Shown here: piece after piece, positions 1 to 64,000 of the stretch
Numbering within the stretch: the first letter of the stretch is position 1
Layout: every line of letters starts with the position of its first letter
Assembly: GCA_017462265.1 (NCBI GenBank)
Contig: JAFTRN010000050.1
Span: 26,147 to 90,146 of the forward strand
Reading direction: 5' to 3'
From: Coprobacter sp.
GTDB taxonomy: Bacteria > Bacteroidota > Bacteroidia > Bacteroidales > UBA11471
Length of the DNA: 64,000 nucleotides
Notes under the pieces: generated by a model
Seen by the model: only the letters and a program-made list of their open reading frames with translations
Told to the model about the DNA's origin: nothing
The model's database searches: none
Program-made: the position numbers and the translations under genes

Positions 1-957
1 ATCGAGCGTGAAATGCACCACGAAATAGTCGGCCTCGGTATCGGCATTGTCGGTATCGCTGTTGCGCACCAAGAAACGTCCGTTTTGCGTCTCGTCATAG
101 ACGTAATCGCTCCCCACCCGGGGATAATCGATACGTAACAAGGCATGATAATAAGGTGCGAAATAGCGCATACCCTCCACCCCTATCGTATTGTAGTGAC
201 GCGACACGATCTCGAAGCGTCGATATTCGTTCCCTGCCGGGAATATCAGCTCGGGCCGATGAGCATATTCCAATTCGTCTTGTCGCACATAGAGGGGCTG
301 CGCGACCACGTGCGACACCTCATCTACATTCTGCGATATATGCAGTTGCAACTCCTCGCGCGGATTGCGTATCTCGTAGCGCGGGTGCATCAGCTTCACG
401 GCAAGCTGCTGATGAGCCTTGTTGTAATCGATATCGGTGCGTGTGGTCACGTCGCAAGCGAGCGCCACCACATTCTCGGTAATCGAGAAACAGGCCGTGA
501 GCAACACCTCATCGGGCGCACCATCGGGATATACCTCCACGACATAATTGCCCGACACCAAGAAACGCATATCCTCGTTGGGCAATTCCAAGCGATAATT
601 CACATAGTGCCTATAGGTATTGAACGAAAGCGCGTAGTCATCGATCGACTGATTATTGAACCCATCGATATACTCCACCTCGGTGAGTGCCGAGGGCGTC
701 CAGTCGGCATTGCAATGCACCACCCGGTAATAGAGTTCATCGGGGTCCTCCGTGAATATATCAAACGAGATTACAATCCTGTCGTCTCCACCCAACAGCA
801 ATACCGGCGGTGCCAGCATATCCGATGCCGGACGCACCTGCAAAGTATGTATGCTGTCGGCCAACGCCTGTGTGCGATAGCCACTCCGTGCCGACACTGC
901 GCCTACACATACAAGAAGCAAAAATATGATGATACCACGTGCCTTCATAAATTTCAT
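1..957 (-). CDS. DUF5103 / type IX secretion plug-protein-like family; 5' part only, the C-terminus runs off the window start
   Basis: This gene is not reported as one ORF in the track because it is cut at base 1. Hand translation of the minus strand from ATG 957-955 gives MKFMKARGIIIFLLLVCVGAVSA (signal peptide), then ...IHTLQVRP...YYRVVHCNADWTPSALTEVEYIDGFNNQSIDDY...SGNYVVEVYPDG... It stays open for 319 codons down to base 1. The family was assigned from remembered DUF5103 motifs. Confidence 0.6.
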   Translation of the reverse strand, partial: MKFMKARGIIIFLLLVCVGAVSARSGYRTQALADSIHTLQVRPASDMLAPPVLLLGGDDRIVISFDIFTEDPDELYYRVVHCNADWTPSALTEVEYIDGFNNQSIDDYALSFNTYRHYVNYRLELPNEDMRFLVSGNYVVEVYPDGAPDEVLLTACFSITENVVALACDVTTRTDIDYNKAHQQLAVKLMHPRYEIRNPREELQLHISQNVDEVSHVVAQPLYVRQDELEYAHRPELIFPAGNEYRRFEIVSRHYNTIGVEGMRYFAPYYHALLRIDYPRVGSDYVYDETQNGRFLVRNSDTDNADTEADYFVVHFTLD

Positions 958-960
958 ACG

Positions 961-1314
961 TTACCATTCTATCGTCACGGCAGCCTCGCCCACCTCGCCT
1001 ACAATGGGAGGCGACAATTTTGCCACACGCAACGAACCGCCCGTCACGGCCGGATAGGCCTCGGCGATTGCCTTATATATGCGTCCCGCCACATGCTCGA
1101 GCAGGGCCGATGGCACCGCCATCTCGCGAGCCACCAACGCATAGAGGTGGGCATAGTTCAGCGTATCGGCCACATCGTCGCTCGCCATTGCTGCCTGCAA
1201 CGGCACATCTACCCGCAACGAAACCTCATAGTCGTTGCCCACCTTGCGCTCCTGCTGCATCACACCATGATAGGCATAGAAACGCACACGGTTCAACTCG
1301 ATGCTTGTTTTCAT
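961..1314 (-). CDS. folB: dihydroneopterin aldolase
   Basis: MKTSIELNRVRFYAYHGVMQQERKVGNDYEVSLRVDV...YAHLYALV fits the FolB signature. I moved the start to the ATG at 1314, which is M9 of the track ORF 961..1338. Confidence 0.8.
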   Translation of the reverse strand: MKTSIELNRVRFYAYHGVMQQERKVGNDYEVSLRVDVPLQAAMASDDVADTLNYAHLYALVAREMAVPSALLEHVAGRIYKAIAEAYPAVTGGSLRVAKLSPPIVGEVGEAAVTIEW

Positions 1315-1387
1315 ACAAAAAAACGGTTTTCTCCTCACAAAAATAAATCTTTTCGGCGAAAACTCCTGTTTTTTACGCCGAAAATAC

Positions 1388-1395
1388 TATTTTTG
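1388..1395 (+). promoter_or_regulatory. Bacteroidetes -7 promoter box TAnnTTTG (TATTTTTG) upstream of the bactofilin gene
   Basis: The motif tatttttg lies 27 nt before ATG 1422. Confidence 0.45.
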
Positions 1396-1421
1396 CACAA
1401 AACAATTCAACAATCGACACC

Positions 1422-1772
1422 ATGAGCAAGGACGCACAAAACGGAATGATTCATAATAATTTCTCGGCCAACACCACCATCGTGGGCAATATCAACGCCG
1501 GCGGCGACATTCGCATCGACGGCACATTGCAAGGAAACGTGGAGTGTGGCGGACGTGTAATCGTAGGCGAACAATCACACATACAAGGCAATATCGTTGC
1601 CGCCAACGCCGAGATCAACGGGAAAATACACGGCAATATCACCGTCAGCGACACCTTGGTGCTACGTGCCACCGCCGTAATCGAAGGCGACATCGCCACC
1701 GGCACACTCGTCATAGAGCCGCGCGCCCACTTCAACGGCACCTGCAAAATGCAAAACACCCCTGCAAAATAA
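1422..1772 (+). CDS. bactofilin (polymer-forming cytoskeletal protein, DUF583)
   Basis: 116 aa with a repetitive beta-helix pattern: TIVGNINAGGDIRIDGTLQGNVECGGRVIVGEQSHIQGNIVAANAEINGKIHGNITVSDTLVL... Confidence 0.8.
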   Translation: MSKDAQNGMIHNNFSANTTIVGNINAGGDIRIDGTLQGNVECGGRVIVGEQSHIQGNIVAANAEINGKIHGNITVSDTLVLRATAVIEGDIATGTLVIEPRAHFNGTCKMQNTPAK

Positions 1773-1847
1773 CCTCGGAAGTGTTTCGCCCCACAGTTCC
1801 CCGGCCACGCCGAACAAAACCGCTTAAAATTCCACCTATCCACTACC

Positions 1848-1874
1848 TCCCGCATCACCCCTGCGGGATTTTTT
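1848..1874 (+). terminator. rho-independent terminator after the bactofilin gene
   Basis: The stem tcccgca/tgcggga (1848-1854 and 1862-1868) has a 7-nt loop and is followed by tttttt. Confidence 0.7.
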
Positions 1875-1896
1875 ATTATCGTAAAACTTTTTCGCA

Positions 1897-1926
1897 CAAA
1901 ATGCAAACAAATTTGTTTGCATTTTG
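1897..1926. promoter_or_regulatory. 30-bp perfect palindrome, candidate operator of the HTH/AbiEii operon
   Basis: caaaatgcaaacaaa|tttgtttgcattttg is perfectly self-complementary. It directly abuts the TATATTTG box at 1927-1934. Confidence 0.6.
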
Positions 1927-1934
1927 TATATTTG
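1927..1934 (+). promoter_or_regulatory. -7 promoter box TATATTTG for the HTH/AbiEii operon
   Basis: The TAnnTTTG motif ends 9 nt before ATG 1944, which implies a very short or absent leader. Confidence 0.45.
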
Positions 1935-1943
1935 CATCGATAT

Positions 1944-2435
1944 ATGAACGAAAGAATCGAAATATTAAAAGGCATACACCCGGGCAAGGTTATTGGCCGA
2001 GATTTAAAGAAAAGGAATCTCAGCCAACGCACTTTTGCGACCACTATTGGTGAACATAGTCAGACACTGAACGCCGTCATCACCGGCCGACGGAGTATTA
2101 CGACCGAGATGGCTGTAAAAATAGAGCGCTCATTCGGATACACCGAGGGATTTCTACTCATTTTGCAAGCCTATTACGACATCGAGCAATACAAAAATCG
2201 ATTGAAATGTATGTCGGTCAATGGCACGCCTCGTGTGCGCAAAATTCTCTTTTGGGATACCGATTTCGACAAAATCGATTGGGGTAAGCACAAAAACATG
2301 GTCATTTCTCGCATTATAGAGCGAGGCACCGAGGCCGAAAAAGAAGAAATAGCCCGTTTCTACGGCCTAAGTATGACCGACCTATCCACCTACACTCCCA
2401 CAAATAGTTATCGAACAAAAAACACAAACAAATGA
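1944..2435 (+). CDS. HigA/XRE-family HTH protein with a C-terminal extension (DUF6922-like); putative antitoxin partner of AbiEii
   Basis: HPGKVIGRDLKKRNLSQRTFATTIGEHSQTLNAVITGRRSITTEMAVKIERSFGYTEGFLLILQAYYDIE matches the HigA antidote HTH pattern. The C-terminal part, ILFWDTDFDKIDWGKHKNMVISRIIERGTEAEKEEIARFYGL, is extra. The start is set at ATG 1944 because the track start 1917 is a TTG. The stop overlaps the next start (ATGA). Confidence 0.7.
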   Translation: MNERIEILKGIHPGKVIGRDLKKRNLSQRTFATTIGEHSQTLNAVITGRRSITTEMAVKIERSFGYTEGFLLILQAYYDIEQYKNRLKCMSVNGTPRVRKILFWDTDFDKIDWGKHKNMVISRIIERGTEAEKEEIARFYGLSMTDLSTYTPTNSYRTKNTNK

Positions 2436-3109
2436 GCCCGACCTCAGGATTATTACACTATAATACCATAACCCCGGTATTAAAACAGACTCTTTTGAAA
2501 CTTTCAGGAGAAGAATTATTTGCACCATTTCGATTGGTCGGTGGAACAAACCTCAGTTTAAGATTCGGACATAGGAAATCTATTGATATCGATTTATTCA
2601 GCGATGCCGAATATGGCAGTATCGATTATTCCATTATTGAAGAATATTTACAACGCCATTTTCCATACTATCTTTGCAACGATCGGTCAGGGATTGTAGG
2701 TTTCGGGCGAAGTTACTATATCGGATCATCTGCTGAGGATATTATTAAATTAGACTTAATGTACACCGACCCGTTTTTACTCCCAGCAGAAGTCATCGAT
2801 GGTATAAGTATGGCGAGTATTGCCGACATTATCGCTATGAAAATGAATGTTATATCTCGAGGTGGTCGAAAAAAAGATTTTTGGGATATACATATGCTAC
2901 TCGACTATTATCCCATATCCGAAATGATACAGTTGCACGCACAAAGATATGAGTGGGAACATCATGAAGCAGAATTGATTAAGAACCTATCCAACTTTGA
3001 GATTGCCAATGATGAACCCGACCCGATATGCCTCCAACAAAAAGATTGGGACGAAATAAAACTCGATTTTATAGATATTATATACAAATTAGAAAACGCC
3101 CCATGCTAA
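2432..3109 (+). CDS. nucleotidyltransferase, AbiEii/AbiGii toxin family (DUF1814)
   Basis: FRLVGGTNLSLRFGHRKSIDIDLFSD matches the AbiEii NTase motif (GGTxL...R.S.DIDF). The protein is 225 aa and is translationally coupled to the upstream HTH gene. Confidence 0.75.
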   Translation: MSPTSGLLHYNTITPVLKQTLLKLSGEELFAPFRLVGGTNLSLRFGHRKSIDIDLFSDAEYGSIDYSIIEEYLQRHFPYYLCNDRSGIVGFGRSYYIGSSAEDIIKLDLMYTDPFLLPAEVIDGISMASIADIIAMKMNVISRGGRKKDFWDIHMLLDYYPISEMIQLHAQRYEWEHHEAELIKNLSNFEIANDEPDPICLQQKDWDEIKLDFIDIIYKLENAPC

Positions 3110-3162
3110 AGCCCATAATATACGGTCCTATATCGCTGCGACCAGGTAGTATAAAAAACACG

Positions 3163-3202
3163 CCAACCGCCCCTAAAAATTAGAAGCGGTTGGTTTTCTT
3201 TT
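3163..3202. terminator. bidirectional terminator between the convergent AbiE-like and GmrSD-like operons
   Basis: The stem ccaaccgc (3163-3170) / gcggttgg (3186-3193) is flanked by an A-run upstream and ttttctttt downstream. Confidence 0.65.
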
Positions 3203-3223
3203 ATAAGCCACTATAATGGCATT

Positions 3224-3433
3224 TCAGAAGTCCAAAGCATCACGTTTTATCTCGGCAATGCGAGTTCTAACCTTTTCTTCTATCCCCATTAATGACTCCA
3301 TCAGCACCTCTTTGGGGATATGCCTATACACTCGACAGTTATCATATTTCTGCATTCTTCTACGATGCGCCTTCTCCGAATGAAATATCTGGTATAGTTC
3401 CATCAACGTAAACATCTCCATACCTATATCCAC
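3224..3433 (-). CDS. small hypothetical protein (69 aa), last gene of the GmrSD-like operon
   Basis: The ORF overlaps the upstream gene by 10 nt and shares the AT-rich codon style of the island. No motif was recognised. Confidence 0.4.
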   Translation of the reverse strand: MDIGMEMFTLMELYQIFHSEKAHRRRMQKYDNCRVYRHIPKEVLMESLMGIEEKVRTRIAEIKRDALDF

Positions 3434-3942
3434 CGCTGTTTCAACCGATAATAACCATTGCCTAGTCTCTCAAATCGGTCTCTCCCTTCACTTAAATTTC
3501 TACACACAGAAAGTTCTGGTGTTTTTGCACGAGTGTAATCTATATATTTTTTCCGTATAATTTCTTCTGTTATCTCCTTATAGTGCATAGGTTCATAATT
3601 ATTATCTTTGAAAACCTGCATTATTGCCTCATCACACGACATATTCTTTCTATGTTGAATATATCCTTTATTCGTATTCGGAAACGATGCCATAGTTTTA
3701 TTTCCAACCAATTTTACACTTAAACCATTCTCTGTAGAATATGTCACAAGAATATTAACTTCTGTTTGTACAGCCTGTAATATTGGTTCTAAGACTTCTT
3801 TCACTCGCGGAAGGACTTTTTTATTTATTTCCTCCTCTTCCTTTTCCCTTATCTGACTTTGAATTAATTGAATTGCGTCATTTGTCACACCCAATTCTTG
3901 CATTTGTTTTTTTAATGCATATAGTTCCTTTAATTTTTCCAT
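3424..3942 (-). CDS. coiled-coil protein with a C-terminal HARE-HTH winged-helix domain
   Basis: Residues ~101-168, MSCDEAIMQVFKDNNYEPMHYKEITEEIIRKKYIDYTRAKTPELSVCRNLSEGRDRFERLGNGYYRLK, match the HARE-HTH pattern (..LHYKEI...GKTPE.T....L.....RF.R.GRG.Y.L). The N-terminal part is rich in charged heptad-like sequence. Confidence 0.65.
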   Translation of the reverse strand: MEKLKELYALKKQMQELGVTNDAIQLIQSQIREKEEEEINKKVLPRVKEVLEPILQAVQTEVNILVTYSTENGLSVKLVGNKTMASFPNTNKGYIQHRKNMSCDEAIMQVFKDNNYEPMHYKEITEEIIRKKYIDYTRAKTPELSVCRNLSEGRDRFERLGNGYYRLKQRWI

Positions 3943-3971
3943 AATGTTTCTTTTCTATCTTGTTAAAAAAA

Positions 3972-6260
3972 TCATTTAACTACAAATTTTATTACATCTG
4001 GTTCTGAAGTCAGATATATGGAAACATATCTATCAAGAATTACCACATCTTTACCATCTTTCTTTTTACACAGATTTTCATATAATGAGTCAAATATTGC
4101 TCTCAAATGCTCCTTAATATAAGAATCTCTATACTGTATTTGTATTACGTCCACGCCTCTATTATCATGATTATACCTTGTCAAAATTGCATTATAGTCC
4201 GAACCATCAATTCTTATTTTTATTGGTTTCTTTTCATTAAGTTTCAACTTTCCACCACAAAACATATGTATATCTTCATGACATTTCTGTTCTAATGTTA
4301 TTGCCGTTGAAAGGAAACTCAAATCAACTTTTTTTATCTGTAATAAACGATCCCTATCTTTTTCGCTTATAGTTTTTCTACGTATTTCTTGCTTATCTTC
4401 TATTTGTTGTATACTTTGAGCCGATGGCTCTGCATCTCTTGACAATTTCTGTAATATAGATTTTTTTTGGTCTTCGGGCAAGCCCAATAACCACGAAACT
4501 AAATCTTCAGAACCTTCCGCAACGGAATCCAAAACATTATCTATCGGTGCTTTTTCTCGATAATCTGGATACAATCTTATTATTTCTTCTATCAAGCTAT
4601 CGGTCCTTGTATCAATATCTTTTATCGTCCAAAAATCTTTTTGTAAAATTTCTTTATTTATTCTTAAATGCTCAGTTTGAGATAATTGTTTTTTCTTATA
4701 TTCCCAATTTTTGTTTCCCATTTTACTATTATCTATTTTGGCGGCTAATGTAAGATTTCCCAACCGATGAATTTTCTCTTCATATTCTTCTTGAGAAACA
4801 GCCAATTTTTCCAACCACTCAACTGTTGATGTTTGGGGTATCAGATGTTCTATACTTAATGTAGATAAATTTACAGGCGCATTATTCCCCTCCAATTCCC
4901 ATTTGCAAAAGAAAGCCTTTACCGGGCTACGAAGTTCATACATATTCGCTGATTTTATATATTCACGAAGATCTCTATCTGTTGGCATTGCCCTTGGTGT
5001 ATTCCTATTCCCCTCTATCAAAATAGATTTAAATATTTCCACAATATTTGTATATTCACCCTGACACTTCGACAAAGTATATCTCAATAAGTCTGGGAAA
5101 TAATTGGATATAATACTCGTATCAATATTACAAAGAGACCTACGCATCAAATACGATACAAGAATCATCATAATTTCCGATAGTTGTTGAGAAGATATGT
5201 TTTTGCGTATGTCATACATCACGTATAACTCCAATAATAGAGCGACAGGCATCTCCGACTCTATTTCTCGGTATTCTCTTATTGCATTTCTCAACCCTTC
5301 ATCTACATTTTCTATCGGGGCATTATAAATTACATAATAACCATATGCATAATCCAAGATTTCTCGAAATAGTTCTTCTGTTCCAAATGGGTTCCCTATT
5401 TTTTCATAATACCATTTTGTAAACGAAGCATATACGGCATTTTTATTTACAATCGTTCTATTTTTAGCCATTATGAAAAATCTGAAAAAGGCCTCCATTT
5501 TTTTAGCATCGCGCGATACATAGAGTTCTATTTTTTTCCAATATTTTTCAAAATACTCATCTTGTTTGTCACTTGAGATAGGCATTAGCATGAAATTCCG
5601 AATAAGATCAGATGCTGTAAGTTTTGCCCCTGTAGCATTAATACTTTCAAATATTTTCTGTGGATAATCTTCTTCTCCTATTGGCACACAGACAATATAT
5701 AATCTATCTAATGTGTTCAATATATTATCAATAGTGAAATCACATAATAATTCCTCCAAGTATTTCTTTATTAAACAATAATTTTTCCACACATTCGAAT
5801 CTTGGTCGGGTATATTTCTAAAATCTCTGGTTACAATATGTTTATACACCTCATCATCAGAGACTAAAGGTTTTAATTTGAATTTGTTTGTTTCCGAATA
5901 AGAGTTTATCAAATATGTATTTTCAAGAGTCTTGGCCTTTTCATTTTCATTATCGCTATGCAAAATTTCTTTAATAGCATACAAAATGAGAAAAAGGGTA
6001 GTTAATCGTTGCTGGCCATCTATAACAGAACGCTCATTCTGAAAAGGTGTAAGAGATTTCTCCAAATAAATCATTATACCAATAAAATGCTTTGTGCGTT
6101 TCCCATATAATATATCTTTCAAATCCTCAAATAACTGATTTACTTCCCGTTTACTCCATGTGTAATTTCTTTGATAAACCGGAATAACATATTGTGTGCA
6201 TGAATTTCCTCGAAGCAATTCTAATAAACCCGTTTTTACAGGAACATAACTTTGTGCCAT
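3972..6260 (-). CDS. GmrSD-like DUF262/DUF1524 endonuclease (putative modification-dependent type IV restriction enzyme) with an extra C-terminal domain
   Basis: The N-terminus has YVIPVYQRNYTW and DGQQRLTTL (residues 81-89), which marks DUF262, a ParB-like NTPase. Residues ~468-520, LSIEHLIPQ...HRLGNLTLAAKIDNSKMGNKNW, mark DUF1524, a His-Me finger. About 190 further residues follow the canonical end. Confidence 0.8.
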   Translation of the reverse strand: MAQSYVPVKTGLLELLRGNSCTQYVIPVYQRNYTWSKREVNQLFEDLKDILYGKRTKHFIGIMIYLEKSLTPFQNERSVIDGQQRLTTLFLILYAIKEILHSDNENEKAKTLENTYLINSYSETNKFKLKPLVSDDEVYKHIVTRDFRNIPDQDSNVWKNYCLIKKYLEELLCDFTIDNILNTLDRLYIVCVPIGEEDYPQKIFESINATGAKLTASDLIRNFMLMPISSDKQDEYFEKYWKKIELYVSRDAKKMEAFFRFFIMAKNRTIVNKNAVYASFTKWYYEKIGNPFGTEELFREILDYAYGYYVIYNAPIENVDEGLRNAIREYREIESEMPVALLLELYVMYDIRKNISSQQLSEIMMILVSYLMRRSLCNIDTSIISNYFPDLLRYTLSKCQGEYTNIVEIFKSILIEGNRNTPRAMPTDRDLREYIKSANMYELRSPVKAFFCKWELEGNNAPVNLSTLSIEHLIPQTSTVEWLEKLAVSQEEYEEKIHRLGNLTLAAKIDNSKMGNKNWEYKKKQLSQTEHLRINKEILQKDFWTIKDIDTRTDSLIEEIIRLYPDYREKAPIDNVLDSVAEGSEDLVSWLLGLPEDQKKSILQKLSRDAEPSAQSIQQIEDKQEIRRKTISEKDRDRLLQIKKVDLSFLSTAITLEQKCHEDIHMFCGGKLKLNEKKPIKIRIDGSDYNAILTRYNHDNRGVDVIQIQYRDSYIKEHLRAIFDSLYENLCKKKDGKDVVILDRYVSIYLTSEPDVIKFVVK

Positions 6261-6286
6261 AAATAAATCTTTTTATTATCCTCTTG

Positions 6287-6294
6287 CAAAGTTA
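6287..6294 (-). promoter_or_regulatory. -7 promoter box (TAACTTTG on the minus strand) for the GmrSD-like operon
   Basis: The plus strand reads caaagtta. The box lies 27 nt upstream of the start at 6260. Confidence 0.45.
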
Positions 6295-6489
6295 CTAAAT
6301 AAAAACAACTTTAAAAGTATTTCGAAATAAATTTTCTTTAATATTCACAACAAAATAATCTTTGACGCATTAAATACCGTCGTTTGATTTTTTATATTAC
6401 ATAAATTACGCTTATTGCGTTGTATTTAAGTCAAATTTGCTATTTTTGTGTACACTATTTTGAAACCCGATTCTAAAAGCTTTTGAGAT

Positions 6490-7074
6490 ATGATAGAATA
6501 TATACGTGGGGAGGTGGCGGAGCTTACTCCTACATTGGCGGTAATAGATTGTAATGGTGTGGGATATGGACTGAACATATCTCTCACGACGTATAGCACA
6601 CTGGCCGTGGGGCGCGAGGCGCGGTTGTATGTGCACGAGGCCATACGCGAAGACGCTTACGTGCTATACGGATTTGCCGACCGTCGCGAGCGCGAGCTGT
6701 TTCTGCTACTCATTTCGGTATCGGGCGTGGGGCCCAACACGGCTCGCATGATATTGTCGTCGCTGTCGCCCGCCGAGCTGGAGCAGGTAATCGTCGGGGG
6801 CAACGTCGCCACGCTGAAATCGGTAAAGGGCATAGGGGCAAAAACGGCCGAACGTATAATTGTTGACCTCAAGGATAAAATAAAAGGGGGTACTTCTACG
6901 TTACTTATAAGCACCGCACCTCAACAACAGGAGGTACAAGACGAAGCCGTGGCGGCTCTCGTGATGCTGGGATTCCCCCAAGCGGCCTCGCAAAAGGTGG
7001 TGCAGAAACTACTAAAAGAGACCCCGACTCTCAAAGTCGAAGCCGTGATAAAGGCGGCTCTCAAGATGTTGTAA
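6490..7074 (+). CDS. ruvA: Holliday junction branch migration protein RuvA
   Basis: [35 protein letters not shown]...[13 protein letters not shown]...[19 protein letters not shown] is the typical RuvA sequence with HhH motifs. Confidence 0.9.
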
Positions 7075-7135
7075 CCGACATCTCGGCACGAGCGGGGCCA
7101 TATTACCGGATAGCCCCGTATAGGCTGCCACGACG

Positions 7136-10100
7136 ATGAGAAAGAGAACGTATCTGCTATATATACTTCTATTTTTCAGCGGGATAAGTTTCTATCCCGC
7201 TTTTGCTGTATCGTCGTCGCCCTACGCCGATATATCGATAAATCCCGAAGATACCATTACGCGCACGCCCGCGCGATACCCGGTGGCCAAAACCTCGGTA
7301 GAGGAGTACAACGACCTGAAAAATCGCCCTGTCGCCGACCTGAAAACGCCCGAAAACGTACGTACCGAAATCGAATACGATGCCAAGACCAATTGCTACG
7401 TAGTGCGCACCAAAGTGGGTGATTTCGACGTATCTACCCCCTTCATGCTCACCGCCGACGAGTACAAGGATTACTCCCTGCAACAATCGATGCAACAATA
7501 TTACCGCGAGAAAAATGCCGAGGCGTTTGCCAACGGAGGTAAAGAGTTCAATCTGCTCGATATGCAGTTCAACGTGGCCGCCCTCGACAAGGTATTCGGC
7601 CCGGGCGGTGTGAAGCTCAAAACCAGTGGTTCGATGAGCCTTAAATTGAGCCTCGTAACCAATAAAATCGATAATCCCGCACTCACCGAGAGCGCCCGCA
7701 AAAAGAGCTATTTCGATTTCGACGAGAAGATACAGGCCTCTATCGACGCATCGGTCGGCACGAAGATAGGCTTCAAGATGACCTACAACACCGACGCCAC
7801 ATTCGACTTCGACGCACAGAAAATGGCACTCAAATACGAAGGCGACGAGGACCAGATAATCAAGAATATAGAGGTGGGAAACATAAGCATGACCACCGGC
7901 TCGTCGCTCATACGGGGCGGTTCGTCGCTCTTCGGTATGAAGACGACGCTGCAATTTGGCAAACTTACCGTCACCGGACTTGTGTCGCAACAAGAGACCG
8001 ATTCTAAGACCGTGAGCAGCAAAGGCGGAGCACAGACCACCGAATTTGAAATCAGCGCCGACAGTTACGACCAGAACCGCCACTTCTTCCTCTCGCACTA
8101 TTTCCGCGACAATTACGACCAATTCATCGCCCGCCTGCCCTATATCACCTCGGGTGTCACCATCAATCGGGTGGAGATATGGGTTACCAATAAGCAAGGC
8201 CGATACGACAATGCCCGCAATATCGTGGCCTTTGCCGACCTGGGCGAGACCGAGGCCGGCAACCTGGCCAGCAACCACTGGAGCACCACCGGCGCGCAAT
8301 ACCCCTCTAACACCGCCAACACGCTCTACAACGAGATTATAACCACCTATGCCGACGCCCGATACATCAACCAGACCACCCAAGTGCTCGCGGCCCTCGA
8401 GGCCTACGATATAAACGGCGGCGAGGACTACGCCAAGATAGAGAGTGCACGTCTGCTGTCGTCGTCGGAATATACCCTCAACACGCAACTCGGCTACGTA
8501 TCGCTCAATACCCAACTATCGAGCGACGAGGTGCTCGCCATCGCCTTTGAATACACAAAAAACGGGCAGGTATATCAGGTGGGTGAGTTCTCTACCGACA
8601 TTACCGACACCGAGCAATGCCTCTTTGTGAAAATGCTGAAAGGCTCTACCGTCACCAACAAGAAGCCCATCTGGCACTTGATGATGAAAAACGTCTATTC
8701 ACTCGGCGCCTATCAGATACAGAAAGACAACTTCCGCCTCAATATCTACTATCAGAACGACACCGCCGGTACCAACACCGCCTATCTCCCGGCCGGCAAT
8801 ATCAGAGAAAAAACACTGCTCGAGGTGATGAATCTCGACCGTCTCGACAACAACCAAGAGACCAATCGCGACGGTGTGTTCGACTACGTATCGGGTTACA
8901 CGGTACTTCCCTCGTCGGGGCGCATCATATTTCCGGTAGTCGAGCCGTTCGGCTCTCACCTACGCAAGGCCATAGGTACCGCCGATGCCGACCGATATGC
9001 CTTCCAAGAGCTCTACGACTCCACCCTCACCATCGCCAAGCAATTTGCCGATAAGAACAAATTCATTATCAAAGGCGAATACAAGGCCTCGAACAGCGCC
9101 GAAATACAACTCAACGCCTACAACGTGCCCCGCGGGTCGGTAACCGTCACAGCCGGCGGTGTGACACTCACCGAGAATGTCGATTACACGGTCGATTACA
9201 ACATGGGCGTAGTCACCATACTCAACCAGAGCTATATCGACTCGGGCACCAGCATCAACGTATCGCTCGAGAGCCAAAGTATCAGCCAACAACGCAAGAC
9301 CTTGGTAGGGCTCGATCTGAACTATGCCTTCAGCAAGGATTTCAACTTCGGGCTCACGCTCATGCACATGAAGGAGAAAGCGCTCACCGAGAAAGTAAAC
9401 CTCGGCAGCGAAGTACTCAACAATACCTTGTGGGGTTTCAACACCTCATACAACACCGAGTTTCAATGGATCACCTCGTGGCTCAACAAGATACCCACCG
9501 TCACCGCCACCGCCCCATCGAGGCTGTCGATTTCGGCCGAGTTTGCCCAACTCATACCCAACGAGAAGAAAAACGAAGACACCAACTCATATCTCGACGA
9601 CTTCGAAGGCTCGCAAACGACCATCGACATACGCACACCCTATTCGTGGACGCTCTCGGCCACACCATCGCTTTTCCTCGAATCGACACTCGCCGACAAT
9701 ATCGACTATGGCAAAAACCGGGCTTTGCTGGCTTGGTACTATATCGATCGCATCTTCACGCAACGCAACTCGTCGGCCACCCCGGCACATATCAAGAACG
9801 ACCTCGAACAGCTCTCGAACCACTATGTGCGTGAAGTGGAATACACCGAGGTATTCCCCAACAAGGAGCTCAATTACGGCGAATCCTCGGTCATGCAGGT
9901 GCTCAACCTCTCCTACTATCCCGAGGAGCGAGGCCCCTACAACCTCGATGCCGACAACGTAGATAGCGATGGCAAATTACTGAATCCCGAGAAGCGTTGG
10001 GGCGGTATCATGCGCAAAATGGACGTCACCGACTTCGATAACTCCAACATCGAGTACCTGCAATTCTGGCTTATGGATCCTTTCTTATATAATGAAGACG

Positions 10101-13100
10101 GCTCCAACAAAGGCGGTATGCTCTACTTCAACTTCGGCGAGGTGTCGGAAGACATTCTCAAAGACGGCATGAAATCGTATGAAAACGGGTTGCCGGTAAA
10201 CAACGACACCACCTACCTGTCATCGACCGTATGGGGACACGTATCACGCCAGCAATCACTCACATACGCTTTCGACAACAGCAGTGGCGCGCGCGAGCGA
10301 CAAGACGTAGGTCTCGATGGGCTATCCAATGCCGAAGAGATGTTCTTCTCTACCTATCACTCTTTCACCGAGAAACTGCGCAGTCGCCTATCGAGCGAGG
10401 CCGTTTCACGCATGACTGCCGACCCGCACTCCCCGCTCAACGATCCCGCCGGCGACAACTACCAATATTTCTTGGGCGAGGATTTCAACGAGAAAGAAAC
10501 CGACATTCTCACCCGATACAAATACTACAACGGCACCGAGGGTAACTCGCTTTCGTCGAAGGAGGTAGGAGACAAATACTATCAGTCATCGCGTAGCGTG
10601 CCCGATGTGGAGGACATCAACCAAGACAACACCCTCGACGAATACGAACGCTACTATCAATATGCCGTGCGCATCACCCCCGAAGACCTGCAAGTAGGCA
10701 GTAACTACATCACCGATGTGCGCTCGGTGCAGGTACCGCTGCGCAACGGAACCACCGAGACCGTGCGCTGGTATCAGTTCAAGATACCCCTGCGCGACGA
10801 TAGCGAGACCGGCAACCACGAGCCTCGTAAAACCGTCGGAGCAATACAAGATTTCACCAGCATACGTTTCGCCCGTATGTTCCTCACCGGGTTCAACAAA
10901 GAGACACATCTGCGTTTTGCCACGCTCGAGCTTGTACGCGGCGAGTGGCGCACCTACGAATATCGGTTACATTCCGACATGGCCGGTAGCAGCAACGCCC
11001 CCGCCGAAGGCGACATCGACGTATCGGTGGTAAATATCGAGGAAAATGCCGGACAGACACCCGTAAACTATGTATTACCCCCGGGCGTAACCCGTATCGT
11101 GTCGCCCGACCAATCGCAAATAACCCAGCTCAACGAGCAGGCCATCTCGCTCACCATAAGAGACCTGCCCTCGAAAAACGCCCGCGCCATATACAAAACA
11201 TCGGGTACCGATATGCGCAACTACAAGCGTCTGCAAATGTTCACCCACGCCGAACAGCTTATCGACGACGTCACCGACTTGAAAAACGGCGAGCTCTCTA
11301 TCTTCATACGATTGGGCTCGGACTATTGCAACAACTACTACGAATACGAAATACCCCTGCAACTCACCCCGGCCGGACGCTACAACACATACAGCACCAG
11401 CGATAGGGAAAAGGTGTGGCCCGAAGCCAATATGTTCGATTTCGAACTCGAACTGCTCACCAACCTCAAGCAAGAGCGCAACGCCTCGCGCAAAGACAAC
11501 GGTTCGGGCGCAAGCACCACCGTAGCTTATACCGGCTACGACCCCGATAAGCCTACAAACAAAATTACCGTCATGGGTAACCCCTCACTGTCAAACGTGA
11601 AAACAATACTCATCGGTGTACGCAACAATACCGGACGCAAGAAGAGTGCCACGGTATGGATCAACGAGTTGCGACTGAGAGGATTCAACGAAGAGGGCGG
11701 TTGGGCCGCCAAAGGTAATGTGAACCTTGCCGTCTCGGATATCGCCACCTTGAATATGAGCGGACACATAGAGACCACCGGTTTCGGCGGTATAGACGAA
11801 AGCCTCAACGAACGTCGCCTCGACGACCTCTATCAGTATAGTTTCGCCGCCATGGTCGATGTGGGCCGTTTCTTTCCCGAAAAAGCCAAAATCAAAGCGC
11901 CTATATTCTATTCCTATTCGACGGAGAAATTCCTCCCCAAATACAACCCGCTCGACCAAGACATCAGGCTGTCCGACGCGCTCGATGCCGCCATAAACGA
12001 TGCCGAGCGAGACTCTATCAAGAAATTGGCCGTCACACAATCAACCGCGAAAAGCTTCAGCTTATCGGGCTTCAAGGTCGATGTCAAGAGCAAGAACCCC
12101 ATGCCCTACGACCCCGCCAACTTCTCGATAAGCTATTCTCAAAATAAGCAACACGACAACGATCCCACCACCGCATACGAGAATACCAATACCTATAACG
12201 GCAATTTCATTTACAACTATTCCCACTTGTTGAAACCGTGGAAACCATTTGCCAAAATAAAGTCGAAATCGAAACGGTTTGACGTACTCAAGAAGATGAG
12301 CATCAATTACCTGCCCAACAATATCTCGTTCGGCACAAGTATGTCGCGCTACTACTACGAGCAACAACTGCGCAGTATCGACGACGCCAGCATAGAACTG
12401 CCTATATCGGTAAGCAAGAGTTTCTTATGGGACAGACAATTCTCCATACAATGGAATCTGTTGCAAAGCCTCTCTATGAACCTATCCACCGCTACCAACG
12501 CCCGCATCGAAGAGCCGTCGGGAGCCGTAAACAAGCGCCTCTTTGCCGACGAATACACGATATGGAAAGACTCGGTAAAGAATAGTCTGCGACACTTCGG
12601 TACGCCCTGGGAATATCGCCAGAGCTTTAACGCCACCTTCAACGTGCCACTCAACAACATACAGGCGCTCAACTGGATTACCCTCAAATCGACCTACAAC
12701 GCGTCGTACAACTGGGATCGTGGCGCAAGTATCGACGACAGCACCAACGTGGGCAACAGCATCAGCAACCAAGGTCGCCTGTCGGTAACAAGTCGTTTCA
12801 ACCTCGAAACACTCTACAACAAATCGTCGTACCTCAAAAAGGTCAATCAGAAATTCAGCAGTAAAGGTCGGTCGACCGCCCGTCCGCAACAACGTCGCAC
12901 CCGTTATCAACGCACCATCACCCTCAAAACCGATACCACCATCACCATAAAGCACAACCTCAAAGCCAAAAAGCCCGTGGTGAAGGCTACCCTCAACGGC
13001 AAAGAGTTTCCCATAAAATACAATGTTGTAAACGAGAATACAATCTGCATCGAGAACAAGGGTACCGAAAAAATCGCCTTGGTCGTACTCCCCGGTAAGA

Positions 13101-14560
13101 ATCCCGAAGACAACAAATGGTATAAATTGGGGCAATACTCGGCCCGATTTGCCATGATGCTACGCAGTGTCAATGTGCAATACTCCAACACCCGAGCCAT
13201 GACACTTCCCTCGTTCGAACCATCGGTCGGCGATTTGTTCGGACAGTCCAACAATTACGACAGTATGAGTCCGGGACTGGGCTTCGCCTTTGCCACCGTG
13301 GGCGAGAATTTCATTCAGAAATCGGCCGAGAGAGGCTGGCTTATGACACAAGACTCATCGTTGGTGAGCCCGGCCATACACAACCGCACCAACGATTTGC
13401 AAGCCGATATAGTACTCGAACCGCTAAACAGTTTCAAAATCACGCTCAATATAGCCCGCAGTCATAGCCGCAACAACCAGATATACTTCATGTACGATGG
13501 TATGCCCACCACCCGAGGCGGTAATTTCACCATGACTCACGTGGCCATCGCTACCGCTATGCGTAAACTATCGGCCGATAACGGGTATCAATCCGCCGCC
13601 TTCGACAGATTCCTCGAAAACCGGGCCATCATAGCCTCTCGCCTCGAAAATGCCTACAACCGCACGGTGTATCCGAGTGCCGACTTCATAGACCAAACTC
13701 ACCTCACCGGGAAGCCTTATAGCAGCGCCAACGGCGGTGTAAACCCCAGCTCGGCCGATGTAATGATTCCGGCATTCATTGCCGCCTACACGGGAAAAGA
13801 TGCCAACACCATCGACCTCACGGCTTTCCCCTCGTGGAAACAACTCATACCCAACTGGAAAGTCTCCTACGATGGCCTCTCCAAGCTCAAAAAGATGCAA
13901 AAGCACTTCAAGAGCTTCGTCATTTCGCACGCCTATAAATGTACCTACAATGTAAACAGCTTCACCTCCTACCTCAACTGGGCCGGTATAGGCAGTGGCG
14001 AGAATATGGGATTTATCAAGGATTCACAATCGGGCCTGCCCATACCCTCATCGCCCTACGACATCTCATCGGTAACGTTTGTCGAGAGTTTTGCACCTCT
14101 GTTGGGGGTAGATTTCACAATGAGAAACAACCTATCGGGAAGCATCGCCTACAAAAATACCCGAAATCTCAACCTCAGCATATCGTCGGTGCAAATAGTA
14201 GAGGCCATAACCCAAGACTTCACCATAGGTGTGGGGTATAAAATCACCAATCTCAAAGGCTTCTTCAGTGGTAAAGGGGGAAAACAGGGTACATTCAGTA
14301 ACGACTTGAACCTGCGAGGAGATTTCTCGTTCAAAAAGACACATTCGCTGATACGACGCATCGAGCAACAATACACGCAAGCCACGGCGGGTAACAAGGC
14401 CCTCAACATGAAATATTCGGCCGAATACAAGCTCAGCAAATATATCTCGTTGCAAGCCTACTACGACCTGCAAATCACCACGCCGCTTATATCGTCGAGC
14501 AGCTATCCTATGCTCAATAGCGACATAGGTATCACCATCAAGCTCGACCTGGCCCGATAA
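7136..14560 (+). CDS. sprA: T9SS translocon SprA (Sov family)
   Basis: The protein is 2474 aa with a signal peptide. Its size, its position after ruvA (a conserved pairing in Bacteroidetes) and its beta-strand-rich composition fit SprA. Confidence 0.85.
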   Translation: MRKRTYLLYILLFFSGISFYPAFAVSSSPYADISINPEDTITRTPARYPVAKTSVEEYNDLKNRPVADLKTPENVRTEIEYDAKTNCYVVRTKVGDFDVSTPFMLTADEYKDYSLQQSMQQYYREKNAEAFANGGKEFNLLDMQFNVAALDKVFGPGGVKLKTSGSMSLKLSLVTNKIDNPALTESARKKSYFDFDEKIQASIDASVGTKIGFKMTYNTDATFDFDAQKMALKYEGDEDQIIKNIEVGNISMTTGSSLIRGGSSLFGMKTTLQFGKLTVTGLVSQQETDSKTVSSKGGAQTTEFEISADSYDQNRHFFLSHYFRDNYDQFIARLPYITSGVTINRVEIWVTNKQGRYDNARNIVAFADLGETEAGNLASNHWSTTGAQYPSNTANTLYNEIITTYADARYINQTTQVLAALEAYDINGGEDYAKIESARLLSSSEYTLNTQLGYVSLNTQLSSDEVLAIAFEYTKNGQVYQVGEFSTDITDTEQCLFVKMLKGSTVTNKKPIWHLMMKNVYSLGAYQIQKDNFRLNIYYQNDTAGTNTAYLPAGNIREKTLLEVMNLDRLDNNQETNRDGVFDYVSGYTVLPSSGRIIFPVVEPFGSHLRKAIGTADADRYAFQELYDSTLTIAKQFADKNKFIIKGEYKASNSAEIQLNAYNVPRGSVTVTAGGVTLTENVDYTVDYNMGVVTILNQSYIDSGTSINVSLESQSISQQRKTLVGLDLNYAFSKDFNFGLTLMHMKEKALTEKVNLGSEVLNNTLWGFNTSYNTEFQWITSWLNKIPTVTATAPSRLSISAEFAQLIPNEKKNEDTNSYLDDFEGSQTTIDIRTPYSWTLSATPSLFLESTLADNIDYGKNRALLAWYYIDRIFTQRNSSATPAHIKNDLEQLSNHYVREVEYTEVFPNKELNYGESSVMQVLNLSYYPEERGPYNLDADNVDSDGKLLNPEKRWGGIMRKMDVTDFDNSNIEYLQFWLMDPFLYNEDGSNKGGMLYFNFGEVSEDILKDGMKSYENGLPVNNDTTYLSSTVWGHVSRQQSLTYAFDNSSGARERQDVGLDGLSNAEEMFFSTYHSFTEKLRSRLSSEAVSRMTADPHSPLNDPAGDNYQYFLGEDFNEKETDILTRYKYYNGTEGNSLSSKEVGDKYYQSSRSVPDVEDINQDNTLDEYERYYQYAVRITPEDLQVGSNYITDVRSVQVPLRNGTTETVRWYQFKIPLRDDSETGNHEPRKTVGAIQDFTSIRFARMFLTGFNKETHLRFATLELVRGEWRTYEYRLHSDMAGSSNAPAEGDIDVSVVNIEENAGQTPVNYVLPPGVTRIVSPDQSQITQLNEQAISLTIRDLPSKNARAIYKTSGTDMRNYKRLQMFTHAEQLIDDVTDLKNGELSIFIRLGSDYCNNYYEYEIPLQLTPAGRYNTYSTSDREKVWPEANMFDFELELLTNLKQERNASRKDNGSGASTTVAYTGYDPDKPTNKITVMGNPSLSNVKTILIGVRNNTGRKKSATVWINELRLRGFNEEGGWAAKGNVNLAVSDIATLNMSGHIETTGFGGIDESLNERRLDDLYQYSFAAMVDVGRFFPEKAKIKAPIFYSYSTEKFLPKYNPLDQDIRLSDALDAAINDAERDSIKKLAVTQSTAKSFSLSGFKVDVKSKNPMPYDPANFSISYSQNKQHDNDPTTAYENTNTYNGNFIYNYSHLLKPWKPFAKIKSKSKRFDVLKKMSINYLPNNISFGTSMSRYYYEQQLRSIDDASIELPISVSKSFLWDRQFSIQWNLLQSLSMNLSTATNARIEEPSGAVNKRLFADEYTIWKDSVKNSLRHFGTPWEYRQSFNATFNVPLNNIQALNWITLKSTYNASYNWDRGASIDDSTNVGNSISNQGRLSVTSRFNLETLYNKSSYLKKVNQKFSSKGRSTARPQQRRTRYQRTITLKTDTTITIKHNLKAKKPVVKATLNGKEFPIKYNVVNENTICIENKGTEKIALVVLPGKNPEDNKWYKLGQYSARFAMMLRSVNVQYSNTRAMTLPSFEPSVGDLFGQSNNYDSMSPGLGFAFATVGENFIQKSAERGWLMTQDSSLVSPAIHNRTNDLQADIVLEPLNSFKITLNIARSHSRNNQIYFMYDGMPTTRGGNFTMTHVAIATAMRKLSADNGYQSAAFDRFLENRAIIASRLENAYNRTVYPSADFIDQTHLTGKPYSSANGGVNPSSADVMIPAFIAAYTGKDANTIDLTAFPSWKQLIPNWKVSYDGLSKLKKMQKHFKSFVISHAYKCTYNVNSFTSYLNWAGIGSGENMGFIKDSQSGLPIPSSPYDISSVTFVESFAPLLGVDFTMRNNLSGSIAYKNTRNLNLSISSVQIVEAITQDFTIGVGYKITNLKGFFSGKGGKQGTFSNDLNLRGDFSFKKTHSLIRRIEQQYTQATAGNKALNMKYSAEYKLSKYISLQAYYDLQITTPLISSSSYPMLNSDIGITIKLDLAR

Positions 14561-14569
14561 TTTTGGTTT

Positions 14570-15328
14570 TTAATCCTCTAAGAATTGTTCGAGAGTGAGC
14601 ACGCCGTCGGCATGACGGGCGTATGAGAAATGCTGTATCCAGTCACCGAGTATCACCACCCGACTATTGCGAGCAAGCATCAAATCGAGCATAATATGGC
14701 GATGTCCGAAAATGAAATAATCGATATGCGGGTGCGACGAATCGGCCAAGTAATCCTTGGCATAACGCACCAAGAACTCGTTGTCCTCACCCCGATAGGG
14801 AATATCATCGCCATGCTTGCGACTATGCGATGACCATCGATTGGCAAACGCCACTGTCCACCGAGGGTGTATCGAGGAGTAAAGCCATTGACAGAAACGG
14901 CTGTGAAAAATGGCCCGCAGAAATCGGAACGAAAGCGGTGTGCGGCCCAGCCCGTCGCCATGGGCCAAATATACATTCACGTCACCCAATTTCACAATAC
15001 AGGGCGACTTATGCACCTTGATACCCAACTCCGCCGGTAAATAATCAAAAATCCATATATCATGATTGCCGATAAACCAATGTATCTCTATCCCAAGATC
15101 GGACAGCTCGGCAATTTTTCCCAAGAAACGAACAAAGCCGCGAGGTACTACATAGCGATACTCATACCAATAGTCGAGTATGTCGCCCAAGAGGTATATC
15201 GTAGCGGCATCGTCCTTTATACTGTCAAGCCACCGCACCACTTTCCGCTCCCGCTCAATACGCGCCGTGGGCGACTCGGTATGGGTGCCCAGATGCAAGT
15301 CTGATAGGAAATAGGTGGCTGTTCTCAT
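14570..15328 (-). CDS. lpxH: UDP-2,3-diacylglucosamine diphosphatase (LpxH-type metallophosphoesterase)
   Basis: Metallophosphoesterase motifs in LpxH order are present: YFLSDLHLG...LLGDILDYW...GNHDIW...AHGDGLG...GHRH. Confidence 0.8.
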   Translation of the reverse strand: MRTATYFLSDLHLGTHTESPTARIERERKVVRWLDSIKDDAATIYLLGDILDYWYEYRYVVPRGFVRFLGKIAELSDLGIEIHWFIGNHDIWIFDYLPAELGIKVHKSPCIVKLGDVNVYLAHGDGLGRTPLSFRFLRAIFHSRFCQWLYSSIHPRWTVAFANRWSSHSRKHGDDIPYRGEDNEFLVRYAKDYLADSSHPHIDYFIFGHRHIMLDLMLARNSRVVILGDWIQHFSYARHADGVLTLEQFLED

Positions 15329-15341
15329 CGATGTCAGTGAT

Positions 15342-15647
15342 TTATAAAAAGCCTAATTCGAGTTTTGCCTCCTCGCTCATCATATCTTTGTTCCATTCCG
15401 GCTCAAAGACAAGGTTTATCGTAGCTGATTTCACACCCTCGACGCTCTCAACCTTTTGGCGCACATCTTCGGCTATAAAATCGGCAGCCGGGCAATTCGG
15501 CGCCGTAAGTGTCATATCTATCACCACATTGGTGTCGTCATCGATATCCACTTTATATATCAGGCCCAGGTCATAGACATTGACCGGTATTTCGGGATCG
15601 TAAACGGTGCGAAGCATCTTCACGATTTTTTCTTCCAATTCGAGCAT
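15342..15647 (-). CDS. DUF59 / SufT-like Fe-S cluster assembly protein
   Basis: LRTVYDPEIPVNVYDLGLIY...MTLTAPNCPAADFI matches the MIP18/DUF59 family pattern. Confidence 0.75.
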   Translation of the reverse strand: MLELEEKIVKMLRTVYDPEIPVNVYDLGLIYKVDIDDDTNVVIDMTLTAPNCPAADFIAEDVRQKVESVEGVKSATINLVFEPEWNKDMMSEEAKLELGFL

Positions 15648-15660
15648 AATATACGATTTT

Positions 15661-15727
15661 AGAAGCTGTTTGAATATGTTTTATGAAGCCATGCTTATTT
15701 TTTCAAGAAAGTTAAACACAACTTCTT
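15661..15727 (+). repeat. dispersed intergenic repeat, copy D
   Basis: gttttatgaagccatgcttattttttcaagaaagttaaacacaacttct aligns by eye with copies A-C. It is preceded by the inverted end motif agaagctgtttga (15661-15673). Confidence 0.7.
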
Positions 15728-16142
15728 AGTATCGTGATTTATTTCCGGGAGCATTGCCCTTACGGTGCGATGAACGGGTATGTTTTACAGGCGCTGAAGC
15801 TGAACGTCTCGACACAAAAGTGATGTCATCGTCAGTATTCTTACGCCCCCCGCCTCGTGTACCTTTGTGCGACGATTTACGAGCCGGCTCATCGTCGGCC
15901 GGGGTTCTCACCACACGTTTACGGGCCGGTTTCGGGGTCTTGGGACGCTCCTCGAACGATACAGGATTGGCCCGCAACGTCTCCCCGTCGATACGCACAC
16001 TATCGCCCTCGCTCACCCGGGTACCCGGCATTGCCAACTCTCCATTTACCGTCACACGAGCATCTTCTATCAATTTGTCGGCCTCTCGGCGCGAACAAAA
16101 TCCCGTGTCGCTTATATACTTGTTTATACGTACTTGTACCAT
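15726..16142 (-). CDS. S4-domain RNA-binding protein with a basic C-terminal tail
   Basis: VRINKYISDTGFCSRREADKLIEDARVTVNGELAMPGTRV is an S4 motif. I moved the start to ATG 16142 so that the gene does not overlap murI. The tail is rich in R, K and P. Confidence 0.7.
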   Translation of the reverse strand: MVQVRINKYISDTGFCSRREADKLIEDARVTVNGELAMPGTRVSEGDSVRIDGETLRANPVSFEERPKTPKPARKRVVRTPADDEPARKSSHKGTRGGGRKNTDDDITFVSRRSASAPVKHTRSSHRKGNAPGNKSRY

Positions 16143-16144
16143 AT

Positions 16145-16999
16145 CTACTCCAATGTCACGCGTGAAGCTGTAATCTTTTTCTGTAAAAATACCGATGCCG
16201 AAGCCACAAATTTCTCGGGCAGTTCCGTGGTGTAGAACGTACAATCACCACCACGGGTACAACGAGTTTCCATCTCGGGGTGACGCGCCAGATAGTCACG
16301 AAGACTCTCGGCCACTATCGCGCCTTGCGACAGCGGAGTTACTCCCTCGGGAAGATACCGGCGTATCTTATCGAGCAACAACGGATAGTGCGTACAGCCC
16401 AATATCACGGTATCGATGTCGGGCTCTTGCGCCATAAGCGCGTCGATGTTTTTGCGCACAAAATAATCGGCTCCCGGGCTGTCATATTCTCTATTCTCCA
16501 CCAACGGCACCCACATGGGGCAAGCCTCACCATAGACCTTCACATCGGGGAACAACTTGCATATCTCGAGTTTGTACGAGTGCGATTGTATGGTTCCGGC
16601 CGTGGCTAATACCCCCACTTTGCGGGTACGAGTAAGATTGCCTACCAGCTCGGCCGTAGGACGTATGACACCCAACACCCTGCGATCGGGAGCCACTACC
16701 GGCAGGTCGCGCATCTGTATGGTGCGCAAGGCCTTTGCCGAGGCCGTATTACACGCCAATATCACCAATCGGCACCCCATGGCAAACAACTTGAGTACCG
16801 CTTGTCGGGTAAATTCATACACCACCTCGAACGAACGTGTTCCGTAGGGTGTACGAGCATTATCACCCAAATAAATATACTCATATTCGGGCATCAAACG
16901 ACGTATCTCGTCGAGAATAGTAAGACCACCGTAGCCCGAATCGAAAATTCCGATAGGTCCGGGACGGTGGTCTGCTATAAAGTTCGGCATAATATTCAC
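16145..16999 (-). CDS. murI: glutamate racemase
   Basis: MurI motifs are present: IGIFDSGYGGLT...YLGDNARTPYG...ILACNTASA...LGCTHYPLL. Confidence 0.9.
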   Translation of the reverse strand: MNIMPNFIADHRPGPIGIFDSGYGGLTILDEIRRLMPEYEYIYLGDNARTPYGTRSFEVVYEFTRQAVLKLFAMGCRLVILACNTASAKALRTIQMRDLPVVAPDRRVLGVIRPTAELVGNLTRTRKVGVLATAGTIQSHSYKLEICKLFPDVKVYGEACPMWVPLVENREYDSPGADYFVRKNIDALMAQEPDIDTVILGCTHYPLLLDKIRRYLPEGVTPLSQGAIVAESLRDYLARHPEMETRCTRGGDCTFYTTELPEKFVASASVFLQKKITASRVTLE

Positions 17000-17041
17000 T
17001 CAAAAAATATATTTTCGGGATTGCGCCGCATCAAACGGGTA

Positions 17042-17545
17042 TTACAATCCCATTTTTGCTTTCACCAAGGGAGTTGCATCGATGGCTTGACCACCCGAAT
17101 ACAATACGGAGGGTATGCTGAGGTCGAAGATGAAGGTGAAACCATTTTCATCACCGACAGCTTTCACGGCAGCCGAGATTTTCTCTTGCAACGGAGCAAT
17201 CATTTTGTTTTGTTGCTCTTCGAGGTCCGAAGCAGCCACCTCTCGGAAATTCTGAATGCGTTGTTGCATCTCTTGAATCTCCTGCATACGACGTTGCTTG
17301 ATGTTTTCGGGCAGCGAATCCTGAGCATTTACAAAATCTTTGTATTTTGTCTGGAATTCTTCCTGCATTTTCATAAATTCGCCTTCATATTGTTTCGAAA
17401 GAGCCTCTAACTGTTTTTCGGCAGTAGCTTTCTCGGGCATAATATTAAAAATCTCTACGGTATTTACCGTTCCGAATTTAAGGGTTTGAGCCGACAAGCT
17501 CAAGGGCAAAGCCACAATGGCAATGAGAAGAAGTTTTTTAATCAT
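17042..17545 (-). CDS. OmpH/Skp-family periplasmic chaperone
   Basis: The protein has a signal peptide and a long Q/E/K-rich coiled coil. It lies downstream of bamA. Confidence 0.8.
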   Translation of the reverse strand: MIKKLLLIAIVALPLSLSAQTLKFGTVNTVEIFNIMPEKATAEKQLEALSKQYEGEFMKMQEEFQTKYKDFVNAQDSLPENIKQRRMQEIQEMQQRIQNFREVAASDLEEQQNKMIAPLQEKISAAVKAVGDENGFTFIFDLSIPSVLYSGGQAIDATPLVKAKMGL

Positions 17546-17645
17546 GATATGATTTTTTAAGTTTATATTCTTTTTTCAAGCGCCAAGCAGTCGCAAAGAT
17601 TTTATACCGCTGCATGAAGCCTATTTATATCGCAAATGTATGAAT

Positions 17646-18161
17646 TTATTTTGAAAAACCCAATTTCTCGAGTACTTCATTGCTTATATCGATACGCGGC
17701 GAGGCAAAAATGATATTCGACGACGACGCCCTATCTATCACCATTTGGTAGCCTTTGTTCTCGGAGATGGTCTTCACCGCCTCGTATATATCGTCTTGAA
17801 TAGGCTTCATCAGGCTCTCGCGTTTTTTGTAGAGTTCACCCTCGGGACCGAAATATTTCCGGCGCAGATCTTGCGCAGCCTTGTCCTGCTCGAGAATTTC
17901 CTCCTCTTTCTGTTTTTTCTGCGCGTCGGTGAGGAACACGGCATTTGCCTGATACTCTTTGTACATCTCCTCTACCTTTTGAGCCTGAGTCGTAATCTCT
18001 TTTTCCCATCGGAGCGAGATCTGTTTCAACTGCTCATTGGCCATTTCGTAAGCCGGAATGTTTTTGAGTATATACTCCATATCGATAAGTGCGAATTTCT
18101 GTGCCTGAGCACTTCCGGCACATGCAAGCAATAGAGCCACAAACAATAATAATCGTTTCAT
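17646..18161 (-). CDS. OmpH/Skp-family periplasmic chaperone (second paralog)
   Basis: The protein has the signal peptide MKRLLLFVALLLACAGSAQA and a coiled-coil body. It lies directly downstream of bamA. Confidence 0.8.
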   Translation of the reverse strand: MKRLLLFVALLLACAGSAQAQKFALIDMEYILKNIPAYEMANEQLKQISLRWEKEITTQAQKVEEMYKEYQANAVFLTDAQKKQKEEEILEQDKAAQDLRRKYFGPEGELYKKRESLMKPIQDDIYEAVKTISENKGYQMVIDRASSSNIIFASPRIDISNEVLEKLGFSK

Positions 18162-18250
18162 AGGTCTGTCGTTTAGAAGTTACATTCTTAGAAGCTGTTT
18201 GACAGTTTCTTATATTAAAACAATCGGTACAATGTTTCGGTTGCAACCGG

Positions 18251-20911
18251 TTAGAACTCTTGTCCCAAGATAAAGTGGAGTTGGCTTCCGCCTTTCTTGG
18301 TAGATGTAGGCAGCGGCTTGTCGAATCCATATCCCCAGTCGATACCCATCAATCCCACCATCGGCAGGAATATACGCACACCCACACCGGCCGACCGTTT
18401 CAGTTTGAAAGGATTGATTTTCTTCACCTCGGTCCATGCGTTACCGGCTTCGGCAAATGCCAACGCGTAAATAGTCGTAGATTCTTGCATCAATATAGGG
18501 AAGTGAAATTCCACACCAAGGCGGGTATAAGCATAGCCCTCTGATCCATAGGGGGTAAGAGAACCGTTTTCATAACCACGCAAGGCTATGGTCTCGGTCG
18601 CATAATTGTATGACGAACCGGTCATACCGTCACCACCCATATAGAAGGTCTCAAAGGGTGATTTTTTATGTTTGGTGTACGAACCCAAGACACCTAAGTC
18701 GAAACGGCCCATCATTACGAGCGTGTATTCCTTGTCCTCACCCACACCGAATGAATATACGGGAAGGTAGAACTTACTGTTGAATTTCCACTTGTGATAC
18801 TCTATCCAACGATACATCTTCTGCTGGTCATCGACATTCGTAGCGTCGAGATGTTCGTAATCGACTCCATCGAAGAGCGAATAGGGCGGTGTTATCTGCA
18901 ACGAAAGCGAGAATTGCGAACCCTTACGCGTGTAGATGGGGTTGTCGATAGAACTACGAGCCAATGTGAGTCCGAGCGTAATACTATGTGACGTACCGTT
19001 CTGCATACCGAAAAGGTATTGCCAGTCTTTCAGCTTATACAACTGATAGCCGAGGTCGGCCGAGAAGGTGAAGTAGTCGTCGGGCCAAGTAAGACGCTTC
19101 CCGAAACCAAGCACTATACCGAACATCTTGATGTACTTGTCGGGGTCTATGGCATAATCGTAATACGACGACGAAGAGTAGTTCGAGCCATAATAAGGAT
19201 CGTAGTAGTTGAAGTAGTTATCGTTATAATACGATGTACTCATCGCCGTCTGCTTACTATAATACATTGAGAAACTCAATGAATTGGGGCGTTTTCCGCG
19301 GAACCAAGGTTCGAGGAATGATAGGCTATATGACTGATAATAGCGGGCGTTGGTTTGTGCACTGAGCGTCAATGTCTGTCCGTCGCCTTGGGGTATAATA
19401 CCCTTATAGGTCTTAGGATTGAATAGGTTTCGTATTGAGAAATTTGTAAATTTCAAACTCAATCGACCGATGACGCCGGTCTGTCCCCAACCGGCCGACA
19501 ACTCTATCTGGTCATTTGCTTTCGACTCGAGCACATAGGTAATATCTACCGTACCGGTCTCCATATTCGGCTCGGGGCGTATGTCCATCGTTTCGGGGTT
19601 GAAATGGCCCATATTGGCTATCTCGCGCATAGAACGCATCAACTCCGAGCGGTTGAACAATTCACCCGGCAGGGTACGCAACTCACGACGCACCACATGC
19701 TCATACAAGCGGTCGTTACCTTCGATAATAACCTTATTGATATAAGCCTGCGGACCTTCAAAAATCGACAATTCGAGGTCGATGGAATCGTTTACCACGT
19801 TGCTCTCTACCGGACGCACCTGACAGAACAGATAACCATTGTCCATATAGATATTGGCCACGGCGTCCTCATCTTCCACGGTACGCTCTCTCAGAAGTTT
19901 CTGATTATACACATCGCCCGGTTTCATACGTAACACACGGTTCAATATATCGGTGGGATACACCGAGTTACCCACCCAGTTGATATTACGAATGAAATAT
20001 TTCTCTCCCTCTTCGAGATGGATATAAATATCCACGGTCTTATCATTATAAGGTACCACGCTGTCGGTTACTATCACGGCATCGCGATAACCCTTTTCGT
20101 TGTATTTACTGATTATATTCTGCAAGTCGGCGGCATATTTTTCCGGCACGAATTTTTTCGGACGGAAGATGGTGGGTAGGTAGAATCGCTGCGCCGTCTT
20201 TTTCATCGTCTTACGCACTTTGCGATCCGACAGAGCCTCGTTACCATCGATATATATCTTATGTATCTTGATTTTTGCCTTTTTATCGACCACTATATCT
20301 ACAATCACCTGATTTTCATTCGATAGGTCATCTTTTTGCAGAATAGTGACTTCAGCATTTTTGAAACCCTTTTCCTCGAAGAATCGTTTTACCAATATCT
20401 TCGCTCTATCGACCAAGTTGGGGGTTATCTGATTGCCTTTTATGAGTCCGAGACGTTGCTCCAACTCTTCTCGTTCCGATTTTTTGATACCCACATAGTT
20501 CACTTCGGATATACGGGGACGCTGTTGCAACGCGATATTGAGCCACACCTTATTGCCGGCAATCTTGGAAACGGAGATGGATACGTCGGAGAACAAACCT
20601 TGTTTCCAAAAACGTTTTATGGCATTGGTTACCGCGTCGCCGGGTATCTCTATCACATCTCCTACCGAGAGACCCGAATAGCCTATAATCACAAAATCCT
20701 CGTAGTTGTCGGTTGCACCCGACACCGATATATCGGCGATTTCGTAGCGCCGGGGCATCGAGGCGTAATTTATTTCGGGATTATATATTGTATCGACCGG
20801 AGCCTCCGTCGGAGCCTGAGCCACAACCGACGTAGGGAACGTCCATGTCGCCAGAGACAGCACGACCAATGTCACTATACGGATTATATAATTGGGGTAT
20901 TTTTGTATCAT
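18251..20911 (-). CDS. bamA: outer membrane protein assembly factor BamA
   Basis: The 886-aa protein has POTRA-like repeats and a C-terminal beta-barrel ending ...[12 protein letters not shown]. The uppS-bamA-skp order is conserved. Confidence 0.9.
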
Positions 20912-21645
20912 AGTTGTTCACTGATTTTTCCAAATCGACGTTCGCGCGACTGGTAATCATAAATTGCTTTATAGAGACTCTCCGCATCGAAGTCGGGCCA
21001 ATATTGCGGAGTGAAATACAATTCGGCATAGGCGGCCTGCCACATCAAGAAGTTGCTTATGCGATATTCTCCGCCGGTGCGTATCAGCAAATCGGGATCG
21101 GGAATATCGGCCGTAGTGAGACGCGATGAGAGCATCGTCTCATCTATCTCTTCGACTGCAATACGACCGCTTGCGACATCGGCAGCCAAGGTTCGTGCCG
21201 CCCGCACCAACTCCCAACGCGAAGAATAGCTGAGTGCCAACACCAAGGTAAGCCCGGTATTGTCTGCGGTCTGTTGTATGCAACGAGTGAGCCGTTGGCG
21301 TACCTCGGACGGCATACGCTCCAAATCGCCTATCGCGGTAAGACGCACATTGTTCTCCATCAGCTCGGGTGTCTCGTGCTCTATGGCCATCACCATAAGG
21401 GCCATCAAAGCATCGACCTCGGCCTGAGGGCGCGACCAGTTTTCGGTAGAGAAAGTGTAGAGTGTCAAATATTTCACACCGATTTCTCCGGCCGCACGGG
21501 TTATTTTGCGAACCGACTCCACCCCCTGTCTATGGCCACACGAACGATCCTCGCCACGCTCTTTAGCCCAGCGACCGTTTCCGTCCATGATAATAGCTAT
21601 ATGGCGGGGAAGTCTGTCCTTGTCTATTTTATCTATAAACGACAT
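20908..21645 (-). CDS. uppS: isoprenyl transferase / undecaprenyl diphosphate synthase
   Basis: [13 protein letters not shown]...[14 protein letters not shown]...[23 protein letters not shown] are cis-prenyltransferase motifs. The stop overlaps the bamA start (ATGA). Confidence 0.9.
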
Positions 21646-21666
21646 ATCGTCTTGTCTGTTTTCTCG

Positions 21667-22335
21667 TTACAGATTATTACAAATCATACCTTTCCGTCCT
21701 ATATCATACGATATGGAAATCATGGTAAAAGAGTACCAATCGGTATTCTTGAAAGCGGAACTCGTGATATGCAACGGATCGTTGAGAGCCTTTCCATCGA
21801 GCTTATCACCCAATGACTTGCGCATCGTAAATTCCAACCCTATATTCCATCGACGTGCGATTTTATATTTCAGACCTACACCCATAGGTATATTCACGCT
21901 GAAATATCCATCGCCCTTGCATGGTACCGCCGTGAAGCCCAATCCCGCCACAATATAGGGCGAGAATCGTCGGGTTTCTTTGAACGACTCTCCCACGCCG
22001 TAATGGAAAAAGTTAAACTCGGCTTGCGCGCCAAAGTCCAACACCTGTCGGCTGAACGTGTAATTCTCTCCGGCAGGAAACACGTTGCTCCACCCCTCGG
22101 TAGAGCCTTTTGCCCGCATCGTGGCAAAATTATATTTTATCGCCCAACGATAGTTGATATTCTGCCTGAATATCATACCAAAAGCCGCACCCGGCTCTTT
22201 GAAAGGCTTGACATTGGCATCGCCGACATAAAATCCCAGTCCTGCCGCCGCTCCTATTTCATATTTATATTCTTGTGCCATTGCTATGCCGGGCACAAGC
22301 ATCATCAAGATAATTATCGCGAGAACTTTCCTCAT
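21667..22335 (-). CDS. outer-membrane beta-barrel protein (DUF6089-like)
   Basis: The protein has a signal peptide, alternating hydrophobic beta-strand patterns and an aromatic C-terminus. It sits upstream of uppS, as I recall for Bacteroides. Confidence 0.6.
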   Translation of the reverse strand: MRKVLAIIILMMLVPGIAMAQEYKYEIGAAAGLGFYVGDANVKPFKEPGAAFGMIFRQNINYRWAIKYNFATMRAKGSTEGWSNVFPAGENYTFSRQVLDFGAQAEFNFFHYGVGESFKETRRFSPYIVAGLGFTAVPCKGDGYFSVNIPMGVGLKYKIARRWNIGLEFTMRKSLGDKLDGKALNDPLHITSSAFKNTDWYSFTMISISYDIGRKGMICNNL

Positions 22336-22415
22336 TTTCGGGTTCTTATTTCGTCTTTACAATACTAAAAACGGCAAAAAGCCTCAAAAAATTATCCGGT
22401 TCTCCTATTTTTATC

Positions 22416-23945
22416 TTAAAAGGTAAATCGGGTTATCACACCTCGACATATTTCGTCGATCAATACGTCCTCACTGTCGTAACCGCCAAAGACATACACA
22501 TAGGGCACAATCTCATTGCGTCCGCGAGTGCTATACGAGAGGAAAGAGGTATCGAGGAGACGCCACCCCGGCGACATCGACAGCACGGCATTAGCCGGCT
22601 CTTGCACCACACAGGCCGAGGCATATATTCTCGGTTCGAAGCCCTTAGCCGACACATACAGCGGAGTGCCTTGCGCCGCTTTTTCCCAATATCCGCCAAT
22701 CGTATTGGTGTAATAGAGGTCATTGCGCACACCCGAGGCATCTTTTCCTCCTAATATATAATAGTAGGGCTTCCGAGTATAGAGGTCGTTTTCGGCATCA
22801 TAATCATCTTGATAATAGGCAAAGAACAGCGCGCCCTCTCTCGGTGATATTGAGGCTCCGGCACCACCGTCGAGGCCCACATTCGATATGGCCGCCCAAC
22901 GCTCGCCGTCGTAGGCCCATATGTGAGAGCTATACGCGCCATCGGTCCGTTTCCCTCCGAAGAAATATATCTGAGAGACGCCGTATTTATCGTCTTGATA
23001 CGAAAGTGTGGCGCTATGTCCCGATATGGGGAATTCGGTTGCGACCGCCACTTCCGCCTCGTACTCTCCGGCAGTATAGGAGGCATGAGCATATCCGGTC
23101 TCTGTCGCCGCTACACCCAATAAACGGTTTTCCCACACACCGATAAGTGCGCTGAATTGTGCCGCAGTTGCCGACCAATTCACGCCATCGACCGAGGTTG
23201 CCAACTGCATATTTCCCAATGAATCGGGCTGTCCGCACAACGCATACAACGTATCGGCCGAAGCGACAATCGATGCGACCGACAGAGTGTCATTCACCGG
23301 AGAAAATGCGGTTGCCGTCCATTCGGACAAGGGCGTATCGGCAACGCCCACGCTATACGACGAGCCATTTGTGGTGAAGCAATATATTTCACCGCCATAC
23401 TCGACTGTCTTCTGCATCGACGGAACCGCTATCGTCGAGGGCAACACATGCGAACCCACACCCGTCCATACGAGCGAATCGGCCTGCACTTGATGCACCA
23501 AGACCTTTATCCTATAATTTTGCGTAGTGATACCGTTAGAGGCCACCACTTTCATTTTTACATCGTTATTGAAATCGATAGAATCGCTGTCGTCTTCGAA
23601 ATAATCGATTGTCTGCAACAATTGACCGCTCTCCTTGTTATAGACCGTGATTTCCACCTCCGATGCCGACGCAAATGTAATATCGGGCACAAGCGCCGAA
23701 ATATCGGTACCATAGGGCAACGAATCGGGATTGAAAATCAATCCATTGACCAAATCTATGGTAAAATAACGATAGGCCAGATTGTTCAATATATTCACAT
23801 CGGCTTGCAACGCGAATGTACGCACCATCGTGTTTGAATATGATGTGTATATATCCGCATCGTCATCATCGTTCAAGCACGACGAAAATATGCCGGTCAA
23901 TGCGCAAACCAATATTGTTCCAAAAAAATATTTCAAAAATTTCAT
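22416..23945 (-). CDS. putative lipoprotein of unknown function
   Basis: I moved the start to MKFLKYFFGTILVCALTGIFSSC, a lipobox with Cys followed by LNDDDD. The rest is beta-rich. Confidence 0.6.
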   Translation of the reverse strand: MKFLKYFFGTILVCALTGIFSSCLNDDDDADIYTSYSNTMVRTFALQADVNILNNLAYRYFTIDLVNGLIFNPDSLPYGTDISALVPDITFASASEVEITVYNKESGQLLQTIDYFEDDSDSIDFNNDVKMKVVASNGITTQNYRIKVLVHQVQADSLVWTGVGSHVLPSTIAVPSMQKTVEYGGEIYCFTTNGSSYSVGVADTPLSEWTATAFSPVNDTLSVASIVASADTLYALCGQPDSLGNMQLATSVDGVNWSATAAQFSALIGVWENRLLGVAATETGYAHASYTAGEYEAEVAVATEFPISGHSATLSYQDDKYGVSQIYFFGGKRTDGAYSSHIWAYDGERWAAISNVGLDGGAGASISPREGALFFAYYQDDYDAENDLYTRKPYYYILGGKDASGVRNDLYYTNTIGGYWEKAAQGTPLYVSAKGFEPRIYASACVVQEPANAVLSMSPGWRLLDTSFLSYSTRGRNEIVPYVYVFGGYDSEDVLIDEICRGVITRFTF

Positions 23946-23996
23946 ACCTGAATCGAGGTTTTGTCCTACTGAAGGTGTTCTAATTTTGTTTCGTAA

Positions 23997-24057
23997 AACC
24001 GAAACTTCGTTTTTTTGAAGCCGCAATAAATTTTCCAAGAAATTCAAAACAACTTCT
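23997..24057 (+). repeat. dispersed intergenic repeat, copy A
   Basis: The copy reads aaccgaaacttcgtttttttgaagccgcaataaattttccaagaaattcaaaacaacttct. It lies between a TAnnTTTG box (24065-24072, minus strand) and the lipoprotein start at 23945. Confidence 0.75.
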
Positions 24058-24064
24058 AAGGGTG

Positions 24065-24072
24065 CAAAAATA
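24065..24072 (-). promoter_or_regulatory. -7 promoter box (TATTTTTG on the minus strand) for the lipoprotein gene
   Basis: The plus strand reads caaaaata. The box would give a leader of ~115 nt that contains repeat copy A. Confidence 0.4.
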
Positions 24073-24163
24073 GTAAGAATTTCGGCTTTTCCCCTCTTTT
24101 TAGAGTATATTTATATTTATTTATAGATAAATAGTAATCAAAACCATGCTTTAAAGGCCTTTT

Positions 24164-25225
24164 TTACCGATGAAAATAGGTTGCGATCTCTCGTTCCCCG
24201 AATTTTCGCCTCTTGCTCGACGTATATCCACGAAGTATCGGTGCAGCCACCCCCTCCGTCAATTCTATCGGAGCGGTCTCCACGTGCGCCTCATTCCACA
24301 AACCGGAGTCGATAAACTGTTGCGATGTATAAGCTCCGCCCTCCACCAACAAAGACGTTACGCCCTTGATATACAAATTTTCCAAGATTTGCGGTAATAC
24401 CTGCGCGGTATAATCTATCGCGATAACCTCCACACCCGGCGACACACTTGGCACAACAGCCGTATCAGGTACAAAAAGCAACGTGGGTCGGTCGTCGGCC
24501 AATAGGCGTGTATGCACCAAACGGTCGAGGTTTCCGGCCACCAGCACCCTCATCGGCGACCTACGCCCGGGCCAATGTCGTAGCGAAAGCGATGGATTGT
24601 CGAACATGGCCGTTCCGGCACCTACCATGATAGCGTCGCACTCGGCACGCAACTTATGCGCCCATTGCCTCGTCAGCTCATCTGAGAATTTCTGCGGTTC
24701 CTCATCGGGAGTACGTCGGCGGTCGATAAATCCGTCACGGCTTTGGGCCCATTTCAGCACCACATAAGGTCGTCGAGTAGCGTGTGCCGTCATAAACGCC
24801 CGGTTTTGCTCCCGACATTCAGCCTCGAGCACACCCGTTATCACCTCCACTCCGGCCTCTCGCAGCATAGCCACACCTCGGCCCGACACCTCGGGAAAAG
24901 GATCGAGACAGCCCACCACCACACGAGGTATCTTCTTATCTATAATCAATTTACTACAAGGCGGAGTTTTCCCGTAATGCGAACAGGGCTCGAGCGATAC
25001 ATACAATGTAGAGCGACTCAGCAAGGTTTCATTCCCCACCGAGGCCACAGCGTTCACCTCGGCATGCGCCTCACCATATCGACGATGATACCCCTCACCT
25101 ATGATGCGGCCATCACACACGATTACAGCGCCCACCATCGGGTTGGGCGACACATACCCCCTGCCCGCCTCGGCAAGTTGTAAACAGCGCCGCATATAGC
25201 ACCGGTCTATCTCGGAAGATCTCAT
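24164..25225 (-). CDS. ribD: bifunctional riboflavin biosynthesis deaminase/reductase RibD
   Basis: MRRCLQLAEAGRGYVSPNPMVGAVIV...HAEVNA...LYVSLEPCSHYGKTPPC is the CMP/dCMP deaminase zinc motif, followed by a reductase domain. I moved the start to ATG 25225. Confidence 0.9.
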   Translation of the reverse strand: MRSSEIDRCYMRRCLQLAEAGRGYVSPNPMVGAVIVCDGRIIGEGYHRRYGEAHAEVNAVASVGNETLLSRSTLYVSLEPCSHYGKTPPCSKLIIDKKIPRVVVGCLDPFPEVSGRGVAMLREAGVEVITGVLEAECREQNRAFMTAHATRRPYVVLKWAQSRDGFIDRRRTPDEEPQKFSDELTRQWAHKLRAECDAIMVGAGTAMFDNPSLSLRHWPGRRSPMRVLVAGNLDRLVHTRLLADDRPTLLFVPDTAVVPSVSPGVEVIAIDYTAQVLPQILENLYIKGVTSLLVEGGAYTSQQFIDSGLWNEAHVETAPIELTEGVAAPILRGYTSSKRRKFGEREIATYFHR

Positions 25226-25256
25226 AATTTTCAAGTCAAAATTTAGAAGTTGGAGG

Positions 25257-25312
25257 AACCGAAACCTTTTGAAGCCGTAATAATTTTTCCAAGAAAATTT
25301 CAAACAGCTTCT
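25257..25312 (+). repeat. dispersed intergenic repeat, copy B
   Basis: The copy reads aaccgaaaccttttgaagccgtaataatttttccaagaaaatttcaaacagcttct. In my hand alignment, 41 of the last 44 positions are identical to copy C. Confidence 0.8.
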
Positions 25313-25334
25313 TGATTTCACACAAGGATTATAC

Positions 25335-25342
25335 TACCTTTG
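25335..25342 (+). promoter_or_regulatory. -7 promoter box TACCTTTG, 4 nt before the prmC ATG
   Basis: The sequence is tacctttgccttATG. The spacing implies a leaderless or nearly leaderless mRNA. Confidence 0.4.
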
Positions 25343-25346
25343 CCTT

Positions 25347-26189
25347 ATGCAAAAAAATACCACACTCATACGGCAATCGCTCATCGGCATATACCCCGAA
25401 GAAGAAATCAGAGCCATTTCACGCCTGATATGGGAAGAGGTATGCGGTTACACACCGGTAGAGGTAATCCTGCACAAAGATACAATTTTAGATGAAAACA
25501 TAGGCAAAAAAATCGCATCAATAGTAAGGCGTCTCACACAAAGAGAACCCATACAGTACATCTTGGGGTTTGCCCATTTCGACGGACATAAATTCACCGT
25601 AACCCGCGACACACTCATACCTCGCCCCGAGACCGAGGAATTGGTCGCGCTCATCGCCCGAGAATCGCCGACAGATCACCGATTGGCCGACATCGGGACC
25701 GGCAGCGGTTGCATCGCCATATCACTGGCACATCGTCACCCCGAGTGGCGCGTTGAGGGGTGGGACATCTCCGAGAAAGCCTTAGAGATAGCCCGGCAGA
25801 ACAACCGCGACATCGACACAAATGTATCTTTCAAAATATGCGACATACTGACCTTCACCCCCTCGCCACACGACATCGGCAGTTACGACATAATCGTCAG
25901 CAACCCGCCCTACATCGTACCCTCGGAGAAATGTGCCATGGCGAGAAATGTGCTCGAATACGAGCCACATAGCGCGCTGTTTGTTCCCGAAGAGGAGCCG
26001 TTGCTATTCTACAAAAGTATCGCCGATTGCGCCCTCGGGCTATTACGCCGGGGAGGAAGATTGTATTTCGAAATAAACCCTCTCTTCGCCCAAGAGACGA
26101 CATCGATGCTCGACGACTATGGCTATACCGACATCGCCCTGCACCAAGACTTCTGCGACCGCCAACGTTTCATCTCAGCCACCCGATAA
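25347..26189 (+). CDS. prmC: peptide chain release factor N5-glutamine methyltransferase
   Basis: ADIGTGSGCIAISLA is the SAM-binding motif and IIVSNPPYI is the NPPY catalytic motif. Confidence 0.85.
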   Translation: MQKNTTLIRQSLIGIYPEEEIRAISRLIWEEVCGYTPVEVILHKDTILDENIGKKIASIVRRLTQREPIQYILGFAHFDGHKFTVTRDTLIPRPETEELVALIARESPTDHRLADIGTGSGCIAISLAHRHPEWRVEGWDISEKALEIARQNNRDIDTNVSFKICDILTFTPSPHDIGSYDIIVSNPPYIVPSEKCAMARNVLEYEPHSALFVPEEEPLLFYKSIADCALGLLRRGGRLYFEINPLFAQETTSMLDDYGYTDIALHQDFCDRQRFISATR

Positions 26190-26192
26190 GTC

Positions 26193-26687
26193 ATGAAAAA
26201 AAGTCTCACACCCGACGAAGCCCTGTTTCGAGCCGCCGCCTATTGCTCCACCGGCGAGAAATGCCGTAGCGATATCGCCGAGAAGCTCGGCAAATGGGGT
26301 ATCGCCCGAGACAAGGCCGCGCTCATCATCGAGCACCTCGAAAACGAGGGCTACATCAACGAGCAGAGATATTGTCGGAGTTTCGTCAATGACAAAATAA
26401 AATTCGACGGCTGGGGCCGAACAAAAATCGTTTACGTCCTGAAACAAAAAGGATTGCCGGCAACTTACATCAATGAGGCCATCACCCATATCGATGACGA
26501 GGAGTATAAAAACAGGCTCGAAGATTTATTGAACAAGAAACGCAAAACCTTACGAAGCGACGATGAACGAAACATTCGCGCAAAGTTGATGCGATTTGCC
26601 TCCTCCCGAGGATTTGAATTACCATATATATACAAAATACTCGGTCGCACAGGCGCGCCTGACGAAGAATACGATTATGACGATTAG
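26193..26687 (+). CDS. recX: regulatory protein RecX
   Basis: The 164-aa protein, AAAYCSTGEKCRSDIAEKLGKWGI...EGYINEQRYCRSFVNDKIKFDGWGRTKI, fits the RecX repeat pattern. Confidence 0.75.
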   Translation: MKKSLTPDEALFRAAAYCSTGEKCRSDIAEKLGKWGIARDKAALIIEHLENEGYINEQRYCRSFVNDKIKFDGWGRTKIVYVLKQKGLPATYINEAITHIDDEEYKNRLEDLLNKKRKTLRSDDERNIRAKLMRFASSRGFELPYIYKILGRTGAPDEEYDYDD

Positions 26688-27360
26688 CCCCCTGTTCGAC
26701 CTGTTTTACCCCCGATTGTGCGTGGTGTGCGGACGTCGATTACACGACGACGAGCGACATTTGTGCTTGCACTGCCTGCAACATCTGCCACGCACCGGGT
26801 TCCACACCGAGGCGAGCCACGCCATGGAACAACTCTTCCGTGGCAAAGCCGATATAGTACACGCTATTGCCTATTTCTATACTTCGCCCCAATCGGAATA
26901 TCGCCACATACTGCACCACATCAAGTACCACGATGGCAAGGAATGTGCCCGCTACTTGGGCCGTCTGTATGCCTCAGAGTTGGCCGGGTCGGACATCTTG
27001 CATGACATCGACCTTATAATACCCGTACCTCTACACCGTAAGCGTCTGCACAGTCGGGGATACAACCAGAGTGAATGGATAGCCCGGGGCATAGCCGAAG
27101 TCATCGGAATACCCCTTGATACCCGGTCGCTCATACGCTACGTAGCCAATCCGTCGCAAACCCGCCTCTCCCTATACGAGCGATGGATAAACACGCAAAG
27201 TATTTTCGCGTTATCCGACAGCCACAACATACAGGGTCGCAACATTCTACTCATCGACGACATCGTCACCACGGGGGCCACACTATTGGCTTGTGTCAAT
27301 ACCCTGAACGAAGCCTATCCCGGCAGTGTTTCGCTCCTCACCCTCTCCATTGCCCGATAA
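26677..27360 (+). CDS. comF: ComF-family phosphoribosyltransferase-domain protein
   Basis: The N-terminus has the zinc-finger-like CVVCGRRL...CLHCL. The C-terminus has the PRTase motif ILLIDDIVTTGATL. I moved the start to ATG 26677. Confidence 0.8.
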   Translation: MTISPLFDLFYPRLCVVCGRRLHDDERHLCLHCLQHLPRTGFHTEASHAMEQLFRGKADIVHAIAYFYTSPQSEYRHILHHIKYHDGKECARYLGRLYASELAGSDILHDIDLIIPVPLHRKRLHSRGYNQSEWIARGIAEVIGIPLDTRSLIRYVANPSQTRLSLYERWINTQSIFALSDSHNIQGRNILLIDDIVTTGATLLACVNTLNEAYPGSVSLLTLSIAR

Positions 27361-27422
27361 GTAGCAAGAAGCGCATAATTTCTCGGCAATTTGATAAAAA
27401 TACGTCCCAAAAGACCTTATAA

Positions 27423-27483
27423 ACGCCGAAACTTTGTTTTTGAAGCCGTAATAAGTTTTTCAAGAAAATTTTAAACAGCTTCT
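27423..27483 (+). repeat. dispersed intergenic repeat, copy C
   Basis: The copy reads acgccgaaactttgtttttgaagccgtaataagtttttcaagaaaattttaaacagcttct, between comF and pyrE. Confidence 0.8.
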
Positions 27484-27555
27484 TATTATTAGAAATTTTC
27501 CGCAAAAGTTCTAAAAATTTCTCAAACACTCTTTTATATTCCTATTCTTTTTTCG

Positions 27556-27563
27556 TACCTTTG
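27556..27563 (+). promoter_or_regulatory. -7 promoter box TACCTTTG upstream of pyrE
   Basis: The TAnnTTTG motif lies ~80 nt before ATG 27645. Confidence 0.45.
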
Positions 27564-27644
27564 TCTGCTTGAAATAGGTATTGACACAATGCTATACTTA
27601 CAACCATTCGACAAATAAAATATCAACCACAAATAATACAAATT

Positions 27645-28283
27645 ATGAAAACCTTAGAGCGTTTAGTTGCGGAAAAATTACTGAAAATCAGCGCAGTAAA
27701 ATTACAACCAGCTATTCCCTTCACATGGGCATCGGGCTGGAAGTCACCCATTTACACCGACAATCGTAAAACACTCTCCTATCCTGCCGTTCGCAGTTTC
27801 ATCAAAATAGAACTGTGTCGTCTCATTCTCGAGAAATTTGAGAATATCGACGCCATAGCCGGTGTAGCAACCGGAGCCATCGCACAAGGCGCGCTCGTTG
27901 CCGAGCAATTGGGCTTGCCCTACGTATATGTGCGCTCGGCACCCAAAGATCACGGTCTCGAAAACCTCATCGAAGGAAACCTCATTCCCGGCCAACGTGT
28001 CGTAGTGATCGAGGACCTCATTTCGACCGGCGGCAGCAGTCTCAAAGCCGTGGAAGCCATTCGCAACGTAGGTTGCGAAGTAGCCGGTATGGCCGCAATA
28101 TTCTCTTATCGTTTCCCTGTAGCCGAGGAGCGTTTCAAAAACGCCAAGGTCGATGTCGTGACACTCAGCCACTACGAAGCCGTGCTCGATGCCGCCTTGA
28201 AGACCGGATATATCACCGAGGCCGACCTCGAAACCTTGAAAGAATGGCGTAAAGATCCCGCCGCTTGGAACCCCGGAAAATAA
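27645..28283 (+). CDS. pyrE: orotate phosphoribosyltransferase
   Basis: FTWASGWKSPIYTDNR and the PRPP motif VVVIEDLISTGGSS are present. Confidence 0.9.
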   Translation: MKTLERLVAEKLLKISAVKLQPAIPFTWASGWKSPIYTDNRKTLSYPAVRSFIKIELCRLILEKFENIDAIAGVATGAIAQGALVAEQLGLPYVYVRSAPKDHGLENLIEGNLIPGQRVVVIEDLISTGGSSLKAVEAIRNVGCEVAGMAAIFSYRFPVAEERFKNAKVDVVTLSHYEAVLDAALKTGYITEADLETLKEWRKDPAAWNPGK

Positions 28284-28300
28284 CAAGAAACACCGCCGTA

Positions 28301-28714
28301 ATGACATCTTTCGAAAGTACCGTAAAAACCATTCCTGCCTCGATAGGAAAAGTTTTCGCTATGTTATCGGACCTCTCCAACTTGGAGCGTATCCGCGACA
28401 GAATACCCGAAGATAAAATTCAAAAATTCACCTGCGACAGAGATAATTGCAGTTTTTCCGTGAACCCCATCGGAAAAATTGCAATACACGTCGTGGAGCG
28501 CGAACCGGAGAAAACCATCAAATTTGAGACCTGCGAATCTCCGATTCCGTTTTTCATCTGGATACAATTACTCCCCACACCCGAGGATAATACGGCCATG
28601 AAGCTCACGCTACGTGCCGAGCTCAACCCGTTTATCAAAGGTATGATTTCAAAACAACTGCAAGACGGCATCAACAAAATAGCCGATGCAATAGTTCTTA
28701 TTCCGTTCGATTAA
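28301..28714 (+). CDS. SRPBCC-superfamily protein (function unknown)
   Basis: The protein is ~137 aa. Its N-terminus has the START/Bet-v1-like pattern F.S...I.AS...VFAMLSDLSNL. I moved the start to ATG 28301. Confidence 0.5.
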   Translation: MTSFESTVKTIPASIGKVFAMLSDLSNLERIRDRIPEDKIQKFTCDRDNCSFSVNPIGKIAIHVVEREPEKTIKFETCESPIPFFIWIQLLPTPEDNTAMKLTLRAELNPFIKGMISKQLQDGINKIADAIVLIPFD

Positions 28715-28721
28715 ATTACTC

Positions 28722-30065
28722 ATGGCACAAAAACTCTGGGAAAAAAACGTACAAGTCGATGCTGAAATAGACCGATTCACCGTAGGTCGTGACCGGGAAA
28801 TGGATCTCTACCTCGCCCCTTACGATATACTCGGCTCTATGGCCCACATCACCATGCTCGAAAGTATCGGACTGCTCACGGCCGACGAGTTACGCAGGCT
28901 CATTGCCGAACTTCGCGACATATACAGCGTAGCCGAGCAGGGCAATTTCGTCATCGAAGAGGGCATCGAAGATGTTCATTCCCAAGTTGAATTGATGCTT
29001 ACCCGCAAACTGGGCGATATAGGCAAGAAGATACATAGCGGTCGCAGTCGCAACGATCAGGTATTGGTCGATCTCAAACTGTTTATACGCTCGGAACTGC
29101 AAAGCGTTGTGGAACTCACTCATACCCTGTTTGAGAGCCTCATCGCCCAAAGCGAGAAATACAAAGCGGTGCTGATGCCGGGATATACCCACTTGCAAGT
29201 GGCTATGCCCTCGTCATTCGGGTTATGGTTTGGCGCCTATGCCGAAAGTCTCGTCGATGACCTCACCGTGTTGCAAGCCGCCTATCGTGTATGCAACCGC
29301 AACCCGCTGGGCTCGGCCGCCGGTTACGGCTCGTCATTCCCGCTCGACCGTAGCATGACCACACGGCTGCTGGGATTCGACTCGATGAATTACAACGTGG
29401 TGTATGCCCAGATGGGGCGTGGAAAGACCGAGCGTATCGTGGCGACAGCCTTAGCCTCCATTGCCGGCACATTGGCCAAACTGGCCTTCGATGCCTGTAT
29501 GTTCAATTCTCAGAATTTCGGATTTATCAAGTTGCCCGACGCCTACACCACCGGTTCGAGCATCATGCCCCACAAGAAAAACCCCGATGTATTCGAATTG
29601 ACCCGCGCCAAATGCAATAAGATACAGGCCCTGCCCTATCAAATCACCCTCATCGCCAACAATCTGCCCTCAGGCTATTTCCGCGACCTGCAAATCATCA
29701 AAGAGGTTTTCCTCCCCGCCTTTGAAGAACTGAAAGACTGCCTGCAAATGGTCACTCAGATGATGAGCCACCTCACCGTGAACGAGCATATACTCGACGA
29801 CAAACGTTACGATCCCATATTCAGCGTAGAAGAGGTGAACCGTCTTGCCCTCGAAGGGGTACCCTTCCGCGACGCCTACAAAGAAGTGGGGCTGCGCATT
29901 GAGGCCGGAGATTTCACTCCCGACAAAAATCTGCACCACTCCCACGAAGGCAGTATCGGAAACCTGTGCAACGACAAAATCGCCGCACTCGAAGCCGAGA
30001 TTATCGGCAATTTCAATTTTGAAAAGACTCGCTCTGCATTCAACAGTCTTTTAGGGCGCAATTAA
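28722..30065 (+). CDS. argH: argininosuccinate lyase
   Basis: GRSRNDQV, GYTHLQVAMP and the fumarate-lyase signature GSSIMPHKKNPD are present. Confidence 0.9.
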   Translation: MAQKLWEKNVQVDAEIDRFTVGRDREMDLYLAPYDILGSMAHITMLESIGLLTADELRRLIAELRDIYSVAEQGNFVIEEGIEDVHSQVELMLTRKLGDIGKKIHSGRSRNDQVLVDLKLFIRSELQSVVELTHTLFESLIAQSEKYKAVLMPGYTHLQVAMPSSFGLWFGAYAESLVDDLTVLQAAYRVCNRNPLGSAAGYGSSFPLDRSMTTRLLGFDSMNYNVVYAQMGRGKTERIVATALASIAGTLAKLAFDACMFNSQNFGFIKLPDAYTTGSSIMPHKKNPDVFELTRAKCNKIQALPYQITLIANNLPSGYFRDLQIIKEVFLPAFEELKDCLQMVTQMMSHLTVNEHILDDKRYDPIFSVEEVNRLALEGVPFRDAYKEVGLRIEAGDFTPDKNLHHSHEGSIGNLCNDKIAALEAEIIGNFNFEKTRSAFNSLLGRN

Positions 30066-30070
30066 TCATC

Positions 30071-30553
30071 ATGTTACGTCACATTGCCTCCGCACTGTTT
30101 ATGGTCGTCCTGTTATTCACCTCGGGGTGCGACAATTTCGACGACCATCGCATACCCTCTCGCAACGTGCGCATAGAAATAAACACCGCGCAATGGAGCG
30201 TATATGGCGTACACGGATATATGGAATGGCAGGCCTTCATACGCAACACCACTCCCAAAGGATTTACATGGAAAGCCGGCAACTACACCGGATATGGCGG
30301 TGTGCTATTGGTATGTGGACTCGAAAATCAACTGCTCGCCTACGACATGGCCTGCCCTGTGGAGTGCTCCGAAACAATACGCGTCACCATCGACGAAACG
30401 GCCGGTATAGCCCTATGCCGCAAATGCGGTTCCACCTACGACGTATTCAACGGATTCGGGCAACCGCTCTCAGGCACAGCCTACACCGAGAAATATGGCC
30501 TCTCCTCCTATCTCGTCACTCCATCATCTACCGGCTACCTCATCTCCCGATAA
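30071..30553 (+). CDS. small lipoprotein with two Cys pairs (Rieske-fold-like?), function unknown
   Basis: The lipobox is LLFTSGC. The Cys pairs are CPVEC and CRKCGSTY. Confidence 0.5.
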   Translation: MLRHIASALFMVVLLFTSGCDNFDDHRIPSRNVRIEINTAQWSVYGVHGYMEWQAFIRNTTPKGFTWKAGNYTGYGGVLLVCGLENQLLAYDMACPVECSETIRVTIDETAGIALCRKCGSTYDVFNGFGQPLSGTAYTEKYGLSSYLVTPSSTGYLISR

Positions 30554-30642
30554 AGTTCCTCGTAAGGGGAAGCAATTTGTACGATTTATCAAGCACAACA
30601 AAATTTTAAAAAGCTAATCGTTGTATTTTCGCAAATAAGCAC

Positions 30643-30650
30643 TATCTTTG
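30643..30650 (+). promoter_or_regulatory. -7 promoter box TATCTTTG upstream of tRNA-Leu
   Basis: The TAnnTTTG motif lies ~65 nt before the tRNA 5' end. Confidence 0.4.
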
Positions 30651-30714
30651 TCGGCGAAAAGGCTTAACACCCTTTTTCAGCACCGAAAATCACAATTTCG
30701 GTTTCCGCAAGGAG

Positions 30715-30798
30715 GCTCGAATGGTGGAATGGTAGACACGAAGGACTTAAAATCCTTTGGCCATTGCGGCTGTGCGGGTTCGAGTCCCGCTTCGAGTA
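30715..30798 (+). tRNA. tRNA-Leu (anticodon TAA)
   Basis: I folded it by hand. The acceptor is gctcgaa/ttcgagt, with a G1-U72 wobble. The anticodon stem is aagga/tcctt with loop ctTAAaa. There is a long variable arm, and the T arm is gcggg-ttcgagt-cccgc. Confidence 0.85.
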
Positions 30799-30800
30799 CA

Positions 30801-30840
30801 AAAATTCCTCGCAGACAATGTCCGCGAGGAATTTTTGTTT
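30801..30840 (+). terminator. rho-independent terminator after tRNA-Leu
   Basis: The stem aaaattcctcgc / gcgaggaatttt is followed by tgttt. Confidence 0.75.
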
Positions 30841-30867
30841 TATATCGGTATCCGATAAATTGTTTTA

Positions 30868-31425
30868 TTACTCACAAAGGTGTTCGATGAGGATTTTAGT
30901 GCCGATGAGTATGAGTATCGCTCCACCGGCAAACTCGGCTTTGCTTTTATAACGGCAGCCAAACGCGTTGCCGATATGCAACCCCACGGCCGACAGCACA
31001 AAGGTGGTCAATCCTATAAGCGATATGGCCGGTAATATATCCACACCCAAGAAGGCAAACGTCACCCCTACCGCCAAGGCATCGATACTGGTAGCTACGG
31101 CCAACAAGAACATTTTCCGCACCGAGAAATCGTTACACCCGCACGCTTCATCTTTGGCAAACGACTCCTTCATCATATTAAAACCGATAATAGCCAGCAG
31201 GGCGAAGGCTATCCAATGGTCTATCTCCGTGACCACCGAGGCAAAACTTGCCCCCAAATAATAGCCTACAAGTGGCATTAATGCTTGAAAGCCTCCAAAC
31301 CATAGACCTACTTTGGCCGTGTGGTGCATCTTGATATTTTGCACAGACAACCCTTTACCGATAGATACGGCAAGCGCGTCCATCGACAATCCTACGGCTA
31401 TCAGCAGCAATTCCCATAATCCCAT
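30868..31425 (-). CDS. mntP: manganese efflux pump MntP
   Basis: Duplicated SMDA(L/F)AV motifs are present ([13 protein letters not shown] and [12 protein letters not shown]). The 185-aa protein is polytopic. Confidence 0.85.
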
Positions 31426-31523
31426 GCAACTTCTCTATCTTTTAATTTTCGTACGAAGATAGCACATAATTCCCTTATTTCTCGTCCGAAATAGAAGTTT
31501 ATCGATATTTCGAGAGAAAATTC

Positions 31524-31531
31524 TATCTTTG
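31524..31531 (+). promoter_or_regulatory. -7 promoter box TATCTTTG upstream of the esterase gene
   Basis: The TAnnTTTG motif lies 40 nt before ATG 31572. Confidence 0.45.
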
Positions 31532-31571
31532 TACTATCAAAGCAAGTATAAAACGAAAAAACAGCTATACC

Positions 31572-32489
31572 ATGAAAAAATTAGCACTTCTCGTCATCAC
31601 CGGCCTCATAACACTCGGCAACCTCAACGCACAAGAATTCATACCCTTGTGGGAAAAGGGTAGAATGCCCAACAGCAAAGGGATCGCATTGAAAGACAGT
31701 ATTGCCAACGAACGTATATACCAGGTAGGTACACCCGGTATGTATGTATTCGAGGCCTCCAAGGCCGAAAACAAAGGCGTAGGCGTGATAATCATTCCCG
31801 GGGGCGGATATGCCCGGCTCGCCTATCAAATAAGCGGATTCTCGCTCGCCAAGTGGTTCAACGCTATCGGCATCAATGCTTTTGTATTACAGCACCGTAT
31901 GCCTCAATCACCCGACGTAGAGACCTGCTACAAAGCTCCGTTGCAAGATACACAACGTGCCTTGCGCTATATCCGTGCCAATGCCGATCGTTGGGGTATC
32001 GACCCACAACGTGTGGGTGTAATGGGCAGCTCGGCCGGAGCACACCTCTCGGCCTGCGCCGCCACCATTACCGACGATTGGAGCCAAGTAGGCGACAGCC
32101 TCGACGCGCAATCCATCACCCCTGATTTTGCCATACTTGTGTCGCCCGTCGTGTCGATGGACGATGACAAGGTGCATAAAGGCAGCCGCAAAAATCTTTT
32201 GGGCAAACACGACTCGGCCAAGATGCGAGAGAAATTCTCGTGCGACAAACAGGTTTCGGCACAGACGCCTCCTATGTTTCTCGTGCACGCCATGAACGAC
32301 CCCGCCGTTTCGTGCCTCAACAGTATCGTGCTGTTCGAAGCCTTGAAACGCAACGACATAAAGGGTTCATCACTGCACATCTTCCCCGAAGGCGGACATA
32401 GCATTGCCCTGCGCAATAACCCCGGAACGACCAACGACTGGACCTCCCTCGCCGAGAAATGGCTCATCGAAATAGGTATCTTGAAGTAA
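31572..32489 (+). CDS. secreted alpha/beta hydrolase (esterase/lipase family)
   Basis: The protein has a signal peptide, a PGGGY oxyanion region, the GSSAG nucleophile elbow and a C-terminal His in FPEGGHS. Confidence 0.75.
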   Translation: MKKLALLVITGLITLGNLNAQEFIPLWEKGRMPNSKGIALKDSIANERIYQVGTPGMYVFEASKAENKGVGVIIIPGGGYARLAYQISGFSLAKWFNAIGINAFVLQHRMPQSPDVETCYKAPLQDTQRALRYIRANADRWGIDPQRVGVMGSSAGAHLSACAATITDDWSQVGDSLDAQSITPDFAILVSPVVSMDDDKVHKGSRKNLLGKHDSAKMREKFSCDKQVSAQTPPMFLVHAMNDPAVSCLNSIVLFEALKRNDIKGSSLHIFPEGGHSIALRNNPGTTNDWTSLAEKWLIEIGILK

Positions 32490-32507
32490 CCCGATTATCT
32501 GAAAACC

Positions 32508-32545
32508 ACACTGCGAGCGCGACTTTTCGGTCGCGCTCGCAGTGT
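32508..32545 (+). terminator. strong GC hairpin after the esterase gene (terminator-like, no clear U-tract)
   Basis: cactgcgagcgcgac / gtcgcgctcgcagtg is a perfect 15-bp stem with a 6-nt loop. Confidence 0.55.
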
Positions 32546-32553
32546 ATAAAATT

Positions 32554-32942
32554 ATTAGTGTCCGATAAAAATACGACTTCCTGTTTTTAAGATTTCATTA
32601 TGCCATCGGCATAAGACATTACAGCCCCGTATAAGCCGATTTATCGGCGCAATGCGGGGTGGAAATCGACCATTGATTTGCGATGCCGTAGGTATCGGAC
32701 TATAATGATTATCGCGCCTATATATAGGTCCAATACCTAAAGGCATTGATTATTACGAATACCCTATGTTCCCCGCATTGCGTTCGCCTACCGGCTCGCT
32801 TATACGGGGCTGTAAAAATCGATTACCTAACGGCAATCTTTTTATAACACAAACTCAAGCCCCGCTTTTTATTTTATCGCATAAATTATCTTAAATCATA
32901 GTTTTCCGAAGATTTTTTAAATCTTTATCGGACACCAATAGT
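32554..32942. repeat. MITE-like structured repeat element, copy 1
   Basis: The terminal inverted repeats are attaGTGTCCGATAAA (left) and TTTATCGGACACcaatagt (right). Internal inverted arms lie at 32622-32700 and 32728-32812. The core 32728-32839 is the reverse complement of 49668-49778. Confidence 0.8.
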
Positions 32943-32949
32943 ATAAAAT

Positions 32950-34404
32950 CTAAAAGACGAATCCAAAACGGAACGATATGGCCCTATTCAATTTCTCATA
33001 GGTATCTAATCCCTCATAATAATAGGGAGTTTTCATATTTATCAAGCCATTCCGCTCATAGGCGATAGATAGTTCCCACGCCGTCTTACCAACACCAAAC
33101 CAAGGTCTTTCTATACCAAATGAAGGGGATAGATAAAACCCTGTATTAAATGCTCCCTTGAATGTACCTTCCCGGAAAATATCTTTTTGCACAAGATAAT
33201 CTATACAAAGCGATAACCCTATCCGGGCATCAAAGAACGGTTTGGTCTTTTTATTAGAACCGGCCGGATATAATCTCACCATCGCATAGAGAGGCACCGA
33301 TAGTCGTGATGCACGATATTCATATTCCGAGCCATAATAGGTAACACTATTCCCCCCATACGAACTTTCATACTCTGACGTATAAATGTCAACCCCGACC
33401 AATTCATGGGGTGTGTAAGTTTTCCAATTCCAATTTATGGCTATACCGGCACCGAGATAGAAATACGACGACACGCTCCTCAAATAGGTCAACGATGTTC
33501 CTATCTCACTTATCGAGCCCTGAGGATAGATCGAATATGTCGTCATATGCCATATCCATTTATTATCGGGCACATAAGCGGGAGTAAGTCTATATTTCAT
33601 CTTATCGTTCGACACACCGGAATATAATGTAACCCGCTTAGTTCTATCCTTATATCCATTAGCACTTGTGGTAACTCTATATTCCCCGGCGACCGCCTCA
33701 AATGTGTATGGCACAAAACCCTTAAATACACCATCGACATATACCATTGCATTATCCACATTACTGGTTATCAACACATCGCCTTTGCGGGGTGTCAATA
33801 CCACATCAAATTCCGTGAGTGTCTCCGGCAGTATCTCGAACGTATCTTCTCGGGCGATATAATCACGATGAGAGACTGAATACCTATGTTTTCCTACGAG
33901 CAATCGCTCTTTCACTCGCCCACCGAGAGTGCTTCGCAATGTATCATCGATATACACATCGGCATCAGTCGGTGATACCGTCATAATAAGATATTCCATA
34001 TCTCGGCGCACCGGCGCATATTCGGTTTTCAGCACTATCTCATAGGTACGTCCCGACCCAATAGGCATACCATACCAATAATCCAATACGCCGAATTCCT
34101 GATGCTTTATCTGCAACTTCTTCGCCGCACGTGGTACCCACACATAGATTTCCCCTACGTCCTGCCGAGTATCGACTATACCCAACAAGCCGCCATCGAA
34201 GCGGAACCCCGTCTCGGTAGTACGCACCTTGATGAGGGCTGCCACTTCGCCATTTTGATCTATTCGTTTATTGAGGCCTTCGATATTGGCAGAAATCGAG
34301 TTTTCGACCAAACGGAAACTCTCCACCTCCATTTTTTGAGCAAAAGCAGAGAATTCCAACAACAAAAGAACCCCGATAATTATCAACGTCGCTATTCTAT
34401 TCAC
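32950..34404 (-). CDS. PEGA-domain protein with a C-terminal putative beta-barrel
   Basis: The protein has a signal peptide and PEGA-like repeats (MTVSPTDADVYIDDT..., VLITSNVDNAMVYVDGVFKGFVPYTFEAVAGEYRV). The C-terminal ~200 aa are aromatic-rich and strand-like, ending in FRFGFVF. Confidence 0.65.
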   Translation of the reverse strand: MNRIATLIIIGVLLLLEFSAFAQKMEVESFRLVENSISANIEGLNKRIDQNGEVAALIKVRTTETGFRFDGGLLGIVDTRQDVGEIYVWVPRAAKKLQIKHQEFGVLDYWYGMPIGSGRTYEIVLKTEYAPVRRDMEYLIMTVSPTDADVYIDDTLRSTLGGRVKERLLVGKHRYSVSHRDYIAREDTFEILPETLTEFDVVLTPRKGDVLITSNVDNAMVYVDGVFKGFVPYTFEAVAGEYRVTTSANGYKDRTKRVTLYSGVSNDKMKYRLTPAYVPDNKWIWHMTTYSIYPQGSISEIGTSLTYLRSVSSYFYLGAGIAINWNWKTYTPHELVGVDIYTSEYESSYGGNSVTYYGSEYEYRASRLSVPLYAMVRLYPAGSNKKTKPFFDARIGLSLCIDYLVQKDIFREGTFKGAFNTGFYLSPSFGIERPWFGVGKTAWELSIAYERNGLINMKTPYYYEGLDTYEKLNRAISFRFGFVF

Positions 34405-34451
34405 ACCTTTTCAAATCAAACACATTTATATAGACCAATAGGATAAATATG

Positions 34452-37400
34452 TCACTTTTTCACTACACGGAAGGTTTTGTGGTCGCCGTTGTGGGTAAGG
34501 GTGATATAATATACCCCGGGGGCGTAGGCCGACATATCGACTGATTGAGGTTCTGTGGCTTGGAACGTGGTAGCACATACCACTCGACCGGCTGCGTCGG
34601 TAATCGACAGCATGACTATACCCGAGCAGGCCCGTGTGGCGTCGATATGGCAATTGTCCTCCACAACTTGCGGATAGATACGCACCCTATCCTCGCCCGG
34701 CGACTTGATACCCGACACCTCGGCTACGGCTATCACCCCATCGCTTGTGAGACGACTGCCGTCCCATACCAACCCTTCACCGGGAGTACCATCAATAATA
34801 AATGTACCGGTGGTGGTTCCGGTCACGGCAAAGAGGGTAATCTCGTCGCCCGGCGCAAACGTGCGTCCGTCAGCCACAATGCGCAACGTATCGCTACCCA
34901 GCGACAGGTTTCCGCCCACCGACAATCTATCGTTGCCGGTGGCCGTGATACGCATCACAAGCGTTGCCCCGGTCGCACCCGATACCGTGCCCGACACCGA
35001 GAGTGTACCCGGCTCGTCGGTGCTACCGGGAGCCAATACCGCACCTTTCTGCAACGACACACTCTTCACAATACCCGTGCCTCGCAACATAGCGCCATTC
35101 TGCACCGTCACTTTATTAGCTGCCGCGCCACTCGCGTTATCGACCGAGAGCACACCGGCATACACGCCGATATTCGACGAGGTATTGCTGCCACCGGTGA
35201 GAGTCCAGGTGCCGGTTCCATACTTATTCACCGACGACGAAAGTACACCGGCAAATGTGGCATCGGCATGGTTATAACCCACGTTGTAGGTACCGTTTTT
35301 CACCGTGGCGGTAGTCGATGACGACGACAACGCTCCTATCGACGAGGTGAGCGATTGCGAGGAACCGCTACCACTCTTGAAGTGTCCCATCGTAACGCCA
35401 TCGCCCAAATCGACCGTAGTTCCCTTCATCGACATGGCGCTACATAAGCGGAAATCGCTTCCCGTTACATACAATCGTCCAGTGAACGAACTCCAGCTTG
35501 CCTTCATATCGGTGCGGACATAGGGTATGGTGAGGCGTATCGTACCCGCACCACTGAACGAACCGTTGATATAGCAACGCTGACCGGCAGCCAACGTCAC
35601 ATCGGCCCCCTCGGGCACGGTGACTTTATAATTGAAATTGGGTATCTGTGAGGTGTTGTTATTGTTGAATATCTGCACCGTACCACCCTTCATCACCAGC
35701 GACGAACCGAGTGCGCCAAACGTAGAGGTGTACGAGCCTTGCGCCAACGTACCGGCCTCGACCACCGTTCCTCCCTTATAGGTATTGGCACTGCCATAGG
35801 TGATATTCAACTGACCGTTGCCTCGTTTCACGAGCGTACCATTACCGCTTATCAGACCTTTGAGACTGGTATATCCTTTCTGTATATCGAGCGACACGCT
35901 ATCGGTAATCGACATCCGACTGTCGGTCGATGTGTTGGCGTTGTTCACCGACAAAGTCGCGTTTTGCAACTGCAACACGCCCGAGGCACCGAGACTGCTC
36001 GGTTGCCCCGCGTCGGAGAGCGCCGCGACTACCGTAGTACCACCGTTGAGTATGGTCGTACCGGTATAGTCGTTCTTGGTGGAGTTTATAATCAATGTTC
36101 CCGCGCCCGACTTGGTAAGTCCGCCGGTACCACTGAATCCGCCGGCGCCGTTTTGCACATATTCCGCCGTCGTATTATTGAAATAGAGGCCGGTCGTTTC
36201 ATACAGGTCGTCGGTCGAAATCACAGTATTCGTCGCATTATCATCGAATGTCACTGCGTCGCCGGCTACAAAGGTTGTAGCCTCATCGGCGAGCGAGAAA
36301 TTCTCGGTTTCAAAGTCCCATGCACCCGAGAAGGTTCCCGTCCAGTGCACTCCGGTCGAAGCGCTGCGCTGCTCTTTCACCACCAGTACTATCGATTTCT
36401 CTTGTATCTGCAATTCATAGGGGAAGCCTTTCAACCCTTTCACAGCAAGGTTTTCAAGCGAACCTGTAATTTCTCCGCTCCAACGAATCAGGACATATTC
36501 ACCCGGTAACGGACGCGCCTCAGCCGTCACCATATTGATGACCGATACACCCGAGAGGGAGAAATCGCCATTGATTGTAATAAGGTCGCTCACGATCGTA
36601 TCGGCAGTCTGCAAATTCATTTCGAGATATACGTTATCGGTCAAGGCAAGACCTTTCTCAAAAGTTATCACGCCAAAAGGCTCGGCCTCGGTACCGGGCG
36701 ACAGACGACAGCCCTCATAGTTGAGCGCGCCCTCGAATACACAATCGCCGGCTACCACGGCATTGCCCGCCAATGTACCACGGGCACGCAGGTCGAGGAG
36801 GCTCTTTATGGTGTCATTCAGCGCCAACGTACCCTCGGATATAATCGTCTTACCGGTATGTCGCAACGGCATATTCACCACCAACGTACCCTCCATCGAC
36901 TTCCACAACTCCATATCACCGGCAAAGCCTCCGGTTCCGGTCCATGTATATTGTTGTCCCCGAGGAGTCATTACATACACCGCCGAGGGCAAAAGCGTTT
37001 CATTGATAGTAATCGGCTGCGAGGCATCGCCCGATATATCGAAAAGCACACTCTTTCCGTCGGCATACACGGTATTTTCGTCGCGAGCAAACGATACAAA
37101 CGCATCGGTCGCCGCGACACTCCACTCGCTACCACCACGCCACACCACGTCGGTCACCATCGAAGGGGGCAACGGAGGTGTGGGCATATCATAGCCGAGA
37201 TAGTAATCGGGCAACGGGCTTTGGTAATATCCACGCGTGGTGCACTGCATACGATAGGCGGGGTTCTGTTGCAAACAATAGAGTGCCACATCGGTGGGGT
37301 AATCGGTCGTAAAACCTACGATACCTGAGCAACCGGTCTCGTCGCCTCTGCGCAAAATCACCTCATCGCGCCAGTCGCCTATCATATCGCCAAAATACAT

Positions 37401-39059
37401 CGGACGCACGCCATAGGTACTACTTACCGTCCAATTCGATATTTTGGCCATCTCTATCAGTCGGGTATTGTTGAATTTTCCCACATACGCGTTGAATCCG
37501 TTACCATCGGGCGAGGCCAGTCGTTCACGATCGAGCGATCCGTCCCACCATACGCCCTCGGTGGGGAATATCATCGAACCCTCTGTTATGAGTTCACCCT
37601 TGCAATCGTAGAGATTGCCCATGGTGCTCCACATTTCATATCCCTTATGAGTAGAATCCACGTCCATACACTCGCCACGACCTACATCGCCCACAGCGGC
37701 CAAGTACCACTTCTTTATGGACTCACCGGTAGAGGCGTCGTACAATATCTGGCCGAGCATATCGCCGGCATTCTGCTGTATGGCAAACGTTTCAAGGCCC
37801 GGACGATCGGGATCTATATCGCCCATGCGGAAGCGGTCGCCGTGAGAAATACCGGCACTGAACAGCATCTCGCCATTATCATCGACCACGAAACCGCCAT
37901 CAAGGATTTCGTCTTTACCATCACGATCGACGTCGCCTATGCGTATATGGTGGAACTCGGCCGGCCAAGGCGTCTTATCGTTACGACTCCAAGTAAAATG
38001 TTCTTTCCACGCCCCTGCTTTTCCCGACGAGAAATCATAACCCCACGCCGACACATAATAGTGGTGCGTCTTATCGGTAGTGCGCACCATATACTCCATC
38101 GCCACACTCGGGTGCACGCCATCGAGGTAACATATACCCATGTGACCGTTGAGCAGGTTATAAGGGGTATCCATATAGTTGGCCTTATTGGTACGGCTGT
38201 AGGTATCGGTACCATCGCTCGGGAAGGGCATCTCTATCGTAACCACCTCCGCACCGGTGAGTCCATCGACCACGGTGATATATTGGGGAGGATTCTTCAC
38301 ACTCTGCGTATTGTAATCGATTATACCATCACCATCGGTATCGCCATCGGCACTACCTTTGAGGTAGGCTCCCCATGTATCATTCGTTTTATCCCAGAAA
38401 CGGGTTCCGTCGCTACTCTTTATCACCACTTCAGAGCGACCGTCGCAATCCATGTCATAGGCGATGACCATATCGTCGTGACCGGCCGATATATCCACAT
38501 TAGGCCCCATATCTACTGTCCACAGATGCTCTCCCATGCGGGTATAGCCCTCTATCTTATGGGTATTACCGGTCGTGGAGCGACGATCCACCACATAGTC
38601 GTATTCACCATCGCCGGTAAGGTCGGCCGGCCATATAAACTTGGTGGTGTATTCGTTATGCGACAACAAGGTATCGTAGGTAATCTCCATAAACACGCTA
38701 CGCATATCGTGACCGGTGAAAGCATAGGCGTCGCTCATCGGTTGTTCCACGCCATCGACTACCACCGCCACGGCTATTTCATGCCCCGTGGGTATCACGC
38801 TCGTGGTGGTAGAATAGTTGGTCACCGATAGCGGGGCGTCGTTCACCCGCGTGTAACTGTCGCTACCTATGGTTCGGGTATAGAGATTGTACTGTGCCGT
38901 CTCGGCCTCTTGCGCCAATTTACGCCACGACACAAAGACCTTTTCACCGTTCTTCACGGCTACGACACCACGTCCGAGAGGCTGTTGTAATCGTTGAGCC
39001 GACAGCGAACATACGATAAATACAAATAGTACTACGAAAGAAATACGATAATTTTTCAT
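34452..39059 (-). CDS. PL11-family rhamnogalacturonan lyase fused to autotransporter-associated beta-strand repeats and a T9SS C-terminal sorting domain
   Basis: The N-terminal ~620 aa track the remembered B. subtilis YesW/YesX sequence. Shared pieces include RGVVAVKNGEKVFVSWR, DMDCDGRSEVVIKSSDG, GDVDRDGKDEI...SHGDRFRMGDIDPDRPGLE, VGRGECMDVD, WWDGSLDRE and GDWRDEVI. The middle ~800 aa are G/T/S-rich repeats (GTLVVN, GAGTLIIN, GGTTVV and similar). The C-terminus, IYPQVV...VYYITLTHNGDHKTFRVVKK, resembles a T9SS type A CTD. Confidence 0.8.
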   Translation of the reverse strand: MKNYRISFVVLFVFIVCSLSAQRLQQPLGRGVVAVKNGEKVFVSWRKLAQEAETAQYNLYTRTIGSDSYTRVNDAPLSVTNYSTTTSVIPTGHEIAVAVVVDGVEQPMSDAYAFTGHDMRSVFMEITYDTLLSHNEYTTKFIWPADLTGDGEYDYVVDRRSTTGNTHKIEGYTRMGEHLWTVDMGPNVDISAGHDDMVIAYDMDCDGRSEVVIKSSDGTRFWDKTNDTWGAYLKGSADGDTDGDGIIDYNTQSVKNPPQYITVVDGLTGAEVVTIEMPFPSDGTDTYSRTNKANYMDTPYNLLNGHMGICYLDGVHPSVAMEYMVRTTDKTHHYYVSAWGYDFSSGKAGAWKEHFTWSRNDKTPWPAEFHHIRIGDVDRDGKDEILDGGFVVDDNGEMLFSAGISHGDRFRMGDIDPDRPGLETFAIQQNAGDMLGQILYDASTGESIKKWYLAAVGDVGRGECMDVDSTHKGYEMWSTMGNLYDCKGELITEGSMIFPTEGVWWDGSLDRERLASPDGNGFNAYVGKFNNTRLIEMAKISNWTVSSTYGVRPMYFGDMIGDWRDEVILRRGDETGCSGIVGFTTDYPTDVALYCLQQNPAYRMQCTTRGYYQSPLPDYYLGYDMPTPPLPPSMVTDVVWRGGSEWSVAATDAFVSFARDENTVYADGKSVLFDISGDASQPITINETLLPSAVYVMTPRGQQYTWTGTGGFAGDMELWKSMEGTLVVNMPLRHTGKTIISEGTLALNDTIKSLLDLRARGTLAGNAVVAGDCVFEGALNYEGCRLSPGTEAEPFGVITFEKGLALTDNVYLEMNLQTADTIVSDLITINGDFSLSGVSVINMVTAEARPLPGEYVLIRWSGEITGSLENLAVKGLKGFPYELQIQEKSIVLVVKEQRSASTGVHWTGTFSGAWDFETENFSLADEATTFVAGDAVTFDDNATNTVISTDDLYETTGLYFNNTTAEYVQNGAGGFSGTGGLTKSGAGTLIINSTKNDYTGTTILNGGTTVVAALSDAGQPSSLGASGVLQLQNATLSVNNANTSTDSRMSITDSVSLDIQKGYTSLKGLISGNGTLVKRGNGQLNITYGSANTYKGGTVVEAGTLAQGSYTSTFGALGSSLVMKGGTVQIFNNNNTSQIPNFNYKVTVPEGADVTLAAGQRCYINGSFSGAGTIRLTIPYVRTDMKASWSSFTGRLYVTGSDFRLCSAMSMKGTTVDLGDGVTMGHFKSGSGSSQSLTSSIGALSSSSTTATVKNGTYNVGYNHADATFAGVLSSSVNKYGTGTWTLTGGSNTSSNIGVYAGVLSVDNASGAAANKVTVQNGAMLRGTGIVKSVSLQKGAVLAPGSTDEPGTLSVSGTVSGATGATLVMRITATGNDRLSVGGNLSLGSDTLRIVADGRTFAPGDEITLFAVTGTTTGTFIIDGTPGEGLVWDGSRLTSDGVIAVAEVSGIKSPGEDRVRIYPQVVEDNCHIDATRACSGIVMLSITDAAGRVVCATTFQATEPQSVDMSAYAPGVYYITLTHNGDHKTFRVVKK

Positions 39060-39179
39060 GGATAAAAGTCTTTCTTAACAGATGCAAAAATATAAAATAT
39101 ATTCCTAATTGTCTCGGAAGTTGTTCTGAAATTTATTAAAAACTTTTCAGGAAAAGTCATTTCGTATTTTCAAAATATA

Positions 39180-39187
39180 TACCTTTG
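39180..39187 (+). promoter_or_regulatory. -7 promoter box TACCTTTG upstream of the OMP gene
   Basis: The TAnnTTTG motif lies ~110 nt before ATG 39298. A degenerate reverse-oriented copy of the intergenic repeat (about 39116-39164) sits just upstream. Confidence 0.4.
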
Positions 39188-39297
39188 TGGTAGTCTGTGA
39201 AGAGATGTTGCGCTTCTGGCGAAATCGTTAAATCAGGCTGATACCTATTTCGCTTGTTTGCACACTCCTCGACGAAACATAAACGACTTCTAAAAAC

Positions 39298-39795
39298 ATG
39301 ATAATTATGAAAAAAGCGTTATTCACAATGATTGTGTTGTGCCTCATGGCTACAGCGACGTATGCCCAACAAGCTAAAGGCGAAATGGCCGCTAAAGTAC
39401 ATACCGGTATGACCATAGAAGCCGGCGCGTTGCAAGGCATCATAGGTTTCGAGTACAGAGTAGCCGTAGCCGACAGCTGGCGCATCGCGCCCAATTTCAA
39501 TATCGGTGGCGGACGTGGCCTCAAATTCTTAGACCTCACGGTCGATGCACACTATGTGTTCCGCGCGGCCGACAACCGGTTCTCGTTCTACCCCATCGCC
39601 GGTGTCGGATTCTATCATACATGGTACAAGGTAGCCAACTTCAAAACGGCTAATAATCGCATATTTGCCAATGTAGGTATCGGCGGGCAATACGACCTCA
39701 CCGACAATATCGGTATCACGGCCGAAGTGAAAAACGCATGGATGGCCGACTATAACAAAGGTTCGTTCCTCGTAGGTTGTTGCTATAAATTCTAA
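39298..39795 (+). CDS. small outer-membrane beta-barrel protein (OmpW/porin-like)
   Basis: The signal peptide is MKKALFTMIVLCLMATATYAQ, with an alternative start at 39307. The protein has alternating strands and a C-terminal YKF. Confidence 0.65.
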   Translation: MIIMKKALFTMIVLCLMATATYAQQAKGEMAAKVHTGMTIEAGALQGIIGFEYRVAVADSWRIAPNFNIGGGRGLKFLDLTVDAHYVFRAADNRFSFYPIAGVGFYHTWYKVANFKTANNRIFANVGIGGQYDLTDNIGITAEVKNAWMADYNKGSFLVGCCYKF

Positions 39796-39819
39796 TATGC
39801 TCCCTTATACCCTCCGATT

Positions 39820-40980
39820 ATGAAGAAAATTTTCCCAATATTCTTTCTGCCAATTCTTATCGCTTGTAGTAATAAGACGGTATCCATATCGGGGGAATTA
39901 TCCGGTATGTCCATAGGCGACACGTTATGTTTCACCACGAGCATACCGCCATTTTTCGAAAATGAACATACCGACACCATAATCGCCACCGGAGAGGACT
40001 TTGCGTTTGAAATACCGGCAACACATACCATTGTCGGTTATCTCACGCACCATCACGACGGGCATAGTTCCGGCCCTTACGACATTATAGCCCGTCCGGG
40101 CGATCATTTGAATATCTCGGGACAAATAGAGACTTTAGGTGGCGCCCATATCTCAGGCGGACTTTATAATCTCCCCGACGTAAATAGATTATGCTCATTG
40201 GGTGCGCCAATAGATAGCACAAAGAGCCTATATAGTCGCAAGTTGACCTTGTTCAGTATCGAGAACAAGACCGATAGCATAGCTAAATACAGTAGTCTAT
40301 ATAACAAAATCGACTACCCCGATGAGTACAAAGCGTTGTGGCAGACAATGCGCGACAGCGCCGACCACGAATATGCGGCATATATGTGTATGAAACGGAT
40401 ATATAAATATACCGCCGACGAATTGGACGAGCGTGTAAAACGATTTTCTGTAGCGACACAACAATGCTATATGGTAAACGAGTTGCGCCAAATAGTTTCT
40501 ATCTTGAGAAATATTGACGTAGGCAATAGTTTACCTGACTATACCCTCATCGACAATACCGAAAAAAGTCACTCGCTATACCAATACCGAGATAAATACC
40601 TATTACTCTACTACTATGGACTGTGCCCCGGCGTAATATTCTATTCCGAGTCTAAAATCGAAAAACTATACAATAAATATCACGACAAAGGTCTCGAGAT
40701 AATAGGAATATGTCGTGACGGAGACATCAATGCCCGCTATCCTCAACTCATTTCCAAGGACAAAGATATACGCTCCTTGGTTACTCACCCATATGCCACC
40801 GTTTACGCGACAGATGACCGAAATAAGTATCTGCAACGTGAATTATTCTTGATTGTGACACCGACCATGATACTTATCGCTCCCGACGGGAAAACACTTG
40901 CGAGAGGCAATAACAACGTACACAAAAAAATAGACAAAATACTGCAAGAAGCCCTTATTGAAAAAGGAGAAAACCTATGA
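39820..40980 (+). CDS. TlpA/AhpC-like thioredoxin-fold lipoprotein lacking the CxxC motif
   Basis: The lipobox is ILIACS. The C-terminal region LPDYTLIDNTEKSHSLYQYRDKYLLLYYYGLCPGVIF...KGLEIIGICRDGD aligns with the TlpA pattern, but WCGPC is replaced by LCPGV. Confidence 0.6.
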   Translation: MKKIFPIFFLPILIACSNKTVSISGELSGMSIGDTLCFTTSIPPFFENEHTDTIIATGEDFAFEIPATHTIVGYLTHHHDGHSSGPYDIIARPGDHLNISGQIETLGGAHISGGLYNLPDVNRLCSLGAPIDSTKSLYSRKLTLFSIENKTDSIAKYSSLYNKIDYPDEYKALWQTMRDSADHEYAAYMCMKRIYKYTADELDERVKRFSVATQQCYMVNELRQIVSILRNIDVGNSLPDYTLIDNTEKSHSLYQYRDKYLLLYYYGLCPGVIFYSESKIEKLYNKYHDKGLEIIGICRDGDINARYPQLISKDKDIRSLVTHPYATVYATDDRNKYLQRELFLIVTPTMILIAPDGKTLARGNNNVHKKIDKILQEALIEKGENL

Positions 40981-41756
40981 ACGGACTGCTTTTGGGATTG
41001 TTATTACCTTTCTCGGGTACGGTTTTAGGAGCCGCCACCGTGTTTCTGCTACGCGACCATATCCCCGCGCGCTTGCAAAAGGCGTTATTGGGCTTTGCTT
41101 CGGGGGTAATGATTGCCGCCTCGGTATGGTCACTGCTCATTCCCGCCATGGATATGAACGCGGAGATGGGACGATGGGCGGTAGCACCTGCCGTTACCGG
41201 CTTTCTGGCCGGCATGGCGTTCCTCTTACTCTTAGACAAACTGATTCCTCACTTGCACCTCGACGGCAAAGAGCCTGAAGGTCCGCGTAGCCGTCTCTCG
41301 CGCACCACGATGCTCTCGCTGGCCGTAACCCTGCACAACATACCCGAGGGTATGGCGGTAGGTGCCGTCATGGCAGCAGCCATGACCGGTGGTGCCGAAT
41401 TGTCGATAGCCGCAGCGGTGGCATTGTCGGTGGGAATCGCCATACAGAATATACCCGAGGGAGCTATCATATCGATGCCCATGCTCGGCGAGGGACATAG
41501 CAAGATACGCTCTTTTTCCATCGGAGCATTGAGCGGTATCGTAGAGCCTATAAGTGCCTGCATCACCATTTTATTGGCCTCCTACATCACTCCCGCATTA
41601 CCCTACTTACTGGCTTTCTCGGCCGGCGCCATGATATATGTGGTGATAGAGGAGTTGATACCCGAGGCCTCGCAAGGCCACCACTCCAATATCGGTACGA
41701 TAGGTTTCGCCGCCGGATTTTCGCTGATGATGATTTTAGATGTCGTTTTAGGCTGA
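40977..41756 (+). CDS. ZIP-family metal (zinc) transporter
   Basis: The polytopic protein has HNIPEGMAVG and IQNIPEGAI motifs typical of ZupT/ZIP. The start overlaps the upstream stop (ATGA). Confidence 0.8.
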   Translation: MNGLLLGLLLPFSGTVLGAATVFLLRDHIPARLQKALLGFASGVMIAASVWSLLIPAMDMNAEMGRWAVAPAVTGFLAGMAFLLLLDKLIPHLHLDGKEPEGPRSRLSRTTMLSLAVTLHNIPEGMAVGAVMAAAMTGGAELSIAAAVALSVGIAIQNIPEGAIISMPMLGEGHSKIRSFSIGALSGIVEPISACITILLASYITPALPYLLAFSAGAMIYVVIEELIPEASQGHHSNIGTIGFAAGFSLMMILDVVLG

Positions 41757-41764
41757 AAAAGTTT

Positions 41765-42415
41765 CTATAACTCGGTGAGGGTATTTTGCACTCGAAATAT
41801 TCTGTCGGCCAATGGTGTAAAAGTCGCAATATCGTGCGACACGAGCAATATCGTGGTATCGTGCGCCACCTCTTGTAGGAGTTCTATCATGCGGATTTCA
41901 AAATCTTTATCGATATACGACGTAGGTTCATCGAGCACCAACACCTCGGGATTGGTAATCAGTGCCCGACCGAATAAGGCGCGTTGCAACTGTCCGCCCG
42001 ACAAGTCTCCGATAGGTGTATCGGTGTAATCCGACAACCCTACTTTCCCCACCATAGTCTTTATCATGCGGGTACGCTCCTCTCGCGACAACTTCGCACC
42101 TAACAGTCCCATACCTATCACTTCCGACACCGTAATGGGGAAATGCGCGTCGATACGGCTTTTCTGTGGCAGATAGCCTATATTGAGCGAGGCTACCGGA
42201 GTCCCCGCCCTGAAATAAGATAGTTTCCCGGCTGATGGGGGCAATAAGCCGAGAATAAGGCGTAGAAGTGTCGTCTTTCCACCACCGTTAGGTCCGGTAA
42301 TCAATATAAATTCGTTGGCATTGATCGACATATCGATACCCGATAGCACCAAGCGGCTATCATACCGCAAATCGATATGCGACAATTCTATCTGTTTATT
42401 CTGCTGTAATTGCAT
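41765..42415 (-). CDS. znuC: metal ABC transporter ATP-binding protein (ZnuC-like)
   Basis: Walker A is GPNGGGKTT, the signature is LSGGQLQR and Walker B is LVLDEP. The gene overlaps the upstream substrate-binding-protein gene by 20 nt. Confidence 0.7.
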   Translation of the reverse strand: MQLQQNKQIELSHIDLRYDSRLVLSGIDMSINANEFILITGPNGGGKTTLLRLILGLLPPSAGKLSYFRAGTPVASLNIGYLPQKSRIDAHFPITVSEVIGMGLLGAKLSREERTRMIKTMVGKVGLSDYTDTPIGDLSGGQLQRALFGRALITNPEVLVLDEPTSYIDKDFEIRMIELLQEVAHDTTILLVSHDIATFTPLADRIFRVQNTLTEL

Positions 42416-43277
42416 CGGCTATACGATTTATCTCGGTTTCCCAGTCATGAGACAACGGATCTATGACTTGGGTACGACACCCCACCTCCCGGGCAAACGT
42501 CTCGGCCTGGCGCGGGTCAAACTCTCGTTGTATGAATACAACCTTCACCCCATGGTGACGTGCCTCATCGACCATGTGGCGAAAATGTTGAGGCGAAGGT
42601 GATTTTCCATCGGGTTCGAGCGAAAGCTGTATCAATCCGTAATCGGCCGCCAGATAGGTAAGTGTGGGGTGATACACGGTAAATGCCCTACCCTTGCAGG
42701 GGGCCAATCGTTGCATCAACAAGCTATCAAGGCGAGCCAACCGGGTATCGAGGCTATCATATCTCGCACGATACTCGGCTACTCCGGCACTATCGGCCCG
42801 ACACAACGTTTCGTAAATACTCCGCACCATAGTTCTTGCCCGGCGGGGAGAGCACCATATATGCGGGTCGGGTGCGCCCTCGTCGTGGTGATGAGTACAC
42901 GTCTCGCCATCGTGATGATGGTGATGCGTGCCGTAAATCAGTTCGATATTATCGGCAAGATTTACAAGTTGCATCTGAGGATTATTTGCCTCCAAACGCG
43001 GAAGCCAAGCCCGTTCAAAGCCCAAATATCCACAACTGAAATAGAGGTTACAGTTCGATAGTTGCGCCATAGCCGATGGCGGTAAGTCATACGACTCGGG
43101 ATTACCCCCGGCAGGGACGGCACATATCACCTCCATTCTATCGCCGACCAACGCCTCAACCCAACTCTCGACCGGTGGTATGGTCACGGCAACGACAGGT
43201 CGCGACGGTACATGATAAGAGCACGAGCTCAGCACCACCGCCCATATGATAAGAAATCTCGTTATATATCTGTACAT
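42396..43277 (-). CDS. znuA: metal ABC transporter substrate-binding protein with a His-rich loop (ZnuA-like)
   Basis: The fold pattern is TroA/ZnuA-like. The loop GTHHHHHDGETCTHHHDEGAPDPH is typical of zinc-specific ZnuA. Confidence 0.7.
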   Translation of the reverse strand: MYRYITRFLIIWAVVLSSCSYHVPSRPVVAVTIPPVESWVEALVGDRMEVICAVPAGGNPESYDLPPSAMAQLSNCNLYFSCGYLGFERAWLPRLEANNPQMQLVNLADNIELIYGTHHHHHDGETCTHHHDEGAPDPHIWCSPRRARTMVRSIYETLCRADSAGVAEYRARYDSLDTRLARLDSLLMQRLAPCKGRAFTVYHPTLTYLAADYGLIQLSLEPDGKSPSPQHFRHMVDEARHHGVKVVFIQREFDPRQAETFAREVGCRTQVIDPLSHDWETEINRIADAITAE

Positions 43278-43285
43278 AATGCCCG

Positions 43286-43293
43286 CAAAGGTA
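43286..43293 (-). promoter_or_regulatory. -7 promoter box (TACCTTTG on the minus strand), 8 nt before the znuA ATG
   Basis: The minus strand reads TACCTTTGcgggcattATG. Confidence 0.4.
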
Positions 43294-43380
43294 TTAAAAA
43301 AAAGAGAAGCTGTCGGATTTTTCGCCGGAGATTATACTCTAAAAATAAAACAATACAAGCTTTCATGGGTTCACATTACA

Positions 43381-43926
43381 TTATACATATCGCCCCGATT
43401 CTACCCCATACACCTCGCGATGTATCTTATCCCGCACTTCTTCGAACGTGTGGTCGAGATCGCCTCCATAGAACATCAGGCGTAGCTCCACCGGTGGTAA
43501 TTGATCGCTGTAGGGCGGTTGTATATATCGGCGAGGGCATAGCGTGAAGCCTGCACGTTCGTAAAAAGCGATACGGCGACGAGCCATCTCATCAAGAGGC
43601 AATTCCACCTCGAGTACTATCGGTTGCTCCACCTCTTTACTGAAAAGCGACAAGGCTTTAGTTCCATATCCACGCCCGCGACTTGCAGCCGATACCGCGA
43701 AATGTTCTATATAAGCGAATTGCGACCATCGCCAGTAGGTAATGAAACCCACCGGCACATCGGTATCACACAGCAATGACATACCGAATGTCTCAGTAGC
43801 ACGCAACAGGTCACAAATCGTATCGAAGTCGCGCCGCTCCTCGGGTGGGAAGGCTTTTATATAGAGTTCTTTTACAAATGTAAGTGCGTTTTTATCGCAA
43901 GAAGTTACAGGTTGTAAGTATATCAT
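43381..43926 (-). CDS. GNAT-family N-acetyltransferase
   Basis: IEHFAVSAASRGRGYGTKAL is the acetyl-CoA binding motif (R/Q-x-x-G-x-G/A). Confidence 0.75.
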   Translation of the reverse strand: MIYLQPVTSCDKNALTFVKELYIKAFPPEERRDFDTICDLLRATETFGMSLLCDTDVPVGFITYWRWSQFAYIEHFAVSAASRGRGYGTKALSLFSKEVEQPIVLEVELPLDEMARRRIAFYERAGFTLCPRRYIQPPYSDQLPPVELRLMFYGGDLDHTFEEVRDKIHREVYGVESGRYV

Positions 43927-44013
43927 ATCCGGCCTTTTTGTCTAATAATCAATGCAAAGATAATATTTTCAGTCATTTTCTTGGCAAAAATTTGATTTTA
44001 TGTAATTTCTCTT

Positions 44014-44021
44014 TACCTTTG
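44014..44021 (+). promoter_or_regulatory. -7 promoter box TACCTTTG with a TTTG 19 nt upstream, for the Lrp/AsnC gene
   Basis: TTTG lies at 43991-43994 and TACCTTTG at 44014-44021. The ATG is at 44050. Confidence 0.5.
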
Positions 44022-44049
44022 TAAGTACTAATCACCTCAAAACTATATT

Positions 44050-44622
44050 ATGGGACACCACCAATTAGACTATTTAGACTACAAGATCTTAAAAATGATC
44101 GCCGCGGACGCTCGTACTCCGTTTTTGGAAGTAGCTCGCGAATGTAATGTATCCGGAGCAGCCATTCACCAACGTGTGCAGAAGCTCATCAATCTGGGCA
44201 TCATCAAAGGCTCGGAATTCACTCTCGACTCCAACCGCATAGGGTTCGAAACCTGCGCATATATCGGTGTATTCTTGCAAGCCCCGGGACAATTCAAAGA
44301 TGTCATTGAAAAACTGAAAGAGATTCCCGAAGTGGTAGAATGTCACTACACGACCGGGCAATATGATATGTTCTTGAAAATTTATGCCCGCAACAACAAT
44401 CATCTGCTACAAATCATTCACACCAAATTGCAACCCCTGGGATTGGCTCGTACCGAGTCGATTATCTCTTTCAAAGAGGCTTTCCGTCGTCAGCTTCCCA
44501 TTGAGAATTTGGTATATCGCGAGTCCAACAGCACCGAAGATGAAGAGGAAACCGGCTTCACCATCTCTCCCAAACCTCGCAGAAGACGCAATCGCTCCAA
44601 AGAAGAAAAAGGCTCCAAATAA
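44050..44622 (+). CDS. Lrp/AsnC-family transcriptional regulator with an acidic-then-basic C-terminal tail
   Basis: LDYKILKMIAADARTPFLEVARECNVSGAAIHQRVQKL is the HTH, followed by a RAM-like domain. The extra tail is ...STEDEEETGFTISPKPRRRRNRSKEEKGSK. Confidence 0.8.
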   Translation: MGHHQLDYLDYKILKMIAADARTPFLEVARECNVSGAAIHQRVQKLINLGIIKGSEFTLDSNRIGFETCAYIGVFLQAPGQFKDVIEKLKEIPEVVECHYTTGQYDMFLKIYARNNNHLLQIIHTKLQPLGLARTESIISFKEAFRRQLPIENLVYRESNSTEDEEETGFTISPKPRRRRNRSKEEKGSK

Positions 44623-44650
44623 GAGCCTCGGTTTCTTATAAATTACATAC

Positions 44651-44681
44651 AAAAAGTGTCTGAGATTTCAGGCACTTTTTT
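44651..44681 (+). terminator. rho-independent terminator after the Lrp/AsnC gene
   Basis: aaaaagtgtctga / tcaggcacttttt forms a hairpin with a T-run. Confidence 0.7.
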
Positions 44682-44824
44682 GTTCAGTATAGATTTTCGA
44701 TTTTTTTCGCAAACATATGTGAACAGCTATACAATAACCTTGTTTTCTTACAAAAACGAACTATTTTTTCCGGCAGATTTTCAAAGAAGTTGTTTTAAAT
44801 TTGCAACCGTTTTTTCGACTAAAA

Positions 44825-45784
44825 ATGCAACTATCCAACAAAGCCAAAGGGGTATTATGCGGAAGCATCGCCGCCATAAGCTATGGCACCAATCCTCTCG
44901 GCGCCCTATACCTCTACGATGTCGGCCTCAATGTCGACTCGGTACTGCTGTATCGATATGCACTCGCCGCACTGATGTTGGCAGGAATCATGAAATTGCG
45001 ACGCATACCTTTTGCCATAGCCCGGCGTGAAGGTCTCGTACTGGGCATTTTGGGCATACTATTCGCAGCCTCCTCGCTACAGTTGTTTTCGAGTTTTCAC
45101 TACATGGACGCAGGTATAGCCTCCACGCTCCTTTTTGTATATCCCATCATAGTAGCGGTAATCATGGCTATCTTTTTCCACGAGCGAGTATCTCTCGCGA
45201 CAATACTCTCCATCGCCTTGGCTCTATGTGGTATCGCTCTCCTGTATAAAGGCGACGACGGTGTAGAACTCGACATCTACGGGGTGATACTGGTAATGCT
45301 CTCCTCGCTCTCATACGCCCTCTACATCGTCATAGTAAACCGCTCGGGAGTGCGTATGTCGTCAGTGAAACTCACCTTTTACGTTCTCCTATTCGGCATC
45401 GCCACAATTACAGTCCACTCTTTTATTGCCGAAGGCAGTCGATTACAACCCCTCACCACACCCTATATGTGGTTTTTCGCTTTCATCTTGGCGCTGTTTC
45501 CCACGGTTGTTTCCTTGGTCACCATGGCTATATCGGTACAACACATAGGCTCTACCCCTACCGCCATACTCGGTGCATTGGAGCCACTCACCGCGGTAGC
45601 CATAGGTGTAATGGTATTCGGCGAACCCTTTACGACCCGACTGGCATCGGGTATCGTGCTCATACTCCTCGGCGTAACGCTCATCATCGCCGGCAAATCT
45701 CTGCGTACAAGCCATTTATACACGCTTTTACACATTAGACATAAGGGTGATAATGATCTTCATAGCAACAGTGACAACGATTAA
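44825..45784 (+). CDS. EamA/DMT-family transporter
   Basis: The protein has ten hydrophobic segments in a duplicated EamA pattern. I moved the start to ATG 44825. Confidence 0.7.
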   Translation: MQLSNKAKGVLCGSIAAISYGTNPLGALYLYDVGLNVDSVLLYRYALAALMLAGIMKLRRIPFAIARREGLVLGILGILFAASSLQLFSSFHYMDAGIASTLLFVYPIIVAVIMAIFFHERVSLATILSIALALCGIALLYKGDDGVELDIYGVILVMLSSLSYALYIVIVNRSGVRMSSVKLTFYVLLFGIATITVHSFIAEGSRLQPLTTPYMWFFAFILALFPTVVSLVTMAISVQHIGSTPTAILGALEPLTAVAIGVMVFGEPFTTRLASGIVLILLGVTLIIAGKSLRTSHLYTLLHIRHKGDNDLHSNSDND

Positions 45785-45818
45785 TAAGCGAAATAGTCGC
45801 CGACCGAAATATTTTTTA

Positions 45819-45826
45819 TACCTTTG
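45819..45826 (+). promoter_or_regulatory. -7 promoter box TACCTTTG upstream of trpS
   Basis: The TAnnTTTG motif lies 34 nt before ATG 45861. Confidence 0.45.
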
Positions 45827-45860
45827 TCCTATCATTAACCTCGACAATACTACATACTAT

Positions 45861-46853
45861 ATGAGAGAAACTGTTGTGAGCGGAATACGCTCTACCGGAA
45901 ACCTGCACTTGGGTAACTATTACGGCGCGTTGCGCAACTTTGTGAAGATGCAGCATGAGCACGATTGTTACTTCTTCATCGCCGACCTGCACTCACTGAC
46001 TACGCACCCCGATCCCAAAATGCTACACGTCAATGTGAAAAATATATTGGCCGAGTATCTGGCCGCCGGTCTCGACCCCGAAGCCTGCTCGCTGTTCATA
46101 CAAAGCGACGTACCCGAGGTTTCGGAGCTATATCTGTTGCTGAATATGCACGTGTATATAGGCGAGCTCGAACGCACGGCCTCATTCAAAGACAAAGTGC
46201 GTAAACAGCCCGAGAATGTGAATGCCGGCCTGCTTACCTACCCCACCCTCATGGCCGCCGACATCATGATACATCGCGCTACCAAAGTGCCCGTAGGTAA
46301 AGATCAGGAACAACACCTCGAAATGACACGTCGCTTCTCGCGTCGTTTCAATACCATATATGGCGTGGAATATTTCCCCGAGCCTACCGGATTCAACTTC
46401 GGTGAGGCGGCTATCAAAGTGCCCGGACTCGACGGAAGCGGGAAAATGGGCAAGTCCGAAGGTAACTGTGTATATCTGCTCGACGACGAAAAGACCTTGC
46501 GCAAAAAAGTGATGCGCGCCGTTACCGACGAAGGTCCCCAAGCCCCCAATTCACCCAAATCGGAGCCGGTGGAAAACCTCTTCACCATCATGAAGATCGT
46601 ATCATCGCCCGACACCGTGGAATATTTTGAAGAGAAATACAACTCTTGCGAAATACGTTATGGTGATATGAAAAAACAATTGGCCGAGGATATACTGAAA
46701 GTGACGCTGCCCATCAGAGAGCGTATATTGGAAATACAGAACGACAACGACTATATGCGTCGTGTCGTAGCGCAAGGTGCCGAAAAAGCCCGTGAAAGTG
46801 CCGCCAAGACACTGCGCGAGGTAAGAGAGATTATGGGCTTCCGCTCGTTCTAA
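45861..46853 (+). CDS. trpS: tryptophan--tRNA ligase
   Basis: The class I HIGH-like motif is TGNLHLGNY and the KMSKS motif is GKMGKSEGN. I moved the start to ATG 45861. Confidence 0.9.
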   Translation: MRETVVSGIRSTGNLHLGNYYGALRNFVKMQHEHDCYFFIADLHSLTTHPDPKMLHVNVKNILAEYLAAGLDPEACSLFIQSDVPEVSELYLLLNMHVYIGELERTASFKDKVRKQPENVNAGLLTYPTLMAADIMIHRATKVPVGKDQEQHLEMTRRFSRRFNTIYGVEYFPEPTGFNFGEAAIKVPGLDGSGKMGKSEGNCVYLLDDEKTLRKKVMRAVTDEGPQAPNSPKSEPVENLFTIMKIVSSPDTVEYFEEKYNSCEIRYGDMKKQLAEDILKVTLPIRERILEIQNDNDYMRRVVAQGAEKARESAAKTLREVREIMGFRSF

Positions 46854-46866
46854 TCCATCGCGTGCC

Positions 46867-47781
46867 ATGTCTCACGAGCACCACCATCATCACCATCACG
46901 CGGTCGATACCTCACATCTGAACCGAGCGTTCATCGTGGGTATCGGCTTGAATGTGGCGTTCGTCGTGGCCGAGGCTGTAGCCGGATTCTCCATCGACTC
47001 ACTGGGGTTACTCGCCGATGCGGGGCACAACCTCAGCGACGTTATCAGCCTCGTATTGGCTCTGCTGGCTTTCCGCTTATCGAAAGTGCGGCCCTCGGGC
47101 AACTACACCTATGGGTACAAAAAAAGTACCATCTTGGTATCACTGCTCAATGCCCTCATTCTGCTCATCGCCGTAGGCTTCATTTTCGTCGAGAGTATAG
47201 AGAAAATTCACACACCACAACCCATTGCCGGACGCACAATCTCTATCGTGGCCGGGATAGGCATACTCATCAACGGCATCACGGCGTGGCTCTTTTTCAA
47301 AGATCGTCGGCACGACCTCAACATCAAAGGGGCTTTTCTGCATATGGCCGCCGATACATTGGTGAGCGTTGGCGTATTGGTATCGGGCATACTCATTTCG
47401 GTCACGGGGTGGAGCATTATCGACCCGATAATAGGCCTCGTCATAGCCTGCATCATACTCATATCCACGTGGGAACTGCTACGCGACAGCCTACGGTTGT
47501 CGCTCGACGGCGTGCCCGCGCATCTGCATACATCGGTGGTGGAGCGTCTGTTGTGCGAAGACAAGCGGGTTGTATGCGTGCACCATCTGCATATATGGGC
47601 CATAAGCACCACGCAGAACGCGCTCACCGCTCATATCGTCGTGAATACATTTGATAAATCGGATATACTGAAACACGACCTGCGCCACCGCCTCGAAGAA
47701 ATAGGCATACAGCATGCCACATTCGAGCTGGAACTGCCCCACGAGGATTGCCATGCCTCTCGCTGCGACTGCGACGCATAA
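46867..47781 (+). CDS. cation diffusion facilitator (CzcD/ZitB-like Zn/Co/Cd efflux)
   Basis: The N-terminus is MSHEHHHHHHHA. The transmembrane motifs LLADAGHNLSDV and HMAADTLVS match the CDF signature. Confidence 0.85.
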   Translation: MSHEHHHHHHHAVDTSHLNRAFIVGIGLNVAFVVAEAVAGFSIDSLGLLADAGHNLSDVISLVLALLAFRLSKVRPSGNYTYGYKKSTILVSLLNALILLIAVGFIFVESIEKIHTPQPIAGRTISIVAGIGILINGITAWLFFKDRRHDLNIKGAFLHMAADTLVSVGVLVSGILISVTGWSIIDPIIGLVIACIILISTWELLRDSLRLSLDGVPAHLHTSVVERLLCEDKRVVCVHHLHIWAISTTQNALTAHIVVNTFDKSDILKHDLRHRLEEIGIQHATFELELPHEDCHASRCDCDA

Positions 47782-47868
47782 CGACGACTTGTAGTTACGA
47801 CGGAAATATCGTATCTTCGCACTCCATTCGCCTACAACGGCACTTTTTTATCCACTACGGAGCCGGAT

Positions 47869-49530
47869 ATGGCTTCGAAAAACAAAGTTTATACAATGAT
47901 TTCAGTTGACGGACTTACCGTGGAATTTGGAGGCACAACGCTTTTCCAAGAGATATCTTTTGTAATCAACGAAAAAGACCGCATCGCCCTCATGGGGAAA
48001 AACGGTGCCGGGAAATCGACCCTGCTGAAAATTCTGGCCGGAGTACGCCAACCCACACGCGGTAGCGTATCGGCCCCCAAAGATACGGTTATAGCCTATC
48101 TGCCCCAGCACCTCATGACCGAGAACACCCGTACCGTGTTCGAGGAAACCTCGCAGGCCTTTGCCCACCTTTTCGAGATGGAGGCCGAGATAAACCGCAT
48201 GAACGAAGAGCTGGCCACACGCACCGACTACGAGAGCGAGAGCTACTACAACCTTATAGAGCAGGTGGCGGCACTGAGTGAGAAATTCTACGCCATAGAC
48301 CTCACCCACTTCGAGGAAGACGTGGAAAAAATATTGCTCGGTCTCGGATTCGATCGCAAAGATTTCGATCGCCCCACAGGTGAATTCAGCGGGGGCTGGC
48401 GTATGCGTATAGAACTGGCCAAATTGCTGCTGAAAAAGCCCGATGTACTACTGCTCGACGAACCGACCAACCACCTCGACATAGAGTCGATACAATGGCT
48501 CGAAGAGTTTCTCATCAACAACGGTCAGGCGGTCATCGTCATATCGCACGACAGGGCTTTTGTCGATCACATCACCACCCGCACCATAGAGGTGACGATG
48601 GGACGCATCTACGACTACAAAGTGAACTACTCGCAATACCTCGTGCTACGCAAGGAGCGCCGCGAACAACAACTCAAGGCCTACAACGACCAGCAAAAAA
48701 TGATTGCCGAGACCAAGGAGTTTATCGAGCGATTCAAAGGCACCTATTCCAAGACGTTGCAAGTGCAATCGCGCGTAAAAATGCTGGAAAAACTCGAACT
48801 GGTAGAGGTCGATGAAGAAGACACCTCGGCACTGCGGCTGAAATTTCCACCGGCACCCCGTTCGGGCTCCTACCCCGTGATAGCCGACGGCGTGGGCAAG
48901 TGCTACGACCGACGCGTCTTTGCCAATGCCACATTCACCATAGAACGCGGTGAGAAAGTAGCCTTCGTAGGGAAAAACGGTGAGGGAAAATCGACCATGG
49001 TAAAGTGCATCATGCACGAAATAGAGCACGAAGGCACGCTCACACTCGGTCACAACGTGATGATAGGCTATTTCGCCCAGAACCAGGCCTCGCTGCTCGA
49101 CGAGAACCTCACCGTGTTCCAAACCATCGACGATGTGGCCAAAGGCGATGTACGCTTGCAAATACGCGACCTGCTCGGAGCATTCATGTTCGGTGGCGAG
49201 GAATCGACCAAGAAAGTAAAAGTGCTGTCGGGTGGCGAACGTACCCGCCTCGCCATGATAAAGCTCCTGCTCGAGCCTGTGAACCTGCTCATTCTCGACG
49301 AGCCTACCAATCACCTCGACATGAAGACCAAAGACATCTTGAAGAGCGCCCTGCAAGCCTTTGATGGTACGCTCATCGTGGTAAGTCACGACCGTGATTT
49401 CCTCGATGGATTGGTATCGAAGGTCTATGAATTCGGCGAAGGACGTGTACGCGAGCACCTCGGTGGTGTGTACGACTTCCTCGAAAAGAAACGCATCGAA
49501 AATCTCTCCGACCTCGAACGACGCAAATAA
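47869..49530 (+). CDS. ABC-F family ATPase (translation-associated, no transmembrane domains)
   Basis: There are two ABC cassettes: GKNGAGKST...FSGGWRMR...LLLDEPTNHLD and GKNGEGKST...LSGGERTR...LILDEPTNHLD. Confidence 0.9.
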   Translation: MASKNKVYTMISVDGLTVEFGGTTLFQEISFVINEKDRIALMGKNGAGKSTLLKILAGVRQPTRGSVSAPKDTVIAYLPQHLMTENTRTVFEETSQAFAHLFEMEAEINRMNEELATRTDYESESYYNLIEQVAALSEKFYAIDLTHFEEDVEKILLGLGFDRKDFDRPTGEFSGGWRMRIELAKLLLKKPDVLLLDEPTNHLDIESIQWLEEFLINNGQAVIVISHDRAFVDHITTRTIEVTMGRIYDYKVNYSQYLVLRKERREQQLKAYNDQQKMIAETKEFIERFKGTYSKTLQVQSRVKMLEKLELVEVDEEDTSALRLKFPPAPRSGSYPVIADGVGKCYDRRVFANATFTIERGEKVAFVGKNGEGKSTMVKCIMHEIEHEGTLTLGHNVMIGYFAQNQASLLDENLTVFQTIDDVAKGDVRLQIRDLLGAFMFGGEESTKKVKVLSGGERTRLAMIKLLLEPVNLLILDEPTNHLDMKTKDILKSALQAFDGTLIVVSHDRDFLDGLVSKVYEFGEGRVREHLGGVYDFLEKKRIENLSDLERRK

Positions 49531-49559
49531 TCCACCTACCGACATCAGTATAGAGCAAA

Positions 49560-49593
49560 GGGGCTGTGTCAAAATCGATATTGACATAGCCCC
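49560..49593 (+). terminator. terminator-like hairpin after the ABC-F gene
   Basis: ggggctgtgtcaa / ttgacatagcccc forms a 13-bp stem with one G-U pair. Confidence 0.6.
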
Positions 49594-49619
49594 TTGTCGT
49601 AAAAAGCTCCTTCTTTCTT

Positions 49620-50012
49620 ATTAGTGTCCAATTTATGTGGCGAAATAAAAAGAGAGGCTTTATTAGAAGATTGCCGTTAGGTAATCGATATTCCAGCCCC
49701 GTATAAGAGAGCCGGTAGGCGAACGCAATGCGGGGAATGTAAGGTATTCGTAATAATCAATGCCTTTAGGTATTGGACAATTTCATTATAGCAACATCTT
49801 CGACATTGCTGTTTTTTTACGTGTATCTACCCAAAACTCTACATCGGAGACGTTGCTTTATTGAGTATTCCATTCGTTTTTTCTCCCGGCAGACGCTTGG
49901 CCCAAGCGTCCCTGCGTTTTGTAGGTCAGACACTGCTTATCGTAGGGAGAGTAAGGCCGTAGAGGAAACACTAAATGTAAATCTTCAAAACTATATATCG
50001 GGCACCAATGAT
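49620..50012. repeat. MITE-like structured repeat element, copy 2
   Basis: The ends are attagtgtccaat... and ...atcgggcaccaatgat. The core 49668-49778 is the reverse complement of 32728-32839, with about eight differences by eye. Confidence 0.8.
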
Positions 50013-50022
50013 TTCTTTAACC

Positions 50023-50058
50023 ACAACAGCCTCCGCACTTGCGTGCGGAGGCTGTTGT
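50023..50058 (-). terminator. hairpin terminator after rpoC
   Basis: acaacagcctccgcac / gtgcggaggctgttgt is a perfect 16-bp stem with a 4-nt loop, 22 nt beyond the rpoC stop. Confidence 0.7.
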
Positions 50059-50079
50059 AATTGTATAATGTGAGATTAA

Positions 50080-53000
50080 TTAGATCTCTACATTCTTGCG
50101 GGTGGGCATTACGCGGTCGAAGTCGTCTTTCGAGCCTACGATGAGACGATCGAAATCGCGCTGACCGGTACCGGCAGGTATCAAGTGACCGCAGATAACG
50201 TTCTCTTTCATGCCTTCGAGGTAGTCGGTTTTGGCGTTGATAGCAGCCTCGTTGAGCACCTTGGTGGTTTCTTGGAACGATGCAGCCGACATGAAGCTCG
50301 AAGTCTGCAATGCGGCACGTGTGATACCTTGAAGTATCTGTTCCGACGTAGCGGGAACGGCATCGCGCACCTCTACAAGCTTCATATCACGACGTTTGAG
50401 CATAGAGTTCTCATCGCGCAGCTTGCGAGCGGTTACTATCTGACCGGCTTTCAGTACCTGAGAGTCGCCGGCATCGACAACCACTTTTTTGCCCCATATA
50501 CGGTCATTCTCGTCCATAAAGTCATGTTTATCCACAACTTGTTGTTCGAGGAAACGAGTATCACCCGGGTCGAGGATAGTCACCTTACGCATCATCTGAC
50601 GCACGATGACCTCGAAGTGCTTATCGTTGATTTTCACACCTTGCAGACGATATACATCTTGCACCTCGTTTACGATATATTCTTGTACGGCTGTGGGGCC
50701 TTTGATAGCCAAGATATCCGACGGAGTGATAGCGCCATCGGAGAGCGGCGTACCGGCACGCACATAGTCGTTTTCTTGTACCAGAATCTGTTTCGACAGC
50801 GGCACGAGGTATTTCTTCACCTCGCCGGTCTTGGAGGTAACGGAGATTTCGCGATTACCACGTTTCACCTTACCAAACAATACTTCACCATCGATTTCGG
50901 AAACGACTGCGGGATTTGACGGGTTACGGGCCTCGAACAACTCGGTAACACGAGGCAGACCACCGGTAATATCACCGGCTTTACCCACGGCACGAGGTAT
51001 CTTCACAAATACTTCACCGCTCTTCAACTCCTGACCTTCGTCGATCATCAAGTGAGCACCCATAGGCAAGCTGTAACTGCGTATCACCTCACCATCTTTG
51101 TCGAGAATTTGAGCCACAGGTACGCGGGTACGGTCTTTAGACTCGATGATGATTTTTTCGCGGAGACCGGTCTGTTCGTCCGATTCTACTTTATAGGTCA
51201 CACCCTCTACCACATTCTCGAAACGCACTTTACCGGTGGCTTCCGATACGATAACGGCATTGAAGGGGTCCCATTCGCAGACCATATCGCCTTTTTTCAG
51301 CGTATCGCCATTGTTGAAGTAAAGTTTCGAGCCATAAGGTATATTGGTGGTGGTCAATACAATCTTGGTATTGGGATCGACGATACGCATTTCGGCGAGA
51401 CGACCTACAACGATTTGTACTTTCTTACCGGTTTCATCGACGCTATCTACGGTACGAAGTTCATCGATTTCGAGAATACCGTCGTAACGAGAAGTAACGT
51501 TCGATACGGCAGCGATGTTCGACGCGATACCACCGACGTGGAATGTACGGAGGGTAAGCTGAGTACCCGGCTCACCGATAGACTGAGCAGCGATTACGCC
51601 CACAGCCTCGCCTTTCTGCACCATGCGACTGGTAGCCAGGTTGCGGCCATAACATTTGGCACACACACCATGCTTCGATTCGCAGGTAAGAACCGAACGT
51701 ATTTCGATGCGTTCGATGGGCGAATCTTCGATTTTTTTGGCGATAACCTCGGTGATTTCTTCACCCGAGTGCACCAATATTTCACCGGTAAGCGGGTGTT
51801 GCACGTCGTGTACCGATACACGACCCAGGATACGCTCGTAGAGCGAAGCCACGGTTTCTTCGTTGTTTTTGATTTCGGTACAAACGAGACCGCGGAGAGT
51901 ACCGCAATCCTCTTCATGGATTATCACGTCGTGAGCCACATCGACAAGACGACGGGTAAGGTATCCGGCGTCGGCTGTCTTCAACGCGGTATCGGCAAGA
52001 CCTTTACGAGCACCGTGGGTAGAGATAAAGTACTCCAACACCGACAAGCCCTCTTTGAAGTTTGCCAAAATGGGGTTTTCGATGATTTGACCGCCTTCGG
52101 CTCCCGATTTCTGCGGTTTGGCCATAAGACCACGCATACCCGAGAGCTGACGAATCTGCTCCTTAGAACCACGAGCACCCGAGTCGAGCATCATGTAAAC
52201 CGAGTTGAAACCTTGATTGTCGGACGACAATTGTTTCATGAGGATATCCGACAATTTGGAATTGACGTGTGTCCAAGTATCGATTATCTGGTTATAACGC
52301 TCGTTATAGGTGATGAATCCCATGTTGTAGTTGGCCATGATTTGCTCTACGTTGGCATAACCTTCGTTGACGAGCGCCTCTTTTTCTTCGGGGATAATCA
52401 CGTCGGCAAGGTTGAACGACAATCCGCCCTTGAAGGCCATCTTGTAACCGAGGTTCTTGATATCGTCGAGGAACTGAGCCGCACGTATCACGCCACATAC
52501 TTTGATGACGTTACCGATGATGTTACGCAACGACTTCTTGGTAAGAATTTCGTTGATGTAACCCACCTCTTTGGGTACAAACTCATTTACCAATATACGA
52601 CCTACCGAGGTCTCGCGCAATACCTCTACGGTGTTGCCGTTCTCATCGAGGTCTTGCACACGCACTTTCACGGGAGCGTGCAAGGTTACACGGCCTTCGT
52701 TGTAGGCGATTTCGGCCTCTTCGGGACCGTAGAACGTGAGGCCTTCGCCTTTTGCTCCGGGACGTAATTTGGTAATGTAGTAGAGACCGAGTACCATGTC
52801 TTGCGAAGGCACGGTAATAGGCGCGCCGTTGGCGGGATTCAGAATGTTATGAGCACCGAGCATCAACATCTGGGCCTCGAGTATGGCCTCATTGCCGAGG
52901 GGCAAGTGCACAGCCATCTGGTCTCCGTCGAAGTCGGCGTTGAATGCCGTACAAGCGAGCGGGTGCAATTGTATGGCTTTACCCTCGATCATCTTGGGTT

Positions 53001-54345
53001 GGAAAGCCTGAATACCGAGACGGTGCAGGGTCGGAGCACGGTTGAGGAGCACGGGATGTCCTTTCATTACGTGCTCGAGAATGTCCCATACAACGGGTTC
53101 TTTGCGATCGACGATTTTTTTCGCCGATTTCACCGTTTTCACGATACCGCGTTCGATAAGTTTACGTATCACAAACGGTTTATAGAGTTCGGCCGCCATA
53201 TTTTTAGGCAGACCACATTCATACATTTTCAGTTCGGGACCTACCACGATAACCGAACGAGCCGAGTAATCGACACGTTTACCGAGCAAGTTCTGACGGA
53301 AACGGCCTTGTTTACCCTTCAAACTGTCTGAGAGAGATTTCAAGGGGCGGTTGGCGTCGGTCTTCACGGCGCTCGATTTGCGTGAGTTGTCGAGCAACGA
53401 ATCGACAGCCTCTTGCAACATACGTTTCTCGTTGCGAAGTATCACCTCGGGAGCCTTGATTTCCATCAAACGTTTGAGACGGTTGTTACGGATTATCACA
53501 CGACGATAGAGGTCGTTGAGGTCGGAGGTAGCAAAACGTCCGCCATCGAGGGGTACGAGAGGACGCAACTCAGGAGGGGTAACGGGGATTACCTTGAGTA
53601 TCATCCATTCGGGGCGGTTGCGTTGGCGCGAAGCACGGAACGACTCTACTACTTGGAGACGTTTGAGAGCCTCGTTTTTGCGTTGTTGTGAACCATCTTT
53701 TCCGGCAGTATCACGCAACTTATACGACAACTCATCGAGGTCGAGACGCACCAAGAGGTCGTAAACGGCCTCGGCACCCATCTTAGCGATGAATTTATTG
53801 GGGTCGGTATCCTCAAGCAATTGATTGTCTTTGGGCAGATTATCGAGTACGTCGAGATATTCTTCTTCGGAAAGGAGATCGTATGTAGCCAGCTCATCGC
53901 TCTTCACACCGGGTTGTATCACGATGTAGCGTTCGTAGTAGATTACGGCATCGAGTTTTTTGGAGGGAAGGCCCAACAAATAACCGATTTTATTGGGGAG
54001 AGAACGGAAGTACCAAATGTGGGCTACAGGTACCACGAGTTGAATGTGGCCCATACGCTCACGACGTACCTTCTTCTCGGTAACTTCTACACCACAACGG
54101 TCGCACACGATACCTTTGTAACGAATACGTTTGTATTTTCCGCAATGGCACTCATAGTCTTTCACGGGACCGAAGATGCGCTCACAGAAAAGTCCGTCAC
54201 GTTCGGGCTTGTATGTACGATAGTTAATAGTCTCGGGTTTCAGCACCTCACCGCTCGATTGCTCGAGGATTTCCTCGGGCGAAGCCAGACCTATCGTGAT
54301 TTTAGAGAAGTTACTCTTTACTTTATTGTCTTTTCTAAAAGCCAT
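50080..54345 (-). CDS. rpoC: DNA-directed RNA polymerase subunit beta'
   Basis: The 1421-aa protein has the zinc motif [23 protein letters not shown] and the catalytic [12 protein letters not shown]. Confidence 0.98.
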
Positions 54346-54420
54346 ATATGTATGTTATAACGCGTTAGCAGATAGTATGTAGGCGTGTCGTCGGCTTGTG
54401 ACCGGCGACACGACCGAGGG

Positions 54421-57400
54421 TTAGTCTAAGGAGATACTCAATCCGAGACCGCGCAACTCGTGCAACAGCACGTTGAGTGACTCGGGAATACCCGGGGTAG
54501 GCATCGGATCGCCCTTGACGATGGCTTCGTAGGCTTTGGAACGTCCCACCACGTCATCGGATTTGATGGTAAGGATTTCTTGTAAGATGTAAGCGGCGCC
54601 GAATGCCTCGAGTGCCCATACCTCCATCTCTCCGAAACGTTGACCACCGAATTGAGCCTTACCACCGAGAGGTTGCTGAGTGATAAGCGAGTACGGACCG
54701 ATAGAACGCGCGTGCATCTTGTCTTCAACCATGTGACCGAGTTTGAGCATATAGATTACACCCACGGTTGCAGGTTGGTCAAAACGCTCACCTGTGTGGC
54801 CGTCGTAAAGGAAAGTTTTACCATAACGAGGCAGGCCGGCTTTGTCGGTCCACTCATTGAGATCATCGAGTGACGCTCCGTCGAAGATGGGAGTAGCGAA
54901 TTTCTCGCCCAGGGTTACACCGGCCCAGCCCAATACGGTCTCGAATATCTGACCGAGGTTCATACGAGAAGGCACACCCAGCGGGTTCAATACGATATCT
55001 ACGGGAGTACCATCTTCGAGGAAAGGCATATCCTCCTGACGTACGACACGCGATACGATACCTTTGTTACCGTGACGACCGGCCATCTTATCACCCACGC
55101 TTATCTTACGTTTCTTGGCGATATATACTTTGGCCATTTGCACGATACCCGAGGGCAGTTCATCGCCGATAGAAATATCAAATTTACGACGACGCAACTC
55201 GGCATCATACTCTTTATATTTCTTCAAGTAGTTCATGATGGTAGCGCGTATCAGGTCGTTCTTGGCCGCATCGCTGGTCCATTTACTTACTTGAATCGAT
55301 GTGTAGTCTATTTCCGAAAGATTTTTCTGGGTGAATTTAGCCCCTTTGGCTATCACGTCGATACCCAGATAATCTTTCACTCCTTGCGAAGTCTTTCCGT
55401 TGGTAAGCGTCAGCAGTTTATCGATGAGAATCACTTTGAGCGCTTCCATCTTTTCCTTATACTCTTCATCGAGCTGAGCCAGCAGAGCGGCCTCGGGGCT
55501 CTTGCCTTTGCGTTTCTTTATGGCTTTCGAGAAGAGGGCGGTACCGATTACCACACCTTTGAGCGACGGAGTGGCTTTGAGCGACGCGTCTTTCACATCA
55601 CCGGCTTTGTCGCCGAAGATGGCACGGAGCAGTTTTTCCTCGGGCGAGGGATCGGATTCACCTTTGGGGGTAATCTTACCTATCATTATATCACCCGGCT
55701 CGATGTGGGCACCGATACGCACGATACCGCGTTCGTCGAGGTCCTTGGTAGCATCTTCGCTCACGTTAGGAATATCCGAGGTAAGTTCCTCCATACCGCG
55801 TTTTGTCTCGCGCACTTCGAGCGAGTACTCATCGACGTGTACCGAGGTGAGAATATCTTCACGCACGATACGCTCGTTGAGCACAATAGCGTCCTCATAG
55901 TTGTAACCTTTCCAGGGCATGAATGCCACTTTGAGGTTGCGACCGAGAGCCAATTCACCGTTTTCGGTCGAATAACCTTCGGTGAGTATCTGTCCGGTCA
56001 CCACACGATCGCCTTTGCGACAGATGGGACGCAAGTCGATCGTCGTACTCTGGTTGGTCTTGCGGAATTTCGGGATATTATATTCTTTTACAGACGACTC
56101 GAAGCTGACAAATTCTTCATCTTCTGTACGGTCGTAACGAATGCGGATGGTGGTGGCATCGACAAATTCGATAACACCGGGACCTTCGGCGGTAATCTGG
56201 GTACGAGAGTCGCGTATGAGCTGACCTTCGATACCGGTACCTACGACAGGAGCTTCTGTGCGTAACAGAGGTACGGCCTGGCGCATCATGTTCGAACCCA
56301 TGAGCGCACGGTTGGCGTCGTCGTGTTCGAGGAAGGGAATGAGAGATGCGGCTATCGAAGCAATCTGCATGGGCGATACGTCCATGAGCGACACCTCTTG
56401 CGGTCCTACAACGGGGAAGTCGGCATTCAGACGCGATTTTACACGCGAGCGAATGAATGTACCATCATCGTTGAGAGGAGCGTTACCTTGCGCGATGATA
56501 TGATCCTCTTCCACCTCGGCGGTGAGATATACGATTCCATCTTGCGACAAATCGACCTTTCCGTTTTCCACTTTACGATACGGTGTCTCGATAAATCCGA
56601 GGTCATTGATTTTTGCATATACGCAGAGCGACGAAATAAGACCGATGTTGGGACCCTCAGGAGTTTCGATAGGACACAGACGTCCATAGTGAGTATAGTG
56701 TACGTCGCGCACCTCGAAACCTGCACGTTCGCGCGAGAGACCGCCGGGACCGAGAGCCGAGAGACGACGCTTGTGAGTCATTTCGGCCAGCGGGTTGGTC
56801 TGGTCCATGAATTGCGACAAAGCGTTGGTACCAAAGAATGTGTTGATTACCGACGATATAGTTTTGGCGTTGATAAGGTCTATGGGGGTAAACACCTCAT
56901 TATCGCGCACATTCATACGTTCGCGTATCGTACGCGACATACGTGCGAGACCTATGCCGAATTGATTGTAGAGCTGCTCACCCACCGTGCGCACACGACG
57001 GTTGCTCAAGTGGTCGATGTCATCGACATCGGTCTTGGAGTTGATAAGCTCTATCAAATATTTAATAATCTCTATGATATCCTCTTTTGTAAGAACTTTG
57101 ATATCGGGAGATATAGTGAGTCCGAGTTTTTTGTTTATACGGTAACGTCCTACTTCACCCAAGTCATAACGTTTCTCAGAGAAGAAAAGGTTGGTGATGA
57201 CCTCACGGGCACTTGCGTCATCGGCCGGCTCGGCGTTACGCAGCTGGCGATAGATGTAGATGACGGCCTCTTTTTCGGAGTTACTGGGGTCTTTCTGCAA
57301 CGTGTTGTAGATGATGGCATAGTCGGAGAGATTATTTTCCTCCTTGTGCAGGAGTATCGTAGAGACTCCTGTCTCGAGTATCATATCAATATGATCCTCC

Positions 57401-58233
57401 TCGAGTACCACCTCACGCTCGATGACCACTTCGTTACGTTCTATTGACACAACCTCACCGGTATCGGCGTCGGCATAGTCCTCAACCCATGTTCTCAACA
57501 CACGGGCAGCCAATCGACGACCGAGAGCCTTTTTCAAGTTGGTCTTCGTAACCTTCATCTCTTCGGCAAGACCGAAGATTTCGAGAATGTCTTTATCGCT
57601 TTCGAAACCTATCGCACGCAACAACGTGGTAACGGGCAATTTCTTCTTACGATCGATATAGGCATACATCACATTGTTGATGTCGGTGGCAAATTCTATC
57701 CAAGAACCCTTGAACGGAATAATACGAGCCGAATAGAGTTTCGTACCATTGGCGTGGATACTCTGTCCGAAGAATACACCCGGCGAACGGTGCAACTGCG
57801 ACACGACAACACGTTCGGCACCATTAATCACAAAGGTACCTTTCTCGGTCATATAAGGAATAGGACCAAGATAGACATCTTGAATTACGGTGGCGAAGTC
57901 TTCGTGATCGGGGTCGGTACAGAACAGTTTGAGTTTAGCCTTCAAAGGCACACTGTATGTGAGACCGCGTTCGAGACACTCGTCTATCGTGTAACGGGGC
58001 GGATCGATGTAATAATCGAGGAATTCGAGGACGAAGTTGTTGCGAGTATCGGCAATAGGGAAGTTTTCTGCAAATACTTTGTAGAGACCCTCGTTTTTAC
58101 GTTTCTCGGGAGGGGTATCCAATTGCAGAAAATCTTGGAACGATTTCAACTGCACCTCCAAGAAGTCCGGGAATTGAAGCGGATTCTTGATAGAGGCGAA
58201 GTTTACCCGCTGTTTACCTATATTTTGAGACAT
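54421..58233 (-). CDS. rpoB: DNA-directed RNA polymerase subunit beta
   Basis: The 1270-aa protein contains [39 protein letters not shown] and ...[18 protein letters not shown]. Confidence 0.98.
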
Positions 58234-58279
58234 TTGTCAGAAGTTGGTTAATTGAACTTGTAAATCATAGACACAAAAT

Positions 58280-58312
58280 GGTAAAGAACCCTCTTTTAGA
58301 GGTTTCTTTACC
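58280..58312 (-). terminator. rplL-rpoB intergenic attenuator/terminator hairpin
   Basis: The minus strand reads ggtaaagaaacctctaaaagagggttctttacc, followed by attttg. This is the classical position of a partial terminator. Confidence 0.65.
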
Positions 58313-58337
58313 AGAATGACCTGTTAGACAGGATTTC

Positions 58338-58712
58338 TTATTTAAGTTCAACTTCAGCGCCGGCCTCTTCGAGGACTTTTTTCAGCGCTTCAGCGTCGGC
58401 TTTAGCCAAGCCTTCTTTGATTGCACTGGGAGCACCGTCAACCAAATCTTTAGCTTCTTTCAAGCCGAGACCGGTTTGCTCTTTAACGGCTTTAACAACT
58501 GCGAGTTTGTTAGCACCGGCAGCTTTCAATACAACATCGAAAGAGGTTTTTTCTTCCTCAGCAGCGGCAGCACCGGCTGCGGGAGCGGCAACAGCAACAG
58601 CTGCAGCTGCGGGTTCAATACCATATTCCTCTTTGAGGATTTGAGCCAACTCGTTTACTTCTTTTACGGTCAGGTTTACTAATTGTTCTGCAAAAGCTTT
58701 CAAATCTGCCAT
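58338..58712 (-). CDS. rplL: 50S ribosomal protein L7/L12
   Basis: The protein has an Ala-rich hinge, and its C-terminus reads [27 protein letters not shown]. Confidence 0.97.
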
Positions 58713-58759
58713 TTTCGTATAGTTTAATTGTTATTTTACTTCTGTGAATTGTTTTGTTT

Positions 58760-59272
58760 TTATCTTTCTGATAGAGTTTGCAACACTCCATGAATGGTAG
58801 TACCACCTGATTGCAATGCCGAAACAACGTTCTTGACGGGAGATTGCAGCAATGCGATAACATCGGCGATAAGTTCGTTTTTGCTCTTGATAGCCACCAA
58901 AGCATCGAGTTGGTCGGCACCATAGAAACTCTCTTCTACGAAAGCGGCCTTGAAGCCCAGTTGATCGTTGTCTTTTTTCAGAGCTTTGATCAATTTGGCA
59001 GGCGCGTTTCCGGTATTGGAAAGCATCAAAGTGGTAGAGCCTTTCAGACTGCCATAGAGCGACGAGTAGTCTCCTTCGAGATTCTCAAGCGCTTTTTTCA
59101 GCAGGGTGTTCTTTACAACCATCAATTTGATATCGTTCTTGAAACACTCACGACGCAATTTCGAAGTTTTTTCGGCATTGAGGGTGGTGGTTTCGGCCAA
59201 ATAGATATGGCTGTATTCTTTCAGAGTTGCGGTAATCTGCTCGATTACTGTACCTTTATCTTCCTTTCTCAT
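58760..59272 (-). CDS. rplJ: 50S ribosomal protein L10
   Basis: The 170-aa protein sits between rplA and rplL and shows the L10 pattern ...LRRECFKNDIKLMVVKNTLL. Confidence 0.95.
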   Translation of the reverse strand: MRKEDKGTVIEQITATLKEYSHIYLAETTTLNAEKTSKLRRECFKNDIKLMVVKNTLLKKALENLEGDYSSLYGSLKGSTTLMLSNTGNAPAKLIKALKKDNDQLGFKAAFVEESFYGADQLDALVAIKSKNELIADVIALLQSPVKNVVSALQSGGTTIHGVLQTLSER

Positions 59273-59286
59273 AATTCCGTCTCTTT

Positions 59287-59985
59287 TTAAATCTCATCTA
59301 CTGATTTCGGTTCGATCTTGATACCCGGACTCATTGTACTCGAAAGATAGATACTCTTCATGTAGGTACCTTTTGCAGTAGCAGGTTTCAGTTTGATAAG
59401 CGTAGCGATAAATTCTTTTGCGTTTTCGCGAATTTGCTCGGGAGCGAACGAAACTTTACCTATCGAGGTGTGAACAATACCGTTTTTGTCAACTTTGAAG
59501 TCGATTTTACCTTGCTTAACCTCTTTTACAGCCTTAGCAACCTCATTGGTTACAGTACCGCTTTTGGGGTTAGGCATCAAACCGCGGGGACCCAATACAC
59601 GTCCGAGTGCACCGATTTTACCCATGATGGCGGGTTGAGTGATGATAACGTCGATATCGGTCCAACCACCTTTGATTTTCTCGATATATTCGTCAAGACC
59701 TACATAATCGGCACCGGCGGCCTTAGCGTCGGCTTCTTGGTCGGGAGTACAGAGGGCAAGTACACGTACTTGTTTTCCGGTTCCGTGAGGAAGCGATACT
59801 ACGCCTCTCACCATTTGATTAGCTTTACGGGGGTCAACACCCAAACGTACGTCGATGTCAACCGAAGCATCAAATTTGGTAAAAGTTATCTCTTTCACCA
59901 ATTGTGCAGCCTCTTTCAGTGAATAGGTTTTCCCTGCTTCAATTTTCTCGAAAGCTAACTTTTGTTTTTTTGTCAGTTTACTCAT
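59287..59985 (-). CDS. rplA: 50S ribosomal protein L1
   Basis: [34 protein letters not shown] matches L1. Confidence 0.97.
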
Positions 59986-60000
59986 TTCAATTGAAGTTTA

Positions 60001-60444
60001 TTAGTTATTGGTCGGGAACTCCCCACTTACGGATATACCCATACTTCTTGCTGTACCGGCAACCATCTTCATTGCCGATTCCAAGGTAAAACAATTGAGG
60101 TCAACCATCTTGTCTTCTGCAATCGTTTTTACCTGCTCCCAAGTAATGCTAGCCACTTTTTTACGGTTAGGCTCGGCCGAACCGCTCTTTTGTTTGGTTA
60201 CTTCCAACAATTGAATAGCTACAGGAGGAGTTTTTACAACAAAGTCGAAAGATTTGTCGGCGTAATACGTAATGATTACAGGCAATACCTTACCGGCTTT
60301 GTCTTGAGTACGGGCATTGAATTGCTTGCAAAACTCCATAATATTAATACCCTTGGAACCCAATGCAGGGCCAACGGGGGGAGAGGGGTTTGCTGCACCA
60401 CCTTTAATCTGTAATTTGATTTGTCCAGCAATTTCTTTAGCCAT
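60001..60444 (-). CDS. rplK: 50S ribosomal protein L11
   Basis: [35 protein letters not shown] matches L11. Confidence 0.97.
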
Positions 60445-60505
60445 TGTTTTTTTGTTTTAGATAGTTAAAACAAGAAAGCATAACAACAATACGTAACCAT
60501 TGTCG

Positions 60506-61048
60506 TTATTCCTTCTCTACTTGCATAAATCCTAATTCCAACGGAGTTTTACGTCCGAAGATTTTAACCATTACCTTGAGTTTCTTCTTCTCGTTGTTCA
60601 CCTCTTCAATGATACCACTGAATCCGCTGAACGGTCCGAAAGTCACCTTCACAGTCTCGCCTACCACATACGGAATGACGATTTCGGGTTCTTCCGCAGC
60701 GCCATCGATAGCACCGAGCATACGGTTCACTTCCGACGGTCTTAACGGATCGGGATTTAACGTCCCACCCAAAAATCCAATTACGTTCGTGGTGTTTCGC
60801 AGACGATGGGGAACCTCACCTACAAGTGTAGCCTCAACAAAAACGTACCCCGGATAGAGATTTCTTTCCTTGAGTACTTTCTTGCCATTGGGGCGCACTG
60901 CATAGACTTTTTCGGTCGGAATCAACACCTGATATACAAAATCGCCAAGGGTGGTGTTCTTGATTTCAGCATCAAGATACTCTTTCACCTTAGCTTCTTT
61001 ACCACTTATGGCACGCAATACGTACCAACCTCTTTTCTGTTCAGACAT
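60506..61048 (-). CDS. nusG: transcription termination/antitermination factor NusG
   Basis: WYVLRAISGKEAKVKEYL is the NGN domain. The C-terminal KOW domain reads GETVKVTFGPFSGFSGIIEEV. Confidence 0.95.
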   Translation of the reverse strand: MSEQKRGWYVLRAISGKEAKVKEYLDAEIKNTTLGDFVYQVLIPTEKVYAVRPNGKKVLKERNLYPGYVFVEATLVGEVPHRLRNTTNVIGFLGGTLNPDPLRPSEVNRMLGAIDGAAEEPEIVIPYVVGETVKVTFGPFSGFSGIIEEVNNEKKKLKVMVKIFGRKTPLELGFMQVEKE

Positions 61049-61063
61049 TGAATTACCTCCGAA

Positions 61064-61258
61064 TTAGAAAATTTTGTCGTAGATAAATTCCATGAGATGC
61101 TCAAAGCCCTGGTCCATCACAAATATTACTACGGCGATAATAAGGGAAGCAAACATAACCACCACAGCACTACTGCTCAGCTCAGCCCGAGTGGGCCAGG
61201 ATACTTTATAAACGAGTTCGTTGTACGACTCTTTTATATTTGCAAGTATTTTTTTCAT
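61064..61258 (-). CDS. secE: preprotein translocase subunit SecE
   Basis: The 64-aa protein has a single transmembrane segment, contains YKVSWPTRAEL, and lies upstream of nusG. Confidence 0.9.
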   Translation of the reverse strand: MKKILANIKESYNELVYKVSWPTRAELSSSAVVVMFASLIIAVVIFVMDQGFEHLMEFIYDKIF

Positions 61259-61274
61259 TGTTATTTCAGATTTG

Positions 61275-61347
61275 CACGGGACGAGAGGCTCGAACTCCCG
61301 ACACCTGGTTTTGGAGACCAGTGCTCTACCAACTGAGCTAGTCCCGT
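61275..61347 (-). tRNA. tRNA-Trp (anticodon CCA)
   Basis: The reverse complement is acgggactagctcagttggtagagcactggtctCCAaaaccaggtgtcgggagttcgagcctctcgtcccgtg. It folds into a clean cloverleaf. Confidence 0.92.
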
Positions 61348-61353
61348 AAACAT

Positions 61354-61396
61354 TGGTAAGCCTCTCGTCTCTATGAGAGGTAAGAGGCTTACCAAA
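61354..61396 (-). terminator. hairpin between tuf and tRNA-Trp (terminator or processing stem)
   Basis: ttggtaagcctct / agaggcttaccaa forms a 13-bp stem. An alternative inner stem is cctctc/gagagg. Confidence 0.55.
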
Positions 61397-61422
61397 GGGA
61401 TTCTATCGACGATTATCGATTA

Positions 61423-62610
61423 TTAGTCCAAGATTTCGGTAATTTGTCCCGAACCTACGGTACGTCCACCTTCACGGATAGCGAAACGCAAACCTACGCT
61501 ACAAGCAACCGGATAGATGAGTTCTACAGCGATAGACACGTGGTCGCCGGGCATTACCATCTCAGTTCCTTCGGGGAGAGTAATCTCACCGGTAACGTCG
61601 AGGGTACGGATGTAGAATTGAGGACGATAGTGGTTGTGGAACGGAGTGTGACGACCACCTTCTTCTTTTTTCAAGATATACACTTGAGCTTTGAAGTTTT
61701 TGTGAGGAGTCACTTGACCCGGGTGGCAGATTACCATACCACGTTTGATTTCGTTTTTGTCGATACCACGAAGGAGGAGACCTACGTTATCACCGGCTTC
61801 ACCTTGATCGAGGAGTTTGCGGAACATTTCCACACCGGTAACAACCGATTTCTTACCTTCAGCACCGAGACCGATGATTTGAACCTCATCACCTACTTTG
61901 ATGATACCGGTTTCGATACGACCGGTAGCAACGGTACCACGACCGGTAATCGAGAACACATCTTCAACAGGCATCAAGAAAGGTTTATCGATGTCGCGCG
62001 GAGGCAGAGGAATCCAAGTATCTACAGCAGCCATGAGCTCCATAACTTTATCCTCCCATTGAGCTTCTCCGTTGAGAGCGCCAAGAGCAGAACCGCGAAT
62101 GATAGGAGTGTTATCGCCATCATATTCGTAAGAAGAGAGGAGTTCACGCATTTCCATTTCAACGAGTTCGAGCATCTCTTCGTCGTCAACCATATCACAT
62201 TTGTTCATGAAAACAACGATACGGGGAACGTTTACCTGACGAGCGAGAAGGATGTGCTCACGAGTTTGGGGCATAGGACCATCGGTAGAAGCTACTACGA
62301 TGATAGCACCGTCCATTTGAGCAGCACCGGTAACCATGTTCTTAACGTAGTCGGCGTGACCCGGGCAGTCTACGTGAGCATAGTGACGATTTTCGGTTTC
62401 ATACTCTACGTGTGAGGTATTAATGGTAATACCACGTTCTTTTTCTTCGGGAGCGTTATCGATTTGATCGAAAGAGCGCAATTCGGAAAGGCCTTTTTTA
62501 GCAAGCACCGTGGTAATAGCAGCGGTCTAGGTAGTTTTACCGTGGTCGTCGTGACCGATGGTACCGATGTTTACGTGCGGCTTAGTCCGTTGAAATTGTT
62601 CTTTAGCCAT
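61423..62610 (-). pseudogene. tuf: elongation factor Tu, interrupted as sequenced by an in-frame TAG at codon 28; codon 21 is GAC (Asp) where the P-loop Val is expected
   Basis: Hand translation from ATG 62610 gives [46 protein letters not shown]... The TAG lies at 62529-62527 and the GAC at 62550-62548. The track ORF (361 aa) merely restarts at the internal GTG, codon 35. The remainder is a fully conserved EF-Tu sequence through ...[17 protein letters not shown]. Confidence 0.9.
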
Positions 62611-62660
62611 AATAGTATTTTTTGTTGTGATTAAGATTTCTCTGTTGTGTATTCACTTAG

Positions 62661-62732
<72 letters not shown>

Positions 62733-62741
62733 ATTTCTTTG

Positions 62742-62814
62742 AGCGGGAAACGGGGCTCAAACCCGCGACCCTCAGCTTGGAAGGCTGATGCTCTATCAAC
62801 TGAGCTACTCCCGC
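62742..62814 (-). tRNA. tRNA-Gly (anticodon TCC)
   Basis: The reverse complement is gcgggagtagctcagttgatagagcatcagcctTCCaagctgagggtcgcgggtttgagccccgtttcccgct. The D-loop reads GA and the T-loop TTT where GG and TTC are usual. This is an apparent 19-56 covariation. Confidence 0.88.
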
Positions 62815-62822
62815 AAAAATCG

Positions 62823-62905
62823 TGGGCGAAGATGGATTCGAACCACCGAAGTCGTAAGACAGCAGATTTACAGTCTGCCCCATTTGGCCACTCTGGTATT
62901 CGCCC
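62823..62905 (-). tRNA. tRNA-Tyr (anticodon GTA)
   Basis: The reverse complement is gggcgaataccagagtggccaaatggggcagactGTAaatctgctgtcttacgacttcggtggttcgaatccatcttcgccca. It has a long variable arm. Confidence 0.9.
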
Positions 62906-62917
62906 TTAAAATTTTAG

Positions 62918-63015
62918 TCTCACCGCACCAACAGAGAAAAAGAAAGATGCCTGCTCCTAAACTTCGCGGGGAGAACTTACACCCGCCTCTACAACCGGAG
63001 GAGCTATCGGTGAGA
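62918..63015 (-). other. structured ~100-nt leader between the operon promoter and tRNA-Tyr (nested helices)
   Basis: Three nested pairings are visible: tctcaccg (62918-62925) with cggtgaga (63008-63015), gctcct (62953-62958) with aggagc (62999-63004), and gcggg (62966-62970) with cccgc (62982-62986). Confidence 0.4.
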
Positions 63016-63023
63016 AACGGGTG

Positions 63024-63031
63024 CAAATTTA
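63024..63031 (-). promoter_or_regulatory. -7 promoter box (TAAATTTG on the minus strand) with a TTTG 18 nt upstream, for the tRNA-tuf operon
   Basis: The minus strand reads tttTTGcagtttaaaaataatgccTAAATTTGcac. Confidence 0.5.
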
Positions 63032-63071
63032 GGCATTATTTTTAAACTGCAAAAATATTTCCAAGTTTTTT

Positions 63072-63374
63072 TTACTTGACACGCATTTTTTCTTTACTTT
63101 TCTGCAATTGGCGCACCAGCGCATCGAGCGCTAAATCGACAGCCTCCTCAAAAGTATCGGCCACTTTCGACGAGAAAAGGTCTTCAGTCTTAGGCACTGA
63201 CAGCTTCACACCGACCTCTTTATTTTGTGCCGTTTCGGGTTTCAGTACTTTCAGAGTGATTTCGGCCGTCATTATATCGTCACTATAGCGCGAGAGCTTT
63301 TCCACTTTCTTCTGAATAAATTTTTCGAGTTGTTCCGATGCGTCGAAATGAATGGATTGAATTCTAATTTCCAT
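63072..63374 (-). CDS. hpf: ribosome hibernation promoting factor (HPF/RaiA family)
   Basis: MEIRIQSIHFDASEQLEKFIQKKVEKLSRY...VGVKLSVP...DTFEEAVDLALDALVRQL fits the HPF pattern. Confidence 0.85.
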   Translation of the reverse strand: MEIRIQSIHFDASEQLEKFIQKKVEKLSRYSDDIMTAEITLKVLKPETAQNKEVGVKLSVPKTEDLFSSKVADTFEEAVDLALDALVRQLQKSKEKMRVK

Positions 63375-64000
63375 AAAAACCTCCTTTTTTAGCGGCTCGC
63401 GGGTGAGCCTGTTTGTAATTATATTTAAGTTCTTCGAACGTTATATGCGTATATACCTGCGTCGATGCAAGCGAGCTATGACCCAGCAACTCCTTCACAC
63501 TGTTCAACTCGGCCCCATTATTGAGCATAGCCGAAGCAAAAGTGTGTCGCAACACGTGCGGGCTGCATTGCGCGAGGGTTGTCACCTCCCCCAATCGCTG
63601 ATGCACCAGCCGTTGCACGAACATCGGATACAGAGGCTCACCATCATCTTTAACAAAAAAGGCGTCACAATCGTTCCCCACCGTCTTCCGACGCACCGCC
63701 CTATATTCGGCGATCATCTCGGCCAATTCGTCACCAAAAGGCACCACACGTTGCTTATTACGCTTACCCGTCACCTTCAACCGGCGCGCCGCAGTATCCA
63801 CATCTATATCGTGCAAACCGATAAGCTCGGCCCGTCGGATACCCGTCATATATAATAATGATATTATTAATTTATCGCGTATGGCGGTAAAATTATCATT
63901 CGGTACATTCTCGTCGAGCAGCACGTCCATTTCGGTCGGACGAGCAAACGAAGGCAATCGTTTTTTTACCTTTGGCAACGAAATATCCTGCAAAAGGATC
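63364..64000 (-). CDS. tyrosine recombinase XerC/XerD-like; the N-terminus lies beyond the window end
   Basis: The C-terminal catalytic region has ...GIRRAELIGL..., HVLRHTFASAMLNNGAELNSVKELLGHSSLASTQVYTHI (R-H-R-Y residues). The frame stays open to base 64000, and the track start at 63993 is only a TTG. Confidence 0.85.
   Translation of the reverse strand, partial: ILLQDISLPKVKKRLPSFARPTEMDVLLDENVPNDNFTAIRDKLIISLLYMTGIRRAELIGLHDIDVDTAARRLKVTGKRNKQRVVPFGDELAEMIAEYRAVRRKTVGNDCDAFFVKDDGEPLYPMFVQRLVHQRLGEVTTLAQCSPHVLRHTFASAMLNNGAELNSVKELLGHSSLASTQVYTHITFEELKYNYKQAHPRAAKKGGFYGN

Follow-up and report, generated by a model that had tools for sequence, protein, structure and literature searches.

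A GmrSD-family restriction gene and a linked HARE-HTH gene in a Coprobacter defence islet: a possible two-gene module with an exchangeable accessory

GmrSD proteins are common type IV restriction enzymes whose choice of target is poorly understood. In a 64,000-nucleotide stretch of Coprobacter sp. contig JAFTRN010000050.1 (hereafter the window), a gene of this family is followed on the same strand by a gene for a small HARE-HTH protein and then by a short open reading frame (ORF), raising the question of whether the three constitute a composite restriction system, as a first-pass annotation had proposed. The reading we tentatively favour, at close to but not quite an even chance, is that of a two-gene module, i.e., a nuclease with an exchangeable, trans-encoded DNA-reader accessory, as opposed to a conserved three-gene system.

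When recomputed, the three ORFs, their spacing and motifs, the promoter box, and the terminator all lay where they had first been placed (Table 1). The 762-aa gene stops 29 nt before the 172-aa gene begins, and the latter overlaps the 69-aa ORF by 10 nt. The box TAACTTTG, a putative promoter element, is the sole minus-strand TAnnTTTG within positions 3224–6400; across the window, the motif occurs more often than expected (66 vs. 36.4 ± 5.9). No minus-strand promoter box was found between the GmrSD and 172-aa genes, and on just these two grounds, the 29-nt gap and the absence of such a motif, the pair is probably co-transcribed. The terminator-like hairpin closes the operon, sitting between it and a convergent AbiEii gene. 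The setting is a low-GC islet of ~4.5 kb (GC 0.29–0.40 vs. ~0.52 in the flanks), inside which an AbiE-type toxin-antitoxin pair is also found. Searches for direct and inverted repeats returned none flanking the island, and an Rfam scan of positions 1–8000 gave no credible match.

Table 1. Features of the operon, with positions in the window
Feature	Positions	Strand	Basis or remark
GmrSD-family gene, 762 aa	3972–6260	−	ORF listing, Pfam
DUF262/GmrSD_N, ParB-like NTPase, residues 20–224	5589–6203	−	Pfam, E 1.2e-33
DUF1524/GmrSD_C His-Me finger nuclease domain, residues 426–558	4587–4985	−	Pfam, E 8.9e-20
Linker, residues ~565–637	4350–4568	−	replaces DUF4357-containing segment of closest relatives
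Domain X, putative B3-like DNA-binding pseudobarrel, residues ~638–762	3975–4349	−	AF2 (pLDDT 87.9) and Foldseek
Accessory gene, 172 aa (NTM + HARE-HTH)	3424–3942	−	ORF listing, Pfam, AF2
NTM module, residues 1–82	3697–3942	−	two helices and a beta-hairpin (AF2)
HARE-HTH winged helix, residues 101–168	3439–3642	−	Pfam PF05066
Small ORF, 69 aa, GTG start at 3433	3224–3433	−	ORF listing
Putative Bacteroidetes-type −7 promoter box TAACTTTG	6287–6294	−	motif, 26 nt upstream of GmrSD ATG
Intrinsic terminator-like hairpin and T-run	3153–3193	−	stem of 14 pairs; 30 nt past small ORF

Judged by its sequence, gene 1 is an intact GmrSD-family type IV enzyme. Both Pfam domains are present and the catalytic motifs are intact, bearing out the original family assignment: the N-terminal part carries QR (YQRNYTW), DGQQR (residues 81–85), and FxxxN (FESIN), the defining GmrSD motifs as given in PMC11411939 and PMC4619093, and the His-Me finger carries IEHLIPQ at residue 470 (H472), HRLGNLTL at 498 (N502), and a downstream N. 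The protein aligns to a solved DUF262/DUF1524 protein, with DUF262 proteins and SspE as its closest solved relatives, and it matches the PADLOC models Orf5 (E 4e-104), HEC-06, and SspE. By family precedent, such an enzyme would cleave DNA that contains modified bases.

Downstream of this core is a C-terminal extension of ~200 residues, absent from the first-pass annotation, made up of a linker and a domain here called domain X. The DUF4357 segment that the linker replaces is present in all close relatives and missing only from this 762-aa enzyme; the linker itself had no homologue in the fetched loci. For the AF2 model of domain X, the top four Foldseek matches in the PDB are plant B3-DNA complexes (LEC2, VAL1, and FUS3; prob 1.0; TM 0.54 by query and 0.64–0.66 by target; E 1.2e-3 to 4e-3), after which the next-best match drops to prob 0.15. 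Pfam returned no match for the GmrSD tail at E up to 1, hence no B3 membership by sequence; the likeness would thus be one of fold only, with borderline Foldseek E-values (1e-3), and the predicted structure makes domain X a putative DNA-binding domain. Across this GmrSD clade, the C-terminus appears as a swap-site for DNA-binding modules, namely DUF4357, B3-like, and "YPDG."

The second gene had been described as encoding a coiled coil plus a HARE-HTH domain. The HARE-HTH assignment holds (38.9 bits vs. the Pfam cut-off of 25.9), and the gene is real and tightly linked to the nuclease gene. A plain coiled coil is not what AF2 predicts: the model has two domains (pLDDT 88) joined by a disordered linker (residues 83–96), the first being a helical hairpin (residues 2–17 and 21–55) followed by a beta-hairpin (residues 61–82), an N-terminal module hereafter termed NTM. 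The second (residues 101–168) matches the fold of RNA polymerase delta (8x6g_E and 2krc) and of forkhead domains (prob 0.9–1.0), and its nearest sequence relatives are HARE-HTH domains fused to Mrr_cat, GIY-YIG, and PD-(D/E)XK nucleases. HARE-HTH domains have been proposed as discriminators of modified DNA (PMC10853773, PMC11037411). The protein, which the NCBI annotation assigns to Coprobacter sp. under the name winged helix-turn-helix protein, contains no DUF262, no DUF1524, and no catalytic domain able to act alone. No full-length NTM-HARE-HTH relative was found among 1.84 billion representatives, and as query in a word-index search, the protein recovered only itself. The idea of a split gene, in which the HARE-HTH domain would be found fused in the ~835–870-aa GmrSD relatives, was rejected, as the tails of these relatives combine DUF4357 with either a B3-like domain or YPDG.

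With a helical module at its N-terminus and a winged helix tethered by a flexible linker at its C-terminus, the 172-aa protein can also be read as a DNA-binding regulator or a nucleoid-associated, silencer-like protein, which would control expression of the AT-rich islet, or of defence operons more widely, and have no role in restriction. This would suit an islet of 30% GC inside a 52% GC genome, as well as an NTM family whose members, as those of a generic regulator might, travel with numerous operons that are not related to one another. Aligned over its full length, the predicted structure has its best counterparts in the viral library among Rok-type proteins, and the PDB matches include the DNA-binding domain of Rok; none of these matches is significant (TM ~0.3, E > 0.007). 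A regulator of a defence operon usually has its gene in first place or in divergent orientation, whereas the 172-aa gene comes at the end and seems to be translationally coupled; moreover, other C-domains of the NTM family are fused to nuclease C-termini, which is unusual for regulators. We give the regulator reading little credence.

For the third gene, an in-frame ATG at position 3421 yields a 65-aa form that starts 2 nt past the stop of the HARE-HTH gene, with no overlap. NCBI (PGAP) annotates this form only (MBQ8423985.1, a singleton cluster), and the ENA/Logan gene sets do not call the ORF. The 69-aa product has neither a DUF262 nor a DUF1524 domain, nor did it give any family match or homologue, and neither the ORF nor its DNA was found in the ~70 related loci fetched. 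Its GC3 is 0.50 vs. 0.26–0.27 for the two upstream genes, and its codon score is below that of every in-frame window of these two real genes. Such composition points to another origin for the ORF, or to DNA that does not code for protein; the stretch may be a 3′ UTR. On present evidence, the small ORF is outside the mechanism, an orphan with atypical composition, and the notion that it encodes an inhibitor or immunity peptide finds no support.

These data also bear on the possibility of a conserved three-component GmrSD system, in which the nuclease would have two partners, a HARE-HTH subunit dedicated to specificity and a 69-aa peptide serving in inhibition or immunity. The tight spacing (a 29-nt gap, followed by 10 nt of overlap or, for the 65-aa form, a gap of 2 nt), the single promoter box and single terminator, and the calling of the 65-aa ORF by PGAP are all in its favour. 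However, the exact trio was found in one Coprobacter lineage only, the singleton status and GC3 of the small ORF and its omission by other gene callers argue against a conserved third component, and in the lineage of another GmrSD relative (P0014, described below), an opposite-strand gene comes after the NTM gene with no gene called between. A three-component system of this kind is very improbable.

The NTM itself, as its sequences indicate, defines a Bacteroidales family without annotation. Its members are abundant among the Bacteroidales of gut and rumen, and the four profile libraries searched contain no model of it (no model or match in Pfam, NCBIfam, PADLOC, or PHROG, nor in PDB sequences). 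The NTM consensus spans ~85 residues (M.KL.ELYEA...L.E.G...EEEII..EILP..KE..EP.L....R.LVL.V.Y.PEEG), with E35, P45, and P53 invariant. An HMM of 14 members recovers the 172-aa protein by hmmsearch at E 5.8e-30, a value that is partly circular as the protein is one of the 14; independent support for its membership comes from single-sequence phmmer, in which its N-terminal half has >12 matches, each at E 5e-6 to 8e-4. The usual C-terminal domain in the family is YPDG, with B3-like domains rare and HARE-HTH seen only in the 172-aa protein. A similarity of YPDG to SeqA (E 0.56, hhalign prob 20%) is a weak lead. An SRA-like domain considered upstream of the NTM in two members (P0143 and P0148) was discarded, there being no PDB or Pfam sequence support.

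The family was located at 36 genome and 14 metagenome loci, the genome scan having been run with a 5-sequence alignment; the NTM profile in the word-index search yielded fragments for the most part, and the contigs around three members (P0127, P0150, and P0132) are too short for informative context. At 43 of the 50 loci there is a co-directional upstream gene, separated by ≤11 nt in 27 of these 43. Most NTM genes lie downstream of an HKD-SNF2 helicase and Eco57I-like methylase pair or of other defence genes, the upstream effectors including GmrSD, HKD-SNF2 helicase/methylase, TIR, and AbiG. That NTM genes stand behind unrelated effectors argues against a specific protein-protein interface, and as members of a modular family that comes last in defence operons of many different kinds in Bacteroidales, they point to the accessory as a generic plug-in and not a GmrSD-specific subunit.

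The first-pass annotation had held that its proposal would fall if the downstream genes were not conserved with the nuclease. Such conservation is largely lacking. None of 52 other NTM loci has a GmrSD core nearby (up to 8 kb was fetched on each side, some contigs being short), and among the seven close GmrSD relatives whose gene context could be read, the NTM partner is missing from five lineages and encoded downstream in two; the enzyme is thus evidently functional without an NTM protein in most genomes. Of the composite system as first conceived, the conservation of three genes does not stand; what does is the presence of a homologous small gene behind a second GmrSD gene. This relative (P0014) has a core 58% identical to that of the 762-aa enzyme and a B3-like tail, and in four contig variants its gene is followed, after 86 nt and in the same orientation, by an NTM-YPDG gene. 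The 700-aa GmrSD relatives are without an extra tail; the suggestion that an NTM gene behind them makes up for this was set aside, as no such gene is present there.

The two families are also connected by their domains. Domain X is common to the 853–867-aa GmrSD relatives with the same tail type and to one NTM protein (P0150), whose B3-like domain has matches in GmrSD tails with E-values of 1e-17 to 5e-30. Likewise, YPDG as carried by NTM proteins has counterparts in the tails of three GmrSD relatives (P0012, P0016, and P0106; E 1e-6 to 5e-12). These fusions of YPDG and B3-like domains to GmrSD C-termini constitute a Rosetta-stone link between the NTM family and the GmrSD clade; i.e., GmrSD tail modules recur as small stand-alone proteins, carried on a shared N-terminal domain, which end many defence operons of gut Bacteroidales.

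The absence of the partner from most GmrSD relatives, together with a domain combination that is unique and looks recently shuffled, would also be accommodated if the two genes were independent neighbours, with an NTM-HARE-HTH mini-cassette (acting by itself in defence or anti-defence, or a hitch-hiking island gene) landed there by the shuffling of cassettes in defence islands. Yet (i) NTM genes very consistently come last in their operons, ≤11 nt behind the preceding gene, (ii) an NTM gene recurs behind two different GmrSD genes, (iii) the family shares domains with GmrSD tails, and (iv) the 172-aa protein has no catalytic domain with which to act alone. Independence of the two genes is rather unlikely in our estimation.

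In the two-gene module that we favour, Coprobacter sp. would have acquired horizontally a low-GC defence islet bearing the restriction pair. Gene 1 would supply a ParB-like NTPase/sensor, a His-Me nuclease, and its own B3-like DNA-binding domain. In the accessory, the NTM would mediate oligomerization or docking, and the disordered linker would join it to a HARE-HTH domain of the type associated with restriction nucleases, thus presenting in trans an additional DNA- or modification-reading surface. The accessory would thereby fill the functional slot taken by fused YPDG or B3-like domains in sister GmrSD enzymes. Beyond the observed identities of genes and domains, their folds, the distribution of the family, and the sharing of domains, we infer a physical or functional coupling of the two proteins, a reader function, and a specificity for modified DNA.

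A broader and more speculative extension, which we think doubtful, is that NTM proteins constitute a new kind of subunit, exchangeable and acting in trans to read DNA or its modifications, and form a "specificity cassette" layer shared by unrelated defence systems of Bacteroidales. The common N-terminal module would dock or oligomerize on DNA-engaged restriction machines, and the C-terminal reader (HARE-HTH, B3-like, or YPDG with its possible SeqA-like motif) would set or widen the targets of the effector, or determine what is spared. Were NTM proteins to act in trans, they would provide restriction systems with a portable layer of specificity and offer a tractable route to what HARE-HTH domains read; were they not to, the locus would amount to a GmrSD gene of the usual kind, next to a gene that has nothing to do with it.

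Ultimately, the locus both resembles and departs from known systems. The enzyme shares with Eco94GmrSD, BrxU, and SspE (PF03235 + PF07510) the same core of DUF262, helical linker, and DUF1524, with the same motifs, whereas it lacks the DUF4357 of its nearest relatives and its gene is followed by one for a small HARE-HTH protein. Its location in a defence island is typical of the GmrSD family, but a B3-like C-terminal domain is not among the extra domains described there (DUF4268, DUF4357, and DNA_binding_1; PMC4619093). The description of GmrSD enzymes as normally single polypeptides was inaccurate: GmrS + GmrD of E. coli CT596 (PMC4619093) and TgvAB of Vibrio cholerae (PMC11411939) are two-gene systems, and are precedents for GmrSD restriction requiring more than one polypeptide. 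In those systems, however, the second protein is the DUF262 or DUF1524 component, neither of which is present in the 172-aa protein. The most similar HARE-HTH domains are those fused to Mrr_cat, GIY-YIG, or PD-(D/E)XK nucleases; here, the domain is fused to an NTM instead, and the nuclease is encoded by the adjacent gene. Domain X has the fold of B3-like pseudobarrels (Foldseek) and is likewise appended to a nuclease, with DNA binding predicted in the present case. BfiI, like EcoRII, has a B3-like effector or recognition domain, and no chain of either is among the 50 Foldseek matches listed for domain X. Finally, DUF3780 is a small stand-alone protein of HKD-SNF2 helicase + N6-MTase operons related to Type-2 BREX, sometimes fused to ASCH/PUA or RAMA reader modules and proposed to be a modification reader (PMC12839542). 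Pfam scans gave no match of DUF3780 to NTM proteins, and its described fold, a four-stranded sheet with five helices, is distinct from the two helices and hairpin of the NTM; the logic proposed for the NTM family is the same.

Our analysis places at this locus a GmrSD-family enzyme with a B3-like tail and, encoded with it, a protein from a new accessory family defined by an N-terminal module of a helical hairpin and a β-hairpin, here named NTM. The first-pass annotation had described three minus-strand ORFs, whose sizes, positions, gap and overlap were all borne out, and had read them as a possible composite modification-dependent restriction system of nuclease, HARE-HTH protein, and small third protein. 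That reading is supported in part; a conserved three-gene system is rejected, as the pairing of the first two genes is largely not conserved and the small ORF has no homologue in the fetched loci. The TAnnTTTG pattern is over-represented in the window (66 observed vs 36.4 +/- 5.9 expected).

Features of the operon, of its second product, and of relatives of its first product
Feature	Position	Strand	Remarks
762-aa ORF (gene 1)	3972-6260	-	ORF call on window
172-aa ORF (gene 2)	3424-3942	-	29 nt downstream of 762-aa ORF
69-aa ORF	3224-3433	-	GTG start; 10-nt overlap with 172-aa gene
Putative promoter box TAACTTTG	6287-6294	-	Sole minus-strand TAnnTTTG within 3224-6400
Terminator-like hairpin	3193-3163	-	14 pairs + T-run, in window sequence
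NTM	Residues 1-82 of 172-aa protein		Two helices + β-hairpin (AF2)
Linker	Residues 83-96 of 172-aa protein		Disordered (AF2)
Winged helix	Residues ~101-168 of 172-aa protein		AF2
GmrSD relatives, ~700 aa			Core + DUF4357
GmrSD relatives, ~853-867 aa			Core + DUF4357 + B3-like domain as in gene 1
GmrSD relatives P0012, P0016, P0106			Core + DUF4357 + YPDG, another unannotated domain

Judged from its sequence, the gene 1 product is an intact GmrSD-family enzyme, given its Pfam matches (GmrSD_N, residues 20-224, E 1e-33; GmrSD_C, residues 426-558, E 9e-20), the PADLOC models it meets (Orf5, E 4e-104; HEC-06; SspE; mREase_IV), its intact diagnostic motifs (QR, DGQQR at 81-85, FxxxN, IEHLIPQ at 470, and HRLGNLTL at 498), and its nearest solved proteins, i.e., DUF262/DUF1524 proteins and SspE. 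It carries ~200 additional C-terminal residues, the last ~125 of which AF2 models confidently as a domain (pLDDT 87.9). Convincing PDB matches to this model were confined to the DNA-bound plant B3 domains LEC2, VAL1, and FUS3 (prob 1.0; TM 0.54 by query, 0.64-0.66 by target; E ~1e-3), the next match having a prob of 0.15. Since Pfam B3 does not match the tail sequence in a Pfam scan, the tail is predicted to be a B3-like DNA-binding domain at the level of fold only. The closest relatives of the enzyme (55-61% identity over residues 1-570) diverge from it precisely in the C-terminal tail, and, of the enzymes seen, only that of the window has a short unique linker instead of the DUF4357 segment. 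The clade also occurs in another kind of defence island: P0114, a 699-aa GmrSD+DUF4357 relative (L077-L080, 4001-6100), lies between TPR and HSP70+TPR proteins, with a UvrD-like helicase after the HSP70+TPR gene and, in some contigs, an IS66 insertion upstream.

The 172-aa protein was modelled by AF2 as two independent domains (pLDDT 88.3). HARE-HTH forms its C-terminal half (Pfam, 38.9 bits vs a cut-off of 25.9), which matches the HARE-HTH repeats of fusions with Mrr_cat, GIY-YIG, or PD-(D/E)XK nucleases; the modelled winged helix matches forkhead folds and the N-domain of RNA polymerase delta, the founding HARE-HTH. By phmmer, the N-terminal half matches the N-termini of a family of ~200-230-aa proteins ending in YPDG, a domain replaced in P0150 by a B3-like one. 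When 1.84 billion representatives were scanned exhaustively with phmmer, no second NTM + HARE-HTH protein appeared. None of Pfam, NCBIfam, PADLOC, and PHROGs (where YPDG was scanned only as part of P0129) has a model for NTM, YPDG, or the B3-like tail, and the PDB contains no sequence relative of the three. In one NTM protein (L060, 1435-2064), the second half of YPDG is swapped for a different end resembling a winged HTH, a further sign of C-terminal module swapping. In some larger proteins (P0143, P0148, P0140, and P0131), in which NTM may or may not be accompanied by YPDG, an unannotated domain of ~140 residues precedes NTM; it has the motifs YHIYGEGKDKRFDQ ... DEVKC ... FKL and lacks Pfam or PDB sequence matches. 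SeqA binds hemimethylated GATC DNA, and the conserved YPDG segment GNGW.L.THSST..KK..IE.I (e.g., L010 8001-8687; tails of P0012, P0016, and P0106; alignment A6) aligns with its C-terminal segment PGTPYWVITNTNTGRKCSMIEHIMQSMQF. The similarity is weak (E 0.56 by hmmsearch; P 0.0011 and prob 20% by hhalign), making a methylation-state reader role for YPDG a lead as opposed to a result.

Within 39 genome and 14 metagenome NTM loci (≤8 kb each side, less on some contigs; all Bacteroidales where the source was named), no GmrSD core was present, and no NTM gene lay beside P0009, P0045, P0012, P0030, or P0114, five of the close GmrSD relatives with readable context (the contig of P0003 ends too early for this comparison). 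Owing to these neighbourhoods, the idea of a dedicated system largely fails by the first-pass annotation's own refutation criterion. The association is nonetheless not random, as an NTM neighbour recurs in two GmrSD lineages, each with a different C-domain, and as YPDG and B3-like domains are each found fused both to this GmrSD clade and to NTM (blastp E 1e-6 to 5e-12 and 1e-17 to 5e-30, respectively). Downstream of P0014 (853 aa, B3-like tail) by 86 nt, a 236-aa NTM-YPDG gene lies on the same strand in 4/4 contig variants shown (NTM E 1e-34). The sharing of YPDG and B3-like domains between NTM proteins and this GmrSD clade is a classical Rosetta-stone pattern.

The small ORF also has an in-frame ATG at 3421, from which a 65-aa form would begin 2 nt past the stop codon of the 172-aa gene; this tight spacing is its sole positive sign. 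In the NCBI annotation, the 65-aa form is a Coprobacter sp. hypothetical protein. Among 15 billion proteins, this form makes up a singleton cluster, whereas the 69-aa form does not occur; the ORF is also missing from ENA/Logan gene calls, matches no family in four libraries, and has no protein or DNA similarity in any fetched locus. Its GC3 is 0.50 vs 0.26-0.27 in both upstream genes, and its codon score of 0.04, the best of six frames, is lower than that of any in-frame window in the four real island genes (0.08-0.27). It is probably not functional.

The operon lies in a low-GC islet (~1900-6450; GC 0.29-0.40 vs ~0.52 in the flanks) bordered on one side by folB and a 116-aa gene without a Pfam hit, and on the other by ruvA/sprA. 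The part examined showed no integrase or tRNA, and no direct repeats flanking the islet. Every public contig with identical proteins has the same arrangement, all from one lineage. The islet also holds an AbiEi-like/AbiEii pair (1917-3109, +) that converges on the GmrSD operon. The start of its HTH_3+DUF6922 gene is overlapped by a perfect palindrome of 32 bp, ACAAAATGCAAACAAA/TTTGTTTGCATTTTGT (1896-1927), and the same gene overlaps the AbiEii nucleotidyltransferase gene by 4 nt; the genes are probably a toxin-antitoxin pair of the AbiE type, and the palindrome probably their operator.

In the GmrSD family, the DUF262 domain senses modification and, by using NTP, licenses the His-Me nuclease (PMC11411939, PMC4619093, PMC8565348). 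The B3-like tail would give the gene 1 enzyme its own DNA-binding part, and the 172-aa protein, presumably co-expressed, would deliver HARE-HTH to the same DNA, with NTM either self-associating or docking on the enzyme; HARE-HTH in trans would thus stand in for what sister enzymes have in cis. NTM genes are promiscuous, which weakens this specific-subunit model and keeps two rivals alive: that the NTM-HARE-HTH gene is an independent cassette, or that its product is a generic regulator or nucleoid-associated-type protein. The latter draws on a domain layout resembling Rok-type proteins and the same as in xenogeneic silencers; however, the best full-length viral-library alignments of the model, to Rok-type winged-helix proteins of Bacillus phages, are not significant (E 0.012, TM 0.3). 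What makes the locus valuable is the NTM family together with the pattern of tail swapping, both testable.

The NTM gene typically closes a co-directional cluster as its last gene (upstream gene co-directional in 43/50 loci, with a gap of ≤11 nt in 27/43). Across L010-L048 and L051-L064 (e.g., L012 122-8642, L042 1212-8648, L053 280-8642), a recurrent Bacteroidales operon encodes an HKD/PLD-SNF2 helicase (~1080 aa), an Eco57I-like MTase with TaqI_C (~1140 aa), a variable inserted gene, and NTM-YPDG last, resembling Hma or BREX-related R-M-like systems with 'embedded' genes. For the HKD-helicase/MTase 'BR' systems, DUF3780 has been proposed as a small reader protein (PMC12839542), a role comparable to that suggested here for the 172-aa protein.

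Follow-up and report, generated by a model that had tools for sequence, protein, structure and literature searches.

Mutants of elongation factor Tu (EF-Tu) at Val20 are familiar from the older mutagenesis literature as engineered single substitutions in a full-length protein. The tuf gene examined here differs from these, as the record carries a Val-to-Asp change at codon 21, which we take to be the same P-loop valine (Val20 in E. coli numbering, homologous to Ras Gly12), together with a stop seven codons further on, and a functional product would never be expected from it. Set against canonical EF-Tu, the protein departs from the wild type at codons 21 and 28 only and aligns with PDB EF-Tu chains over residues 1-394, but its P-loop in the record reads GHDDHGKTT and then stops. 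A young nonsense pseudogene would likewise show a single in-frame stop in an otherwise intact frame; here, however, the stop is unshared in the population, comes without further lesions and is accompanied by no backup copy in the contigs searched. A different kind of precedent is provided by assembly itself, as inter-species repeats and the chimeric contigs that go with them are a described problem of short-read metagenome assembly (PMC8640167). As in errors of this kind, the lesion is found in one assembly only and affects the gene that is best conserved in this region, and nearby assemblies have a chimeric junction, substitutions of their own and internal duplications in tuf. Unlike in chimeras at inter-species repeats, the wrong bases are absent from the alleles of the other species compared.

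The whole stretch of DNA that was analysed (64,000 nt, hereafter the window) is a contig from short metagenome reads and belongs to an uncultured, Coprobacter-like member of the Bacteroidales in the rectum of a ruminant. The NusG encoded next to tuf is residue-for-residue identical on 16 public contigs, which come from the ENA XIEF21-1_SAMN158299xx assemblies, MEGAHIT k141 contigs and Logan assemblies of SRR125293xx. This identical NusG carries the NCBI name 'MAG: ... [Coprobacter sp.]', and the EF-Tu of the strain is 94-96% identical to Coprobacter EF-Tu. Wherever they overlap, the window and the Logan contigs of run SRR12529333 (L004, L005 and L014) are 100% identical. This run is the sample 'Rectum-4' of Xie et al. 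2021 (supplement, PMC8199421), who obtained 150-bp reads on NovaSeq, ran both IDBA-UD (--pre_correction) and MEGAHIT on these and combined the contigs through Minimus2 (PMC8199421). The window itself was presumably built by the same pipeline. Among its other genes, Pfam searches on identical public contigs identified a GmrSD-type (DUF262/DUF1524) nuclease gene (3972-6260, minus strand), a gene for SprA of type IX secretion (7136-14560, plus strand; 2474 aa) and one for a rhamnogalacturonan-lyase-like protein of 1535 aa with a Por secretion tail (34452-39059, minus strand).

Two further observations concern the window outside the tuf region. A cation-efflux protein (46936-47781) and an ABC-F protein (47869-49530) have exact matches solely in Logan contigs, the ABC-F protein in SRR12529333 alone and the cation-efflux protein there and in two unrelated runs, and neither has an exact match in the ENA contigs that are otherwise ~100% identical to the window. 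Logan contigs of the unrelated runs DRR773953 and DRR773969 are 97.6-98.4% identical to the window at ~44500-49700, and this part looks like a strain-variable or recombined segment. In addition, an inverted intergenic repeat of ~115 nt is present at 49660-49778 (plus strand) and ~32728-32847 (minus strand), with 92% identity between the copies, each of which lies between convergent genes (ABC-F/rpoC and abhydrolase/PEGA, respectively). The repeat has a CCCCG...CGGGG stem and gave no Rfam match at E<=0.1; possible identities are an sRNA, a terminator module common to both sites or a small mobile repeat.

The tuf locus itself is arranged as tRNA cluster - tuf - tRNA-Trp - secE - nusG - rplK. Upstream of tuf, ARAGORN and Rfam place tRNA-Tyr(GTA) at 62822-62905, tRNA-Gly(TCC) at 62741-62814 and tRNA-Thr(GGT) at 62660-62732, and downstream of it tRNA-Trp(CCA) at 61274-61347, inside which the Logan contig L004 ends; secE (61064-61258) and nusG (60506-61048) are the conserved downstream neighbours, and all of these lie on the minus strand. 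This is the context described for Bacteroidales, and the order in the window equals that in the sister species and in Coprobacter, so that the tRNA-tuf-tRNA-Trp-secE-nusG setting claimed in an earlier note, which had been made from the sequence alone, was found as stated. We used secE and nusG to locate the same locus in other assemblies. In the same region, the genes for a XerC-like recombinase and an S30AE/HPF protein overlap by 11 nt in the window (63364-63374). They give one fused product of 399-400 aa in the Coprobacter contigs L021, L022, L025 and L026 and are called as two genes in the Coprobacter contigs L019, L020, L023 and L024.

The tuf frame (61423-62610, minus strand; 395 codons plus a stop) opens at ATG 62610 and, as translation shows, stays in frame to its natural stop at 61425-61423, with the interruption at codon 28. 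In a tblastn search of the window with the 395-aa wild-type protein P0006, the frame gave 99.5% identity over residues 1-395, the other 393 codons encoding P0006 exactly and the sole protein differences being codons 21 and 28. Codon 21 (62548-62550) is GAC (Asp), where GTG (Val) stands in every other contig of the strain, and two adjacent bases have changed on the coding strand (62549 T>A and 62548 G>C). Codon 28 (62527-62529) is TAG in place of the TTG (Leu) of all other strain contigs, through one base change (62528 T>A). The lesion thus consists of three base changes, and the gene as written has neither an intact G1 motif (P-loop) nor an uninterrupted frame. What is left is an ORF of 361 aa that starts at the internal GTG 62508 (61423-62508, minus strand) and is without the P-loop. 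The earlier note had described the GAC and TAG codons, the conserved remainder of the frame and this sole leftover ORF, and in all of these the sequence agrees with it. Its reading of the lesion as two single T-to-A changes holds for codon 28 and fails for codon 21, where it had supposed GTC>GAC, since the ancestral codons within the strain are GTG (Val) at 21 and TTG (Leu) at 28. A fourth window-private difference in tuf, at 61933 (codon 226, ACC versus ACT in all others), is a synonymous transition.

The affected motif is highly conserved, with GHVDHGKTTL present in 116 of 118 close homologues and Val at the position of codon 21 in 117 of the 118. The wild-type allele at the locus has the Pfam domains GTP_EFTU, D2 and D3, and its product matches PDB chain 6i8r_A over residues 1-394 with an E value of 2.4e-208.

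At 53,275 of its 64,000 positions, the window could be compared with public contigs from its own population, and the agreement is almost perfect, L006 showing no difference in 21,344 bp and L011 a single difference in 20,759 bp. Over the 53,275 comparable bases, five differences are private to the window (6396, 61933, 62549, 62548 and 62528); four of the five are inside tuf (P ~1e-6) and three fall within 22 nt (P ~5e-6 or less). The one private difference outside tuf, at 6396, is intergenic, upstream of ruvA, and reads A in the window versus C in L011, L012 and L013. Wild-type EF-Tu (P0006) is encoded on nine contigs, all with a normal P-loop, and a further EF-Tu, P0007, encoded on a tenth contig (94 kb, spanning the whole window), also has a normal P-loop, so that at least 10 other contigs of the population contain an intact GHVDHGKTTL. 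The lesion is absent from every population contig that covers the P-loop, namely the nine with P0006, the one with P0007 and the chimeric contig L002 described below. Truncated products of the mutant allele (with starts at GTG 62508, TTG44 or ATG92) are on record in no public assembly, and a scan of public genome contigs and JGI metagenomes found no mutant allele, the window's own record being likewise absent from that collection. Across the assemblies compared, the lesion therefore proves to be private to one record.

It is in tuf that these assemblies disagree with each other. L016 (ERZ27256817 k141_731083), the 94-kb contig referred to above, which was built by MEGAHIT, departs from the window 6 times in 12,578 bp, each time within tuf, and has private tuf changes of its own at 62033 (ATG>AAG, M193K) and 61459 (ACC>ACG, synonymous). 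A further contig, L002 (ERZ27256823 k141_195380), equals the window from 56506 to 62052, bar the shared difference at 61933, but beyond that point (62053-62611 of the window) the 5' part of its tuf shows 53 private differences, and its upstream genes, encoding ApbE and diacylglycerol kinase (DAGK), are unrelated to those of the window. Judged from its sequence, L002 is a cross-species chimera with its junction inside tuf. EF-Tu products of 456-490 aa from ENA metagenome proteins (P0001-P0005 and P0009) have internally duplicated segments, in domains 1, 2 or 3, and apparently result from misassembly of tuf in other metagenomes. The full-length tuf of the strain is on no Logan (k=31) contig, although Logan contigs have its nusG.

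The sequence of tuf may offer a basis for this behaviour. It is 94% identical to that of the sister species, whereas the surrounding region is just 87% identical, and the two tuf genes have exact runs of up to 107 nt in common; the P-loop itself lies within exact runs of 17 nt or less versus the species compared. Between the two species, tuf shows ~58 synonymous versus 6 non-synonymous codon differences, which points to strong purifying selection on the gene. The concentration of technical disagreement in tuf is as predicted from cross-species k-mer sharing, whereas real mutations should be rarest there.

Altogether, the three tuf changes are very probably a read, assembly, merging or later record error that is private to this record, in an organism that has an ordinary single-copy tuf encoding GHVDHGKTTL. 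We infer the error from the comparison of assemblies. It is read as an error because it is confined to one record while near-clonal assemblies of the population keep the normal P-loop, and because the gene concerned is one in which these assemblies are shown to fail. Outside the 22-nt cluster, the gene has one synonymous difference in 1,188 nt and shows no decay. The earlier note had listed error, a young pseudogene backed by a second copy, a subpopulation variant and readthrough or suppression without choosing among them, and had called any explanation but error remarkable. Among these options, error is favoured by the private lesion and by tuf being a trouble spot, and neither a second copy nor suppression or readthrough found support in the window and the contigs compared.

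As to how the wrong bases may have arisen, the long exact stretches that tuf has in common with the tuf genes of co-occurring relatives would tangle the assembly graph, and at such a tangle a faulty consensus from the merging or a path through reads with errors could survive. The pipeline of Xie et al. 2021 has several consensus steps, which we count in favour of an error, and candidate points of entry are the IDBA-UD pre-correction, the Minimus2 merge consensus and a later corruption of the record. In run SRR12529333, the stage of the error could be placed with 31-mers that span CACGACGACCACGG and ACCTAGACCGC. A plain chimera between functional tuf alleles was considered and rejected, as the alleles of other species that we compared have GTG or GTA at codon 21 and TTG or CTT at codon 28, with T always at position 2, and none has A at position 2 of either codon.

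The type of change is also unusual. The three lesion changes and both private tuf changes of L016 swap a base for its complement (5 of 5; P = 0.004 under equal substitution types). In the two-colour chemistry of NovaSeq, T is labelled green, C red, A both and G neither (PMC13218037), so that the members of the A/T and C/G pairs differ in the red signal only. Miscalls in the red channel at the level of reads, threaded into contigs at the tuf tangle, would fit this pattern. The published NovaSeq-specific artefact, however, is T>G / A>C and not A<->T or C<->G, and we therefore keep a two-colour artefact merely as a weak lead.

It appears quite unlikely that the changes instead stem from a real molecule, such as a low-frequency allele, damaged DNA or DNA of non-viable cells, that was threaded into the contig. 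Three in-phase changes within 22 nt would fit a single molecule or read, and a graph tangle at tuf would let minority paths survive, but assemblers normally keep the branch of higher coverage. Such an origin could be separated from pure sequencing error only with the reads, and in practice it would still be a consensus artefact.

Where tuf is present only once, cutting it short at codon 28 would be lethal, and a living population could therefore not have the recorded allele as its majority form. A real and recent inactivation of tuf by one complex mutation would have to be tolerated through a second functional tuf, for example a duplication that was collapsed in the assembly, and we consider this very unlikely. 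The lesion does stand in the record, the rest of the gene is as undecayed as that of a young pseudogene would be, and a second copy could lie outside the 64-kb window. Against this, the wild-type EF-Tu of the strain is found in one genomic context on all 9 contigs, the sister species (GCA_045606385.1) has the same single context, and so does Coprobacter EF-Tu in 8 of the 8 places listed, of 24 contigs. Moreover, no other near-clonal assembly of the population has the lesion, and the private oddities of the other assemblies are in tuf as well, suggesting a technical cause. The search for a second tuf that the earlier note had called for could be carried out on the window and the contigs: tblastn with wild-type P0006 revealed no second EF-Tu-like sequence within the 64-kb window, and the strain contigs gave the one context.

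The stronger claim that the allele is real in the living Rectum-4 population, with an amber codon and a Val-to-Asp change in its only canonical tuf and survival through a second EF-Tu or through suppression of TAG, for instance with a suppressor tRNA supplied by a Bacteroidales phage that has recoded TAG, strikes us as most improbable. Decoding of the TAG by a suppressor tRNA, as pyrrolysine or through local or global reassignment, possibly originating from a TAG-recoded phage, is extremely unlikely. The sole point in its favour is that the frame stays open and perfect past the TAG. TAG, however, ends 6 of the 50 ORFs of at least 100 aa in the window, including those at 32950-32952 and 63364-63366 that the earlier note had cited as ordinary stops, and no other conserved gene in the window has an in-frame TAG, the long conserved genes for rpoB (1270 aa), rpoC (1421 aa) and SprA (2474 aa) being uninterrupted. 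The note's judgement that global codon reassignment is unlikely is borne out by these counts. Other contigs of the population encode Leu (TTG) at codon 28, and decoding would leave the accompanying Val-to-Asp change at a position that is Val in 117 of 118 homologues. ARAGORN found five tRNAs in the window (Leu-TAA, Trp-CCA, Thr-GGT, Gly-TCC and Tyr-GTA), and the search for a tRNA with a CUA anticodon, which the note had also proposed, gave none within the 64-kb window with either ARAGORN or Rfam.

A templated mutation, whether by gene conversion from a paralogue or by a template switch at a quasi-palindrome, is barely credible: complement-type changes would be expected from the correction of like-with-like mismatches in a hairpin and a 12-mer with the mutant first site recurs at 38484, but this match does not extend and is attributed to chance (of window positions picked at random, 16% likewise fall into a 12-mer that recurs), the second site has no donor longer than 8 nt in the window, no hairpin is gained (at -6.1 kcal/mol, the mutant fold is slightly less stable than that of the wild type at -7.5 kcal/mol, and both resemble shuffled sequence), and a real templated mutation would still be lethal. 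Mutagenesis of the diversity-generating retroelement (DGR) type was rejected by reasoning, as one of the three altered bases belongs to a G:C pair; no Pfam reverse-transcriptase domain was found among the genes on the contigs with which 53,275 of the window's 64,000 bases could be compared. A common motif at both sites (TYGACC/AYGACC) was likewise discarded, as it came from aligning the two sites out of register and neither motif is depleted in the window.

If the lesion were real, the loss or recoding of a single EF-Tu gene would be extraordinary. In all likelihood, the tuf lesion is not a real biological feature of this organism, and the locus instead provides a clean example of a metagenome-derived record in which a universally conserved gene bears what looks like a lethal lesion. 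Comparison with other assemblies of the same population exposes record errors of this kind quickly. Scans of metagenome-assembled genomes for 'broken essential genes' should expect false positives, above all in tuf and in other genes that have long exact stretches in common between co-occurring species.
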